Origin: a virus
Taxonomy: Duplodnaviria; Caudoviricetes
IMG/VR virus record: IMGVR_UViG_3300037067_018912
Coordinates: 160,001 to 224,000 of that record
DNA: 64,000 nucleotides
Reading direction: 5' to 3' (one strand)
The notes beneath the pieces are model-generated. The model was not told the origin of the DNA. It did not search any database and saw only the letters and a list, made by a program, of their open reading frames with translations. The position numbers were made by a program, and so were the translations under genes. Below, one piece after another: positions 1 through 64,000 of the stretch. Within the stretch, counting starts at the first letter, position 1, and the number at the start of each line of letters is the position of its first letter.

Positions 1-82
1 AATTAAAAAAAATTTTATTCAGTCTATTTCGAACATATAAATACGTGAAAATTTCAAAAAAGACGCAAAAAACTATAAAATT

Positions 83-2125
83 TTATAATTTATTTTCTTT
101 CTTCTTCATAACGTGTTGATTTGCACCCAATTTCGCAAGCATATCACGGACAATCTTACCATTTCCTTCCGGTTCTTCGGAATCCAACGGCAAGTTGTTG
201 AAATCAAATTCCACAGTATCGGTGTTTTCAAATGGTTTATAGGTGGGTATCATTCCCCCATTTTGTAATTTTACCTCTTCGGTTTTTTCCTTTGGGGGAC
301 TTGTTTCTGGGGGTTTCACATCCTCAATCCTCACCTCCGGCGGTTCGACAACATCCGGATTGGTGGTATAAGTCTCCCCTGTCCATCCAAACGGATTATC
401 TAATTCATTCAACACGTCCTTCACCTTGTCGCTTGCCTCTTCAAGCAATGATTTGGTCTGCACCTCGACCACAATATTCTTTTCCACAGGTACGTTCTCA
501 TCAAACTCAATCAAAGAATCATCTTCCACAGGTTTCTGTACCTTATTCTCATTCATTTGGGCGTACTTTTCTCCCATTCCGGTCACCAAATCTTCATTCG
601 CCCTTCCTATAGCACGTGATTCAAAATCCTTGATGGTATCACCATCAGTAACATCACTCACCGCTACATGTATTAAATTTATTTTATCGTCAGATAATAA
701 TCCCGCTTGCCCCTCAATCCTACCCAATGCCTCATCAGTAGCACCTGGTGGCAATTTCCTTGTGTATTTAAGTGGATATCTCTTATCCTCAATAACGATC
801 ATCATTTTATCGTTATCGAAAATACAGTCACTAAACGTTTGACCATCACGTGCGAACCTCGCCTTAATAATCTTTATTGTTGCAAGATTGGCCTCCTTTT
901 GATCGTCTGTCTTGGCCACACTCATGAAGAAATGCGCTTTTTGTAATCTTTTAATGCTTCCACCCGTCTGAAACGCCTCAACTATTTCAGCGTTAAGTCC
1001 GCCACGATTTGTTTGAAGTGCCGTCCAGGCAGGAATGTCCATATCAGACGCCATTGCTTCAAACGATTTAATAATCACCAATTCCGCCTCTGTTCTATCA
1101 GGAGTCTTCTTGTGTGAATCGAGACAATCAAGGTAGTCGAGCACCACAATATCAAACTTGAATCCATATTTCTTTTGATGCCTGTTAATCCACGCCCGGA
1201 CATCCATCATGGTGGTGTTTTCCTGACTCATCTTGATAATGACAAGTCTACCCTTACCTTTCATTTTTTCGGCTTGGGCAACGACTATTTCCTTAACTTT
1301 TTTATTTTCCTCATCCATCTTACTCAATGGTACTCCTGACCAAATCGTAAAATGCTTCCTTTGAATTTGTTCAACAGTATCCTCAAATATGATCTGTAAC
1401 ACATTCTTATTGCATTCATATGCAGTATTGGCAATCTTCGTCAATGCGGTCGTCTTTCCAACCCCCGAAGGTGTCAGAATCACCCCAATCTCACCTTTAC
1501 CAAGACCACCACCCGTTAATGTATCAATCACATCAATGCCTGTTGGTATGGTCTGTCTAAATTCCTTTCTCAACACTCTATCGATGTTCTCAAATACTTC
1601 CGTGCCTTCATCCTCTTCAGCACCAATATGTGCAATTTTTAGAAATTTCTCTTCAATTTGGGCGATAACGTGTTTATTCTTTATTTCACCATTTTTCGTT
1701 TTATCAATAATAAATTCACCAGTCTTCCTATATTCTTGTTGTTTAATGAACATATTCGCCGACCTGCGGACAATTTCCCCATCGTGCAACATTTCCTTGT
1801 TCAAAACCCTATCATTCCACAATTCAATTTGTTGAAGTGCAGAGAACACCGATTCCTCCTCAATCTTGTTGTTCGGTGTCTTAAATTCATTGATTGCCTG
1901 TTGGATGCTGCGGTTTTGAAGATTAGGAACTTTACCATATTCCTTAAAGAACTCGTAGATGATGATGAACATCCTCTTCATGATAGGTTCATCAAAATAA
2001 TCGACAGCCAAATTCGGCAGTATTTTCTCTGCGAATTCGGGTTCGACAAGGAGTTGCCACATCATCTTCCGTTGAAAATCCGGACCGAGATACGATGTGA
2101 AAGTATTTTCAACAGTTTCGCTCAT
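83..2125 (-). CDS. dnaB: Replicative DNA helicase (DnaB/T4 gp41-like) with long acidic C-terminal extension
   Basis: IPTGIDVIDTLTGGGLGKGE, Walker A PSGVGKT, Walker B VVLDYLD, WTALQTNR motif. Start moved to ATG at 2125 (MSETVEN). Confidence 0.9.
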   Translation of the reverse strand: MSETVENTFTSYLGPDFQRKMMWQLLVEPEFAEKILPNLAVDYFDEPIMKRMFIIIYEFFKEYGKVPNLQNRSIQQAINEFKTPNNKIEEESVFSALQQIELWNDRVLNKEMLHDGEIVRRSANMFIKQQEYRKTGEFIIDKTKNGEIKNKHVIAQIEEKFLKIAHIGAEEDEGTEVFENIDRVLRKEFRQTIPTGIDVIDTLTGGGLGKGEIGVILTPSGVGKTTALTKIANTAYECNKNVLQIIFEDTVEQIQRKHFTIWSGVPLSKMDEENKKVKEIVVAQAEKMKGKGRLVIIKMSQENTTMMDVRAWINRHQKKYGFKFDIVVLDYLDCLDSHKKTPDRTEAELVIIKSFEAMASDMDIPAWTALQTNRGGLNAEIVEAFQTGGSIKRLQKAHFFMSVAKTDDQKEANLATIKIIKARFARDGQTFSDCIFDNDKMMIVIEDKRYPLKYTRKLPPGATDEALGRIEGQAGLLSDDKINLIHVAVSDVTDGDTIKDFESRAIGRANEDLVTGMGEKYAQMNENKVQKPVEDDSLIEFDENVPVEKNIVVEVQTKSLLEEASDKVKDVLNELDNPFGWTGETYTTNPDVVEPPEVRIEDVKPPETSPPKEKTEEVKLQNGGMIPTYKPFENTDTVEFDFNNLPLDSEEPEGNGKIVRDMLAKLGANQHVMKKKENKL

Positions 2126-2227
2126 ATAAGTGCGTAAAATGAGGGGGCAGTTGCAGAAAACAACTACAAATAGCAACGGTGAACAATTATTGAAACTAAC
2201 TTTGCAACCGCCCTTATGTTATTATTT

Positions 2228-2863
2228 TTAACTTCGGTAGTTCAATTTCCTCAACAAGTCTTCCCTTTTGGCGGGTGAAAACTCCCTTATTTGATTGATG
2301 GAATACCCTTTGTAATTAATTAATACGTAGTCGTCCCACATATTCCGAATGTCTTTCCTCTTGATCTTTTCGAATATCTGATCAGCGATTTCAATAACAG
2401 CGTAATACACGTCAAGCGACCACCGAGCAACAGGATTGAAACCATCAACATAAAATAACCTTTCAACAATCGGCTTATTGTTGATATAGAACCCGATTTT
2501 ACATTCAACACCTCTTATAACCTTTTCTTCAATGTGTTGAACAATCGGCTGCGGATTGTAATACCCTATCCTTCCGACAGGGGTGTGTATTATAGCCTGA
2601 TAATAATGATAAAGATTATATGAATGGTTGGGCGAATCCTCTTTGTCTGTTTCCTCCCTTCCTACTTCAAAAATCACATCGTAACTCTTCCTTGAAAGGG
2701 TCTTCTGTAGCCTGGTTATGGCTCTCGGCAGTATGTCCCGTATATCGATTGAATATCTTGTAAATGGATTGAATTGATCTGCATCAAATGCTTTTTCACA
2801 CAACAAAACATCCCCCTGATACAACGAGAATTTGAACACGTTGCTGTATCCTTTTTCGCCCAT
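2228..2863 (-). CDS. Hypothetical protein in the replication operon
   Basis: 211 aa ORF co-oriented with replication genes; TATATTTG element upstream at 2899-2906. Confidence 0.7.
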   Translation of the reverse strand: MGEKGYSNVFKFSLYQGDVLLCEKAFDADQFNPFTRYSIDIRDILPRAITRLQKTLSRKSYDVIFEVGREETDKEDSPNHSYNLYHYYQAIIHTPVGRIGYYNPQPIVQHIEEKVIRGVECKIGFYINNKPIVERLFYVDGFNPVARWSLDVYYAVIEIADQIFEKIKRKDIRNMWDDYVLINYKGYSINQIREFSPAKREDLLRKLNYRS

Positions 2864-2898
2864 TTTAATCGATATTATCGTTAGTTAGTAGTCTTATA

Positions 2899-2906
2899 CA
2901 AATATA
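2899..2906 (-). promoter_or_regulatory. Bacteroidota-type -7 element (TATATTTG)
   Basis: Matches TAnnTTTG on the minus strand, 36 nt upstream of ATG 2863. Confidence 0.5.
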
Positions 2907-2935
2907 ATCAGATCACCCCGGATTTAAAAGGGTTT

Positions 2936-3988
2936 TTATAAATTACCTTTATTATTTTTTAGATATTCTGTAAGCAATTGTTTTTCATTCATTATCACGG
3001 TGTAAAACGGTTCGACGTAGTTTGCAAAAGTACCTGTATATATTTTTAAGAACTCGTCCTCCTGCATCATTTTAAGAAGATTTTTACTCCCTCTATTTTC
3101 CGGAGATAGCGGTATTTCCAACTGCAACAATCCTTCTTTCGCTTCTTCTGTGAGCATCGGTACTCTCAAATTAACCAATTTGTAATTGGTTTTCAACCTC
3201 TCAATACCCTTCAACAGGTTTTCAAAAGTTTTCAACGGTTTCTTCTTCTCTGCAATCCTGGCCTTATTCATCTCATCCACCTTTTGACAAATCTCCTTTA
3301 CGGTCATGTGCCTAAATTTCATCTCCGGGAAGTGATTGATTAGCGTCTTCTCGCCCCAACCTTGAATTCCTTGAATATTATCTGCATCATCACCACAAAT
3401 GATCTTCAATATCAACGCATTGGTATAATGATGATCAAAGTGCATTATATAATTCGTCTTATTGACAGGCTCGTCGATGCCGGGAATTATCATTGAAATG
3501 TTCAAATCCAATAATTGTGCGAAATCCCTATCGGCAGAATAAAGGAATATCTCCTCTTTGTTGTTATACTGTAAACAATATGCAGCAACCAGATCATCAC
3601 CCTCTACATCGTCGATCTCTATCTGTCTCAAAAAAAGTTCTTCCGCATATGCTTGTATTCTTTTCCTTTGCTTGAGGATGGACTCTTCTTTCTCTTTCTC
3701 TCTTCGTATTTCGGCGGCAGTCATCTCAATCCTCTTGTGCCATTCCTTCGTCTTCCGATTGGCTTTGTACTCGCTATCGATGTAATGCCTTAATATGCCT
3801 CCACCCTCGCCATCCCATACAAGCACAACCTTATTAATCAAATGTTCTTTGATTAATTTACGGACGGTGGTCATAAAAGCATATAATCCGCCAATATGAC
3901 CAAAGTTATTGGTGTGAGTATCTTTTGCGCCGTGGTACGACCTTTTCAAGAGATACGAAGAGTCCACCAGCAAAGTCCTTATTTTCAT
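2936..3988 (-). CDS. 5'-3' exonuclease / flap endonuclease (T4 RNase H, Pol I N-terminal family)
   Basis: LLVDSS, LVWDG, YKANR, EGDD, SADRDFAQL, GDDADNIQGIQGWGEKT helix-hairpin motif. Confidence 0.9.
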   Translation of the reverse strand: MKIRTLLVDSSYLLKRSYHGAKDTHTNNFGHIGGLYAFMTTVRKLIKEHLINKVVLVWDGEGGGILRHYIDSEYKANRKTKEWHKRIEMTAAEIRREKEKEESILKQRKRIQAYAEELFLRQIEIDDVEGDDLVAAYCLQYNNKEEIFLYSADRDFAQLLDLNISMIIPGIDEPVNKTNYIMHFDHHYTNALILKIICGDDADNIQGIQGWGEKTLINHFPEMKFRHMTVKEICQKVDEMNKARIAEKKKPLKTFENLLKGIERLKTNYKLVNLRVPMLTEEAKEGLLQLEIPLSPENRGSKNLLKMMQEDEFLKIYTGTFANYVEPFYTVIMNEKQLLTEYLKNNKGNL

Positions 3989-5133
3989 TCCTCCGGTTTT
4001 TCCTCAACCTCCACTCTGCTAATAATTTCATCCTCAAATGAAATCTTACCGTTGGCATCGATGTTCTTCGTCGATAATGTAAGGTCTTCGGCGTTGATGC
4101 TGTCGTCCTCGAACAAATTACGGAAATAGAGTATGTTTTTCTTTTTGAAACCCTCAATATCATCAGGATACACAAAACCAAGCGGTGTGGATATGATCGT
4201 GCCCTGCATTGAAATACCACCCAATGGTCCGTCAATGTGATTCTTAGCAACACTAATCTTGGTTTCAATACCGTAACTCACAGTACGCTTCTTACTGTCA
4301 GCAGTGGCCGCCTTCGTTCCGTGGGTTATAATTCCACCCATATGGAAAATCAATCTTGCGCCGAGATTCCATGTCTCACCACCTTTGTGTTTCACAACAC
4401 CCTTGTTCATATTGTCGATCCAGATTTTCTGTGTTGCGACAACGGTATTGGTGTGTGGCTTATTAATCTTCCTGCTGCTTGGAATCGTATTGTTCAAAAG
4501 GTACATGAATGCTTTCTCATATGCCCCGGCGTTCCACATATTGTTTTGTACATCATCTTTTTCTTGTGCATTGATGGTCTTGATGCAGTTCAACGTGCCG
4601 ATCGAATCAATAGCAAACAACAAATCCACATCAAGCAAACCTGCGGCCTGTTTGTCAAGATAATAATAGAAGCATTTCGCCAAATCCTCAATTGACGCCT
4701 CTTTTCTGTCCTTATCCTGCAACTTCCCGAATTTGTCAAGAATGAAATCGTTGTCAATATAAATATAATTGTCGAAATCGAACCCCAATTCTTTCAAACG
4801 ATAGTTTCCCCGTCTTAAATTGTTTTCAGTGTCGATGAGAATTGGAACGATCCCCATCCTCTGCGCCGACACAAGAGCCTCGCAGATTGCAGTAGATTTT
4901 CCTGTGTTTGTATGACCCCGAACTTGATTGACATAACCTTTGGCGAATCCCGGTAATCCGGTCGCCCTTCTCACACCCGGAGACATTTCTATCCATTCCA
5001 ACGGTTTGTCGGGAATGTTTTCAATACCTTCCTTCTTCTTAAAATCGTCCAATGAAAAAGTCTTTTTTGCTGTAGGTTTCCTTACCACAGGATTATTGGC
5101 AGGTACTTCCTTTTCAGTCACTATTTTCGCCAT
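3985..5133 (-). CDS. uvsX: RecA/UvsX-like recombinase
   Basis: Walker A GHTNTGKST, LIDTE, AIDSIG, KGG, KNH; lies between SSB and exonuclease. Confidence 0.85.
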   Translation of the reverse strand: MAKIVTEKEVPANNPVVRKPTAKKTFSLDDFKKKEGIENIPDKPLEWIEMSPGVRRATGLPGFAKGYVNQVRGHTNTGKSTAICEALVSAQRMGIVPILIDTENNLRRGNYRLKELGFDFDNYIYIDNDFILDKFGKLQDKDRKEASIEDLAKCFYYYLDKQAAGLLDVDLLFAIDSIGTLNCIKTINAQEKDDVQNNMWNAGAYEKAFMYLLNNTIPSSRKINKPHTNTVVATQKIWIDNMNKGVVKHKGGETWNLGARLIFHMGGIITHGTKAATADSKKRTVSYGIETKISVAKNHIDGPLGGISMQGTIISTPLGFVYPDDIEGFKKKNILYFRNLFEDDSINAEDLTLSTKNIDANGKISFEDEIISRVEVEEKPEE

Positions 5134-5157
5134 GTTGTTTGAATTTTTACGTAGTTT

Positions 5158-5188
5158 AAAAAGGGGGACGTATAAAATCCCCCCTTAT
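5158..5188. terminator. Hairpin, probable intrinsic terminator/attenuator after the SSB gene
   Basis: AAGGGGGA-cgtataaaa-TCCCCCCTT with A-run on the left (U-run on the minus strand). Confidence 0.6.
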
Positions 5189-5206
5189 TGTTTTTCAAAT
5201 TACACC

Positions 5207-6448
5207 TTAAAAGGGCAGGTCATCATATGCCCCACTCGTACCTTCTTGACCGGGATCAGGTGCTTCCACATTGGAGGCACTCTGCGCCTGTGAAAGAATA
5301 GTTGCACCCACATCAACCGAATTGTCGACATATGTGCCAACTTTGTCGGGAGTGATGTTACTGATGGTCACACGTGGATATTCCTCATCCTCATCCAAAT
5401 CGGACGCATATTCGAAATTCTCGTCGTCATTACCATCGAGGTCACGATTACGTGTGTTTGCAGCCGTTTCAAGATCAGGACGGCCTGGGAACACCCAATG
5501 CTTGTTATTGGCATCACTGTCATCCCAATATGGGTTTCTTTCCGCTACAATCGCTTCAAGGAATTCGTATGGCGGCATCCCCGGTGCTTGTTTCGGTTTG
5601 AAAACATCCCTCCAAGTAATCTGATCATTGAGCCATTCCGTTACCACAACAGGATCGTTGTGTAATGGTGATTTTCCATCGAACATAATAGCCGATACTT
5701 TCCTGTACTCATGACCATTGAAATCACTGAGAGCAGTAACAATTTTCAAATCCGTCCCGTCGACAGCACTTGAAAAATCGGCTTTTTGAACCGTCATGTA
5801 CTGTTCAAGAACAGGCAGCAACTTGTCCAAAGGACCATCCTTGCGGTAATTGTGTTTGAACCTCCAGAATTTTACACCGTCTTTCACTGCACCTCTGTCG
5901 ATACCACGGACGATATAAAACTTTTTGGCTTCCCACTTACTGGCTTCGGTGAAGATCGCCTTGTTCTTCTCAAAGATCGGCTTTTGTGCGTCGGTGATAT
6001 TCTCTTTCTTAATTCCCCTCAACGAAGGGTCTTGTTTCTTGAGAATTTCCTTTGCCTTTGCACAAAGCGGACAAGGTGCAGGAATCATGATCGGTTGGTT
6101 GTTGGAATCCAACAACGGATTGCCGTTCGCATCCAATTTCTTCACCTTGGGATCGTTATGAGCCGGACAGTAAATGATTGTGTTGAATTTTTTCTTGCCG
6201 CCTGAAATCGTGGTAGTAACAACATGGAAGAATGCTTCTTCGATGTGTTTCTTGCCTGGTTTCGGGGGAAGGATTCGGAAGGTTTCGGAAGGTTGTCGTG
6301 GAACGAAATACTTTTTCAGCATGTCCTCACGTGATTTCCTTCTTCCTGGTTGATTTTCAGACTTTTCTTTAAAGTCTTTGAAGAGTTTTTTCAATTCTGA
6401 CAAATCGCCACCTTGTGCGTTTGCCGCATTCGTACTAACATTTTCCAT
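5207..6448 (-). CDS. Single-stranded DNA-binding protein (T4 gp32-like)
   Basis: FRILPP, CPAH...CPLC Zn motif, GVKFWRF, GTDLKI, acidic tail ending DDLPF. Confidence 0.8.
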   Translation of the reverse strand: MENVSTNAANAQGGDLSELKKLFKDFKEKSENQPGRRKSREDMLKKYFVPRQPSETFRILPPKPGKKHIEEAFFHVVTTTISGGKKKFNTIIYCPAHNDPKVKKLDANGNPLLDSNNQPIMIPAPCPLCAKAKEILKKQDPSLRGIKKENITDAQKPIFEKNKAIFTEASKWEAKKFYIVRGIDRGAVKDGVKFWRFKHNYRKDGPLDKLLPVLEQYMTVQKADFSSAVDGTDLKIVTALSDFNGHEYRKVSAIMFDGKSPLHNDPVVVTEWLNDQITWRDVFKPKQAPGMPPYEFLEAIVAERNPYWDDSDANNKHWVFPGRPDLETAANTRNRDLDGNDDENFEYASDLDEDEEYPRVTISNITPDKVGTYVDNSVDVGATILSQAQSASNVEAPDPGQEGTSGAYDDLPF

Positions 6449-6568
6449 TTCAAAAAAATTTACAGTTACAATTATTTTTCAATTCGTAAAAATTGCAATT
6501 CTAAAATTACAATAGGTTTCCTATAAATACAAGAGTTTTTAAAAATAAACCTGAAACTCTCGCAATAT

Positions 6569-7990
6569 TTAAACTTTCAATACATTATCTGAAACAACGG
6601 TGAAATTAAGTGTCTGCTTATTCTCGAAATAACCACCATTCTTCATTCTAATCTGCAATTGATAATCGGCGGGGATCAACCAAGATGTATCAAGATTGAA
6701 CTCATATCCGGTATTTGTCCTGTCTACAGAAGTGAACGGAACTACATCAATCTCGTACTTTTTCCCAACCGTCGTGAACAACCTGTATTCAATGTTCAAA
6801 GGCAGGAAATTATTTTGGTTTGCATACAATTCCTTTATCGTCAATTTGATCTTGCGGACGCCCCCTGTTGTTAGATTTTCCTTTTCCCCGACACCCCAAA
6901 AATAAAAGAAATAATTATCGAGATTTACCGTACATGAATTATCAAAAGTGAAATATCTATCCTGAGAAATCAAATAAAACTCACCTTCATATTCTGTCGT
7001 TCTTCCGTTGATAGTAACGTTCCATACATCCCTGAACAACACTGCATCAGGGTATTCACTTGAAGCAACACTTAAAGTAACCTTGTAAACCCCTTTGCGC
7101 ACATTCACAATTGAAGCACCACTTAAAATATCTATCAGATTGTCCTCATAATCATATATTTCAACGTCATTCACTGTGATATCTTGCGCAAAACCACCAA
7201 CATTGACATAAAGATACAAATCATTTTCCTTGTCAAGGTAGAAATAATTCCTATCGTCAGTTATTGTATCATCTATAATGGTCTCGATATATGGTTCATA
7301 CCAAGTATTTGTGCCTTTTGCGTGGAATGCAACTGCCTGTCTGAATTCGGTTTCAAGTTCCTCATACATCTCAGCGAACTTAATTCCAAGTCCGTAGGAA
7401 TTCCCGGTATACGCCGAAGTCCCGGTGTAACCTGTACCGAATAACCTTTGGTTGACATAATCAGTAATGTCGATTTCAATACTTTCACTCCCTTTCTCGA
7501 ATTCTTGGGACGAAATGATTTGAGTAATACCGCTTTGGTATGAGCCACCGCTTTGTGCCCAAGGAACATTTGTTTTTCGGAAATACCAATTGGAAGCCTG
7601 TTCCATATAGTTCTGCAATGGTATTCCATCACTATACATGAAATCGTAACCACCACCCTCGTCCCAATCCTCGTCGACGTTATACAAATCCAATTGGAAA
7701 CTCGTCGCCCTATCAATATTCAAGGAATAGGACTTCTTTCCAACATATTGCTCTGCATAACTGATGGTATTGGTCATATGAAGTACATGCCTCACAATTC
7801 TATCCGGATTGATGAAGCCTTCTTCTATCCTGTTCCTCAAATCACTCAAGTCGACATCAAATATAAACCTGCTCGGCTCGGCATTGAACGTACCGTAGGA
7901 TATTTCCGTGACTGGGTTTTGGGAATTGTTAAACAGGACACCTTTGACCAGCGTGCTGTTTTTCAGGAAATATGACCGGAATACTGACAT
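6569..7990 (-). CDS. Putative virion structural protein
   Basis: 473 aa, beta-rich composition, GTATTTATA motif just upstream. Confidence 0.55.
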   Translation of the reverse strand: MSVFRSYFLKNSTLVKGVLFNNSQNPVTEISYGTFNAEPSRFIFDVDLSDLRNRIEEGFINPDRIVRHVLHMTNTISYAEQYVGKKSYSLNIDRATSFQLDLYNVDEDWDEGGGYDFMYSDGIPLQNYMEQASNWYFRKTNVPWAQSGGSYQSGITQIISSQEFEKGSESIEIDITDYVNQRLFGTGYTGTSAYTGNSYGLGIKFAEMYEELETEFRQAVAFHAKGTNTWYEPYIETIIDDTITDDRNYFYLDKENDLYLYVNVGGFAQDITVNDVEIYDYEDNLIDILSGASIVNVRKGVYKVTLSVASSEYPDAVLFRDVWNVTINGRTTEYEGEFYLISQDRYFTFDNSCTVNLDNYFFYFWGVGEKENLTTGGVRKIKLTIKELYANQNNFLPLNIEYRLFTTVGKKYEIDVVPFTSVDRTNTGYEFNLDTSWLIPADYQLQIRMKNGGYFENKQTLNFTVVSDNVLKV

Positions 7991-8019
7991 TTTAATTTTA
8001 TTATAAATACCTCCATATC

Positions 8020-8051
8020 AAAAAAGGACTATCTTTCGACAGTCCTTTTTT
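8020..8051. terminator. Bidirectional intrinsic terminator
   Basis: AAAAAAGGACT-atctttcgac-AGTCCTTTTTT. Confidence 0.75.
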
Positions 8052-8070
8052 ATCGTCAGGATCATAAAAC

Positions 8071-10527
8071 TTAGGCATTCGTCTCAATCCACTCCATTAT
8101 CTTGCTCGCATAATATGAAGATGTCAGATCATTCAAGAAATTATCGATTTCCATCCCGGCGTTTGGCTCATCAATCATGAAGGATTTTGATTCAATTGGT
8201 TGTTTTGTGTTCCAATCCAATGCTTCGATTTGAATTGCCCTACCTGAGATAACGAGTTTAATAATACCACCCTTGGCATACTCGCCGATCTTGAAAACCT
8301 TAGTTTTCATATTTCCTGCAGCCATTTCATCCATTTTCTCTGGTTCTTCTTCTTCGCCTCCGTCAATTTCATCGCCGACGTTTTTGGGTTTGAAACCAAG
8401 AAGCATATTGGTCATTTCTTTATCTTCTCCATCGGTGGGTTTTTCTTCCGAATCTCCTTCACCACCACCCTTTTCTGACTTGGCTTGGTCTTCCATCTGT
8501 TTCAAACGGGTGTAATAGTCAGGAAATTCTGCGAGATGATCCATAGCAATTTCAAACGCTTTCATTGGATCGTCCGTGTGCTCCATTTCTACATCAACAC
8601 CCATCGCCAATTGATCAAGATTGAACTCCAACGGCGACTTGCCCTCGGCTTTTCCGCCAGGAATTTGTTCGCCCGCCGCTTCCTTGTCTGTCGCCATCTG
8701 TGCGATGTCGTCGCTTTGTTGTTCTTCTGATGGTTGTTCATCATCCATTGAAGGGTTTTCAATATCATTTTCAGGCTGTTCTGGTGTTACACCGTCGATA
8801 GGTTCAGGAGTTTCAACATCATCATTATTCTCAGATTCATCCCCATCCTCCATAAGACCCTTAGATTTCTGCTTGGCCAAATCATCCACCTGTTGACGGA
8901 GTGATTTAACAGTAGTCTGTGGACTTGGCATCTCATCGTATTTGGACGCTGTTTGTATGTTCTTTCTTGCGATTTCCGGGTCTTCCTCTTCTTTTATCTT
9001 GATTTTTTTGGAATATTTTTTTTGTTTTTTGTTGTATTGTTTTTCGGGACTGAATTCCTTACCCAATTCCTTGGGATAATCACTCTTTTCTTCACCTTCG
9101 CCAAGGTAATCGTCCGCCCATGCGGGGTGCACCCTGCTCTTGGCAGGAGGTTGAACACCCGTCAACTTATTGATTTCACCTTTAATCTGTTCCATAGTCG
9201 GTGTTTGAACACCGCTTGCAATCAGATTATCATAAGCCTGGTTGATAATTTGTCTTTTTTCTTCCGGAATTTCCTCCGTTGGTTCAGTGTCCACAGGAAG
9301 TGGATCGTCAATGCCCGGCACTTCCTCCGGCGCATTTTTTTGTTTAAATTTGTTCACAAAATTGACATACTTACCTGCGTCCTCTCCACCTTCGTCACCC
9401 ACTTCTTCGGGCGGCAGGTTGAGATTATCGTCTGCAACTTGAATATCATCCTCGTCGTCCTGTTCATTCATTTTCGACATGTATGCAACAAACATCGCAT
9501 TGGCTACCTTTGCAATCATTTCGGTATACGTCTCAGAATCCATGCTGTAGAATTGTTCGGGAGTGAGTTCACTGGAGATCGCTTCAATGGCTGCATTAAT
9601 ATAACCTTGTTTTCCTTGTGGACTGAGTGATCTGTAATGACCTTGGTGAGCCTTGTTTACAATGGTATCAGCAGTTTTACCGACATTTAAAATATTTTCA
9701 GTCATGGGATTGTTCGCAATTTCTTCGGATTTGTCCCATATCTGTTTTAACTCTTCATCCGGTAACTTATTAAAATCATCGGCAGTATATTTGAAATATT
9801 TTGCAAGTTCAGGATGCCTGCCTTGAACTGCTTGTGCTGTTGGGTCTTTCGACCATGTATTTGCAAAATAATTAACCAAATTGTTTCTTGTTTCCGGCGA
9901 ATACGTCGATTCATTAACAATCTTCTTCAATTCCTCGGCGTCAACCCTCAATTTTGGGTTGGTTGGTTTTTCATCTGCGTATTGGATGGGTTTTACCATA
10001 CCCTCCCGATCTTTTGCACCAAAGGGATATGAGTCAATCTTCTTGGCCGCCTCTTCGTAAATCTCGTCCATTTCTTCCGGCGCACCTTCCTCGGCATCGA
10101 TGTATTTCTGCACAATATCGAAGAGTTCGTTTTTATGCTGCATGTTAAACCTTCTCAAATCGTTCTCAGTCAATTCAACAGTCTCACTGCCGTCGGCAGC
10201 ATCAAACGTAAAACTGATAAGAGCAACTTCATTCACGCTGAAAACACCGTCTTGATCACCTTCGGATAAATTGGCTTTGAATGTAAACGTCAGATTGTCG
10301 TTTTGTTTGTCAATAGCAGTAATTTCAACGAATGTTTGATCGTTATCCGTTTGTGTGTTTGATTGTTCGATATTAAGAACACCATTCTTGAGATCGTTAA
10401 ATGCAACATCCAAAACTCCGGTTTTGGAATAGTTCTGTACAACGGCTTCATCAAGCCTGATTTTATTCACTTTTTGAAATATGTCGAGAAGTCTCTCGCT
10501 GCTGCCTATCTTGTCAAATACTTTCAT
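8071..10527 (-). CDS. Large acidic putative internal head protein with DUF5661-like segment and shared N-terminal leader
   Basis: QLAMGVDVEMEHTDDPMKAFEIAMDHLAEFPDYYTRLKQME resembles DUF5661; leader SERLLDIFQKVN; multiple (I/L/M/V)xE sites. Confidence 0.6.
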   Translation of the reverse strand: MKVFDKIGSSERLLDIFQKVNKIRLDEAVVQNYSKTGVLDVAFNDLKNGVLNIEQSNTQTDNDQTFVEITAIDKQNDNLTFTFKANLSEGDQDGVFSVNEVALISFTFDAADGSETVELTENDLRRFNMQHKNELFDIVQKYIDAEEGAPEEMDEIYEEAAKKIDSYPFGAKDREGMVKPIQYADEKPTNPKLRVDAEELKKIVNESTYSPETRNNLVNYFANTWSKDPTAQAVQGRHPELAKYFKYTADDFNKLPDEELKQIWDKSEEIANNPMTENILNVGKTADTIVNKAHQGHYRSLSPQGKQGYINAAIEAISSELTPEQFYSMDSETYTEMIAKVANAMFVAYMSKMNEQDDEDDIQVADDNLNLPPEEVGDEGGEDAGKYVNFVNKFKQKNAPEEVPGIDDPLPVDTEPTEEIPEEKRQIINQAYDNLIASGVQTPTMEQIKGEINKLTGVQPPAKSRVHPAWADDYLGEGEEKSDYPKELGKEFSPEKQYNKKQKKYSKKIKIKEEEDPEIARKNIQTASKYDEMPSPQTTVKSLRQQVDDLAKQKSKGLMEDGDESENNDDVETPEPIDGVTPEQPENDIENPSMDDEQPSEEQQSDDIAQMATDKEAAGEQIPGGKAEGKSPLEFNLDQLAMGVDVEMEHTDDPMKAFEIAMDHLAEFPDYYTRLKQMEDQAKSEKGGGEGDSEEKPTDGEDKEMTNMLLGFKPKNVGDEIDGGEEEEPEKMDEMAAGNMKTKVFKIGEYAKGGIIKLVISGRAIQIEALDWNTKQPIESKSFMIDEPNAGMEIDNFLNDLTSSYYASKIMEWIETNA

Positions 10528-10538
10528 AATTTTTGTTG

Positions 10539-10991
10539 TTATTCGAAAATTATTGGGTTATTTTTACCGTATTCCCTCATAAACACCCCGGCAAGCGCAT
10601 TTGCTTCATTTTCCACATCGCTCCCCGTTTTGTTCGAACCGGAATCCAACCTTCCGTCTTTTCCTTGTTTATAATGTATACTTTCATGCCCGGTCGTCCG
10701 CAACACGTCTGCAAGATTCCTGTTCACCGCTACAACTCTCAATTCGTTGGTTTCTGGAGTATATTTGCCGAACGACGCCATACTTGCAGCCTCTTCAGGA
10801 TCGTATGAAAGGACTACATTAGGCACGTCCTGTCCCAAACCGAGTTTTTCTGCAATGAATTTCATAAAATCGGCAACGATCTCCTCTTTTTTCTCCTTCG
10901 GCAACACCTGTTCCACAAGAACAACCTTGTTAACCTTCTGAAACATCTCAAGAAGCCGTTCTTTTGAGCCGTATGGGTGGAACGCTTTCAC
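10539..10991 (-). CDS. Zincin-like metallopeptidase (HExxH) with shared N-terminal leader
   Basis: GHESIHYKQ plus downstream ENEANALAG; leader KERLLEMFQKVN; GTG start. Confidence 0.65.
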   Translation of the reverse strand: MKAFHPYGSKERLLEMFQKVNKVVLVEQVLPKEKKEEIVADFMKFIAEKLGLGQDVPNVVLSYDPEEAASMASFGKYTPETNELRVVAVNRNLADVLRTTGHESIHYKQGKDGRLDSGSNKTGSDVENEANALAGVFMREYGKNNPIIFE

Positions 10992-10993
10992 AA

Positions 10994-11716
10994 TTAAACC
11001 ATGTCGTTAAAACTGTCTTGAACATCCATCTTCGATTTCTGTGGAAGATCGTCGAAATCAGCAACAAACGTGCCGTCCGGCAATTGATTTATCCCCTTTT
11101 CATTATTCGCACTTCTCTGTTGATTGAACCAATTGTCCGACCATAAGTCATTCAGATTGAAGTAATAAGGGTATGAGACCTTAGTCTTGTTCATCAATTT
11201 TTCGGAATTGGTTGGTTCACGAACTTCTTCCACATCAGCGTTCAGAGTGTCAATTTTGCTGTTCAATTGATTGACCGTGCTGCTCAACATTTCCAATTCA
11301 TCGTGAATGCTCTTCATCGCCTCGATGTTGTGTTTAATAATGTCGTTTTGAACGTCATCCACTTCCGGTGCGGGTTCTGTTGGAGGCATTCCCATAGATG
11401 GGTCGTCCATTCCACCCGGAGGTGGCATGGTTTCACCACCCGCTTTATCAAATGCGGGTGTCGGGGGTGCTCCCGGAGCGTCAGCATTCATTGGTTGGTC
11501 ATTCGTCGGTGCAGGAGGCATCTCGCCTCCACCCGGCTTTTCAGCGTCCTCTTGTTCACCCGCCTCGTTTGTCAACACAGGTGCTTGATCAAAGATTTCG
11601 CTGTCGCCAACCAACGGGCGGTAACGTGGCGTCTCACTTATCTGATAGCCAATACGGTGTTTTATCTTCCTGATATGTTCTTCAAGAAGGATATTCCCCT
11701 TTTCATTTTTTTCCAT
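10994..11716 (-). CDS. Putative prohead core/internal protein (Pro-rich linker and coiled coil)
   Basis: LEEHIRKIKHRIGY N-terminus, LTNE site, Pro/Gly-rich linker, heptad region. Confidence 0.55.
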   Translation of the reverse strand: MEKNEKGNILLEEHIRKIKHRIGYQISETPRYRPLVGDSEIFDQAPVLTNEAGEQEDAEKPGGGEMPPAPTNDQPMNADAPGAPPTPAFDKAGGETMPPPGGMDDPSMGMPPTEPAPEVDDVQNDIIKHNIEAMKSIHDELEMLSSTVNQLNSKIDTLNADVEEVREPTNSEKLMNKTKVSYPYYFNLNDLWSDNWFNQQRSANNEKGINQLPDGTFVADFDDLPQKSKMDVQDSFNDMV

Positions 11717-11728
11717 TGCAAAAGAATG

Positions 11729-11920
11729 TTAGTATCTTTCCCTGAGTAATTGTTTGCCGTCTTTTGTGACAAATACCTTATCAACACGTTCAATCAAACC
11801 CTCCCTCTCGTCGAGGACGACTTTCTTGGCATTGTCTGCTTTCTCCTTTTCCGCCAATTCTTCCTCGGTCAAAGGGGTTTCAATGAAACTGTTGATTGCT
11901 TTTTCAACATTGTCTTCCAT
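11729..11920 (-). CDS. Small late hypothetical protein
   Basis: 63 aa; GTATTTATA at 11941-11949 upstream. Confidence 0.65.
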   Translation of the reverse strand: MEDNVEKAINSFIETPLTEEELAEKEKADNAKKVVLDEREGLIERVDKVFVTKDGKQLLRERY

Positions 11921-11959
11921 AGCACTTATAATTTATTTATTATAAATACTACAGAGATA

Positions 11960-12595
11960 TCATTTTGTCAGGATGACAACGAGATATCTTTTAAGATGAG
12001 TAAAATTTGGAAAGATTTTATATTGGGTGACATAGAGCATGCCATCTCCATCATTCACGGTTACTGCGGAACGCCCGCACACCCGTTCAATTATAATTGC
12101 AACATTGAATTGGAAGTATTCGTACATCTTGAGATTAACACCCCAAATCTTGTTGTCATTAAGGATGTATAACATCTCATCCTTGAAATTGTAAACCCTG
12201 TCGAAATTCTTCGGAAGAACGGCCATAAGATCATCAATGTCGCTTATTTGGAAGAACACCGGGTCAAGATTGGTGTATGTATATTTCGGTTGGAAGTATA
12301 ACTGAGGTGCTGTGTTGACGAAATTTTGAACACCTTTCACGTGGAACGACTTGCTTTCCTCGTAGGAAAACTCCCAATACAATTCGTTGGTTACAACCTT
12401 TTTTTTAAGGATATCGGCGTTTTGAATAATACTATTACCAGGATTACACTCTTTCATAAATGACCATCCAACATAAAGTGTCGGCAACGAATGGTCGAGC
12501 GTGTCATACGCCGTTGGCTTGTCAATGTAATTAACATATTCAACCGCCGTGTGGTTCACAAGAGGTTTCTCATGTACGACATTTGCAATTTTCAT
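11960..12595 (-). CDS. Hypothetical protein
   Basis: 211 aa ORF at the distal end of the glycan operon. Confidence 0.65.
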   Translation of the reverse strand: MKIANVVHEKPLVNHTAVEYVNYIDKPTAYDTLDHSLPTLYVGWSFMKECNPGNSIIQNADILKKKVVTNELYWEFSYEESKSFHVKGVQNFVNTAPQLYFQPKYTYTNLDPVFFQISDIDDLMAVLPKNFDRVYNFKDEMLYILNDNKIWGVNLKMYEYFQFNVAIIIERVCGRSAVTVNDGDGMLYVTQYKIFPNFTHLKRYLVVILTK

Positions 12596-13028
12596 TCGCC
12601 TTGTATAATTTCAACACCCTTTCAATAATACCCGTCGTCGAACACCAATCTGTAGGATAATAAATCACACCATTCTTGGCAAATTCAGCACCGACAATAA
12701 CCTTATCTTTGTAATGATCTCCAACAACGATATGGTCAATTTCAAACTTTTCAATGAAGTATTTCATTTCTTCATCGTCGTGAAAAACCACCACACTATC
12801 AACCATCTTGAGGTTGCACATAACCTTCATCCTTGTGCCAATACCGTTTATCGGTCTCTTGTCGCCCTTGAGCATCCGAACTCTTTCATCGCCATCCAAT
12901 CCGACGAACAGTTTGTTCTTGTTTAAATACAGCGGAATTGAATTATTTTCGTATAATTTTGCATACCAAAGGAGGTTTATATGCCCTTCGTGCAAAAGAT
13001 CGAAACAACCGCTGACCCAAATGTTCAT
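12570..13028 (-). CDS. Nucleotidyltransferase, HldE C-terminal (HldC/RfaE domain II)-like
   Basis: GCFDLLHEGH (HxGH), KGDKRPIN, VVGDHY, C-terminal STT. Start moved to MNIWVSG at 13028. Confidence 0.8.
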   Translation of the reverse strand: MNIWVSGCFDLLHEGHINLLWYAKLYENNSIPLYLNKNKLFVGLDGDERVRMLKGDKRPINGIGTRMKVMCNLKMVDSVVVFHDDEEMKYFIEKFEIDHIVVGDHYKDKVIVGAEFAKNGVIYYPTDWCSTTGIIERVLKLYKANENCKCRT

Positions 13029-13807
13029 AATCCCACCTTTTTCGTATCGATAACAACTACACCCTTTTGAGTAACCACCCATGCGGCACATTTATTAGCA
13101 AAACGTATTGCTTCACAAATATCGGAATTTTCGAGATATTTTGCAACAAGTGCCGCTAAAAACGTGTCGCCCGCACCGGACAAGTCCCTAACGTCATGCT
13201 CCTCCAAAATTGGAAAAGATTCGTTCTTTATTTCCCCGTCGTCATCATAATATCTCGTCGCTCCCAACCTACCTTCCGTTACAATAAGATCACCCGGATA
13301 ATGATCAATTAAATAACCCTCATTTTGAAGAAACTCCTTTTGATTGATCTTTATGTGTGTAATATAATCACACCACCCATATATCCGTTTTTTTGAATCC
13401 ATAAATGTCAATGAATGGTTATTGGAAATATAAACAATATCCTCTATACTCAAGAACCCCTTGTTGTAATCCGAGATGACAATTGCGTCATAATCGTTCA
13501 AATCCAACTTGTCAAGGTCTTCTCTTTTCATAGGGAAGATGCTGTCTTTTTGATCCACCCGCAAAAGCATTTGGTTGGAGACCTCGTCCACATACCTTGT
13601 TTTGACTGGTCTCAGATCGTTGGTTAGAATATCACATTGGACGCCCAATGCCTTGAGATTTTCATAGACATTGATTGCCATGCCGCCGTTACCAACAGTT
13701 TTCAGTGGGTTAAATATCGGCACAGGTGCTTCCGGGCACAACCTGGAACAATTACCGTAGATGAACATGTCCAAACAACTGTCACCGATCACTAAAACTT
13801 TTTTCAT
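13025..13807 (-). CDS. PfkB-family sugar kinase, HldE N-terminal (HldA/RfaE domain I)-like
   Basis: VIGDSCLD, RLCPEAPVP, ISDYNKG, DLSGAGDTF. Confidence 0.85.
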   Translation of the reverse strand: MKKVLVIGDSCLDMFIYGNCSRLCPEAPVPIFNPLKTVGNGGMAINVYENLKALGVQCDILTNDLRPVKTRYVDEVSNQMLLRVDQKDSIFPMKREDLDKLDLNDYDAIVISDYNKGFLSIEDIVYISNNHSLTFMDSKKRIYGWCDYITHIKINQKEFLQNEGYLIDHYPGDLIVTEGRLGATRYYDDDGEIKNESFPILEEHDVRDLSGAGDTFLAALVAKYLENSDICEAIRFANKCAAWVVTQKGVVVIDTKKVGL

Positions 13808-13810
13808 GTC

Positions 13811-15385
13811 TTAGACCTTTCCTGTGTTATATTTTGTATGATAATATATGATTGCATCCTTCTGCATCTCACGAATTTTTTCTTCACCATATATGCTCTT
13901 GAATGTTGTTCTATGATGATGCGGGATAATCAAATCTTGCACTAATGCCATTGTATAGCCATTATCGAGAAGACGATGACAGTAATCATCATCATCTCCA
14001 AGACCTACACCAAAACTCTCATCGAGAAGTCCAACCTTATCAAAAACCTCCTTCTTAAACATTGCACAAAAAAATGCAAACATCCCCCCGCTTCTAACAA
14101 CATAACCCTTTTGACCTTTCGGATATTTTCCCTGCCAACTATTTGGGGTTGTTGTCAACGGACCCGATAAGCCAATATTTTCATTTTGAATCAATGGTTC
14201 TGATAATTTTTCAAGCCAAGAATCCACCGCCTCAGTATCATTATTCATCAACACTATAAACTTGGCATTACTTGCCGATATCCCCATGTTTGTCGCTTTC
14301 ACGAATCCAAGATTTTCCTTGTTCCTGATAAGTATATGGGGCATGTCTTTCAACACTTTCCGAATTTTATTAAGTTCAGATTTCTCTGATCCATTATCAA
14401 CAAAAACAATTCTATAATTTTCAGAATGTTCCTTGATGCTTAGTAGACAATTAATTACATATTCCGACATATTCCACGATGGTATTACAATATCGTACAA
14501 AGTCTCTGTAATCAAATCATCTCGTCTTCCCAAACCGTTGGCTTTCTTCCGCTGAACCGCAGTCAACGGTTCGTCGATGTGTGTTATTTTCTTGAAATAA
14601 TTATACAAAAATGTTATCACCCGGAAATCACCCAAAGCATATCCTTCCCATTCCGGTTTAATTACCGAATTGAAGCAGAAACATAATGTAGAAATATCAT
14701 AAAGGACTGGTTTACCTAAGAAATTTTCATCTGAAGGTATAATTCTTCCTTTCGGAAATTGCGAACGGTATATTATCAAATCATTCCCATTTTCAATCTC
14801 TTTTGAAATTTTTAACAACGCATCTCTGTCGTTCAACTTGTCATCGTCATCAAGATACATTATATAACCATTCTTTACATATTTATGTAACTCATTAAGA
14901 TATAAATTATATTTAGCGGGTGCACCATATCTTAAATCACCACTTTTCTGCTCAATTTTGACGTCATTAAAATCGTACCTTACTATCGAACATTTATATT
15001 TTTTTACATATTCAAGACTTTCATCGTCATCAACTCCAACGATAATATTGTAATTCTTGTACGTCTGCTCAAACACGGATTCGATACAATTTTTGAAATA
15101 ATTCGGCCTGGCGGAAGTTCTTATTAAAATGTTAATCAACGGTTTCTTCAAACTATTTTTTAGAAGCACAGACCTGTTTTGATCATCCCCTTTTTCAATA
15201 ACAACCGCTTTTTCGTGTGGCTTGATTTCGGTTTTAACTGGCTCAATAACTCTTTGCTTGGGTTCTACCCACGACGGTATATTCCTCGTACTATCACCCT
15301 TTTTCTTGATGAAAACGAGGTTCTTGCGCTTCTCTTCCCTTCTCCTCTTTATTACCGCTTTAATATCGGGACGATCTCTTCTCAT
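13811..15385 (-). CDS. Tandem two-domain GT2 (GT-A) glycosyltransferase with basic N-terminal leader
   Basis: YLDDDD in domain 1; VDNGS, NLGFVKATN, MNNDT, GDDDDYC in domain 2. Confidence 0.85.
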   Translation of the reverse strand: MRRDRPDIKAVIKRRREEKRKNLVFIKKKGDSTRNIPSWVEPKQRVIEPVKTEIKPHEKAVVIEKGDDQNRSVLLKNSLKKPLINILIRTSARPNYFKNCIESVFEQTYKNYNIIVGVDDDESLEYVKKYKCSIVRYDFNDVKIEQKSGDLRYGAPAKYNLYLNELHKYVKNGYIMYLDDDDKLNDRDALLKISKEIENGNDLIIYRSQFPKGRIIPSDENFLGKPVLYDISTLCFCFNSVIKPEWEGYALGDFRVITFLYNYFKKITHIDEPLTAVQRKKANGLGRRDDLITETLYDIVIPSWNMSEYVINCLLSIKEHSENYRIVFVDNGSEKSELNKIRKVLKDMPHILIRNKENLGFVKATNMGISASNAKFIVLMNNDTEAVDSWLEKLSEPLIQNENIGLSGPLTTTPNSWQGKYPKGQKGYVVRSGGMFAFFCAMFKKEVFDKVGLLDESFGVGLGDDDDYCHRLLDNGYTMALVQDLIIPHHHRTTFKSIYGEEKIREMQKDAIIYYHTKYNTGKV

Positions 15386-15386
15386 T

Positions 15387-16172
15387 TTATTTATCGTAGA
15401 ACTCCTTTAACTCAATTAATTGATCTTTTATTATTGGTGTCTCAAAATCGGGTTCAAGCATTTTGTTCAACGGTTTCTCCATCTCAAATTTATTAATTAT
15501 ATTAGGTTTTGAATAAACTTCTCCAATAATTTTCAATAAATCGTATTTGCTCAACCCCAATGAACCAACTTGGGTTAATATGAATGCCCCTTTCCAATCT
15601 GAAATAATCACCTCTGCAACCTTACACCACTGCAATGTCGTAATACCATTCCAAAAATAATTGGAATACCCCTTCAAAACTTCATCGTCGTCAGTGCCGA
15701 GAAACCAATCCAATAAAGACAGACTCGTAATCAATTCGTGCCCAATAATTGATGTCCTGATGATCTTGGTGTTCTTAAACTCATCAACAATTAATTTCGA
15801 TATCTCCGCTTTACTTTTACCATAGTCGTCTTCTGCATCCCTCCAATCATTCCATTTATACGTCTTCGGATATGCAAGATAACCCGAAAACTCACAGTCA
15901 GTTGATGGATGAACCACCTTCTTGCCTGTCGTTTCCAAGAATTTTGGTAATTCGACGTTCAAAAATTTATAATATTCGGTGTTGTATTTCTTTTGGGGTA
16001 TAGCACCCACGCAATTCACAATGAATTCGGCATCTGAATTCAGAATTCTGTTCTTATATTCGTCAGAGTCCCATCTTGAACCCTCTATCGTTTCAATATC
16101 GCACTTATTGGTGAAATATTTGTGGACTGCGTTTCCAAGCATTCCGTAGTGACCCAATACCAATAATTTCAT
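15387..16172 (-). CDS. RmlD-like NDP-4-keto-6-deoxysugar reductase (QnlA/WbvR-like)
   Basis: GHYGMLG Rossmann motif, STDCEF, YGKSK, RTSIIG. Confidence 0.8.
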   Translation of the reverse strand: MKLLVLGHYGMLGNAVHKYFTNKCDIETIEGSRWDSDEYKNRILNSDAEFIVNCVGAIPQKKYNTEYYKFLNVELPKFLETTGKKVVHPSTDCEFSGYLAYPKTYKWNDWRDAEDDYGKSKAEISKLIVDEFKNTKIIRTSIIGHELITSLSLLDWFLGTDDDEVLKGYSNYFWNGITTLQWCKVAEVIISDWKGAFILTQVGSLGLSKYDLLKIIGEVYSKPNIINKFEMEKPLNKMLEPDFETPIIKDQLIELKEFYDK

Positions 16173-16194
16173 GTAACATGTTATTTAATACCTA

Positions 16195-17193
16195 TTATTT
16201 TTCGTTTTTCAAAAAACCGCCTTTGTACAACAATTCGTGGAGAAACTCTTTCCCTTTCAAATTATCAGCAGATGAAAACGTTATAAAATCAACCTCTTCG
16301 CAATTACTTAAATGTGAATAGTCCTTATTCATTTTTATTGAAGGCAATATCACATAATAATTTTCATCAAATTTATATGTATTAACCGATTCATGCTCCG
16401 ATACAAGTACTTCATGTATCTTCTCACCTTCTCTGATGCCAATCTCCTCGATCACGGTATTTTCATTACCATAAACATCAATTAGGACTTCCGCCAAATC
16501 CTTGATGTGAAACGACGGCATGTTCATAACGAACGTCTCCCCCCCGACGCTGTTCTCCGCCGCCTCGAAAAGTAAAGATATTGCTTCCGATAACGTCAGG
16601 AAAAACCTGGTCATTGTGCTATCGGTGATGGTCACCTTGTTCTGTGTTTTTATTTGATTAATGAAATGAGGAACAACACTACCATTCGAACCCAACACAT
16701 TACCACCCCTGATGCAAACAAAATCAGTATCATTGGTCAAATTATTGGCTTGTATTGTCAATTTCTCCCCAACGGATTTCGTCATTCCGTACAGATTTGT
16801 AGGAGAGACCGCCTTATCCGTAGATACGTCGATGAATTTTCTCACTTTGTATTTCATCGCCGAATTTATCAGGTTGATCGTGCCGCCAATGTTCGTCTTT
16901 ATCGCTTCCTGCGGCTGGTTTTCACACACCGGAACGTGCTTCAAGGCAGCAAGATGGAAAACATAATCAATACCACGTTGGAACAACCTGTCTACTGCAT
17001 CAGCATCCCTAACGTCTCCAATCACATATTCAATCCTCGAATCGTTAAACTTCCTCTGCATGTTCACTTGTGCGAGTTCCCCACGGGAAAAGACTATTAT
17101 TTTTCGAGGATTCTTTTCCAATAACTGCATGGTTAGTTCATTACCCCACGAACCAGAACCCCCATCAATCAATATTATTTTATCCTTAAACAT
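16195..17193 (-). CDS. UDP-GlcNAc 4,6-dehydratase (FnlA/CapE/WbjB-like)
   Basis: GGSGSWG, GDVRD, HLAALKHVP, STDKAV, YGMTK, GNVLGSNGSVVP, MTRF, GEKIHE. Confidence 0.85.
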   Translation of the reverse strand: MFKDKIILIDGGSGSWGNELTMQLLEKNPRKIIVFSRGELAQVNMQRKFNDSRIEYVIGDVRDADAVDRLFQRGIDYVFHLAALKHVPVCENQPQEAIKTNIGGTINLINSAMKYKVRKFIDVSTDKAVSPTNLYGMTKSVGEKLTIQANNLTNDTDFVCIRGGNVLGSNGSVVPHFINQIKTQNKVTITDSTMTRFFLTLSEAISLLFEAAENSVGGETFVMNMPSFHIKDLAEVLIDVYGNENTVIEEIGIREGEKIHEVLVSEHESVNTYKFDENYYVILPSIKMNKDYSHLSNCEEVDFITFSSADNLKGKEFLHELLYKGGFLKNEK

Positions 17194-17208
17194 AACGGCA
17201 TTTATTTA

Positions 17209-17967
17209 TTAGATTTTTTTTAATCTTTCACCACAATTCAAATGATATATAATTGAATCATTTGAAGTAATGTGCTCCACACCCATCAAACTTAATTTAC
17301 TAAAGAATTCAGTATCACCCGTTTTCTTTATTATATCATATTTACCACCATGTAAATTTCCTTCGGGATAATATCCTGCCATTTCTATCGTATATTTGTA
17401 CAACATTACTGGCATAAAAGCATTTCCAATTGAAACCGTATCTGTTCTTAACTCTTCAACCTTTTTAAGAAACGCATTTTCATCGAAACCGTTTATTGTT
17501 GAACCAAACGGACATATTTCACAAAACGACCCGTTTATCGGATTTCTAAATGGTGTTGGTTGTATTATCCTCGACGAAACTACTGTGGTATACGTCAATC
17601 TTTTTTTTAAATTACTTAACCAATTAGAAGAAAAACAATGATCACTATTAATCAACATTATTATTGGATTTTCGGACATCTTGATTCCGTAATTATATCC
17701 CGCATACACCCGATTTATATACTCCGGATATGCAAATCCCATATTAAATAACTCTTGTTCAGTATAACGCTTATTGTTGTTGACAAAATGTGGATAATTT
17801 CTCTCTTTTAAAAAATTCAACACTTCTTCGGTGGCATCATTGGCAATAAAATAAAACTCCGCCTCTCCATTATGAAGTTCCGGCGTATATTTCATAAGAT
17901 TATTATACAGAAATTCAGCAAATTCTGTCGATTGGTATATCAATGATATGATTGATACCTTCTCCAT
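17209..17967 (-). CDS. GT-A glycosyltransferase
   Basis: VSIISLIY start, YNYGI, INSDH, GDTEFF, IYH. Confidence 0.7.
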   Translation of the reverse strand: MEKVSIISLIYQSTEFAEFLYNNLMKYTPELHNGEAEFYFIANDATEEVLNFLKERNYPHFVNNNKRYTEQELFNMGFAYPEYINRVYAGYNYGIKMSENPIIMLINSDHCFSSNWLSNLKKRLTYTTVVSSRIIQPTPFRNPINGSFCEICPFGSTINGFDENAFLKKVEELRTDTVSIGNAFMPVMLYKYTIEMAGYYPEGNLHGGKYDIIKKTGDTEFFSKLSLMGVEHITSNDSIIYHLNCGERLKKI

Positions 17968-17969
17968 TC

Positions 17970-18602
17970 CTACTTTTTTTTTATTGCAACGAACACCTTA
18001 CCTATAAGGAAAATTTCATAACCTAACTTCTTATAAACCTCCGGATTTAATCCTATTTTGTGTTCCTCATTTGAATTACCCGATTTACGCACATGAAATG
18101 TATTATCATGATATCCAACCGGACCACCCAAAACAGCATATTTCGTAAACGTCTTTTCAATATTCTCCAATACTTTGTCGTGTTCCTCTTGGGTTAGATG
18201 CTCCAAAACGTGGTGACAAATTACCACATCATATTTTTCATTAAAATCATATTTCGTAATATCGACTTGTTCATAAACCCCTTTAGGTCCAAATTCATTT
18301 CTCCAATCAATATTTGGTTTGAATATATCCAATCCTTTAATTTCCTTATCGCCGAATATATTCAACAATATATCCTGCACCTTATAATCAAATTTAGAAT
18401 CAAGAAAAGAACCACACCCCAAATCCAATACAGTACGCACCTGAGAAAGGTTCATTCCTCGTCTTAGAATTTTCATCACATCTAAATTAGTCACCGTTTG
18501 TTGATTAATGTTTGATGTGGGTTTCATCCCTTTTGGCGTCAAAATCTCCTTAGTGGGACTATAATTCTTACCATATGCTCTTATTTTATCCCCGTCTTTC
18601 AT
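17970..18602 (-). CDS. Class I SAM-dependent methyltransferase
   Basis: VLDLGCG, YDVVICHHVLEHL. Confidence 0.85.
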   Translation of the reverse strand: MKDGDKIRAYGKNYSPTKEILTPKGMKPTSNINQQTVTNLDVMKILRRGMNLSQVRTVLDLGCGSFLDSKFDYKVQDILLNIFGDKEIKGLDIFKPNIDWRNEFGPKGVYEQVDITKYDFNEKYDVVICHHVLEHLTQEEHDKVLENIEKTFTKYAVLGGPVGYHDNTFHVRKSGNSNEEHKIGLNPEVYKKLGYEIFLIGKVFVAIKKK

Positions 18603-18606
18603 TTCT

Positions 18607-19440
18607 TTATTTGCTGTTTACATAATCCTCCCACAACTTCTTGCCTGCAATTCTGTCCCACTTGTGTTCAAAAATCGCATCCCTTGGGTTGTCACCTACC
18701 TCGAAATCCTTTTCAATGTTGACGATTTTTCTCTGTTTGAGATTACACGACATTCCCTCGTACTCGACGATATAATACGGTCTTAATAGGCTTGCAGACA
18801 ACTGAAAATCAGCCAAGTTCATTAATTCAGCCATTTTTTGTTGGTTCACCAAGACGTGCTGTTGGCAATATCCAATAAAACTACCTTGCGACGGATACCA
18901 CACAATGATCCAATAAATATTCGGATTCTCGTTTGCATATTTTTGAAAATTCTGTATACCTTTCATTGGATGCATTGTCCCGCACCAAAATCCAACTTCT
19001 TTATCCAACGGCACATTGTATTTCAATTTCAATTTATATTTCTCCTCGTCAGAATATGGTTTGAATAGGTCGGTGTTCACACCGATAGGCAGGATGTCGA
19101 CCTTACCAAACTGTTCATAAAACGGTATGGAGAATTTTGATGCGACTGTGATCCTATCAGAATGTTTGGCAGTTTCATATGTTTTTTGAATGAAACCGTC
19201 CCATTGATTTCCACCCAAAACTTTTTTCATTTCAGGATACAACTCCCAACACAACGCAATAACATTTGCGGGTTTAGCATTTAACGCCCCACATGTTGAA
19301 TATCTCAACACAACGTCATCATCATTATATTTCGGCGGAAGACTGAAAGATATGTTGTTGAAATTTCTTTCAAACCATACCCAAAAAGTCTCTTCCCCAT
19401 ATGCGCATTTCAGTCCATTGACTGGTGATAAGTATATCAT
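18607..19440 (-). CDS. GT-B (GT4-like) glycosyltransferase
   Basis: ILPIGVNTDLFKP, HPMKG, MAELMNLAD, EYEGMSCN. Confidence 0.75.
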   Translation of the reverse strand: MIYLSPVNGLKCAYGEETFWVWFERNFNNISFSLPPKYNDDDVVLRYSTCGALNAKPANVIALCWELYPEMKKVLGGNQWDGFIQKTYETAKHSDRITVASKFSIPFYEQFGKVDILPIGVNTDLFKPYSDEEKYKLKLKYNVPLDKEVGFWCGTMHPMKGIQNFQKYANENPNIYWIIVWYPSQGSFIGYCQQHVLVNQQKMAELMNLADFQLSASLLRPYYIVEYEGMSCNLKQRKIVNIEKDFEVGDNPRDAIFEHKWDRIAGKKLWEDYVNSK

Positions 19441-19976
19441 TTCTTTAAAAATTTAAGTACCCTTCTATCATTTTTCCTCGTTACAATTGTTATTCCGGCA
19501 ACCCCGACGGGAAGTGTGATATAATTCAACTCCGGATGTGTTTCATCCAACCATTCGTGAATTTTATAAGAATCGCCACAAAAGTATTGATCGACATATT
19601 TTTCCTCATAAGGATCGGTGTCGTGTAAAAAGATGATGCCGTGCTCGTTCAAACATTTCAATGAATTCTCGAAATCCTTTTTCACTTGTTCAAAATGATG
19701 ATCAGCATCTATAAAAACAACATCCACTCTTTCAGTGAAATTTTGGAAAAATCCATCAGTGGTCGTCTTATGAAACTCAAAATCTTTAAACAGCAAGTTG
19801 TCGTTGACATCAACACCGATGCACCTTCTACAAAACCTCCTGACCTCCCTGATGTTCAATCCTTGCAACACCCCCAATTCCAAATATGTTTCACACCCAG
19901 TCACTTCCACGATTTTTGAAATGAGTGTGGGGTGCAACTCGAACTTTGAATAAATATATGCAAACCTGTCTGTCAT
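19437..19976 (-). CDS. SAM-dependent methyltransferase (Methyltransf_24-like)
   Basis: YLELGV, VFIDADH, DFENSL, GIIFLHD. Confidence 0.8.
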   Translation of the reverse strand: MTDRFAYIYSKFELHPTLISKIVEVTGCETYLELGVLQGLNIREVRRFCRRCIGVDVNDNLLFKDFEFHKTTTDGFFQNFTERVDVVFIDADHHFEQVKKDFENSLKCLNEHGIIFLHDTDPYEEKYVDQYFCGDSYKIHEWLDETHPELNYITLPVGVAGITIVTRKNDRRVLKFLKK

Positions 19977-21079
19977 ACCTTTCCCAATAATATATTAATC
20001 ACCGTATCCGACACATTACAAACCTGATAATCATCAGGAACACTCCAAATATTGCTTCTTTTCATTGTTGTATTGAATGCTTCAACAATATTCCAAGTCT
20101 TCGTGCCACACAATACATTCGATCCGCATTCGATGGTCTCCTGCCTCTCAGTGCTCTCTCTTATCGTCAAAGCCGGAACACCTAAAATGCAACACTCCTC
20201 CTGCACTGTCCCACTGTCCGTGATGACACATCTCGCTGATCTCTCTAAACTTATAAAATCAAAAAAACCGAGAGGTTGTGAAACCGTCACCTTGTCACCC
20301 AATTTTAAACTAAATAGTTCTATTTTACTTTTCGTCCTTGGGTGCAAGGAAACCACAACCTCAATGTTATTTGAAATCAAATTCAATGCATCAACAATGT
20401 TTCTTAAAACATCAACATCATCAACATTCTCACAACGATGTGCGGTTACAAGAACAAAATCTTTGATTTTTTTTGTTTTTATGTCCTGCAATCCCCATTC
20501 GAATAACATTATACTATCATCGATCTGTGGCTTGTATTTGTTCATCACTTCGTAAATCGGATTACCCGTCTTGAACACAAAATTCTTATGAAAACCTTCA
20601 TTCAAGAGATTCTGTTTACTGTTCTCAGTGTACGGAAGGTTATATTTCGACACAGAATCGATTATTTTTCTGTTTGTCTCCTCTGGCAGCCTACTGTCGT
20701 AACACCGATTTCCCGCTTCCATATGATACACAGGGATTTTATGTTTTTCGGCCACGATCGACAACAACCCCGAATTGGTATCGCCCAAAACCAATATCTT
20801 ATTAGGTTTTTCGAATAATAAAATATTTTCAAATTCAATAACTGCATTACCGAAAAATTCACCAAACGTCCCACCTCCCCTTTTAAAATAATAATCGGGT
20901 TTTCTTATCTTCAAGTCTTGAAAGAATTTCGTACTTAAATTATAATCATAATTCTGATTAGTATATACCAAGACGTGGTCAACCAATGCATCCAATTTTT
21001 CGATTATGATACTCAACCTAATCAACTCAGGTCTCGTCCCGGTTATTGTAAGCACTTTCATTGTTTTATTATATATCAT
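19973..21079 (-). CDS. Non-hydrolysing UDP-N-acetylhexosamine 2-epimerase (FnlC/QnlB/WecB family)
   Basis: GTRPELIRL, LGDTNS, HMEAGNR, PEETNR, TDSGTVQEE, TERQE. Confidence 0.9.
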   Translation of the reverse strand: MIYNKTMKVLTITGTRPELIRLSIIIEKLDALVDHVLVYTNQNYDYNLSTKFFQDLKIRKPDYYFKRGGGTFGEFFGNAVIEFENILLFEKPNKILVLGDTNSGLLSIVAEKHKIPVYHMEAGNRCYDSRLPEETNRKIIDSVSKYNLPYTENSKQNLLNEGFHKNFVFKTGNPIYEVMNKYKPQIDDSIMLFEWGLQDIKTKKIKDFVLVTAHRCENVDDVDVLRNIVDALNLISNNIEVVVSLHPRTKSKIELFSLKLGDKVTVSQPLGFFDFISLERSARCVITDSGTVQEECCILGVPALTIRESTERQETIECGSNVLCGTKTWNIVEAFNTTMKRSNIWSVPDDYQVCNVSDTVINILLGKV

Positions 21080-21884
21080 TCTTTATCACCAAGTTATTTT
21101 CTGCGTAAATCTTATTCTCTTTTGAAGTTACATTGAAAAATAACTGCTTATTCCTCTCATGCAACGCATGTGCATTTGGAATTTGATAACTGACCCCTGT
21201 ATGATATTGATGAAGTGCGGTTAATTCATCAATTATTTTTATATTCATCTTGTTTCTTCCAATCCTGGTGATAAAATCATTATCGTCGTATGCCACTCCT
21301 TTTGCGAATCTTTCATCAAACCCATTCAGTCCGTCGAGTTTCTTCTTATGCATCGCAGAGCAGAAATGATATGCCACTGGCCTGTATCTTGTATGATTAT
21401 ACCAACCCGGAATTCCTTCCTGACGGAACACAGACTCCACATAAGGCAAAACCACTTTCTTACATTCTTCAATTATGTTATTGTAATTCAAACCATTCAT
21501 TGCATCAGTCTGTGCCTTTGTCAAAGCATATACAGAAAATGAAAAATAATCATTCTCCCTTAAATTGTCTTTCACATACGACAACACATCCCCAAAATGA
21601 AAACATTCCGGATTTTGAATTACAACAATCTCCCCGGCGGCTTTCTTAAAACCAATATTAAATGGAATACATGGATTTACATACCACCTATCCGCTTTTT
21701 CCAAACGAACCACTTGAAGAAAAGGAAATTCATTTATCAAATCCTCGATCCTTTGATTCTCTGAACTACAATCATCAACAGCAATTACCTCAAAATCTTT
21801 AAAATTCGATAATGAAATGGATTTCAATGTTCTCCTGAACAAATCCTTCCTGTTAAAATATGCTGTTACAATTGAAATTTTCAT
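21069..21884 (-). CDS. GT2 glycosyltransferase
   Basis: ISIVTAYFNR, VDDCS, GFDERF, YDDNDF, HQYH. Confidence 0.85.
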   Translation of the reverse strand: MKISIVTAYFNRKDLFRRTLKSISLSNFKDFEVIAVDDCSSENQRIEDLINEFPFLQVVRLEKADRWYVNPCIPFNIGFKKAAGEIVVIQNPECFHFGDVLSYVKDNLRENDYFSFSVYALTKAQTDAMNGLNYNNIIEECKKVVLPYVESVFRQEGIPGWYNHTRYRPVAYHFCSAMHKKKLDGLNGFDERFAKGVAYDDNDFITRIGRNKMNIKIIDELTALHQYHTGVSYQIPNAHALHERNKQLFFNVTSKENKIYAENNLVIKNDI

Positions 21885-22906
21885 TCGTCAATAAAATTGA
21901 TGGTTTTCATATCGCTATCTTTAGGATCAATGTTGTTGACACCCCCGTGCATTTTCGATTCGTTCAAGCCTATGTTTTTCACATACGAAAATGGTGTCCT
22001 GTATATCATACAACCCATCACATTTATCTTCGTGGTCATTTGTTGCCACACCCCGGCACTAATGTTCTTATTATGTTGCCACCTCGATTTATCGATTGCA
22101 TCTATCTTATAATCAATCAATTTAATAAACTCAATGTCATACAACCCACCTCCATCAACCCACTGCTTATATCCCCAAACAAAAACATTGTCATTCAAGT
22201 AGTCCTTCTTATAATGATGATAGGAAACACACAACACTTTGTTATTCTCCGTCTTCACCCGATAGTACTCAGTCATCAACCTGTCAAGGAAATCCTTACA
22301 AAGCATGAAATCATCATCAATTTGAAGGATCGAATTGGTGGAATATTTCCTCACTTCCTCAAGACCTTTCGTAATTGTCCGCCAATACCCCCCTTTACCA
22401 TAATTTTCCTCGTTCTTGAGATGAACCAATTCTGGAAATATTGTTGTTAAAGCATCATATCTCTCGTCAGACGAATAATCATCAACCAAAACAACCTTGA
22501 ACTTATATTCTGTCTTCTGCCTGTATAATTGTACCAATAATTCATACACCATATCGAACCTGTCATACGAAGTCACCATTACCACGGTGTCGTAATCAAC
22601 ATTCATGTTCCTCTCGTATGGTTTTGTAAATAGTTTGGCAACCGCTTCCCATAACCTATAATATTTTGGAAGTATGACTCCACTCCGCCTTTCCTCACGT
22701 GTCATCGGCCTATTCCCATCATCAACAATCCGGTACATCTGTTCATTAGCCACCACCGGAGGTTTACCACCACTTCCCAAAACCCTTTTCCAATCCCTCT
22801 TATTCATTGATCCAGTTTCTTTAAACACCAATTCCTGCCGCTTGTTACGATTAATCTCGATTCTTTTTTTTATCGCTTTCTTTATGTCGACACCCCTTCG
22901 TTTCAT
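21881..22906 (-). CDS. GT2 glycosyltransferase with basic N-terminal leader
   Basis: TSYDR, VDDYS, NYGK, QIDDD. Confidence 0.75.
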   Translation of the reverse strand: MKRRGVDIKKAIKKRIEINRNKRQELVFKETGSMNKRDWKRVLGSGGKPPVVANEQMYRIVDDGNRPMTREERRSGVILPKYYRLWEAVAKLFTKPYERNMNVDYDTVVMVTSYDRFDMVYELLVQLYRQKTEYKFKVVLVDDYSSDERYDALTTIFPELVHLKNEENYGKGGYWRTITKGLEEVRKYSTNSILQIDDDFMLCKDFLDRLMTEYYRVKTENNKVLCVSYHHYKKDYLNDNVFVWGYKQWVDGGGLYDIEFIKLIDYKIDAIDKSRWQHNKNISAGVWQQMTTKINVMGCMIYRTPFSYVKNIGLNESKMHGGVNNIDPKDSDMKTINFIDE

Positions 22907-22907
22907 A

Positions 22908-23594
22908 TTAATAATTCAACACAGTGTAATTGATATTCTTACGTTCTCTGAAATACTTCGGAAACTTCTTGTATTGAATCGTATCATGCTCGACCGTAAT
23001 ATTTTCTATCTTTTTTAAGAAGAATCCGTTCTCCCTCATCCTCTTATTTAATTCAAAATCCCAATACACATTCGAAGTTGGGTCTTCCACCCAAAAATTT
23101 ATCTTGTCTACGACACTCCTCCTTTGCATATTGACACACGTCACCATACGGGCGTCCCCGAAGATAACCCCATTGTGTTCCTGTTTATTTATTATATCGA
23201 TCACCGTACCCACACCAATTCTCTTGAGCATCAACTGCCCGATTATTGGGAACACATCCATTATCTCCACCATTTTAGCAAGGAAATCTTGTGTCATTGG
23301 AGTACAATCGTTGTCCCATTGCATAGTATAGATACAATCCTCGTCAAGATTCTCATATCCAAGTTTTGTACCACCAAAATCGCCGAGATTCACATCAGAA
23401 AACAACGGTTTGATCTTGTAATACCCTTCAATCTCTAAAGATTTTAACCACTGTCTTGTACCATCACTGCTTGCGTTGTCTATAACGATCAATTTATAAT
23501 CGTCATATCCTGCCAAACGATCGATCTCCCTAATAGTATGAACCGTATATTCCAAACGATTGAACGCTCTTATTATGATATTTACCTTTGCCAT
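22908..23594 (-). CDS. GT2 glycosyltransferase
   Basis: FNRLEYT, IDNASSDGT, NLG, WDND. Confidence 0.85.
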   Translation of the reverse strand: MAKVNIIIRAFNRLEYTVHTIREIDRLAGYDDYKLIVIDNASSDGTRQWLKSLEIEGYYKIKPLFSDVNLGDFGGTKLGYENLDEDCIYTMQWDNDCTPMTQDFLAKMVEIMDVFPIIGQLMLKRIGVGTVIDIINKQEHNGVIFGDARMVTCVNMQRRSVVDKINFWVEDPTSNVYWDFELNKRMRENGFFLKKIENITVEHDTIQYKKFPKYFRERKNINYTVLNY

Positions 23595-23628
23595 ATGATT
23601 TTACCTTAAATACTTACCCGTCTTCTTT

Positions 23629-24306
23629 TTATGCGAATTTTATTGTATTCATCAAGTCAGTCTGAACCTTATCGTTGAACTTGAACTCATCAAAGATTGT
23701 TTTCTCCCCGACCTCGGCTTGATATGTTAAATAATTCGATTTGTGTTCAAGGCAAACAATTCTTATACCCTTTTCATTAGCAAATTTTGCCAACCAAATG
23801 TCTGCCATATTAGGGTGCTTGATGTCCTTATGTGAAAATTTTAAGAGATTGGTGTGAAACATGGCAACCCCGCTCCCGCCGAGATGAACAAAAACGTCCT
23901 TATCAACATTCCCCAAACAATGATAATTGTAATGCGGCGATCTGTAATATGATGCAACCGGATATCCTGTGAATGACCTTCCATGTAAGGACACAATATA
24001 TTGACCACCATATAAATGAAATTTGGCAATCATATATTCTGCATAATTGGGAGGATAAACGAGATCGTCGTCGATGGTAAAGTAATATCCGTCAGAATCT
24101 TCTAATTTCAAGAACTTGAAGCCATCCCCGATTGAATTATCGGTGATGAAACAATTTATTTTGGAATCATTTACAAACCTGTCGGGAATTCTATCATGGG
24201 AATTCAATGCAATATTGATCTCATCGGCCTGATTGTAAATTGAATCAATTGTTTTAAATAAACACTCATCCCTTTTGTAAGTGGCGACATTAAAAATCCT
24301 TTTCAT
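23629..24306 (-). CDS. GT-A glycosyltransferase
   Basis: ATYKR, GDGFKF, TIDDDLVYP, MADIW. Confidence 0.75.
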   Translation of the reverse strand: MKRIFNVATYKRDECLFKTIDSIYNQADEINIALNSHDRIPDRFVNDSKINCFITDNSIGDGFKFLKLEDSDGYYFTIDDDLVYPPNYAEYMIAKFHLYGGQYIVSLHGRSFTGYPVASYYRSPHYNYHCLGNVDKDVFVHLGGSGVAMFHTNLLKFSHKDIKHPNMADIWLAKFANEKGIRIVCLEHKSNYLTYQAEVGEKTIFDEFKFNDKVQTDLMNTIKFA

Positions 24307-24312
24307 CTAACA

Positions 24313-25611
24313 TTAAACGTTCAACGGCGACCTCCCATTGTTTGCCATGCCCTGCGTCCGGGTAAGCACCAAGTTGATCCACCTCTGCTGTAATTTTTTA
24401 ACGAGTTTACTTATAACCCTATAATCCCCATAACTCCACGAACCCCAATCAACCGGGAGGTGCTTGCTATGAAACATAAAACCGATCCCAGAGATATTGC
24501 CCGGCACTACTTTGCCGAAATTGGCATCGCTTGGAACGATCCACCCATTGTTAATGTCCACCCTCCAAAAAATGATTTGATCTTCGTGTTCGATGTGATT
24601 CACGATGATTTTCAAGGAATTTTGATGCACGAACTTATCGTCGTCGTCCAAATACATCACCCACCCTTCCTTCACACACGTCCCCAATTCATTCAAATGT
24701 AAATTCCAAGGAGCAGGATACGTGCCAATGTCTGGTTTGGGGTGTTGAACCTCCTTGGGTGTGAGCCTGATGCAATTGTAATAATCACAATCCACGTCAG
24801 TGCCCACGATATGATTGATTTTTTTATATGTTTGATCAAGCACTGACTGCCTACAAACCTTGAAAAATTCCGGCCTTTCGTGCGTCCTTGTTAGGATATT
24901 CACAAGAACGTCGTTGTTATCCTCATATTCCGAATAAAAAATTGGCAGTTCGGCCTTATATTTTTCTGCAAACTGTAAACGATTTGCTTCCCACTGTTGG
25001 TTAGTCATACCAACCGACTGATGCAACACTCTAATATCGGTCGTGACACCTATATTGCAACCATCAAGATAATTCGGAACACAGAAACTCAAATCATAGA
25101 AATGAAATCCTTTAAAATCTTCGTCAAATTGATGAGTAACGCTATTACAATCGGCGGCCATAAAGACCCCATCAACAAGTATAACCGGAGTTGTCTTTCC
25201 TTTCATCGGGGGAGCGTACTCGCTCGTCCAAACAGTGTATCCGTCGGTGTGCTCCACAACTCCAAACATTTTCGACCTATCTTCCCACCACCTACCATTA
25301 TCATGTAGATAGGTCGTCCCGGCAACCCCAATGATTTGAAAATCAGAATTGTTAAATTTCGACAACAACAGTCTACCCCAATTTTGGGTTTTGATTGTGA
25401 TGTCGTTATGGCAAAATACAAATATGGCTGTGTCGTTGTTATGTTCCCGGATCGCTTGGTTGTAAACTTGCGGCAGGGAATATTGATTGAAATTCGGATA
25501 GCAGACGGTTATATGTTTTGCGCCTATCGTGTCGTCAATATGCTTAATAAATTTGTTGTTCTCCCCCTCCGTCCGGTGGGAGGAGAACACCACAACAATG
25601 TTGTCTTTCAT
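24313..25611 (-). CDS. Two-domain GT-A glycosyltransferase
   Basis: FCHND, IGVAG, VDGVFM, FHFYDL in the N-domain; YLDDDD, GDYRVI in the C-domain. Start moved to MKDNIV. Confidence 0.8.
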   Translation of the reverse strand: MKDNIVVVFSSHRTEGENNKFIKHIDDTIGAKHITVCYPNFNQYSLPQVYNQAIREHNNDTAIFVFCHNDITIKTQNWGRLLLSKFNNSDFQIIGVAGTTYLHDNGRWWEDRSKMFGVVEHTDGYTVWTSEYAPPMKGKTTPVILVDGVFMAADCNSVTHQFDEDFKGFHFYDLSFCVPNYLDGCNIGVTTDIRVLHQSVGMTNQQWEANRLQFAEKYKAELPIFYSEYEDNNDVLVNILTRTHERPEFFKVCRQSVLDQTYKKINHIVGTDVDCDYYNCIRLTPKEVQHPKPDIGTYPAPWNLHLNELGTCVKEGWVMYLDDDDKFVHQNSLKIIVNHIEHEDQIIFWRVDINNGWIVPSDANFGKVVPGNISGIGFMFHSKHLPVDWGSWSYGDYRVISKLVKKLQQRWINLVLTRTQGMANNGRSPLNV

Positions 25612-25666
25612 AAATCTGCATTTTACCAATAACAAATCTAACACATAAAAACCAAAATGTCAAGGA

Positions 25667-25981
25667 TTATTGATTTTTGTAGGCAGTTATCATCGCCTCA
25701 TAATCCGCCTTAACTTTTGAGAGGGGAAAAGGTATTCTGATCTGTGCTCCATCGGGGATATCAAACTCGTTGAGATATTCCGGATTCGCAAGCATTATAA
25801 GGAAGTCGTAGAACGGATTTCCATAATATTTACGGCTCAACCTATCCATCCTGTTGAAGGTGCTGTTCCAAATCTCAGACTTGTCGCTTGCATTTCTCGG
25901 CAGCGGGGTGAACGGAGTCATGCTCGTCGTCCCGTCGGGATTCTTCAATAACGCATATCTCTTATAATCAGTCTGTGGCAT
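25667..25981 (-). CDS. Baseplate wedge protein (T4 gp53/LysM-like)
   Basis: RMDRLSRKYYGNP...IMLANP...IPDGAQIRIP. Confidence 0.7.
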   Translation of the reverse strand: MPQTDYKRYALLKNPDGTTSMTPFTPLPRNASDKSEIWNSTFNRMDRLSRKYYGNPFYDFLIMLANPEYLNEFDIPDGAQIRIPFPLSKVKADYEAMITAYKNQ

Positions 25982-25986
25982 ATCAA

Positions 25987-28900
25987 TTATTTGTTATTTA
26001 CCGTATTTGTAGTGTTCGCCGCTTTGGCTGCCGCCGTCGATGCGTCCGCAGCCTGCCGTTCCTTGTTTTTCGTCTCAAGTTCATTATTCATGGCTTGAAC
26101 TTTGGTAGCGAGGATTCCTTTCATGTATTCTTCCTGCTTGGTTTCGGTATCAATTTGCTTTGTGTAGAATTCCCTGTTCGAATACGTCGAATTTGCATAA
26201 TAATGAGCAGAAACGGCGTTCTGAAGCGCATCAATCGGTCCTTTGAGCGACTGACCGCCTATTATCTTGATATTAAGAGTTACGTTCGCTAACATCGGTT
26301 GCATCCCGAACCCTTCCGGGTTCATATCCCATGTGGTATCACTGTAATCAATATTGAGACTTTCAATGATCACCTTCGTGTAATAAAAGTCCCCGACCCT
26401 CAAAATGCATATCGGCTGACGCCCAAACACAGAGTTCCTTGCCCTATACTCACCGTTTTCTTCTGCAGTACTATACCTCTTAGCAGCACCCTGCCTCATG
26501 CATTGGTGTAGGAATGTCAGACGCTTGTGAAAATCCTCCGGCGTTTGGGAGTGGAAGACAGGTTGGTAGTAATTCTTACCGATTATCTCCGCACCGTCCA
26601 TTAATCCAGAATTTATCGTCTTCTCCACGAAAATACTTGTTTCGTCAATTGTTCCTTCCGTAAACGTCAAATTCCTCTGCTCTTCCGGAGTTGGTTCGGT
26701 CTTAACCTTACCTGGAGGTGTGTACGGCTTAGTATTTCTTTTTATAAGAATTTTACCGAAGCGTTCCTTTTTTGTATCCTCCTCCGGTATTGCAACTGCG
26801 GTTGCATTCTCATCGCTCGCCACCCTGTCGCCGTCAGTTCCAGTGAGTTTATTGCCTGACAAATCTTTCCCATAATATTCCTCATTCAATTTAACCACAA
26901 TCTTACTTGCAACGGCATTGCCAAACAAGGCTTTCAATCTTTCTTCGACAAGTTTTTTAACAGCCAATCCACGGCGGTGTCCAAGTTTTAAATTATAATC
27001 AGCACCCTTGGCAGTGTCTTTGATGTTCTTCTCAGTATAGAGTTTTGATGCCCCACCCCAAACAAGAATTTCATAATAATCCCTTGTCTCCTCGTTACTA
27101 AAATAATCCAATAAAATATTATTCAATTTAACCTTACCGAAATAATCTTCAATTTGATTATTATTATATTGTGTGAAATCCCCCGGTATTGAAACAGTAT
27201 CAAGATACATAGTCTTACCAGACACTTCAACCGGGAAATTAACAATATATTTTCTTACATAGACGTCTTGATTTATGCCGAAAGTCTTGTCTCCATTTTT
27301 CGTTAGACACTTTTCATGAACCTCATATGCCATATCTTTATACATTGTGTCGAAAATCACATTCTCCCGCCCTTCCTTGGGTTCGTCATTTGGAAAAGAT
27401 AGTGTCATATCTGTATCAGGAGGGAATTTCGGTTCTGGTGGTGTAGGTGGTGTTTCAACCTTAGATTCTTCCTTTTTCCGGGGTTTTGGGGTGTAGGGGT
27501 CGCCACCAAATGCAAAAAATTCGGCGATCCTTTTCTTTTGATCACTACCTTTATAATAATTCTTCAATTGTTCCGGGTAGTCGACAAGTAGGATAAATGA
27601 AAGTGTCGCACTCCTTTCTGAATTCTGATACGAATATATTGGCTCGTTCCTGCCGACAAGCATCGTCGATTCAAATCTCGCCGTCGCCGTCTCCTGTATG
27701 TTCAAACCATATGGAGGAAACCACATAATCCTACCGTTGAACGGTCCGACCTCACATAACGGAACGGCTGTGCCTTCCTCATCATCCATGATAGCGTAAC
27801 CCTCCTTAGAATCATTTGCAAACACACCAACAGCAAGATTCTCAATACTGAACATAAGGTTCTTATTGTTGACATAACTCATATTGTCGACCGTTTCAAT
27901 GGTTGGATGTATCCTTGGCATAACAGATTTATAGGTCACAGAATTAGCATTACCATCATAATGTTCACTACCAAGAAACCTTATCGCTTTCGCAAATCTG
28001 TCATATTGATCCAATACACTATGCTGACGAACACCCGTCTCGCCAGCAGTCTCGCTTTTAATGGCATATTTACTATCATTTGCCTTCCATAACGGAGAAC
28101 CATTAAATCCTACCAATTTTTTGTTGTTGAGGAAAACCTTCTTTGTCAAATCCCCAATACCACCCTCTGTGGCGTTCACAAGATTCTTAGTGTATTCCAA
28201 AAGACCCGTCCTGACACCGAATTTTGTAAGTGAAGCGTCTCGAACTTCCACAACTTCGACCTTGTCTTTTGAATTGGCGTCGTTGAAACTACCTCTCTGT
28301 TTTTGAGAAACGTTATTAGTCTCATTACTAATCTGACTAACACCCCACGAAATTCTGGATTTCGAAACATCAGTATCAATATTTCCAATCCAATCATTCT
28401 GTGCACTCTCGCTCCAATCGTATCCAACAAGACCATTCCTGCCGAAATCTGACAAGACCTCACCATATTCGTCCCTACCATTCACGACCGAATTGATCAT
28501 GTTGGCGTTAGCACCAACTATAGAATTTGAATCATTCTTGATTTCACCTAAAACTGTGGTTGATATATACGGATTGAAAATCCCGTCAAAAATAAAAAAC
28601 TTCTTATCGTCTTTTCCCGTCCCGATCTTTTTGTCCTTACCGCCGAACACCGTCTGTGGGGAAGTGAGTTCAGGTTTAATATTTTTTGATTTGTCGTGAT
28701 AGATATTACCCTCCTTACTTGTATCTTTCGACGGCTTGAAGACGTTTTTATTTAACAGTTTAAATAAGATACTTAATTGTCCTGATCCTGTATTATTTAT
28801 ATAATCTTTATTTGTTGGATCATCATTGAAAGGATAATCATCCTTTGGATACCAAAACTTCAACCTGTCAATATAGTTGGCAAAAGTGCCTGGGTCTTTT

Positions 28901-29334
28901 TTCGTCGTCACTCGATAGTCGGAGTTCTTCGTAAAGAGTTTCGTATCCGGATTACCATCGAACAAATTGGACACCTTAATCACCGGAAGGGTTTGTTGGG
29001 AGATGTGTGACGACGCATTGTAAGCCAATTGTGTGCCCAACATTGCCAAACCAATCTCGGTTAATGGTGTTGGTGTGGTTACAAGCCTGCCATAGACGGT
29101 ATTTCTCAAATCATATGCTTTGAACGGCTGTATAGTATTAACGATTGAATTAATTGCGTCAACCATTTTTGATTCTGTGGACGGTTTTGAAATAGAGTAC
29201 TCATCGCCTGGAGTGTAGAGGTTGCGTGTTGCCAAAGCCTCCCTGAAATTCGTAGAATTAACGAGAAGCCTTGAACTTGTAACTCCTTGCATGTTACTGT
29301 TTCCATTCACACTGTCAGCAAAATTCGTCGCCAT
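25987..29334 (-). CDS. Large baseplate/tail-hub protein with embedded OmpA-like segment
   Basis: Late motif upstream; GRNEPIYSYQNSERS and LRVGDFYYTKVIIESLNIDY tube-initiator-like motifs; GGASK...YNLKLGHRRGLAVK. Confidence 0.6.
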   Translation of the reverse strand: MATNFADSVNGNSNMQGVTSSRLLVNSTNFREALATRNLYTPGDEYSISKPSTESKMVDAINSIVNTIQPFKAYDLRNTVYGRLVTTPTPLTEIGLAMLGTQLAYNASSHISQQTLPVIKVSNLFDGNPDTKLFTKNSDYRVTTKKDPGTFANYIDRLKFWYPKDDYPFNDDPTNKDYINNTGSGQLSILFKLLNKNVFKPSKDTSKEGNIYHDKSKNIKPELTSPQTVFGGKDKKIGTGKDDKKFFIFDGIFNPYISTTVLGEIKNDSNSIVGANANMINSVVNGRDEYGEVLSDFGRNGLVGYDWSESAQNDWIGNIDTDVSKSRISWGVSQISNETNNVSQKQRGSFNDANSKDKVEVVEVRDASLTKFGVRTGLLEYTKNLVNATEGGIGDLTKKVFLNNKKLVGFNGSPLWKANDSKYAIKSETAGETGVRQHSVLDQYDRFAKAIRFLGSEHYDGNANSVTYKSVMPRIHPTIETVDNMSYVNNKNLMFSIENLAVGVFANDSKEGYAIMDDEEGTAVPLCEVGPFNGRIMWFPPYGLNIQETATARFESTMLVGRNEPIYSYQNSERSATLSFILLVDYPEQLKNYYKGSDQKKRIAEFFAFGGDPYTPKPRKKEESKVETPPTPPEPKFPPDTDMTLSFPNDEPKEGRENVIFDTMYKDMAYEVHEKCLTKNGDKTFGINQDVYVRKYIVNFPVEVSGKTMYLDTVSIPGDFTQYNNNQIEDYFGKVKLNNILLDYFSNEETRDYYEILVWGGASKLYTEKNIKDTAKGADYNLKLGHRRGLAVKKLVEERLKALFGNAVASKIVVKLNEEYYGKDLSGNKLTGTDGDRVASDENATAVAIPEEDTKKERFGKILIKRNTKPYTPPGKVKTEPTPEEQRNLTFTEGTIDETSIFVEKTINSGLMDGAEIIGKNYYQPVFHSQTPEDFHKRLTFLHQCMRQGAAKRYSTAEENGEYRARNSVFGRQPICILRVGDFYYTKVIIESLNIDYSDTTWDMNPEGFGMQPMLANVTLNIKIIGGQSLKGPIDALQNAVSAHYYANSTYSNREFYTKQIDTETKQEEYMKGILATKVQAMNNELETKNKERQAADASTAAAKAANTTNTVNNK

Positions 29335-29389
29335 TAATGAAGATTTTTAAATAAATACTTGCCGTTTCGTTTTATATTATGTAGTTTTA

Positions 29390-29707
29390 CATTGGAGAAA
29401 ACTGTCCCATCCAACCGGGACGGGTGTCATACTCTTTTTATCAAATATTATTGGGTTCTATGGAAAAGTTCTTTATATTGTGAACATGTTGATAAGATAT
29501 TTCATTTCCGTTCGGAAATGAAAATAGATATCCTGTGATGTCGAGTTTTTATCAAATCCGAAGGAATTGAGAACAAACTTTGTAAGTTCGTTCTTTGATT
29601 CCGCAGGAGCGAAGAAAAAGTTTGCAAGCGGAGTTAAAGTCCTGTCCTGCGGACAGACCGCTTAAAGGCAAGCGGAAAAACTTGTCGAAGTTACAAAAAA
29701 TTTTTTT
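29390..29707 (+). ncRNA. Candidate structured non-coding RNA (~310 nt)
   Basis: No credible ORF; at least 7 stems; stem mismatches are G-U on the plus strand; TTG-N20-TAGTTTTA upstream; U-run after the closing stem. Confidence 0.5.
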
Positions 29708-38673: not shown

Positions 38674-39981
38674 ATGGGCATCAAGGACAATAAGAGAGGG
38701 GTTTTTACCACAATAGGCGCATACACCTCATATATCGACAATATGAGGCAGAAGACGCCGCAATCCATTGATGGATACACTTCCATCAATAATAAGAATG
38801 ATATTGTCCCTTTCATGCTCGATGTCCTTAAATCGATTGTGGGTTCTGTCGGATTAAAAGATGTTATAGGTGGATTGTTTACAGAATTCGTCGATGGCAT
38901 CGAACCGGATTTGAAAACAATCGTCAAAAAACAGGTTGTACAATACGATTCGGACGATCCATTACCCAACGAATTTAAGAGCACGGGAAGTGGTATATCC
39001 GTACCCGTGAGAAAGATCGATAGTGATGGGTTGTTAAAAACAAAACCCAATACAGAAGAAGCCGATTTACTTTTTGATAGTAATGCGAACAATCTAAACA
39101 ACGTTTTACGTAACGTTATCGCCAATCAGTCGACGCAACAATATAACGGCATCAATATATCATACAGCCAAACAACCGATGCTTTAACATTCAAAGCGAC
39201 GGAGATTACCTCCGGTAAGAACATTGGGCAGTTTTTCAGTGATTATGTGGATGGCACGACGATTATGAATAAAAAGGAATTCATGACCAACGTGATGAAT
39301 TCTATATATGGCACGGTCACCAAACAACGGAATAAATCTGTGGATGCTGTTTACAATGAACAGATGATTGACAAGACGATCGAAAATCTCATCGATAATG
39401 ACGACGATAGTTTCGAGATTTCCGACAAAGAGAAAGACTCTTTACTTGAAAAATCAAAAGAACTTGTCAACGGAGTTGTTAATTATGATATGGGTTGCGG
39501 GATCATGGCGGCTTCACTTCCAATGAGCGGAATGACGACAGCGATATCGCAAATGTCAGGTTCATCCGATCCATTCGTCGTAGGAAATGTTGTTGAGGCG
39601 ACAGTTGAAGGAAGCACCACCGGGGAGGTTGCAACAGAAAACAAACAAACCGTTAAAGACGGTTTTTTTCAAAGGCTGATCAAATTAATTACTATAATGC
39701 TCGCTAAAGTGACTTCAACATCGCCGGAAGTGAAGATGCTTCTTGCATTGTCAGCGACATTTCAACAACGTAGTGATTCAATTGCCGAGGGTTTGGATTA
39801 TTTGAAAAACAATAAGACCGTTATTAAATGCCTTGTCAAAGAGGCAATGAAAAAAATAAATGAATACATTTTCAACTTTGTGGTTTCAAAGATGATATCG
39901 TTCCTTGCCCCGATTGTGAAAAAATTAATAATGGAAAAAATAAATTATTACATCGGCTTGATAAGAAGCCTAATCTCGTAA
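38674..39981 (+). CDS. Putative structural protein
   Basis: 435 aa in the late operon leading to the spike gene. Confidence 0.55.
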   Translation: MGIKDNKRGVFTTIGAYTSYIDNMRQKTPQSIDGYTSINNKNDIVPFMLDVLKSIVGSVGLKDVIGGLFTEFVDGIEPDLKTIVKKQVVQYDSDDPLPNEFKSTGSGISVPVRKIDSDGLLKTKPNTEEADLLFDSNANNLNNVLRNVIANQSTQQYNGINISYSQTTDALTFKATEITSGKNIGQFFSDYVDGTTIMNKKEFMTNVMNSIYGTVTKQRNKSVDAVYNEQMIDKTIENLIDNDDDSFEISDKEKDSLLEKSKELVNGVVNYDMGCGIMAASLPMSGMTTAISQMSGSSDPFVVGNVVEATVEGSTTGEVATENKQTVKDGFFQRLIKLITIMLAKVTSTSPEVKMLLALSATFQQRSDSIAEGLDYLKNNKTVIKCLVKEAMKKINEYIFNFVVSKMISFLAPIVKKLIMEKINYYIGLIRSLIS

Positions 39982-39985
39982 AGTT

Positions 39986-40228
39986 ATGATAGTAGATCAA
40001 AAATTAAACAAGCGTTTCGTCGGTGTGTACCTTATTGATGGATGTCTGGATGGTACACAAATGGCAATGACAACAAAACCTTCATGGTTCAAAAGAATTA
40101 TGACAAGGTGGCTGATTGGATGGAAATGGATCAGTATTGAAAAATTAAAAGAAAAACAGGATGCACAGAAAAAACTGTTGCAGGAAAAGGCTGTTGATGT
40201 CAACAATCATCTAACAATTGTGAGTTAA
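39986..40228 (+). CDS. Hypothetical protein
   Basis: 80 aa; KPSWFKRIMTRWLIGWKW amphipathic segment. Confidence 0.6.
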   Translation: MIVDQKLNKRFVGVYLIDGCLDGTQMAMTTKPSWFKRIMTRWLIGWKWISIEKLKEKQDAQKKLLQEKAVDVNNHLTIVS

Positions 40229-40230
40229 TT

Positions 40231-40632
40231 ATGGATTACGGCAGCATCACATCAATAATAGGGGGTTTCGATAAAATATTGAAATTGACGACCGTCGGTA
40301 CTGCACAGCAGATTCCGACGCCGTTAATACTTGTCGGCGCACCGAGAAGACCGGGATTGTCGGCAACGAAAATTTCGTCACGCATAATCTCAAGGAAAGG
40401 TGAGGCGGGTCTTCCCGTTGGCGTTCTTCCTTCTGGTGCGGTGAATCCCGACGAGGTGATGTGGAGAATCGCCGTTGAAGAGATTATAAAAGCAATTCAC
40501 GAAGATTCTGTTGTAAACATAGCAATCCCGCCGGGAACAACGCTGTCTGCCTCCGGTATTGGACCATCAGGTCCGGTTACGGTATTCGGCAGCACAATTA
40601 TGTATTCAAGTGGTTATGGAGTGATACAATAA
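40231..40632 (+). CDS. Putative baseplate/spike-associated protein
   Basis: Gly/Pro-rich C-terminal beta hairpin; near the spike gene. Confidence 0.5.
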   Translation: MDYGSITSIIGGFDKILKLTTVGTAQQIPTPLILVGAPRRPGLSATKISSRIISRKGEAGLPVGVLPSGAVNPDEVMWRIAVEEIIKAIHEDSVVNIAIPPGTTLSASGIGPSGPVTVFGSTIMYSSGYGVIQ

Positions 40633-40853
40633 TGGAAAATTTAAGTGGATATACCCCAACACAGTTGTTGAAACTGATTAATGCGGTGAAAACGGCTCAT
40701 GATACCGTGAAGGAAGGAATTCTTGATTGTGTTAATAAAGTCGAAGAACTTGAAAAACAAATAAATGGTAAGATGGGTGAATTGGATATATATGAAAAAC
40801 AATACGTCGAATTGGTTGACGAATTAAATAAAAGAAAAGATGTCATACGATAA
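40632..40853 (+). CDS. Small coiled-coil protein
   Basis: 73 aa with overlapping start/stop. Confidence 0.6.
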   Translation: MENLSGYTPTQLLKLINAVKTAHDTVKEGILDCVNKVEELEKQINGKMGELDIYEKQYVELVDELNKRKDVIR

Positions 40854-41730
40854 ACCCACCATACAAACAAGTAACCCTTTCAAAAAGGTTGGCACGTACA
40901 CAGTCACCAGGACTATTTATTATGGTGAAGTTATATCCATCGACGATCCGGAAGATGGCGGCAGGATCAAAGTAAAAATACCCGACTTGGATAATAAAAC
41001 CGACAACAGCGAACTGCCTTGGTGTTATCCATTCCAACCAAAATTCTTTCATATTTATCCGCAAGTTGGTGAAATAGTCCGAATCCTTATTGAGGACGTT
41101 AAACGTCCATTCATGAGCAGGTTTTGGATGGGAAGCATCATATCCCAATTACACAAAATCGGATATGATTCAACATATACCGCCCTTTCGACAACAAATA
41201 TGGGATTGATAAAACCCGATAAAGCACCGTCGACAGTTCCGGACGCTGACGGCGTGTTCCCATTAAAAACAGATGTTGCTCTCATTGGTAGAGTGAACAC
41301 TGATGTGATTTTACGGTTGAATGAGATTCACATCCGTGCCGGGAAGCACGAGGACGGAAATCCATTGAAATTAAACACTAAGAACCCCGCCGAGATCAGC
41401 CTTGTTTTCGAAAAGGATAAGGATGATTCCAATGAATATCATAGCAATACTGTTATTATGAGCGACAGGATCGGCATCATATCCCATTCCGGAAACCCAC
41501 AATTCAAACCTGCAAGAGTAGAATTGTCTGATAGACAGAGAATTTTCGAAGAAGGTCACCCAATTGCAAGGGGTGATGTACTCGTCCAAGCATTGGAAAT
41601 CATGCGTAAAGCAATAATAGCACACATCCACGGATATTCCGCACTACCTGCCGACAAATCGGCGATAATCAACGATCTTGAAAAGATAAATTTCGAGGGA
41701 ATGTTACAGAGAAATATTGTAATCAATTAA
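40840..41730 (+). CDS. Baseplate central spike (gp5/gpV-like OB fold)
   Basis: GEVISIDDPEDGGRIKVKIP, LPWCYP, PQVGEIV; C-terminal HIH apex motif. Confidence 0.8.
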   Translation: MSYDKPTIQTSNPFKKVGTYTVTRTIYYGEVISIDDPEDGGRIKVKIPDLDNKTDNSELPWCYPFQPKFFHIYPQVGEIVRILIEDVKRPFMSRFWMGSIISQLHKIGYDSTYTALSTTNMGLIKPDKAPSTVPDADGVFPLKTDVALIGRVNTDVILRLNEIHIRAGKHEDGNPLKLNTKNPAEISLVFEKDKDDSNEYHSNTVIMSDRIGIISHSGNPQFKPARVELSDRQRIFEEGHPIARGDVLVQALEIMRKAIIAHIHGYSALPADKSAIINDLEKINFEGMLQRNIVIN

Positions 41731-41747
41731 TTTTTCCTCTATATTTG
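41717..41747 (+). promoter_or_regulatory. Bacteroidota sigma70-type promoter
   Basis: TTG(41717)-N20-TATATTTG(41740-41747). Confidence 0.65.
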
Positions 41748-41752
41748 TTTTG

Positions 41753-42550
41753 ATGAATCTACCGTTGACAATACCGGGGGAGTTGTTCACAACTTTCAAC
41801 GACATAATGTTTTATGATGAACCTCACAAATACTTTCTTGACGGAAAAGAATTGATATCAGTAACTACCTTGATCCACCAATACCAAGAAGAATTTAATG
41901 AGGATTATTGGTCGAATTACAAAGCAGGACAATATTCTGTTTCACAAGAAGACATATTAAGGGGTTGGAAGTTCATTAATCGTAAAGGAACTATAAAGGG
42001 TTCGGCAATACACGACTATGCCGAAAAATTATTTCAAAATAAGAAATACGAATACCCAAAAGAAATCATTTTCAAGGAATTCGGTTTTGACCCTGTTTGG
42101 GGCGAATATCAAATCACAAAAAAACACGTCGACAAATTCTACAATGACGTCCATAGTAAATTAATCCCCGTCCGCACAGAATTCGTGATCTACGACAAGG
42201 AATCGATGATTGCCGGGATGCTCGACATGTTGTTCTATAACATCAAAACGAAAGAGTTTCAGATTTGGGATTGGAAGACTAATAAGGATTTCACGTTTGA
42301 AATGAGTAGCAGGCATCTAATTAAAGACTTGTTCACGTTGGAGGATTGCGATCTTGAATTATACTCCCTTCAATTAGAGATGTACAAACGCATTATCGAG
42401 AAAAACACGGGGTTGAAACTCGGCAAATCTTATATCGTGTGGTTCTCACACAATAACGAGAATTATAAAGTCATTGAAGCCAAGGACAGGGAGTATTTTG
42501 TGAATAAGATTATTGAAAATCGAATTTTAGAATTAAACGCTGCAGCATAA
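41753..42550 (+). CDS. PD-(D/E)xK exonuclease (Cas4/RecB-like)
   Basis: HKYF, SVTT, GSAIH, TE, AGMLDML, WDWKTN, YSLQLEMY. Confidence 0.85.
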   Translation: MNLPLTIPGELFTTFNDIMFYDEPHKYFLDGKELISVTTLIHQYQEEFNEDYWSNYKAGQYSVSQEDILRGWKFINRKGTIKGSAIHDYAEKLFQNKKYEYPKEIIFKEFGFDPVWGEYQITKKHVDKFYNDVHSKLIPVRTEFVIYDKESMIAGMLDMLFYNIKTKEFQIWDWKTNKDFTFEMSSRHLIKDLFTLEDCDLELYSLQLEMYKRIIEKNTGLKLGKSYIVWFSHNNENYKVIEAKDREYFVNKIIENRILELNAAA

Positions 42551-42598
42551 AAAACCCCAGAATTTCTTCCAGGGTTTTCAAAAATCGAACGAACCTTT

Positions 42599-43090
42599 TT
42601 ACAGGTTGAGAATGCACCTCCACGGTTGGATTTCAAGCGTGATATTGGTTAACTCGTCGTTGCTGTAATCGTTGTCGCCGAAATCGATCGACGTGATCAT
42701 GCACTGCTCCAAGAACCACTTTTCAACCTCGATGCCCGTCGGGTCTAATGCTTTTAAGTATATGTTCTTTTTGTAACCCGCTGCATAACCCATCCTTCCT
42801 GTGAGTGATTCTGCATGCAGACGCACCCATTCCATGAGTTGCTGCGAGGTTGAAGGACCGATCGGGTCGATGAACGTTACCGATAATGCATCCCATGTGT
42901 AACGGCCAGCAACATAGTTCTGTTCGTTCATATACGGAATTGCAACGGAGTTGATTTTCATCGAAGGTCTTTTGAATTTCAAGACTTTCCAGACCTCAAC
43001 GCCAATATCGGTTGGAAACTCTGCAAAATATCGGTTGATCCTCTTCGGTTCGTATTCAAAAGGGACGCCCCTTATCATTTCGTTTGCCAT
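42599..43090 (-). CDS. Tail tube protein (T4 gp19-like)
   Basis: YEPKRINRY, YVAGRYTWD, LMEWV, LDPTG.EVEKW, FGDNDY; downstream of sheath. Confidence 0.85.
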   Translation of the reverse strand: MANEMIRGVPFEYEPKRINRYFAEFPTDIGVEVWKVLKFKRPSMKINSVAIPYMNEQNYVAGRYTWDALSVTFIDPIGPSTSQQLMEWVRLHAESLTGRMGYAAGYKKNIYLKALDPTGIEVEKWFLEQCMITSIDFGDNDYSNDELTNITLEIQPWRCILNL

Positions 43091-43157
43091 TGTTCTGTTT
43101 TATTAAGTGGTAAGTATTATTTTTGTTTATTATAAATACTCTCTTCGGGAAAACGTA

Positions 43158-43625
43158 TTAAAGATTTGGCAAAACGCCAGTCCTTTGATACTGTCTGTAC
43201 TCGGATTGAGTTAATTCTTTCACGCTTTTCTTCCTCGGTGCAACAACTACTTTCGGTAGTTCTACAGGTTTAGGAATTTCAACAGGCTCTTCAACCTTTT
43301 CTTCGGCCTTTTCTTCTGCAATTTCAGCAACAACTTCCACCTCGGCAATTTTCAATTCCTCCTTCGCTTCATCAGAAAGAGGTTCGTTGTCATTTTCAAC
43401 AACAGGTTCTTCCGTTGCAGGAATTGGTAATGATTCTTCAATAATAGGTTCTTCGGTTGTCGCTTCCTCAATAACAAGTTCTTCAGTTTCCTCGACAATA
43501 GGGGTTTCTTCCTCTGTCGGTTCTACATCGGGAACTTCCGTTGGTATTTCAACGAGTTCATCGTTCTTTTCCACAAGTTCTTCGGCTTTCTTCGGAACTC
43601 TTTTGTTTTTATTCTTATTACTCAT
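43158..43625 (-). CDS. Glu-rich low-complexity late protein
   Basis: Start moved to MSNKNKN after late motif at 43656-43664. Confidence 0.6.
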   Translation of the reverse strand: MSNKNKNKRVPKKAEELVEKNDELVEIPTEVPDVEPTEEETPIVEETEELVIEEATTEEPIIEESLPIPATEEPVVENDNEPLSDEAKEELKIAEVEVVAEIAEEKAEEKVEEPVEIPKPVELPKVVVAPRKKSVKELTQSEYRQYQRTGVLPNL

Positions 43626-43674
43626 TTTATTCAATATTAAATGATTGTTATTTCCGATAAATACTTTCGAAACC

Positions 43675-43702
43675 GAAAGACCCACGAGAATGTGGGTCTT
43701 TC
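43675..43702. terminator. Hairpin terminator after sheath gene
   Basis: GAAAGACCCAC-gagaat-GTGGGTCTTTC. Confidence 0.7.
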
Positions 43703-43718
43703 AATCCCGGAAGCGGTT

Positions 43719-46424
43719 TTATGCGCCATAATCTGCAAACGAAGCACCCGACGGGGTGATCGTAAATGTTATACCAATGAATTCGACCGCCCTTGTGGGT
43801 TTCAGGAAGATTTCACCATACAATTCATTCCTGTCACGTGTTTCAGGCGTGTTGTTGCTGTCGTCCATCTTGATTTGGAATTCATACAAGCCTCTTTCCC
43901 TTTTGATGTTGTCGAGGATCGGAGTCGCCTGCTGCAGGAATTGGTCGATCGTGGCTTGGTCGTTTTGTTCAAACACGAGCCTGATCGCAATATTGGAGAT
44001 CAAAACCTTGATCCTCAATAACAATCTGCGAACGTTAATCCTGTCGAGGGCACTCTCTTTTACTTGGAGGGTCTTTTGCCCAAAGATGGCTGTGCCTGCT
44101 TCGGCAAAGTCAGCCAACGGGTTGATCCTGCCAGCGTAAAGGGTGTCTCTTGCTTCAAGTGACAGTTTGTATTTCGATTTCCTTGCGTCCGTCACACCAC
44201 GGGTCAAACCTGCAGGTGCGAACCACGGGAACTTCGTATTGTCTGTGAATGCCATAGCCTTCACAACCTCACCTGTTGGTGGGATGTATACATTAACGTT
44301 GTTCTGCGTGTCCCTCATCTGAATCCAAGGGAAGTACGTGCAAGCATAATTGCTGTCGACTTCTGCACTGTCAAGCAGATCAGTGATTTCTTCCGCTGCA
44401 AGAACATCTGATTTCGATTCTCCGACCACGACCGGAACGGTGCTGTCGGGTGAGTCGATGATGTAAAGGCTGTCGGTTCTTTCGTCCTCAAGCATTTCAA
44501 TTGTTTCCTTAACCAATTGGTTGTTGTCACTCCAGTTCACACCAGGTGTTGCAAACAAGTTGATTGTGACTTCCTCTGCATTGGCAAAGGTGTTGATCGC
44601 CGTCTGCCATGCTTGGTAGTCGTTAACCGGACTTCCATTAGGCACGACGCCGTCATATATTTTGTTCAAAGCGTAGAGGTCGCCGTATGAACGTGATGTC
44701 CTGTTAACATCCCATCCATCGAACCCACCTGCCGGAACAAGAGTGAATTTCCTTGATATCATCTCGTAGTACGGATTGTCCGCATCAACAATATCGTCGA
44801 TCGTCCTGAACTTGCCCGCACCAACTTGGAAGGAGTATCCATCGTATGTTCCCGTTGCACCGGAATCCATATGGAATCCTTCGCTTTTCACTTGTGCTCC
44901 GGTACTGATTTGGCCGTTGAAATTGAACATGTTTTGGTTGATACCTGTTCCAATCAATCCGGTTGCATCATAACCATTTTCGGAAATACCGAGATACACT
45001 TTTTTGTACCTTTCGTCGTCGTTGTAAGCCGTCTTATAGAAAATCTTCGGAGCAATACCGCTGAATCCACTGTATTGTGGGAAGAGGTATCCTTCGAAAC
45101 CTGCCGGGAATACTTCTGGTGCAAGTTCGGTGGCCATTTCGACCATAATATACTTGCTTTGAAGGTCGTATTCACCGTCGGATGTACCGATGCGTTGTGC
45201 AATATAACCGTTCGTTCCAAGCGATAAGTTACATCTTGAGAAGGTCTCAAGAACCACCGGGTTGTCGTCAGTATCATTGAAACTACGAACAATAACATTG
45301 AATTCCAACGAAATTGGGTCAATATTGGTTATGCTGATCTTAACTTCTTGGTTTGCAGCATTACCGTCAGAAATGCTGATGAATTTGAACAGTTTGTCCA
45401 CCTTACTACCCTTCAGTTGAGATACAACCCAAGGAGTTTCAGGCGTTTTGAACTGTGTCCGGTAGTTGGTAAATGCATCACTTGTGCAATTGAGTATCGT
45501 AGTGTTGACACCGTAACCGATGCCTTCTGCATCAAGTTTCTTAATAAGATCAGGGAACACTGCCTCAATCCAAATTTTGGTGTTTTTGTCTTTCGGTTCT
45601 GAACCAACGACGCTTGAAATGAAACTCGCAGCATTCGGGTTCAACGAAACTGTGTACAATTCGGTGCTTCCGGTGCTGTACGCCCTCAACACGAATTCAC
45701 CAAACAGGTCACCTGTTTCAAGGATCGTTGTGTTGCCGCTCATAGTGAGTGCGGTTGTATCGAATAAAGTGGTCGAAGGAAGGTTAACGTTGTCTTGGAC
45801 TCTCGCCCTGCTTCTTACAACTGCAAGTACCATACCTTCATATTGTGTGTAGGATGTTCCTGTATACACCGTATCAACTACGCTGACAGTACCACTTGTG
45901 CCTGTCATCGTCATTGCTGTGAACGAATATGAAACACCTTCGAAATCGCTTCCGCTTTTTGTGTATCCGCTGAAATACAATCCCGTGTCTCCGACAAAAC
46001 TCAACGACACACCTAAAAATGCGCCGTCGGTGAAACTTGCCACATAAGGTGCGCCGACAGTCGACACTCCTGTTGTAGCCGGATCAACGCCAGCACTCAA
46101 AGTAAGTGCCCAAGCCGTGCCCGCATCATATCCTGACAGACCCAATACTCTTGTTACATATAACTGATTGGACTCGTCAAGGTAGGCATTGGCGACGTAT
46201 GGTAATTGATATTGCAGATTCCCATTCGAGAACCTTTTGATGCTTTGCGCACCGAATCTTTCCAAGAATTGGGTTTTATCCTCGACGAAGACGGGTTCGA
46301 ACGCCGGACCTTTCAACGTTTCGCCGACAAGACCCAAAGTTGTAATGCCCACGTTACGTGTAACGAACGATAAGTCACGTTCACGAAATTTCACACCGGG
46401 ACTGGTGAATACAAATTCTGCCAT
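43719..46424 (-). CDS. Tail sheath protein (T4 gp18-like)
   Basis: SPGVKFRERDLS, GETLKGPAFEP, PWFAPAGLTRG, GQKTLQ, LDRINVRRLL, FEQND, IFLKPTRAVEFI. Confidence 0.95.
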   Translation of the reverse strand: MAEFVFTSPGVKFRERDLSFVTRNVGITTLGLVGETLKGPAFEPVFVEDKTQFLERFGAQSIKRFSNGNLQYQLPYVANAYLDESNQLYVTRVLGLSGYDAGTAWALTLSAGVDPATTGVSTVGAPYVASFTDGAFLGVSLSFVGDTGLYFSGYTKSGSDFEGVSYSFTAMTMTGTSGTVSVVDTVYTGTSYTQYEGMVLAVVRSRARVQDNVNLPSTTLFDTTALTMSGNTTILETGDLFGEFVLRAYSTGSTELYTVSLNPNAASFISSVVGSEPKDKNTKIWIEAVFPDLIKKLDAEGIGYGVNTTILNCTSDAFTNYRTQFKTPETPWVVSQLKGSKVDKLFKFISISDGNAANQEVKISITNIDPISLEFNVIVRSFNDTDDNPVVLETFSRCNLSLGTNGYIAQRIGTSDGEYDLQSKYIMVEMATELAPEVFPAGFEGYLFPQYSGFSGIAPKIFYKTAYNDDERYKKVYLGISENGYDATGLIGTGINQNMFNFNGQISTGAQVKSEGFHMDSGATGTYDGYSFQVGAGKFRTIDDIVDADNPYYEMISRKFTLVPAGGFDGWDVNRTSRSYGDLYALNKIYDGVVPNGSPVNDYQAWQTAINTFANAEEVTINLFATPGVNWSDNNQLVKETIEMLEDERTDSLYIIDSPDSTVPVVVGESKSDVLAAEEITDLLDSAEVDSNYACTYFPWIQMRDTQNNVNVYIPPTGEVVKAMAFTDNTKFPWFAPAGLTRGVTDARKSKYKLSLEARDTLYAGRINPLADFAEAGTAIFGQKTLQVKESALDRINVRRLLLRIKVLISNIAIRLVFEQNDQATIDQFLQQATPILDNIKRERGLYEFQIKMDDSNNTPETRDRNELYGEIFLKPTRAVEFIGITFTITPSGASFADYGA

Positions 46425-46728
46425 TTTATTAGTTATTTAAGTTCTTATTATTTTTTCCTTTATGATGAAGCACTGCTCTATCGTTTTCAATAAATACTGA
46501 AAAAATCTCGAAAAGGCGTTTCGCCGTAATTATTATCGCCCTGTAATTCTTGGTCATAAAACCGGATTTATACCTTTTCGTTATTTTTCAATCCCGATTT
46601 TTTTAAATTCTCCGATTTTTCAAAAAATCTTGTTTGAATTTCCCGAAAAAAATTTTTAAAAATTTTTGAAAATTCTTTACATTTGATGAGGATTCTTGGT
46701 TATCAGTATTTATAAAAAAGATTTTTTC

Positions 46729-48888
46729 ATGAATAAATCACAAAGAATTCACTTGAACGTCGACAACGTCGACATCGACAAATATGTAAAAGTCAGGCTT
46801 GAACAAGATGTCGACACTTTGGAGTTCCTTTCAATGAGCATTGACACCAAGGACATTTATAGGGATTTCAACGCCGATTATGGTGTTTTGGTGGGAAGAG
46901 TTAACGCCAATAACGGTATTGGTGTACCGAATGCAAGAATAAGCATATTCATCCCTGTGATGGATGAGGATACCCTCGACGGAAGTGTCATGAGCATTTA
47001 CCCATACAAAACACCGAGGGACAAAAATGCTGACGGCAAGCGGTACAACCTCCTGCCAAGGGTTGGGAAGAGAAACCCGGAGACTCAAGTAGTTTCACCA
47101 AAACAACCGTTTGGAAGTTTTCCAATTAAGGAAGAATTTGTGGTAAATGAACCGTTTTTAGATGTTTATAAAAAATATTACAAATACACCGCATTAACCA
47201 ATGATAGTGGCGATTATATGATATTCGGAGTCCCGGTAGGCGTACAAACGGTTCATATGAGCGTAGACATTACCGACATCGGGGAATATAGTATGACGCC
47301 CGCTGCTATGGTGACCAACCTCGGATATTCTGAGAACCTTTTCACCGAGAACAACACTAAGATCAAGGAAAGTACTGATTTGAACGACTTACCGCACATT
47401 GAACTACAGGATATTGCAGTTGATATTGCACCGTTTTGGGGGGACACTGAGAATTTCGAGATCGGTATAACTCGTCAGGATTTCAGGGTTAGATCAACGC
47501 TTGTTAATACGTTTGTCGTATTTGGAAGCGTTTTCACCGATGCAGACAATTCAATGTGGGGTCAAGATGTCGATGGGGATACAAGAAGAATCAACGAATT
47601 ATCAAGATTGTACGGTGATCAATGGAAAAATATTAGTATATATTCGAAAAGGCCGGGCAGGGTCACCGAAAAGATTTATACTTATAAATCAACTGTTAAG
47701 GATTCGGACATCAATAATGCTGATCCGGAAAATGATATGATAGTACTTGATAAAAGCGAATATTCTGTCTATAAAAGAGATGGGGATTTTGTTTTTATTA
47801 TAAATTGCAACCGTGGTAAGGTTATAACAAGTGAAACCGGAGAAGTCACACCCGTTGAAAACTCTTATCAGGGTGGTGTATACACGACGTTTAAAGGTTT
47901 CATCACGTTAGAAATTATACCTGACGACTTACCGATGAATTTTCATACGAACATTGGAAACAATACTGAAGTTACTCCATATAGGGTTAAATTAAAGTTT
48001 CCACAATACGCTAACAGGAACAGGGGTTTTGCAATGCCGGGTGATGGTACTGCCGATGAGGATACTGATGCATGGAGAAAACAACATTTCACTTTTGAAA
48101 GTGGAAAATTTTATAGTTTCGCCAGGTTTCACGGGACGACTTATTTAAGGAAGGACGCAAGTAGCAATCACCATACATTCTCCGACGGCGACCTATCACA
48201 AAACAACGGTTTTTGGAATGAGACGAGGATAAACCACCCATACCACAAAGATTCGTGGTGGAATGCTGGAGTTATAGTCACAGGTACTGTTCATGAAGAA
48301 ACTTCTGAAAACGCTAACTACCAATTCCCATCAAACAGTCAGGAAAACACAGGTGAAGCCTGCTTCGGGGCGCAATGGTTGAATCTGAGCGTCTTCCTTC
48401 CTCAATTGGGTTACATGAGCAACGGGTATGCGTATATAAGTTACGTCAAGACTTCGGACTACTTCTCGAAACAGAATAAAAGAAGCAGCGAAGGTGGTTA
48501 CAACGGTTATTTTGTTGGAGGCAATAATACCCAACCAATCGCCGGAGGGGATTTCAACACGAAGTCGTTTTTGCGCTCAGACCTCCATTGGACGGACATC
48601 ATCGAAGTGCCTGTGGAAGATATTGATAAAATGAAGAATAAAATCACCACGAAAGGGTTTAAGGATGATGTACTATCTTCTGAGGATTTATTAATAGGCA
48701 AATACCGAAATGGTTTATATAAACCAACAAATTGGACTACGGTGACAACACCGTGCCCTTTGAATGGTGGAAAATTAAATGGTTGGCCTGATAATAGTAA
48801 TCCTGCAGACCAACGCACATATTTTTACAAAGGACAAGGTGATGCGAATTGTATTGACTATCTCTATGAATTAGGAATACTTGTATAA
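46729..48888 (+). CDS. Putative virion structural protein (N-terminal prealbumin/carboxypeptidase-regulatory-like fold)
   Basis: GRVNANNGIGVPNARISIF, TNDSGDYMIFGVPVG; late motif at 46706-46714; start moved to MNKSQR. Confidence 0.6.
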   Translation: MNKSQRIHLNVDNVDIDKYVKVRLEQDVDTLEFLSMSIDTKDIYRDFNADYGVLVGRVNANNGIGVPNARISIFIPVMDEDTLDGSVMSIYPYKTPRDKNADGKRYNLLPRVGKRNPETQVVSPKQPFGSFPIKEEFVVNEPFLDVYKKYYKYTALTNDSGDYMIFGVPVGVQTVHMSVDITDIGEYSMTPAAMVTNLGYSENLFTENNTKIKESTDLNDLPHIELQDIAVDIAPFWGDTENFEIGITRQDFRVRSTLVNTFVVFGSVFTDADNSMWGQDVDGDTRRINELSRLYGDQWKNISIYSKRPGRVTEKIYTYKSTVKDSDINNADPENDMIVLDKSEYSVYKRDGDFVFIINCNRGKVITSETGEVTPVENSYQGGVYTTFKGFITLEIIPDDLPMNFHTNIGNNTEVTPYRVKLKFPQYANRNRGFAMPGDGTADEDTDAWRKQHFTFESGKFYSFARFHGTTYLRKDASSNHHTFSDGDLSQNNGFWNETRINHPYHKDSWWNAGVIVTGTVHEETSENANYQFPSNSQENTGEACFGAQWLNLSVFLPQLGYMSNGYAYISYVKTSDYFSKQNKRSSEGGYNGYFVGGNNTQPIAGGDFNTKSFLRSDLHWTDIIEVPVEDIDKMKNKITTKGFKDDVLSSEDLLIGKYRNGLYKPTNWTTVTTPCPLNGGKLNGWPDNSNPADQRTYFYKGQGDANCIDYLYELGILV

Positions 48889-48891
48889 AAC

Positions 48892-48921
48892 AAAAAACCC
48901 CGTCGATTCCGGCGGGGTCTT
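48892..48921. terminator. Terminator between convergent genes
   Basis: AAAAAACCCCGTCG-attc-CGGCGGGGTCTT. Confidence 0.7.
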
Positions 48922-48941
48922 ATGTATATCAGGTGCAAGTC

Positions 48942-49385
48942 TTATTTTGCTAAAGTGTACACACCGTTGACAGGCATTCCAACAATATCCCAACGAATGA
49001 GTTTTAACTTCAATTCACTTCCGTTGAAAGTAGTTGCATTCATGATTTGAAACTTCGCACCGTTGTCAAGGGTAATTACGTCGTTGCTTAAAGTATAACT
49101 ACGATTTATTTCCCCGTCATTACAATTATTGGTTTCAATAAATGACGTGGTAGTTACATCAATCAAATTCATGGTAACAAGACTGTGATCCTCATCAAAT
49201 TCAGAACCGCAAACATCATCACCATAAACATTACCCTCGAATTCGAGGGATACGAAATACCAGTTACCAACAAGGTCTTCCACGGTTATTCCTTCAGGAA
49301 CAATGGGGTCTTCGTCTTTTTCACAAGATGTGAACACGGTTACCAGGGCAACCATCAGAACTACAAGATAATTAATTTTTTTCAT
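48942..49385 (-). CDS. Bacteroidota-type lipoprotein (lipocalin-like)
   Basis: Signal peptide II with lipobox FTSC, acidic EKDED after the Cys, LVGNW motif. Confidence 0.8.
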   Translation of the reverse strand: MKKINYLVVLMVALVTVFTSCEKDEDPIVPEGITVEDLVGNWYFVSLEFEGNVYGDDVCGSEFDEDHSLVTMNLIDVTTTSFIETNNCNDGEINRSYTLSNDVITLDNGAKFQIMNATTFNGSELKLKLIRWDIVGMPVNGVYTLAK

Positions 49386-49481
49386 GTTTGTTGTTTTTTT
49401 AGTTAAACTGTAAGATATTACGATGAAAATTACCGTTTGTTACAAAAAAACAAGATTTTTTATGTGGGGTATTTATATCAT

Positions 49482-50630
49482 ATGGATAGTTCAGTCAAAA
49501 TACTACTTAACAGCCTCAAGGATATTGATTCTGTGAACGTTGAAAACTATGAAAAAGTGGCTTTTTCAACAAAGGACACCAATATTCTTGAATACAATAT
49601 AAGAAATGTGCTCAGTGCTACGGAAATCTTCGATGCTGAGAGGGAAGCGAATCCTATTTACAGGATTTATGGAAGAATTGAATATATGTCCCTTTTAAAT
49701 GGATTGAAATCGAACTATACTGAATTTCAAGACTTTTTCCTGCCACAAAAAATAGGTGATTTTAAAACCCTTTTAAATTCTTTCAAATTCTATCTCGTAA
49801 AACCATCCACCGGATATACCAAGATCACTAACAGTAGTGTCCAATACATCAGGTATTTTGAAGTAGTTGCCACACACGATCAATTCGAACTCTATCCGGC
49901 AGGTTTCTCAAACAATGTTTACGGCGAACAGGTCTACGCATTTAACTTCAATGTTAGCATTGATGCTTCAAATTTTTTTGATCATTTCGGATTTCCGGTG
50001 ACAGAGTTGTATCTTTATTCGATATATCTACCGACGGGAGATGAAACACTAAAATACACCCATTTCAATTATTCGAACGGAGCGGCATCAAAAATTGTTC
50101 TCAACACCAATATCTTAGAGATTGGAGATCATAATATTGAGGGTGATAAGATCGAATATTCAAAACAAGATTATTATCAAACCCAACTTGAACCTCAGAC
50201 TTATTACATTACAACTCCAGTTTTATACAATGACAACAATAGGAACATTCTTTGGAAATATAATCCTTTCACTACCTTAACATTAAGATATTTAAGCGAT
50301 AGTCTTTACAAAGCAAACACGGGGAGCACATCATATGAAACAACATCTACTATTCCAACACATGCTACGAATTTGGGAAACGGCAATTTTGTTTGGAGGG
50401 ATATTCTACCGCAAGGATATTTCGACCCATTGACGGGGACGGGTGTTGACTATCCTTTTGTAAATAAAAGAAGGTATTTGTTTGCCCCGGTGGTGATTAG
50501 CATCATGCCGGATTTGAGTGACAACCCGACAACCACTTACCCATTCACTAAAATATGGATCGGTGATGATGTCGAAATCGATAAGACAATTCCATCTGGT
50601 GATATAAATGATATAGGAAAGCCATGTTAA
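49482..50630 (+). CDS. Putative structural protein
   Basis: Late motif at 49469-49477; FDAEREANPIYR and VDYPFVNKRRY; start moved to MDSSVK. Confidence 0.55.
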   Translation: MDSSVKILLNSLKDIDSVNVENYEKVAFSTKDTNILEYNIRNVLSATEIFDAEREANPIYRIYGRIEYMSLLNGLKSNYTEFQDFFLPQKIGDFKTLLNSFKFYLVKPSTGYTKITNSSVQYIRYFEVVATHDQFELYPAGFSNNVYGEQVYAFNFNVSIDASNFFDHFGFPVTELYLYSIYLPTGDETLKYTHFNYSNGAASKIVLNTNILEIGDHNIEGDKIEYSKQDYYQTQLEPQTYYITTPVLYNDNNRNILWKYNPFTTLTLRYLSDSLYKANTGSTSYETTSTIPTHATNLGNGNFVWRDILPQGYFDPLTGTGVDYPFVNKRRYLFAPVVISIMPDLSDNPTTTYPFTKIWIGDDVEIDKTIPSGDINDIGKPC

Positions 50631-51433
50631 TCAATAAGGAAATTATAAAATTCGATGAACGGGACATGTATGTCAGGTTTGCGTTGGACGGCAGTAACGG
50701 CCTCACCGGATACCAACAACAAATCGATAATCTGACAACAATAACCGGGATTGATATAGTCAACCCGGCAATCGATGTCGAAGTACGCAGGTTCAGATAT
50801 AGTAAAGAAGCGAGCATCGCCACATTAATGTTTTACAACGACAGGGGGGAGAACTCGTTTAGGAATATAACGAGCACGGTTGATGATATGATGATTACCA
50901 CCCGGACAACGCAAGCGTTAAGTAGTTTCTTTATTCTTGATTTCTATGATACTTACGATATTACAAACCAATCGAAAATATTCACTCTTTACATGACGAA
51001 AATTCTCGACGGAACACCACCAATAACACCTAAATACACCATTGATGCAAGCAACAAGAACCAATTTTATTATTGGTACATCCCGCTATCATTCATTAAC
51101 GCCCATGCGGGTGGAACTGTAAACATGTATGTTAAATTTAGTTTCTTTCATGCATACAATGGGAAGTTGAGACTTTATTACAATTACGCCAACAGATTGT
51201 TGAAAACCCCTGAAAAGATGTTCGTAAAAGTAAGTTTGAATTTGGATGACTATTCTTGGAAGTTCGTGTCTTCTTCGTACACAATAAGACTCGACCAAAT
51301 TGCGGGCGATTACGAGGCAAATAAGTATGTGGATAAGGTTAACGACGATATTGACAAGTTCGCACTCGACAAACAAGTATTCCCCAAAGAGACTATTTTT
51401 GATTACGAGACAGGAACTTATAAAAGCGAATAA
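50624..51433 (+). CDS. Putative structural protein
   Basis: Coupled to the upstream late gene; SFFILDFYDT motif. Confidence 0.55.
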   Translation: MLINKEIIKFDERDMYVRFALDGSNGLTGYQQQIDNLTTITGIDIVNPAIDVEVRRFRYSKEASIATLMFYNDRGENSFRNITSTVDDMMITTRTTQALSSFFILDFYDTYDITNQSKIFTLYMTKILDGTPPITPKYTIDASNKNQFYYWYIPLSFINAHAGGTVNMYVKFSFFHAYNGKLRLYYNYANRLLKTPEKMFVKVSLNLDDYSWKFVSSSYTIRLDQIAGDYEANKYVDKVNDDIDKFALDKQVFPKETIFDYETGTYKSE

Positions 51434-52182
51434 CCAATCTTTGATTTCCTGATTGTCTTAACGATTTCGAATTCTTTTTCGTCTTGGATAAAACCAAGCA
51501 CTTTCAAAGCATATTTCGACACAAAAAAACGATCGCCGTCAATGTTTTCGATGGGATTTGATTCCGCAAAACCTTCGAAATGTAATGGTATGGGATTTCC
51601 TTTGATATTCAAATAGTCTTGGCGTGAAGCGAAATTCTTCAAAACCTGTTGATCATATTCATTTACGTCGACCCTGTATTTGGTGAACAAGGCAACTTCA
51701 TACGTCATGTCGACATTAACGGGTTCAGGCATTCTGAATTGCAAATATATTATTTCCCCTTCATCGAGGATTGGGACGTTCAAATACCTGAATTTCCTCG
51801 GTTGCGGGACACGGTACTTCGTACCGAGCCTTGTCCCCGGCTGCTTGTCGATTCGTCTGACAGTTATATAGGGAGTAGGGACGTTCTTGTCATTATCCAT
51901 GAACTTCCATGTCTTGCTGAACTCTCCCCAACGGTCGTTGTCGAGATAGAACGTCGGTACAACCTTGTTATCGACAACTAATTTCATATTGTTGAGGTTG
52001 ACATAATCAAACAACGCTTGATCGATGTCTTCAAGCAATATTGTCCTCGGCAGGTACTTGGTCTTGCTGTCGGTTTGGCGCATTAACTCCTCGATTCTGT
52101 CGAAACCATATTCGAGGTATTCGTTGCCAACCTTTGGCGGATTGGTGTCGAGGGTTATTTTAATTTTCTTTGGAAGTGACAT
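51418..52182 (-). CDS. Tail terminator / sheath stabiliser (T4 gp15-like)
   Basis: LEDIDQA, PYITVRR, PEPVNVDMTYEV; late motif at 52196-52204. Confidence 0.6.
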   Translation of the reverse strand: MSLPKKIKITLDTNPPKVGNEYLEYGFDRIEELMRQTDSKTKYLPRTILLEDIDQALFDYVNLNNMKLVVDNKVVPTFYLDNDRWGEFSKTWKFMDNDKNVPTPYITVRRIDKQPGTRLGTKYRVPQPRKFRYLNVPILDEGEIIYLQFRMPEPVNVDMTYEVALFTKYRVDVNEYDQQVLKNFASRQDYLNIKGNPIPLHFEGFAESNPIENIDGDRFFVSKYALKVLGFIQDEKEFEIVKTIRKSKIGYSLL

Positions 52183-52206
52183 GAATCCGTTTTTATATAA
52201 ATACTC

Positions 52207-52237
52207 TTGCAGTTTAATTGTTAATTGATTATATTTG
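52207..52237 (+). promoter_or_regulatory. Bacteroidota sigma70-type promoter
   Basis: TTG-N20-TATATTTG upstream of the nucleotide-metabolism operon. Confidence 0.65.
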
Positions 52238-52260
52238 TTTGACTAACTAACTGACTTGCC

Positions 52261-52614
52261 ATGCTTGTTGAACGAAAGGAACACAAGGAGGCGGATGATT
52301 CCATTGGCTACATCGAATCCGTCTTTGAATCAGACAATGTGTTGAAAACCACCTATTTCCCTTTAATGCAAAGATTATATATTGCATTCAGCAGGGGAGA
52401 CACTTACTCCTACGGGAACATCACCCAAGAATTATACGAAGAATTCGAAAACGCCGAATCACAAGGCAAATTCTTCCATAAGAACATCAACAACAGGAGC
52501 AAATATCCTGTTCGCAGGGAGTTCACCCTTTATCCAAACGAAGTGCAAGGTTTGAAACAAATCGTGGAGGAAAACAAACAAGAAAAGGAGGAAGAGGATG
52601 ACGAGAACTCATGA
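52261..52614 (+). CDS. KTSC-domain protein
   Basis: LYIAFSRGDTYSYGNITQELYEEFENAESQGKFFHKNI. Confidence 0.8.
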   Translation: MLVERKEHKEADDSIGYIESVFESDNVLKTTYFPLMQRLYIAFSRGDTYSYGNITQELYEEFENAESQGKFFHKNINNRSKYPVRREFTLYPNEVQGLKQIVEENKQEKEEEDDENS

Positions 52615-52924
52615 AGAATACCTGAACCTCATTAAATTACTTGAATTGGCATTGAAATTCTATGCTGATAAGAACAATTATACTGCAAATCCACCCATAC
52701 ACAACACGCTTTATTCGCCCATCGAATTGGATAAAGGATCGCAGGCACAATTTGCACTTGATAAAATTGGGGAGTTTGAAGAATACGATAGGAACTTGGA
52801 AGAAGAGTATGCAAAACAAATAGAATCCCTTTCCGCAGAAGCGGGTTTATCACAGCAGGATGAAATTATGAAATTATATGAAAAAATTAGAGAAATCGCA
52901 AAAAATGACGATAAAAACGTTTGA
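52598..52924 (+). CDS. Hypothetical protein
   Basis: ALKFYADKNNY...DKGSQA phage-type motif. Confidence 0.6.
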   Translation: MTRTHEEYLNLIKLLELALKFYADKNNYTANPPIHNTLYSPIELDKGSQAQFALDKIGEFEEYDRNLEEEYAKQIESLSAEAGLSQQDEIMKLYEKIREIAKNDDKNV

Positions 52925-53282
52925 GGAATATCAGGCTGCGGCTATCAGTATGAGGGTCTCCCTCGATAAATTCAAAGAGAACTTCCCCGGCGAAAGCCTG
53001 GTTGTATTGGAGTTATTGGCACTTTCATACGACGGCCTCGGTCTTGGTGAAGCGGGAGAGGTGCAAGGAAAAATCAAAAAGATAATCCGGGACGAGGGTG
53101 GAATTATAACCATCGACGCCAAAAAGGAGATAGCCAAAGAGTTGGGTGATTGTCTTTGGTATATTGCCTCAATGTGCGACAATCTCAATCTCGATATGGG
53201 GGAGGTTGCAACAATGAATATCGAAAAACTTCGATCAAGACACGAGCGAGGGACTGTTCACGGAAACGGGGATAATAGGTAA
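52905..53282 (+). CDS. mazG: MazG-like nucleotide pyrophosphohydrolase
   Basis: GEAGEV, KELGDCLWY, NIEKLRSR, GNGDNR. Confidence 0.88.
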   Translation: MTIKTFEEYQAAAISMRVSLDKFKENFPGESLVVLELLALSYDGLGLGEAGEVQGKIKKIIRDEGGIITIDAKKEIAKELGDCLWYIASMCDNLNLDMGEVATMNIEKLRSRHERGTVHGNGDNR

Positions 53283-53593
53283 TGGCCACACATATTTTTG
53301 ACATTGATGGTACGATAGTTGATTTTCATACAAATCAGTGGCTTGAAGGTGCGAAAGAATATATTGCCCGATTATATAAACAGGGTCATCAGATTATTTT
53401 CATCACCATGCGCAGTTCAAAAGATGATGAAACAATATGGAGCATCGAAAACACGAAGAAGACCATACTCAAAGACCTTGACGATTTGAACATCAGATAC
53501 ACAATCATTTTTGGTGTTCAAACCCCAAGGATATTACATGATGACATGCCAATTTTTACAGATCAAAGACTGAGTAATCAAAAATACGAATAA
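53282..53593 (+). CDS. Small HAD-family phosphatase
   Basis: FDIDGT, IIFITMR, HDD. Confidence 0.75.
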   Translation: MATHIFDIDGTIVDFHTNQWLEGAKEYIARLYKQGHQIIFITMRSSKDDETIWSIENTKKTILKDLDDLNIRYTIIFGVQTPRILHDDMPIFTDQRLSNQKYE

Positions 53594-53597
53594 AATT

Positions 53598-53888
53598 ATG
53601 GCAGTAACGGGCAGCACAATAACACACATTGCGGTTATATCAGAAACTGCAGACGATTTTCAGGTGTTCCTTTCAAGAATGGGATACCCAATTTTTGAGC
53701 ATCTTAAAGGTTCAAAAAAAAGAAAGGTGTTGACAGCAAATGCTACATATTATTGTATCACAAAACCCACTGATGTATGTAGTCTTACTGTAGATAAAGT
53801 CATGTTTACTGATAATGCCATATTTAACAAAGACCTTGAAAAAATCATTGAATATATAAAGCCTTGTATAAGACCATTATGGAAATAA
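53598..53888 (+). CDS. Hypothetical protein
   Basis: 96 aa within the operon. Confidence 0.55.
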   Translation: MAVTGSTITHIAVISETADDFQVFLSRMGYPIFEHLKGSKKRKVLTANATYYCITKPTDVCSLTVDKVMFTDNAIFNKDLEKIIEYIKPCIRPLWK

Positions 53889-54361
53889 AGTTCAAAAAAT
53901 TAGTGCCGGAAGCGAAAGCACCACTTAAAGTAATTGATATTGACGCCGGGTTCGATTTATTTGCTGCAACAATTAATGAAACATCGGATTTTAATGAATA
54001 TGGAACAGGTATAGCCGTCGAAATACCGGAAGGATATGTAGGATTGGTTTTTCCAAGAAGTTCAATTACTAAATATGATTTGATGTTAAAGAACGGTGTT
54101 GGGGTAATCGATGCATCATACCGGGGAGAAATCAGGTGCAGGTTTCATATTACAAAAGATGATGACAGAAAAATAGAAATTATTAATGACAACACAATTA
54201 ATCAAATAACTAACATTAGAAGTGGATTAAAATTATATAATGTTGGCGACCGTATTGCACAAATTGTATTTCTTGAACTGCCGAAAATAACAATGATTGA
54301 AGTCGACGAACTCTCCGGTACTCAAAGAGGATCGGGGGGATTTGGACATACGGGAAAATAA
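53879..54361 (+). CDS. dut: dUTPase (trimeric)
   Basis: AGFDL, PRSS, GVIDASYRGEI, RIAQ, RGSGGFGHTG. Confidence 0.95.
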   Translation: MEIKFKKLVPEAKAPLKVIDIDAGFDLFAATINETSDFNEYGTGIAVEIPEGYVGLVFPRSSITKYDLMLKNGVGVIDASYRGEIRCRFHITKDDDRKIEIINDNTINQITNIRSGLKLYNVGDRIAQIVFLELPKITMIEVDELSGTQRGSGGFGHTGK

Positions 54362-54389
54362 TATTAGATCAACATAAAACATTGAATTA

Positions 54390-55454
54390 ATGAAACAATA
54401 TCTTGACTTATTGCAGAATATCCTTGACAACGGTGTTGAGAAAGAAAGTGGAAGGGCGAATATGCCCAACACGATTGGAATTTCTCATGGAGTGGTTCAA
54501 ATGAACTTACAGGACGGTTTTCCCTTGCTTACCACAAAAAAAATGTATTGGAAAGGTATCGTACATGAACTTCTTTGGTTTTTGCGAGGGGACACCAACA
54601 TTAAATATCTTGTCGATAATGACGTAAACATTTGGAATGGCGATGCATACAGATGGTATTTGAAATACGCTGAATTGAACGGTGGTGAAACGCAGAATGG
54701 TATTCTTCATGATAATGAAGATGGTACTTACCGTGTTTTTTCGTCCGACGAATTCATTCAGGAGATTAAGGATGATAACGAAGGTACTTACTTATCGTAC
54801 AAGATGGGTGACCTCGGCAAAGTATACGGCCACCAATGGCGCAATCAAAACGGTGTTGATCAGATCAAAGAATTAATCGACGGGTTGAAGACCAACCCTT
54901 ATAGCCGTTATCACATCATTGACGGTTGGAACAAGGCCGATTTTAAAGATATGGCGTTACCACCGTGTCACCTGCTTTATCAATTCATCGTAAGGCCGTT
55001 GAGTGAGAAGGAAAGAATCAAATTGTTGGAAATTGATGATACGATTATAAATAGCGATCAAGAATTTTCCATTGAAAAAATGCTTGATATTGCAGGCATA
55101 CCAAAATTTTATCTCGATCTCAATATGTATCAACGCAGTTGTGATACATTCCTCGGAGTTCCGTTTAATGTTGCCTCGATGTCAATATTACTCATGATAT
55201 TGGCAAAAGTGGCAAACATGATTCCCGGTGTGGCAACGTGGATTGGGGGAGATACTCACCTATACCTCGATCATATACCGATGGTTAAAGAACAATTGAA
55301 AAGGACACCTCACGATTTGCCGGAATTAATTATTAATGCAGAATTGAACACTCTTGACGACATTCTTAACCTTCGGATCGAGGATTTCAAACTCTCCAAG
55401 TATGCATACCACCCAACAATAAAAGCGGAATTATTCACCGGAGTAAAAAAATAA
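54390..55454 (+). CDS. thyA: Thymidylate synthase
   Basis: FPLLTTKK, ELLWFLRG, YGHQWR, LPPCH, YQRSCD, PFN, HLYLDH. Confidence 0.95.
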   Translation: MKQYLDLLQNILDNGVEKESGRANMPNTIGISHGVVQMNLQDGFPLLTTKKMYWKGIVHELLWFLRGDTNIKYLVDNDVNIWNGDAYRWYLKYAELNGGETQNGILHDNEDGTYRVFSSDEFIQEIKDDNEGTYLSYKMGDLGKVYGHQWRNQNGVDQIKELIDGLKTNPYSRYHIIDGWNKADFKDMALPPCHLLYQFIVRPLSEKERIKLLEIDDTIINSDQEFSIEKMLDIAGIPKFYLDLNMYQRSCDTFLGVPFNVASMSILLMILAKVANMIPGVATWIGGDTHLYLDHIPMVKEQLKRTPHDLPELIINAELNTLDDILNLRIEDFKLSKYAYHPTIKAELFTGVKK

Positions 55455-55458
55455 TAGC

Positions 55459-55662
55459 ATGAATGAACACATCAAAAATGTCTGCAAAATAGGTCAACGC
55501 AAAGACTGCTGCAGGTACTTGGCCGTCGGTCCGGATGGGTTTGAATGTCTTAAACACTCAGACCTTAAAGATCATTTGGATCAAAGGGTGGCAAACAATA
55601 CAATGACTGCCCAAGGTGATAATTGTGATGGTAAGAGTCAAAAAGAATTGAATTTGGGATAG
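55459..55662 (+). CDS. Small Cys-rich protein
   Basis: CKIGQRKDCCRYL...FECLK...NCDG. Confidence 0.6.
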   Translation: MNEHIKNVCKIGQRKDCCRYLAVGPDGFECLKHSDLKDHLDQRVANNTMTAQGDNCDGKSQKELNLG

Positions 55663-55665
55663 TGA

Positions 55666-55899
55666 ATGTTGGCATTATACATAACAATTGTGCTGTTGAC
55701 GGTGGTAGTTTTACTACTTGCAACAGCATTGTATTATTTTTCAAGGAAGAGCATTTACTTCTCAGACAAGGAGAAGGAATTCACCACCTTTGTCATCGAT
55801 ATATTTGAACAATACGGTGATGATTTGGGTATTCAATCCAAAGAGGATCATAAGAAACTCTCCGAAGAATTAGAGAAGATAAAGAAGAAACTGAAATGA
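55666..55899 (+). CDS. Small membrane-anchored protein
   Basis: N-terminal hydrophobic helix. Confidence 0.6.
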   Translation: MLALYITIVLLTVVVLLLATALYYFSRKSIYFSDKEKEFTTFVIDIFEQYGDDLGIQSKEDHKKLSEELEKIKKKLK

Positions 55900-56591
55900 T
55901 CAAAGAAGAAAAAGATTACGAAGCAGTTAACGAATATTTTGAAAAATATTCACCAAAAGAATATGAAACCGTGCGGGTATTGAATTTAATGATGAAAAGA
56001 TATTATCCTAATTTTGTTTCAGCGGGCGTTTCTTTTCGTGGACAACCACCCGAAAATCGTTTTGATAGGTTTGATTGTAAATTAATTTGGATAAACGAAA
56101 AAAATGAAGAAATCCTTCTTGCACTTGGTGAATTGGAATATGGCGCAGATCAGATGAGATTCGATGAAGATTGGAAAAATTGGAATAATGCCTTTCCGGT
56201 TAATCATTGGTATTGTGTGTCACTATTAAGCAGAAAAAAATATGATGAAAATTTTGTTTTTTTTCTAAAAGTCTCACCATCGTTTAAAAGCGCATTTGTT
56301 GTCGATACAAGAAATGATTTTGTATCAAAAAACATGGACAAAGAATATGAAATGCCTCGTGATAGCACAAACGATAGATTTCCCACAAATAAAATGCGAA
56401 AACATTTTAATTGGGAAACTGTACGCAAGAATCAAATGATTTTTAAACGTGTGACAAACAAAAACGGAAATATTGATATAACCATTGAAAAAGACGGTAA
56501 TTTTTGTTTAATGGAATATGAATATTGGTATGAAATTATTGCATTCTTTGCATATAAATATTTTCCCGACGAATTAAAAAAAATATTATAA
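55896..56591 (+). CDS. Hypothetical protein (possible PD-(D/E)xK-like nuclease)
   Basis: AT-rich; FDCKL...GELEYG. Confidence 0.4.
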   Translation: MIKEEKDYEAVNEYFEKYSPKEYETVRVLNLMMKRYYPNFVSAGVSFRGQPPENRFDRFDCKLIWINEKNEEILLALGELEYGADQMRFDEDWKNWNNAFPVNHWYCVSLLSRKKYDENFVFFLKVSPSFKSAFVVDTRNDFVSKNMDKEYEMPRDSTNDRFPTNKMRKHFNWETVRKNQMIFKRVTNKNGNIDITIEKDGNFCLMEYEYWYEIIAFFAYKYFPDELKKIL

Positions 56592-56592
56592 C

Positions 56593-56931
56593 ATGACTTG
56601 GGGCACTGATTTCAAAACAGACATCTTTATATCGAGACAGTCTTTCGAATCGAAAGGCGATATTGATATGAAACTCGAAGAACTCGACAAAACCATTGAA
56701 GACATTAAGGCACAAATCAAAATGTATTCATCGGCAACGCCGAAGGACATCATGCCGGAGGATTGGAAAGAAGAACCAATAAATTGGTTGAGCACCAGAT
56801 TGGACGAGTTGTTTGAAAATTATGAAGAGAAAGTGATTGAAATGTTTAAAATCTCCATGTATTTGGACTATGTCTTGGAGAATAACATCGACTTATCAAA
56901 GAAGATTACTGCAGGCGACCTCCCGTTTTAA
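56593..56931 (+). CDS. Hypothetical protein ending in DLPF
   Basis: 112 aa helical protein. Confidence 0.6.
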   Translation: MTWGTDFKTDIFISRQSFESKGDIDMKLEELDKTIEDIKAQIKMYSSATPKDIMPEDWKEEPINWLSTRLDELFENYEEKVIEMFKISMYLDYVLENNIDLSKKITAGDLPF

Positions 56932-57959
56932 CCAATTTTTCCTTTCTTTTCGTAAACTGCTCTCACGTAATCAACATCAATTACATTGGCTTTCAGCATT
57001 ATTGCAAGTTCTTCTGGAGTGTACATGGTTTCATAAACACACATACCCCTGTCGTCCAGTTCATTCATATACATAGTCCATCTTCCGCCACCCATTGCTT
57101 TATAGCCGTAAACTTGTTCTTTGGTGGGTTTATCCTTATATCTGAAAAGGATTTGCATCGCATAATTATGTTTCGGACACATCAATCTGCCGATCCAAAG
57201 AAGTACATCCTTCCATATACTTTCTTTTAGACAAGTCAATTGCCACGCAAATATGTGAAGCGCATATGCTGGAAACGGATTGCGTTTTCGAGCCATTTCA
57301 ACATTAAATGGAGTTGGTTGAACGACAACTCCCGTCCATTCATCTTGTGAAACCTCTTCATGTATGCCGTAAACATAAAAAACAAATGTTTGTACGATAT
57401 GGGTTAAGAACATAACAAAAATTTCTGTAATATAAAACAATGGCTTTGCCCACCATATGTTTGCGACTGCTCTTGCCCAAAGCCACATGTTTGGAGTAAA
57501 CTGATGACGATCCGAAATCTTCCAAGGAATGTGTGTGACAAATTCTTTCAATTGTTCATCAGTATATCCGGCGTGTTTGTATGCAATTATCGTATAAGCC
57601 GTATGGTCACGGGACATATTGCGATCGTAATGTGTGGGATAACGATAACCTTGATAGTAATAATCATTCCTCGGTGTAAACCGTTTGAACCAATGTGTAA
57701 ATTCTTGAAATTTTCGTACCAACCACCATTTTGAGATTTTTCTTCTTGGAGGTGGTCCGGGATTTTTAACCCAACAAGCCTGTATGCCTTCTATAAATCT
57801 ATAGTCGTCGTACATGTAGTAAGATTCGAAACTCCTTTCAACCGCATCACCCTTTCCATTATCACCATAAGGATTCCAAGGTGCGTTGTGACCGATCATC
57901 ATTTTGTTTTCACGGTCTACATAATGTTTGGTATCTGTGGTATTCCAATCAAGTGGCAT
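56928..57959 (-). CDS. Hypothetical Trp-rich protein
   Basis: 343 aa, co-transcribed with neck genes; GDNGKGD, YRYP, SRDH motifs. Confidence 0.6.
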   Translation of the reverse strand: MPLDWNTTDTKHYVDRENKMMIGHNAPWNPYGDNGKGDAVERSFESYYMYDDYRFIEGIQACWVKNPGPPPRRKISKWWLVRKFQEFTHWFKRFTPRNDYYYQGYRYPTHYDRNMSRDHTAYTIIAYKHAGYTDEQLKEFVTHIPWKISDRHQFTPNMWLWARAVANIWWAKPLFYITEIFVMFLTHIVQTFVFYVYGIHEEVSQDEWTGVVVQPTPFNVEMARKRNPFPAYALHIFAWQLTCLKESIWKDVLLWIGRLMCPKHNYAMQILFRYKDKPTKEQVYGYKAMGGGRWTMYMNELDDRGMCVYETMYTPEELAIMLKANVIDVDYVRAVYEKKGKIG

Positions 57960-57962
57960 ATA

Positions 57963-58520
57963 TTAACTCCCTTTAGTTTCACTTAAAAACGGTACGACAT
58001 CTTCTTTTACCGGGACTCCTGTGACCTTTTTCCAATAAGTTTTGAAACCACCAATGGTCTTCTTGGTTTCATCAGTAACGTTGTTGGCATTTTCGACCTC
58101 ATAGAACCTACTTTTCTGTCCACTCATGTTGTACTCGATGATATCTCCACGATCGACCTCAACACCCTTTTCCTCCAATTCCTTGAGATAAATCCCAAAG
58201 GTGATATTCCCGGTGTCGTCACGAACGATACCTCCTGGATTGCCTCCGTAGTTCTCCTGCTTGCCATCTTCGACGGTAACCATAACCTTGAGCCTGACTG
58301 GAGACATGAATTTCTTATCCTTAGTCTTCGTTTGACCATATAATTTATGCGCCGACCCGGCGGTTTCCAATATATTAATCTTGTGCAGGGTGATCTCCTG
58401 TGCATTGTCGGTTTCAAGATAGTTCCTACCGTACATCACATCAAGATCAAAGGAGTTGTTTGTCATAAACAAACCCATCCTATTCTCCTCAAGATCAATT
58501 ATTTGTTTCTTTTTCTTCAT
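57963..58520 (-). CDS. Neck/head-closure protein (T4 gp14-like)
   Basis: LYGQ, GNITFGIYLKELEE, RGDIIEY, FYEV. Confidence 0.6.
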   Translation of the reverse strand: MKKKKQIIDLEENRMGLFMTNNSFDLDVMYGRNYLETDNAQEITLHKINILETAGSAHKLYGQTKTKDKKFMSPVRLKVMVTVEDGKQENYGGNPGGIVRDDTGNITFGIYLKELEEKGVEVDRGDIIEYNMSGQKSRFYEVENANNVTDETKKTIGGFKTYWKKVTGVPVKEDVVPFLSETKGS

Positions 58521-58529
58521 GAAATGTTC

Positions 58530-58844
58530 TTATCTTTTTAAAATCACATCTTTGGAATCATATGCCATAGAATCCAATCCTTCTTCCGCTTTTGGTGTTG
58601 CACCGTCTTTTAAATAAACTTCCATAATTTCAGGTGTATCATTTTCGTCTTCCGCAATCATTTCAGCATATTCCAACGCTTCTGAATAATCATCTGTGAT
58701 GTTTACATTATGTTGTGGATAAAAACCAACCTTTCTTATATTATCTGCTCTACTTTTCGTAGTTCCATGAAAATACGTCTTATTAAAATTTGGATTAACT
58801 TTCTCCATCATTTCAAAAAGCCGTTGTCTATTACTTTTCTTCAT
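58530..58844 (-). CDS. Putative ADP-ribosyltransferase-fold protein with shared leader
   Basis: YFHGTT...IRKVGF...VNITDDYSEALEYA...IMEV; leader RQRLFEMMEKVN. Confidence 0.55.
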   Translation of the reverse strand: MKKSNRQRLFEMMEKVNPNFNKTYFHGTTKSRADNIRKVGFYPQHNVNITDDYSEALEYAEMIAEDENDTPEIMEVYLKDGATPKAEEGLDSMAYDSKDVILKR

Positions 58845-59152
58845 TAATAACTCGAATTTTTTGCTCGATTATATACATCAAGCATTTCCATATACGATAA
58901 ATCCATTAATTCATCATGAAATTCTTCAAAAAATTCTTTTTGCTGTTTCGATGAAAATTCATCTTGTTCAAGCGAATCCATCGTATCATCTGATTGATTA
59001 AATTCATAACTAAACCAATCAATCATTTCCTTTGTCGGTAATTCAGTACCTTTGTAACTAAACGACAGATTTGATTCGTTCAATTTTGGTGTAAACGAAT
59101 TATCAATTTTTTGCATGACTTCGAAAAGCCGTTGTCTATTATCTTTTTTCAT
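58844..59152 (-). CDS. Small acidic protein with shared leader
   Basis: Leader RQRLFEVMQKID followed by LNE|S site. Confidence 0.6.
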   Translation of the reverse strand: MKKDNRQRLFEVMQKIDNSFTPKLNESNLSFSYKGTELPTKEMIDWFSYEFNQSDDTMDSLEQDEFSSKQQKEFFEEFHDELMDLSYMEMLDVYNRAKNSSY

Positions 59153-59153
59153 C

Positions 59154-60278
59154 TTAAATCGCTATTATTGGGAACATTGGGGGTTGATATCCACGTTCTC
59201 TATTGACGTTCTCTGCAATATCTGCACGTATTTTCGTCATGTTCTCTTGACTCAAATACATTAATTGATCGAGAATGATCTTCTCGGTGTCTTCCTTTAA
59301 TTTTGTCCCTTCATCGAGCAGGTGACGATAGTCCATTGTCAACTGTTTCTCAGTGACACCCAATTCCCCGGTGTAGAAGCCACGGATTCCACCGATGACC
59401 ATCTTCACCTTTGCAATAAGTAAGTTACGGATTTGTTGATGTGAGGAATCATTCATATTGTCCCATTTGAGGACTTTCAACGGGGCATCCGATGGTAATC
59501 TTACCACATCGTCATTTTCTTCAAGGCATTTATCTCTGTCTTTATTCGTGTTCATGGTGTCATAATACCAATACCACACTTTTCTGCCCGCATAATGTTT
59601 ACCCCAAACACCTTGTATCTCATCCCGGCTTCCAGGAACGGGGTATAAATGTAATATTTTTTCACCACTTGCCAACCCGGTGATGCGATATGTGAGTATA
59701 GACTGTAAAACTCTCTGTTTCATCCTTCTATCCTGTGCCGTCAAAAGGGTTGAATATGTCGGTTGCACATACATGGCGGGACGACCAAGATATGACCATC
59801 CGACCATACCGGGCGACCATGCATTCAATGCGAATGGGTCAACCAAACCACCGTCGATTTCAGGTGGGGTCTCCCACAAAACCTCATTAACTTCCCTGCC
59901 TGCAGGAATGATGTAATGCTGCGTATTGGCGGAAGTGACTATAAAATCACGTTTAAGTTCCCATCCGGGTGCAGCAGGAGCGTTCGTGCCCAAACCGACT
60001 TGTCGGGAATATGCGTATGTAAAAGCCTCCATATAATGGTTCGATTTGACAGTGAAAGCGGATAGAAAGTCGCTGTTTTCCTTGCTCAATCCCTCTATAC
60101 TGATCCACTGTTGTTGAATCAGCCAATTGTTGACAATCGAGGAATAATCCTCAATAACCATTTCAAAATAGGAATCCAACATCTCGTCCTTCAATTCGAA
60201 TGGTCTCAATGGAAACCCCAATTCATGTTTGACATGAAGGTACAGTTTATTTTTGTCAACTGTTGATATTAAGGCCAT
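59154..60278 (-). CDS. Neck protein (T4 gp13-like head-tail adaptor)
   Basis: ELGFPLRPFEL, LHLYPVP, IGGIRG, LTMDYRHLLDEG, C-terminal PPM; late motif upstream. Confidence 0.75.
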   Translation of the reverse strand: MALISTVDKNKLYLHVKHELGFPLRPFELKDEMLDSYFEMVIEDYSSIVNNWLIQQQWISIEGLSKENSDFLSAFTVKSNHYMEAFTYAYSRQVGLGTNAPAAPGWELKRDFIVTSANTQHYIIPAGREVNEVLWETPPEIDGGLVDPFALNAWSPGMVGWSYLGRPAMYVQPTYSTLLTAQDRRMKQRVLQSILTYRITGLASGEKILHLYPVPGSRDEIQGVWGKHYAGRKVWYWYYDTMNTNKDRDKCLEENDDVVRLPSDAPLKVLKWDNMNDSSHQQIRNLLIAKVKMVIGGIRGFYTGELGVTEKQLTMDYRHLLDEGTKLKEDTEKIILDQLMYLSQENMTKIRADIAENVNRERGYQPPMFPIIAI

Positions 60279-60293
60279 AATTACGTATATTTG
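60263..60293 (+). promoter_or_regulatory. Bacteroidota sigma70-type promoter
   Basis: TTG-N20-TATATTTG; overlaps the start of the opposite-strand neck gene. Confidence 0.55.
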
Positions 60294-60328
60294 TTTACAA
60301 TAAATACTTTGAATAAAGTAAAATAACT

Positions 60329-60475
60329 ATGGGATTAGATGTGGATTATGTTGCTGCATGCCAAGCAATCGAAAAATTGGAAAGGTTACTTTCCAATCAA
60401 CCGCATGGCAAGAGAGAAAAAATAGCGGACGATATTATAGATTTTGTGAAAAAAATGAAACAAAAATATGCATAA
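60329..60475 (+). CDS. Unannotated 48 aa protein
   Basis: MGLDVDYVAACQAIEKLERLLSNQPHGKREKIADDIIDFVKKMKQKYA; follows a promoter and overlaps the next start. Confidence 0.55.
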   Translation: MGLDVDYVAACQAIEKLERLLSNQPHGKREKIADDIIDFVKKMKQKYA

Positions 60476-60935
60476 GATTGAATACGACATCAAATTGAAT
60501 GAATCGGGGCGACCTTGCATCGAACTGCCTGTCGATTACGAAAACAATGCCGAAGACAGATTCTTTGCAATTGAAATTGCAAGATATATTTTGCAAGACG
60601 TGTTCGCCCGCAGAAAAAGCGAAATTAGCGAATCAACGTGGGTGAAAATAGAAGAGAGCATTGCCGTGCTCGGCCAAATTGGTGATGAAATTGCTGGAAT
60701 TCTTTGGAACAACATGATGCATATGGGTGAAACGATGTTCCTTTTCGACAAAAGGTATCATATTATGGTAAAAACTGTTGAAGAAAGGGACAAACTACCC
60801 GCATTCATTATATATGATGACAAAATCTACACGAAAAAAAAGGATTTGAAAGTCCTTGTCGCCGACGAAGAGAAGGTTTATAAAATAATTGATGCCTCAG
60901 ATGAGGAAGCAATCATTTGGGAGGAAGTGAAATGA
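60468..60935 (+). CDS. Hypothetical protein
   Basis: 155 aa. Confidence 0.65.
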   Translation: MHKIEYDIKLNESGRPCIELPVDYENNAEDRFFAIEIARYILQDVFARRKSEISESTWVKIEESIAVLGQIGDEIAGILWNNMMHMGETMFLFDKRYHIMVKTVEERDKLPAFIIYDDKIYTKKKDLKVLVADEEKVYKIIDASDEEAIIWEEVK

Positions 60936-61177
60936 TAAACAACGTTGAACTCTCAATAAATCTCCAAATGAGAGGATTATCAGATCAAGATTATTCCAAA
61001 ATAACCAACATTTTTTATAAAAAAATGCTGTCTAAAAATGGAAGTATCGATTTTAAAGATATTGAGGAATTGTTTTCAATCTCCAAGAGAAGATATGTTG
61101 TTATGACAATTGAACAGCCTGAAATGAATCATGTTGAACCAATTTTCAGAGAAATAAAAATTAGTGTCAACGGTTGA
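60932..61177 (+). CDS. Hypothetical protein
   Basis: ATGA overlap with upstream gene. Confidence 0.5.
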   Translation: MINNVELSINLQMRGLSDQDYSKITNIFYKKMLSKNGSIDFKDIEELFSISKRRYVVMTIEQPEMNHVEPIFREIKISVNG

Positions 61178-61179
61178 AT

Positions 61180-62664
61180 ATGATTCACAAACCTACACCT
61201 GAACAAGAAAGAGTCTTTCTTTTTACGGTAAAAAGACCGGAGAACATTTTAATTAAAGCCTATGCGGGTTGTGGGAAGACTACGACCATTGTAGAAGCAG
61301 TGAAACTGCTCCCCAAGGACAAATCAATCATGTACTTGGCATTCAACAAGCATATCCAAGAAGAGTCAAAGGCTAAACTTCCAGAATACGTTCGATGTTA
61401 TACAACATATGGTCTTGGAAATGCTGCAATCAAAAGGAAATATGGAGAGAAAATTCAATTCGACGAATTCAAGGTCGACAAGATCATACAAACCAAGGCA
61501 AAAACATGGGATTTGGAATCTGAATTCGATGGTGACGAGGAAATATCGTTTTACTTGACCCAAATCAAGAAACTTGTCAACATGTGCAGGCTTACCTTGA
61601 CTGTGAAACCCGAATTTATTCCATACATTGCCGACAAATATGATATAAACTGCAAGAAACCATTAGATATCAAGCGTGTCCTCAAGGTTTTGGACACAGC
61701 AACCAATGATAGGAAGTCCTACGATTACACCGATATGATTTACTTGCCAGCAATCGACAACAGCATTTGGATGTTCCCGCAAGACTACGTTTTCATCGAT
61801 GAAATACAGGATTTGAATCGCTGTCAAATCAGAATCGTTGAAAAAATCCTAAAAAAAGACAAATCGAGTGGAAAATATACCGGGAGGCTTATTTCGGTGG
61901 GCGATTTCTTCCAAGGAGTGTACGGCTTCAATGCTGCGGATGAGAAGTCCTTCGAATGGTTCGAAAAATTTCCCAAAACAAAGGTTCTTCCTTTATCAGT
62001 TTCATTCCGGTGCTCAAAAAATGTAATAAAAAAAGCACAAGAGATCGTTCCCGATATCCAAGCACTTGAAAATGCTCCTGATGGTGTTGTTCGAGATGGC
62101 GATGTGCTTACGGAAGCGCAAAGTGGAGATTTTGTGCTTTGCAGAACGACCATGCCGCTTGTGAAATTGTTTTTTGAATTCCTTGTACAAAACAAAAAGG
62201 CGATCATTAAAGGAAGTGACATCGGACTCCAACTCATCGACCTGATTGGTAAGATAATCACCCTCGACAAATTAAAAACATTCTGGAATGGTGAATTAAC
62301 GAAATTCAGAAAGGACTTGAAATCCGATGGGGTGCTCAATCCATATGAACATAGTGGATACACGGCACTTGCCGATAAAGTAAGTGCATTGTTGTTCCTT
62401 GCGAACCTCGCAGACGATATTCCGGGACTTAAAGCCTCAATAAAAACAATATTCACAGATGAAATCAAAGGTATTTGTTTGAGTACTGTTCATAAGATCA
62501 AGGGACTGGAGGCAGATAGGGTATTTATAATTCGTCCCGATCTATTGCCAATGCAGAATGTGAAACCGTGGCAATACGTGCAGGAAAAAAATCTTGAATA
62601 TGTCGCTATCACAAGAGCGAGACTTGAATTAATATACGACAGGGTTTGGAAAGACGAAGAATAA
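61180..62664 (+). CDS. UvrD/Rep-like SF1 helicase
   Basis: AYAGCGKTTT, LAFNK, IDEIQD, VGDFFQGVYGF, SFRC, STVHKIKGLE, YVAITRA. Confidence 0.92.
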   Translation: MIHKPTPEQERVFLFTVKRPENILIKAYAGCGKTTTIVEAVKLLPKDKSIMYLAFNKHIQEESKAKLPEYVRCYTTYGLGNAAIKRKYGEKIQFDEFKVDKIIQTKAKTWDLESEFDGDEEISFYLTQIKKLVNMCRLTLTVKPEFIPYIADKYDINCKKPLDIKRVLKVLDTATNDRKSYDYTDMIYLPAIDNSIWMFPQDYVFIDEIQDLNRCQIRIVEKILKKDKSSGKYTGRLISVGDFFQGVYGFNAADEKSFEWFEKFPKTKVLPLSVSFRCSKNVIKKAQEIVPDIQALENAPDGVVRDGDVLTEAQSGDFVLCRTTMPLVKLFFEFLVQNKKAIIKGSDIGLQLIDLIGKIITLDKLKTFWNGELTKFRKDLKSDGVLNPYEHSGYTALADKVSALLFLANLADDIPGLKASIKTIFTDEIKGICLSTVHKIKGLEADRVFIIRPDLLPMQNVKPWQYVQEKNLEYVAITRARLELIYDRVWKDEE

Positions 62665-62773
62665 ACAAGGATTTTGAACTAATGAACGTCGCCGAAAGGC
62701 AGTCATTGGGAATTCCCGTTGAAAGACCTGATTACCGTTCCAAAAAAGGAACACGTGTAAGGAGAATTTTAAA

Positions 62774-63082
62774 ATGGCGAAAAAAGTGGAAAAAAAGAAG
62801 GTTGTTCGAAAAACTGTTGAACAGTTAGAACAGGAGTTGAAAGAACTGAAGGAGTCCAACAAGAGGTCGTGGGACATGTATGGTAGCGAACTTTGTGTCG
62901 AGAGCCTGTTGGAAGGAGAAAGGAAACTTGAAAAAGAAATTGAGAAGGCGAAGACCATTAAGAAATGGAGTAAATTGGGATTGCTTGAGGGTCTTGATGG
63001 TAATATCGATCAAAAATTAGCCAAATTGTTTGAATCAGAATTAAAAACAATAATAAAACCCGAAGGAAATGAATGCACTTGA
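62774..63082 (+). CDS. Hypothetical protein with capsid N-terminus-like segment
   Basis: TIKKWSKLGLLEGLDGNIDQKLAKLFESE. Confidence 0.55.
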   Translation: MAKKVEKKKVVRKTVEQLEQELKELKESNKRSWDMYGSELCVESLLEGERKLEKEIEKAKTIKKWSKLGLLEGLDGNIDQKLAKLFESELKTIIKPEGNECT

Positions 63083-63311
63083 ACTCTTAAAGGAGATAAA
63101 AAGTAAAATCCCGGCTAAAACGACATCATGTGCGATGTACGATTTCGTCCTGATGGAGCGGAAAGTTGCCTTTGCTGTATTTCAGGAAGGTAAATCGGGA
63201 TATTACAAAAAATTCACCGTGACTGTTGAGGAATTTGACGAACCGGAAGAAGGTGAAATGATAACAAAAGGAATTATCGATTTGTATAACGAAATTTTCA
63301 CTGAAAACTAA
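63069..63311 (+). CDS. Hypothetical protein
   Basis: 80 aa. Confidence 0.55.
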   Translation: MNALELLKEIKSKIPAKTTSCAMYDFVLMERKVAFAVFQEGKSGYYKKFTVTVEEFDEPEEGEMITKGIIDLYNEIFTEN

Positions 63312-63322
63312 TATCTGACAAT

Positions 63323-63679
63323 ATGAATTGGAAACTTAAAATCGAAAAGAAACCAAACCAAAGGATCGTGGTTAAATTCGAACCACTGACCGAAGAATTG
63401 CTTTTCACCGGGGAGTACAAACCACACAATAGGGAATGGGTAATATTTTACCAAATTTGGAGAAGTTGTTGGAATACAATAAGTCCTCCAAATTTACCTG
63501 ATGCTACTATTATAAATGCTGACGGACAAGTTGAAAGAAAACTCATTACCGCCGAGGAAATTGGAGAAGAAATTCTTAAAACCTATAACGAATTACAAAA
63601 AAAAGTAGATTTGTATGAAAACCTTACAGAAGGGTTTTCGGCTATGAAGACAATCGACGAAGTCGAAATTACAGAATAA
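63323..63679 (+). CDS. Hypothetical protein
   Basis: 118 aa ending at a terminator. Confidence 0.6.
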   Translation: MNWKLKIEKKPNQRIVVKFEPLTEELLFTGEYKPHNREWVIFYQIWRSCWNTISPPNLPDATIINADGQVERKLITAEEIGEEILKTYNELQKKVDLYENLTEGFSAMKTIDEVEITE

Positions 63680-63709
63680 AAAAAGGGGGTTATAAAACCC
63701 CCTTTTTTT
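63678..63709. terminator. Bidirectional intrinsic terminator
   Basis: AAAAAAAGGGGG-ttataaaa-CCCCCTTTTTTT between convergent genes. Confidence 0.85.
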
Positions 63710-63731
63710 ATTACCTATTATTGGTTATCGC

Positions 63732-64000
63732 TTACTGCAGGTCACCAATTCCGAAGGTCTGCAGACCGTCGCAGAAGATTCTTCCGTAGTAACGGTTGAG
63801 AACCATCTTCTTTGCGTACCTGGTCATGATACCACGGATCGGCGTGAAGTCGAACGGGTTGTACATAACCGGGGTCAACTGCATCGGAACGTAAGGAGCG
63901 TAGATGTAACCTGTTTCCAGGATCGATGTTCCCTTGTGTCCAACGAGGACGGTGTTTGCGGGTGCATACGGGTCACGGTATACCATGTAACGGCCACTCA
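63732..64000 (-). CDS. Major capsid protein, 3' end (T4 gp23-like); truncated by window edge
   Basis: VYRDPY, VGHKG, GYIYAPYVP, FTPIRGIMTRYA. Confidence 0.93.
   Translation of the reverse strand, partial: SGRYMVYRDPYAPANTVLVGHKGTSILETGYIYAPYVPMQLTPVMYNPFDFTPIRGIMTRYAKKMVLNRYYGRIFCDGLQTFGIGDLQ

Follow-up and report, generated by a model that had tools for sequence, protein, structure and literature searches.

A short N-terminal leader shared by unrelated genes of a T4-like jumbo phage as a candidate prohead-targeting propeptide

At positions 58530-59152 of the window analysed here (a 64,000-nt stretch that covers bases 160001-224000 of a virus record; the record is 357,275 bp long and has direct terminal repeats), two adjacent minus-strand genes encode small proteins that begin alike and then diverge, which raises the question of what a shared N-terminus does on otherwise unrelated proteins. 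A precedent is available in bacteriophage T4, in which the internal proteins IPI, IPII and IPIII as well as Alt carry a capsid-targeting sequence (CTS) that is removed by the gp21 prohead protease (Mullaney & Black 1996; PMC3012670, PMC9026906). These N-terminal propeptides of 10-19 residues load the proteins onto the scaffolding core and are then cut off by gp21 at (L/I)-x-E; the determinants for targeting are separable from those for processing, and the tag also serves to package foreign proteins. Alt is itself a head-packaged ADP-ribosyltransferase (ART), and more than 30 internal-protein variants have been described at hypervariable loci of T-even phages. The phage studied here is a T4-like jumbo phage of an uncultured clade, because the relatives of its capsid protein are IMG/VR contigs and the cultured ones are distant: capsid proteins 73-97% identical were found on more than 147 IMG/VR contigs, many of these 320-365 kb long, and the nearest cultured phages by the same protein (Flavobacterium phage immuto and Microcystis phage Mel-JY01) were just 31-33% identical.

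An initial annotation of the window had described four late-oriented ORFs with a shared leader, three of them with an L-x-E site downstream of it. All four ORFs and their quoted N-termini were recovered on the minus strand, as were the three sites exactly as stated (L-D-E before A, L-V-E before Q and L-N-E before S). The sharing is therefore confirmed, although the count of four was too low for the genome as a whole: a leader HMM iterated over every six-frame ORF of the whole 357-kb genome converged on 12 genes (whole-genome E-values from 1e-15 to 3e-8), four of which are inside the window and eight outside it, at ~243-253 kb, 260 kb and 330 kb of the genome. The next match past these 12 had an E-value of 1.3, and the best match on reversed sequences had one of 0.83. 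All 12 leaders begin at the initiator Met and can be summarised by the pattern M-K-K-x(3-5)-[KR]-x-R-L-F-E-[VM]-M-x-[KR]-[LV]-[DN]-x-x-F-K-x-K-L-N-E, which spans 26 residues and includes two cut-site motifs, L-F-E and L-N-E; in one member the core Glu is replaced by Asp. The leader helix is basic and amphipathic, with a hydrophobic moment reached by 12 of 2000 shuffles. What follows the leader is a different matter. After masking of the leaders, no payload pair among the 12 matched by BLASTP at 1e-5, in agreement with the earlier description of the payloads as unrelated, and where payload families could be assigned they differed (GP88, DUF5661 and three different PHROGs). Most of the tagged payloads are acidic.

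The first gene of the tandem pair (58844-59152, minus strand; leader HMM E = 1e-15) encodes a 102-aa protein with the leader at residues 1-26 (nt 59075-59152), L-F-E at residues 9-11 and L-N-E at 24-26. The payload forms a small helical domain that is very acidic (pI 4.1, net charge -12); a protein-atlas search was uninformative and gave no lead to fold or function. In the AlphaFold model a helix at residues 6-16 is followed by a disordered linker at 15-35 and by helices at 41-101, the L-N-E being inside the disordered linker, between leader helix and payload.

The second gene (58530-58844, minus strand; leader HMM E = 6e-15) encodes 104 aa and has a truncated leader (residues 1 to ~22, nt 58779-58844) in which L-F-E is present and L-N-E absent. 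In the predicted model (pLDDT 84.5), residues 19-104 superpose on the NAD lobe of Tpt1/KptA (residues ~88-178 of the latter) with Z scores of 8.0-8.6 and an rmsd of 3.4 Å over 80 residues. Lower-ranked named matches were the ART-fold proteins PARP, tankyrase, Arr, exotoxin A, diphtheria toxin and Tne2, accompanied by one protein of unknown function. These Z scores are middling, yet the whole domain is covered and the matches are consistent across the ART family, so that a minimal ADP-ribosyltransferase-fold domain is supported by the model at the level of the fold. His26, Tyr42 and Glu75 are invariant in five homologues. No Pfam ART family was matched at E<=0.1, and an hhalign comparison with the ART-PolyVal cargo of relative L027 aligned the leader and first strand only; the ART-like assignment made earlier is supported as a fold.

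The other two leader genes of the window form a second group at 8071-10991. One of them (10539-10991, minus strand; leader HMM E = 6e-11) has a GTG start and encodes a 150-aa protein with a leader ending in L-V-E before Q and an H-E-S-I-H motif at residue 102, which reads H-E-M-E-H in a distant homologue. Alignment to Peptidase_M78 gave an E-value of 0.074 and 13.3 bits, below the cut-off of 22, and of the HExxH peptidase proposed previously the motif was confirmed while the family match stayed below threshold; we refer to the protein as a putative small zinc metallopeptidase. Leader-bearing orthologues exist in three relatives, and a leaderless homologue was located at another locus in relative G004, which is itself leader-free. 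The adjacent gene (8071-10527, minus strand; leader HMM E = 3e-8) encodes an 818-aa, very acidic protein with an L-L-D core in its leader, followed by R-L-D-E before A. This protein contains a DUF5661 domain (PF18905, E = 1e-13) and 12 [LI]-x-E sites, has a net charge of -86, and is represented in relatives by leader-bearing orthologues. Directly upstream of both genes is a gene for a 240-aa proline-rich acidic coiled-coil protein (10994-11716, minus strand), recognised by composition and by weak coiled-coil Pfam and NCBIfam matches only, which may be a prohead-core or scaffold-like component. Searches of PHROGs gave no match for the four leader proteins of the window or their neighbours, and NCBIfam returned nothing useful on the window proteins.

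Could the conserved element act as DNA or RNA, that is, as a recombination handle or a translation-initiation region, with a functionless peptide? The initial annotation had considered that the leader DNA may serve as a recombination handle, pointing to 18 identical nucleotides in the tandem leaders. This identity is exact (58816-58833 and 59124-59141, inside both leaders), the 18-mer occurs just twice in the genome, and a 21-nt identity connects two leaders 41 kb apart; T-even internal-protein loci, too, are flanked by conserved DNA elements. However, among identical residues in all 66 leader pairs, codons were identical in 203 of 435 cases versus 186 expected from codon usage, and R, L, F and E are written with many different codons. 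With synonymous sites randomised in this way, selection acts on the leader peptide. Only the two tandem leader pairs exceeded the expectation (11/12 and 9/11, the latter being the pair at 58530-59152, for which 5 were expected), an excess that fits recent duplication or conversion, and the 18-nt identity is explained by the same recent tandem event, the nucleotide similarity of the pair ending after ~45 nt. In view also of leaders that occur in frame within proteins without a start codon, and of amino-acid conservation across 423 protein clusters (both described below), we regard a purely nucleic acid-level role as extremely improbable, and a general recombination handle was discarded on the basis of the codon-identity test, from which the tandem pairs alone depart.

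The surroundings of the tandem pair indicate how such genes come and go. On the 5' side is a conserved 374-aa gene (59154-60278, minus strand; 58-89% identical in 56 related loci) and on the 3' side a conserved 185-aa gene (57963-58520, minus strand; 46-85% identical in 52 related loci). The 374-aa protein matched a 'putative head completion protein' of Flavobacterium phage immuto (E = 1e-8) and had no Pfam, PHROG or NCBIfam match; against T4 gp13 it gave a BLASTP E-value of 4.2 and an hhalign probability of 17% over 54 C-terminal columns, with shallow profiles. It is a candidate virion-module protein of the head-completion or neck-adaptor type, judging from these alignments. No likeness to T4 gp14 was seen for the 185-aa protein (BLASTP E = 1.4; hhalign probability 0.2%, again with shallow profiles). 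These comparisons gave no confirmation of the gp13-like and gp14-like labels that the initial annotation had used for the two genes. A G-T-A-T-T-T-A-T motif at 60300-60307 (minus strand), 21 nt upstream of the 374-aa gene, is likely to be the late promoter of the operon that contains the tandem pair: genome-wide, 52 of its 102 copies are located no more than 60 nt upstream of a same-strand gene start (~4 expected), and it precedes ~50 genes, including those for the portal and the scaffold candidate and five leader genes.

The flanking genes were found together in 51 related loci. In 23 of these they are no more than 43 nt apart and the slot is empty, while in the remaining 28 they are separated by 210-2442 nt with one or two genes inserted. 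The leader is present on 13 of 23 non-redundant slot ORFs, which represent at least 13 unrelated payload families, and the swapping of cassettes proposed in the initial annotation is supported by this comparison of loci. No conserved DNA element was found in the slot. An AAA_33 P-loop kinase occupies the slot with a leader in six phages, three of which have an extra N-terminal domain ahead of the kinase, and without one in five others; further cargos in relatives include a leader-tagged ART-PolyVal domain and an untagged papain-like protease.

These observations bear on whether the leader proteins are simply diverged paralogues of a single family, in which the leader would be the best-conserved N-terminal segment and not a transferable module. 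Both tandem pairs look like recent duplications, and in related phages certain payload domains are found in more than one member, as such a family would predict. Its descent from one ancestor is nevertheless hard to reconcile with the lack of payload similarity among the 12, with the variety of payload families (AAA_33, ART-PolyVal and the ART fold in addition to those named above), with the existence of both the AAA_33 kinase and the H-E-x-x-H protein in forms with and without leader, and with the occurrence of the same payload behind different leaders. We consider common descent of whole proteins highly improbable.

Distribution of the leader beyond this genome was assessed using a leader-only profile of 39 positions against a library of 1.84 billion representative proteins. 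At E<=1e-3 the profile matched 423 protein clusters, nearly all at residues 1-30, so that in the library, too, the leader is almost always N-terminal. Among the best 150 of the 423 matches, 146 had their first matched residue at position 8 or before, the proteins being 31-586 aa long. The library consensus, M-K-K-D-S-K-Q-R-L-F-E-V-M-G-R-L-D-K-T-F-K-P-K-L-N-E, gives way to complete divergence downstream. Tagged genes, 2 to 9 each, were present in four of five complete related genomes. Pfam searches on 129 library representatives detected almost no domains, and the leader was covered by no family. Outside this set the leader was elusive: a tblastn search with a natural 42-aa leader-only protein against 50,697 GenBank phage records gave no match; the profile at E<=1 detected nothing in Flavobacterium phage immuto, Microcystis phage Mel-JY01 and two huge uncultured phages, and at the same threshold the leader was entirely absent from one relative with 75% capsid-protein identity; and a literature search on leader core strings returned nothing relevant.

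A second, internal leader lacking Met was identified in 17 library proteins, and was confirmed in frame on one contig, where it reads ...I-Y-E / N-K-N-S-K-S-K-Q-K-L-F-E-...-L-N-E / G (slashes mark the potential cut sites). Judged from its sequence, the internal leader is a tag retained as a cleavable linker joining two fused cargos. Payload domains also recombine between related phages: the two domains of one 238-aa tagged protein were found separately behind leaders elsewhere. A first clustering of payloads had yielded one artefactual cluster of 93 members, in which single linkage had chained sequences through internal leaders and shuffled domains; masking resolved it.

If the leader is read as a peptide that is transferable between proteins, the next question is whether it is processed by a head protease, and the genome is equipped for this. 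The 3' end of a T4 Gp23-family major capsid gene is located at the window edge (63732-64000, minus strand; PF07068, E = 2.5e-64); the ORF occupies genome positions 223732-225423, its remainder being past the edge, and is followed by a scaffold candidate and a gp21-type protease gene. The capsid protein matched T4 gp23 structures (E about 1e-24), with its residue 64 aligned to residue 20 of mature T4 gp23, and contains five [LI]-x-E sites within its first 60 residues, the next one not appearing before residue 312. The protease gene, ~3 kb beyond the capsid gene, encodes a Peptidase_S77 prohead protease (PF03420, E = 1.6e-19) that matched T4 gp21 (PDB 5JBL, E = 1.3e-10) and has His and Ser at both positions that read Ala in the crystallised chain. 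We take the 5JBL chain to be an inactive His/Ser-to-Ala mutant. A T4-type portal is also encoded by the genome. Between protease and capsid gene there is a 548-aa acidic coiled-coil gene with 3.8 [LI]-x-E sites per 100 aa versus a genome mean of 1.28, whose product is the scaffold candidate, by position and composition only. A resemblance of the leader to the capsid propeptide, both having L-F-E and then x-N-E, was examined as possible mimicry and set aside as superficial, the leader HMM having no match to the capsid protein.

An [LI]-x-E motif is present at the leader end in 9 of the 12 leader genes compared to 88 of 443 background genes (p = 6e-5). In the library, it follows the leader core in 131 of 144 sequences (as L-N-E in 115 of them), and in 90 of the 144 it is placed exactly 15 residues past the core Glu. 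Conservation of L-N-E is on its own no proof of cleavage, since L-N-E is part of the conserved motif. More telling are the homologues of the payloads. In 11 homologues of the 102-aa payload the N-terminal extensions vary in length and sequence, and all of them end in [LI]-x-E at one column, while two relatives of the protein begin immediately past this column. Because unrelated leaders end in this way at a single column, the junction is set by the cleavage motif and not by the leader sequence. Two kinds of leader are seen among relatives of the 104-aa protein, the long one and a short M-x-x-I-x-x-x-L-N-E form whose L-N-E is aligned to the L-F-E of the long leader. These junctions, although known from alignments, make up the strongest evidence for a propeptide that would be removed by the head protease. 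Since the second site is absent in 3 of the 12 leader genes (including the 104-aa gene) and in several slot cargos, either L-F-E or L-N-E could be the cut site.

The leader might alternatively be an address or interaction tag for a target other than the capsid interior (a tail or baseplate handle, a chaperone-binding helix or a timing degron), in which case the [LI]-x-E motifs would be incidental or would serve turnover by the same protease. An amphipathic helix could bind many partners, the tandem pair is situated among virion genes that are possibly of the neck and not the head, and many payloads are acidic, unlike the DNA-binding internal proteins of T4. On the other hand, convergence of unrelated leaders on a junctional [LI]-x-E and the [LI]-x-E sites that flank internal leaders both speak for the head protease, an enzyme that is active within the prohead in T4, and 8 of the 12 leader genes are within ~25 kb of the head module. 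Taken together, an address elsewhere is unlikely, though it is the alternative to which we give some weight.

We therefore favour, with a probability of roughly 0.7, the reading that the leader targets proteins to the prohead as a propeptide, in the manner of the T4 CTS but longer and in two parts, and that it does so on exchangeable cassettes. The initial proposal of a distinct head-targeting peptide with gp21-like cleavage is in this respect supported by comparison, through the T4-type head genes, the fixed spacing of [LI]-x-E and the convergence at junctions. In the mechanism that we envisage, the basic amphipathic helix around L-F-E-V-M would dock the nascent protein on the scaffolding core during shell assembly. 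The gp21-type serine protease would then cut after the Glu of L-F-E and/or L-N-E, and the mature payload would be freed inside the head, from which it could leave with the DNA at infection. An ORF would gain or lose head loading by gaining or losing ~26 codons. Late operons have hypervariable slots in which tagged genes are found, one of them occupied by the tandem pair at 58530-59152. Core binding, cleavage, packaging and injection are steps that we infer, and co-injection of the payloads with DNA in particular is suggested by analogy to T4. A broader proposition is more tentative, namely that the leader serves as a clade-wide plug-and-play address label, so that by acquiring or losing ~26 codons a protein joins or leaves the DNA-delivered set; it is put forward because the AAA_33 kinase and the H-E-x-x-H protein occur with and without leader.

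The principle of tagging, loading and clipping is already established in T4, with whose CTS system the present one has the following in common: an N-terminal propeptide with an M-K start and an [LI]-x-E end on otherwise unrelated proteins, homologous genes for gp21-type protease, gp23-type capsid protein and portal, a cargo with the ADP-ribosyltransferase fold (cf. Alt), and cargo genes that are polymorphic between relatives. There are also clear differences. In a comparison with the N-termini of IPI, IPII, IPIII and Alt from the T4 record, only the initial M-K and a hydrophobic-x-E were in common, and there is no detectable sequence homology to M-K-T-Y-Q-E-F-I-A-E. The T4 CTS has 10-19 residues, whereas the leader described here has ~26 and two candidate cut sites; four genes are tagged in T4 compared to at least 12 in this genome; T4 internal proteins are basic, whereas the leader cargos are mostly acidic; and internal leader copies in polyprotein-like ORFs are a feature of the present system that sets it apart from T4. 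In the account of the T-even internal-protein loci given in PMC2839356 (Repoila et al. 1994; Comeau et al. 2007), CTS genes are likewise exchanged between conserved genes, but those loci have promoter and stem-loop DNA elements at their borders, whereas the slot described here is within a late operon, between virion genes.

Similarities extend to other phages and to proteins of other kinds. In phiKZ-like giant phages (SPN3US, 201phi2-1 and phiKZ; PMC5694885, PMC7411985), many inner-head proteins are processed by a gp21-related protease, and for the propeptides of their ejection proteins prohead targeting has likewise been inferred. Those propeptides, however, exceed 100 residues, have no common sequence and are cut at A/S/G-x-E, as opposed to the single short conserved tag that is reused here. 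Polyvalent proteins of phages and conjugative elements (Iyer et al. 2017, PMC5512222) are arrays of conflict domains (ART, kinases, metallopeptidases) with predicted delivery alongside DNA; an ART-PolyVal domain is found in the same slot of a relative, and some of the library proteins chain two cargos. The present cargos, by contrast, are mostly separate small genes that each have a tag of their own, and their processing would fall to the head protease instead of an embedded metallopeptidase. Encapsulin cargo-loading peptides offer a further parallel, in that one short conserved peptide is enough for unrelated cargo to be taken up by an HK97-fold shell. Such peptides are usually C-terminal, bind to the shell and are not cleaved, and neither DNA nor injection is involved.

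Phage proteins that enter the host with the DNA are known for just a handful of model phages. If the tag marks head-loaded proteins, a single profile of 26 residues would be enough to draw up, for an entire clade of 320-365-kb phages, a list of proteins that are probably injected. The list of candidates now comprises more than 400 families, in nearly all of which no domain is known, and includes an ART fold, an ART-PolyVal domain, P-loop kinases and small acidic proteins, the last of which may counter host defences. It also makes the evolution of the tag visible, with the same payload occurring behind different leaders, or with and without a leader, and with adjacent cargos that can fuse into polyproteins in which the tag is kept as a cleavable linker. 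In practical terms, the leader may be of use for bringing foreign proteins into large capsids, as a portable signal comparable to the T4 CTS, which has been employed in this way. Should the more tentative address-label reading also prove true, slots such as that between the 374-aa and 185-aa genes would act as sites at which cassettes from an arsenal of injected effectors are exchanged, and one small profile could suffice to read from metagenomes more than 400 cargo families, hardly any of which has a known function.

The first site in the leader of the 818-aa acidic protein (window 10408-10527, minus strand) reads L-L-D rather than L-F-E. Since T4 proteins with Asp in place of the Glu at which cleavage occurs are still targeted but no longer processed, this protein may be cut at the second site only, R-L-D-E|A. 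Some library proteins are polyprotein-like ORFs in which the leader occurs once more, internally; they are L121:135-1736, on an ENA metagenome contig, and 16 others. In these ORFs, the internal copy is preceded, approximately 8 residues upstream, by (M/I)-Y-E-(N/S), so that protease-type sites bracket the internal tag.

One AAA_33 kinase encoded in the slot of a relative (L045:16076-16561) carries no leader and starts with M-I-E-N-F-K-P-K-F. This N-terminus resembles the tail of the leader (x-F-K-P-K) with the core missing and may be a remnant of a leader lost by deletion. A 131-aa homologue of the H-E-x-x-H protein was identified in a related phage genome devoid of the leader (L119, G004:C1:51603-54914), in a gene context quite different from that in the present genome. 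Its neighbours there were a von Willebrand-like 255-aa gene and apparent tRNA-like sequences.

Sequence divergence is much more rapid in the 548-aa scaffold candidate (genome 225443-227089, corresponding to L004:1443-3089, minus strand), at 42-95% identity, than in the capsid protein encoded next to it, at 73-97%. The scaffold candidate nevertheless has a conserved N-terminus, which contains I-I-K-E|A, and a conserved C-terminal coiled coil.

Other gene blocks in the window, both on the minus strand, include a replication and recombination block (83-5133) with a DnaB-like helicase (697 aa), a 5'-3' exonuclease and a UvsX/RecA-like recombinase, as well as an extended cluster of genes for sugar-nucleotide and polysaccharide metabolism (13025-24306). 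This cluster, with a PfkB-like kinase, a family-2 glycosyltransferase, an RmlD-like reductase and a Polysacc_synt_2 epimerase/dehydratase, may serve glycosylation of DNA, the virion or the host surface.

A genome-wide motif scan revealed G-T-A-T-T-T-A-T at 17-58 nt upstream of approximately 52 gene starts; the portal and scaffold-candidate genes are among those preceded by it, as are numerous ORFs of very large size. Examples in the window, all on the minus strand, lie at 8003-8010, 29351-29358, 32287-32294 and 60300-60307. The same word forms part of the reverse complement of the T4 late promoter; here, however, it is located on the coding strand. G-T-A-T-T-T-A-T is probably the late promoter of this phage clade.
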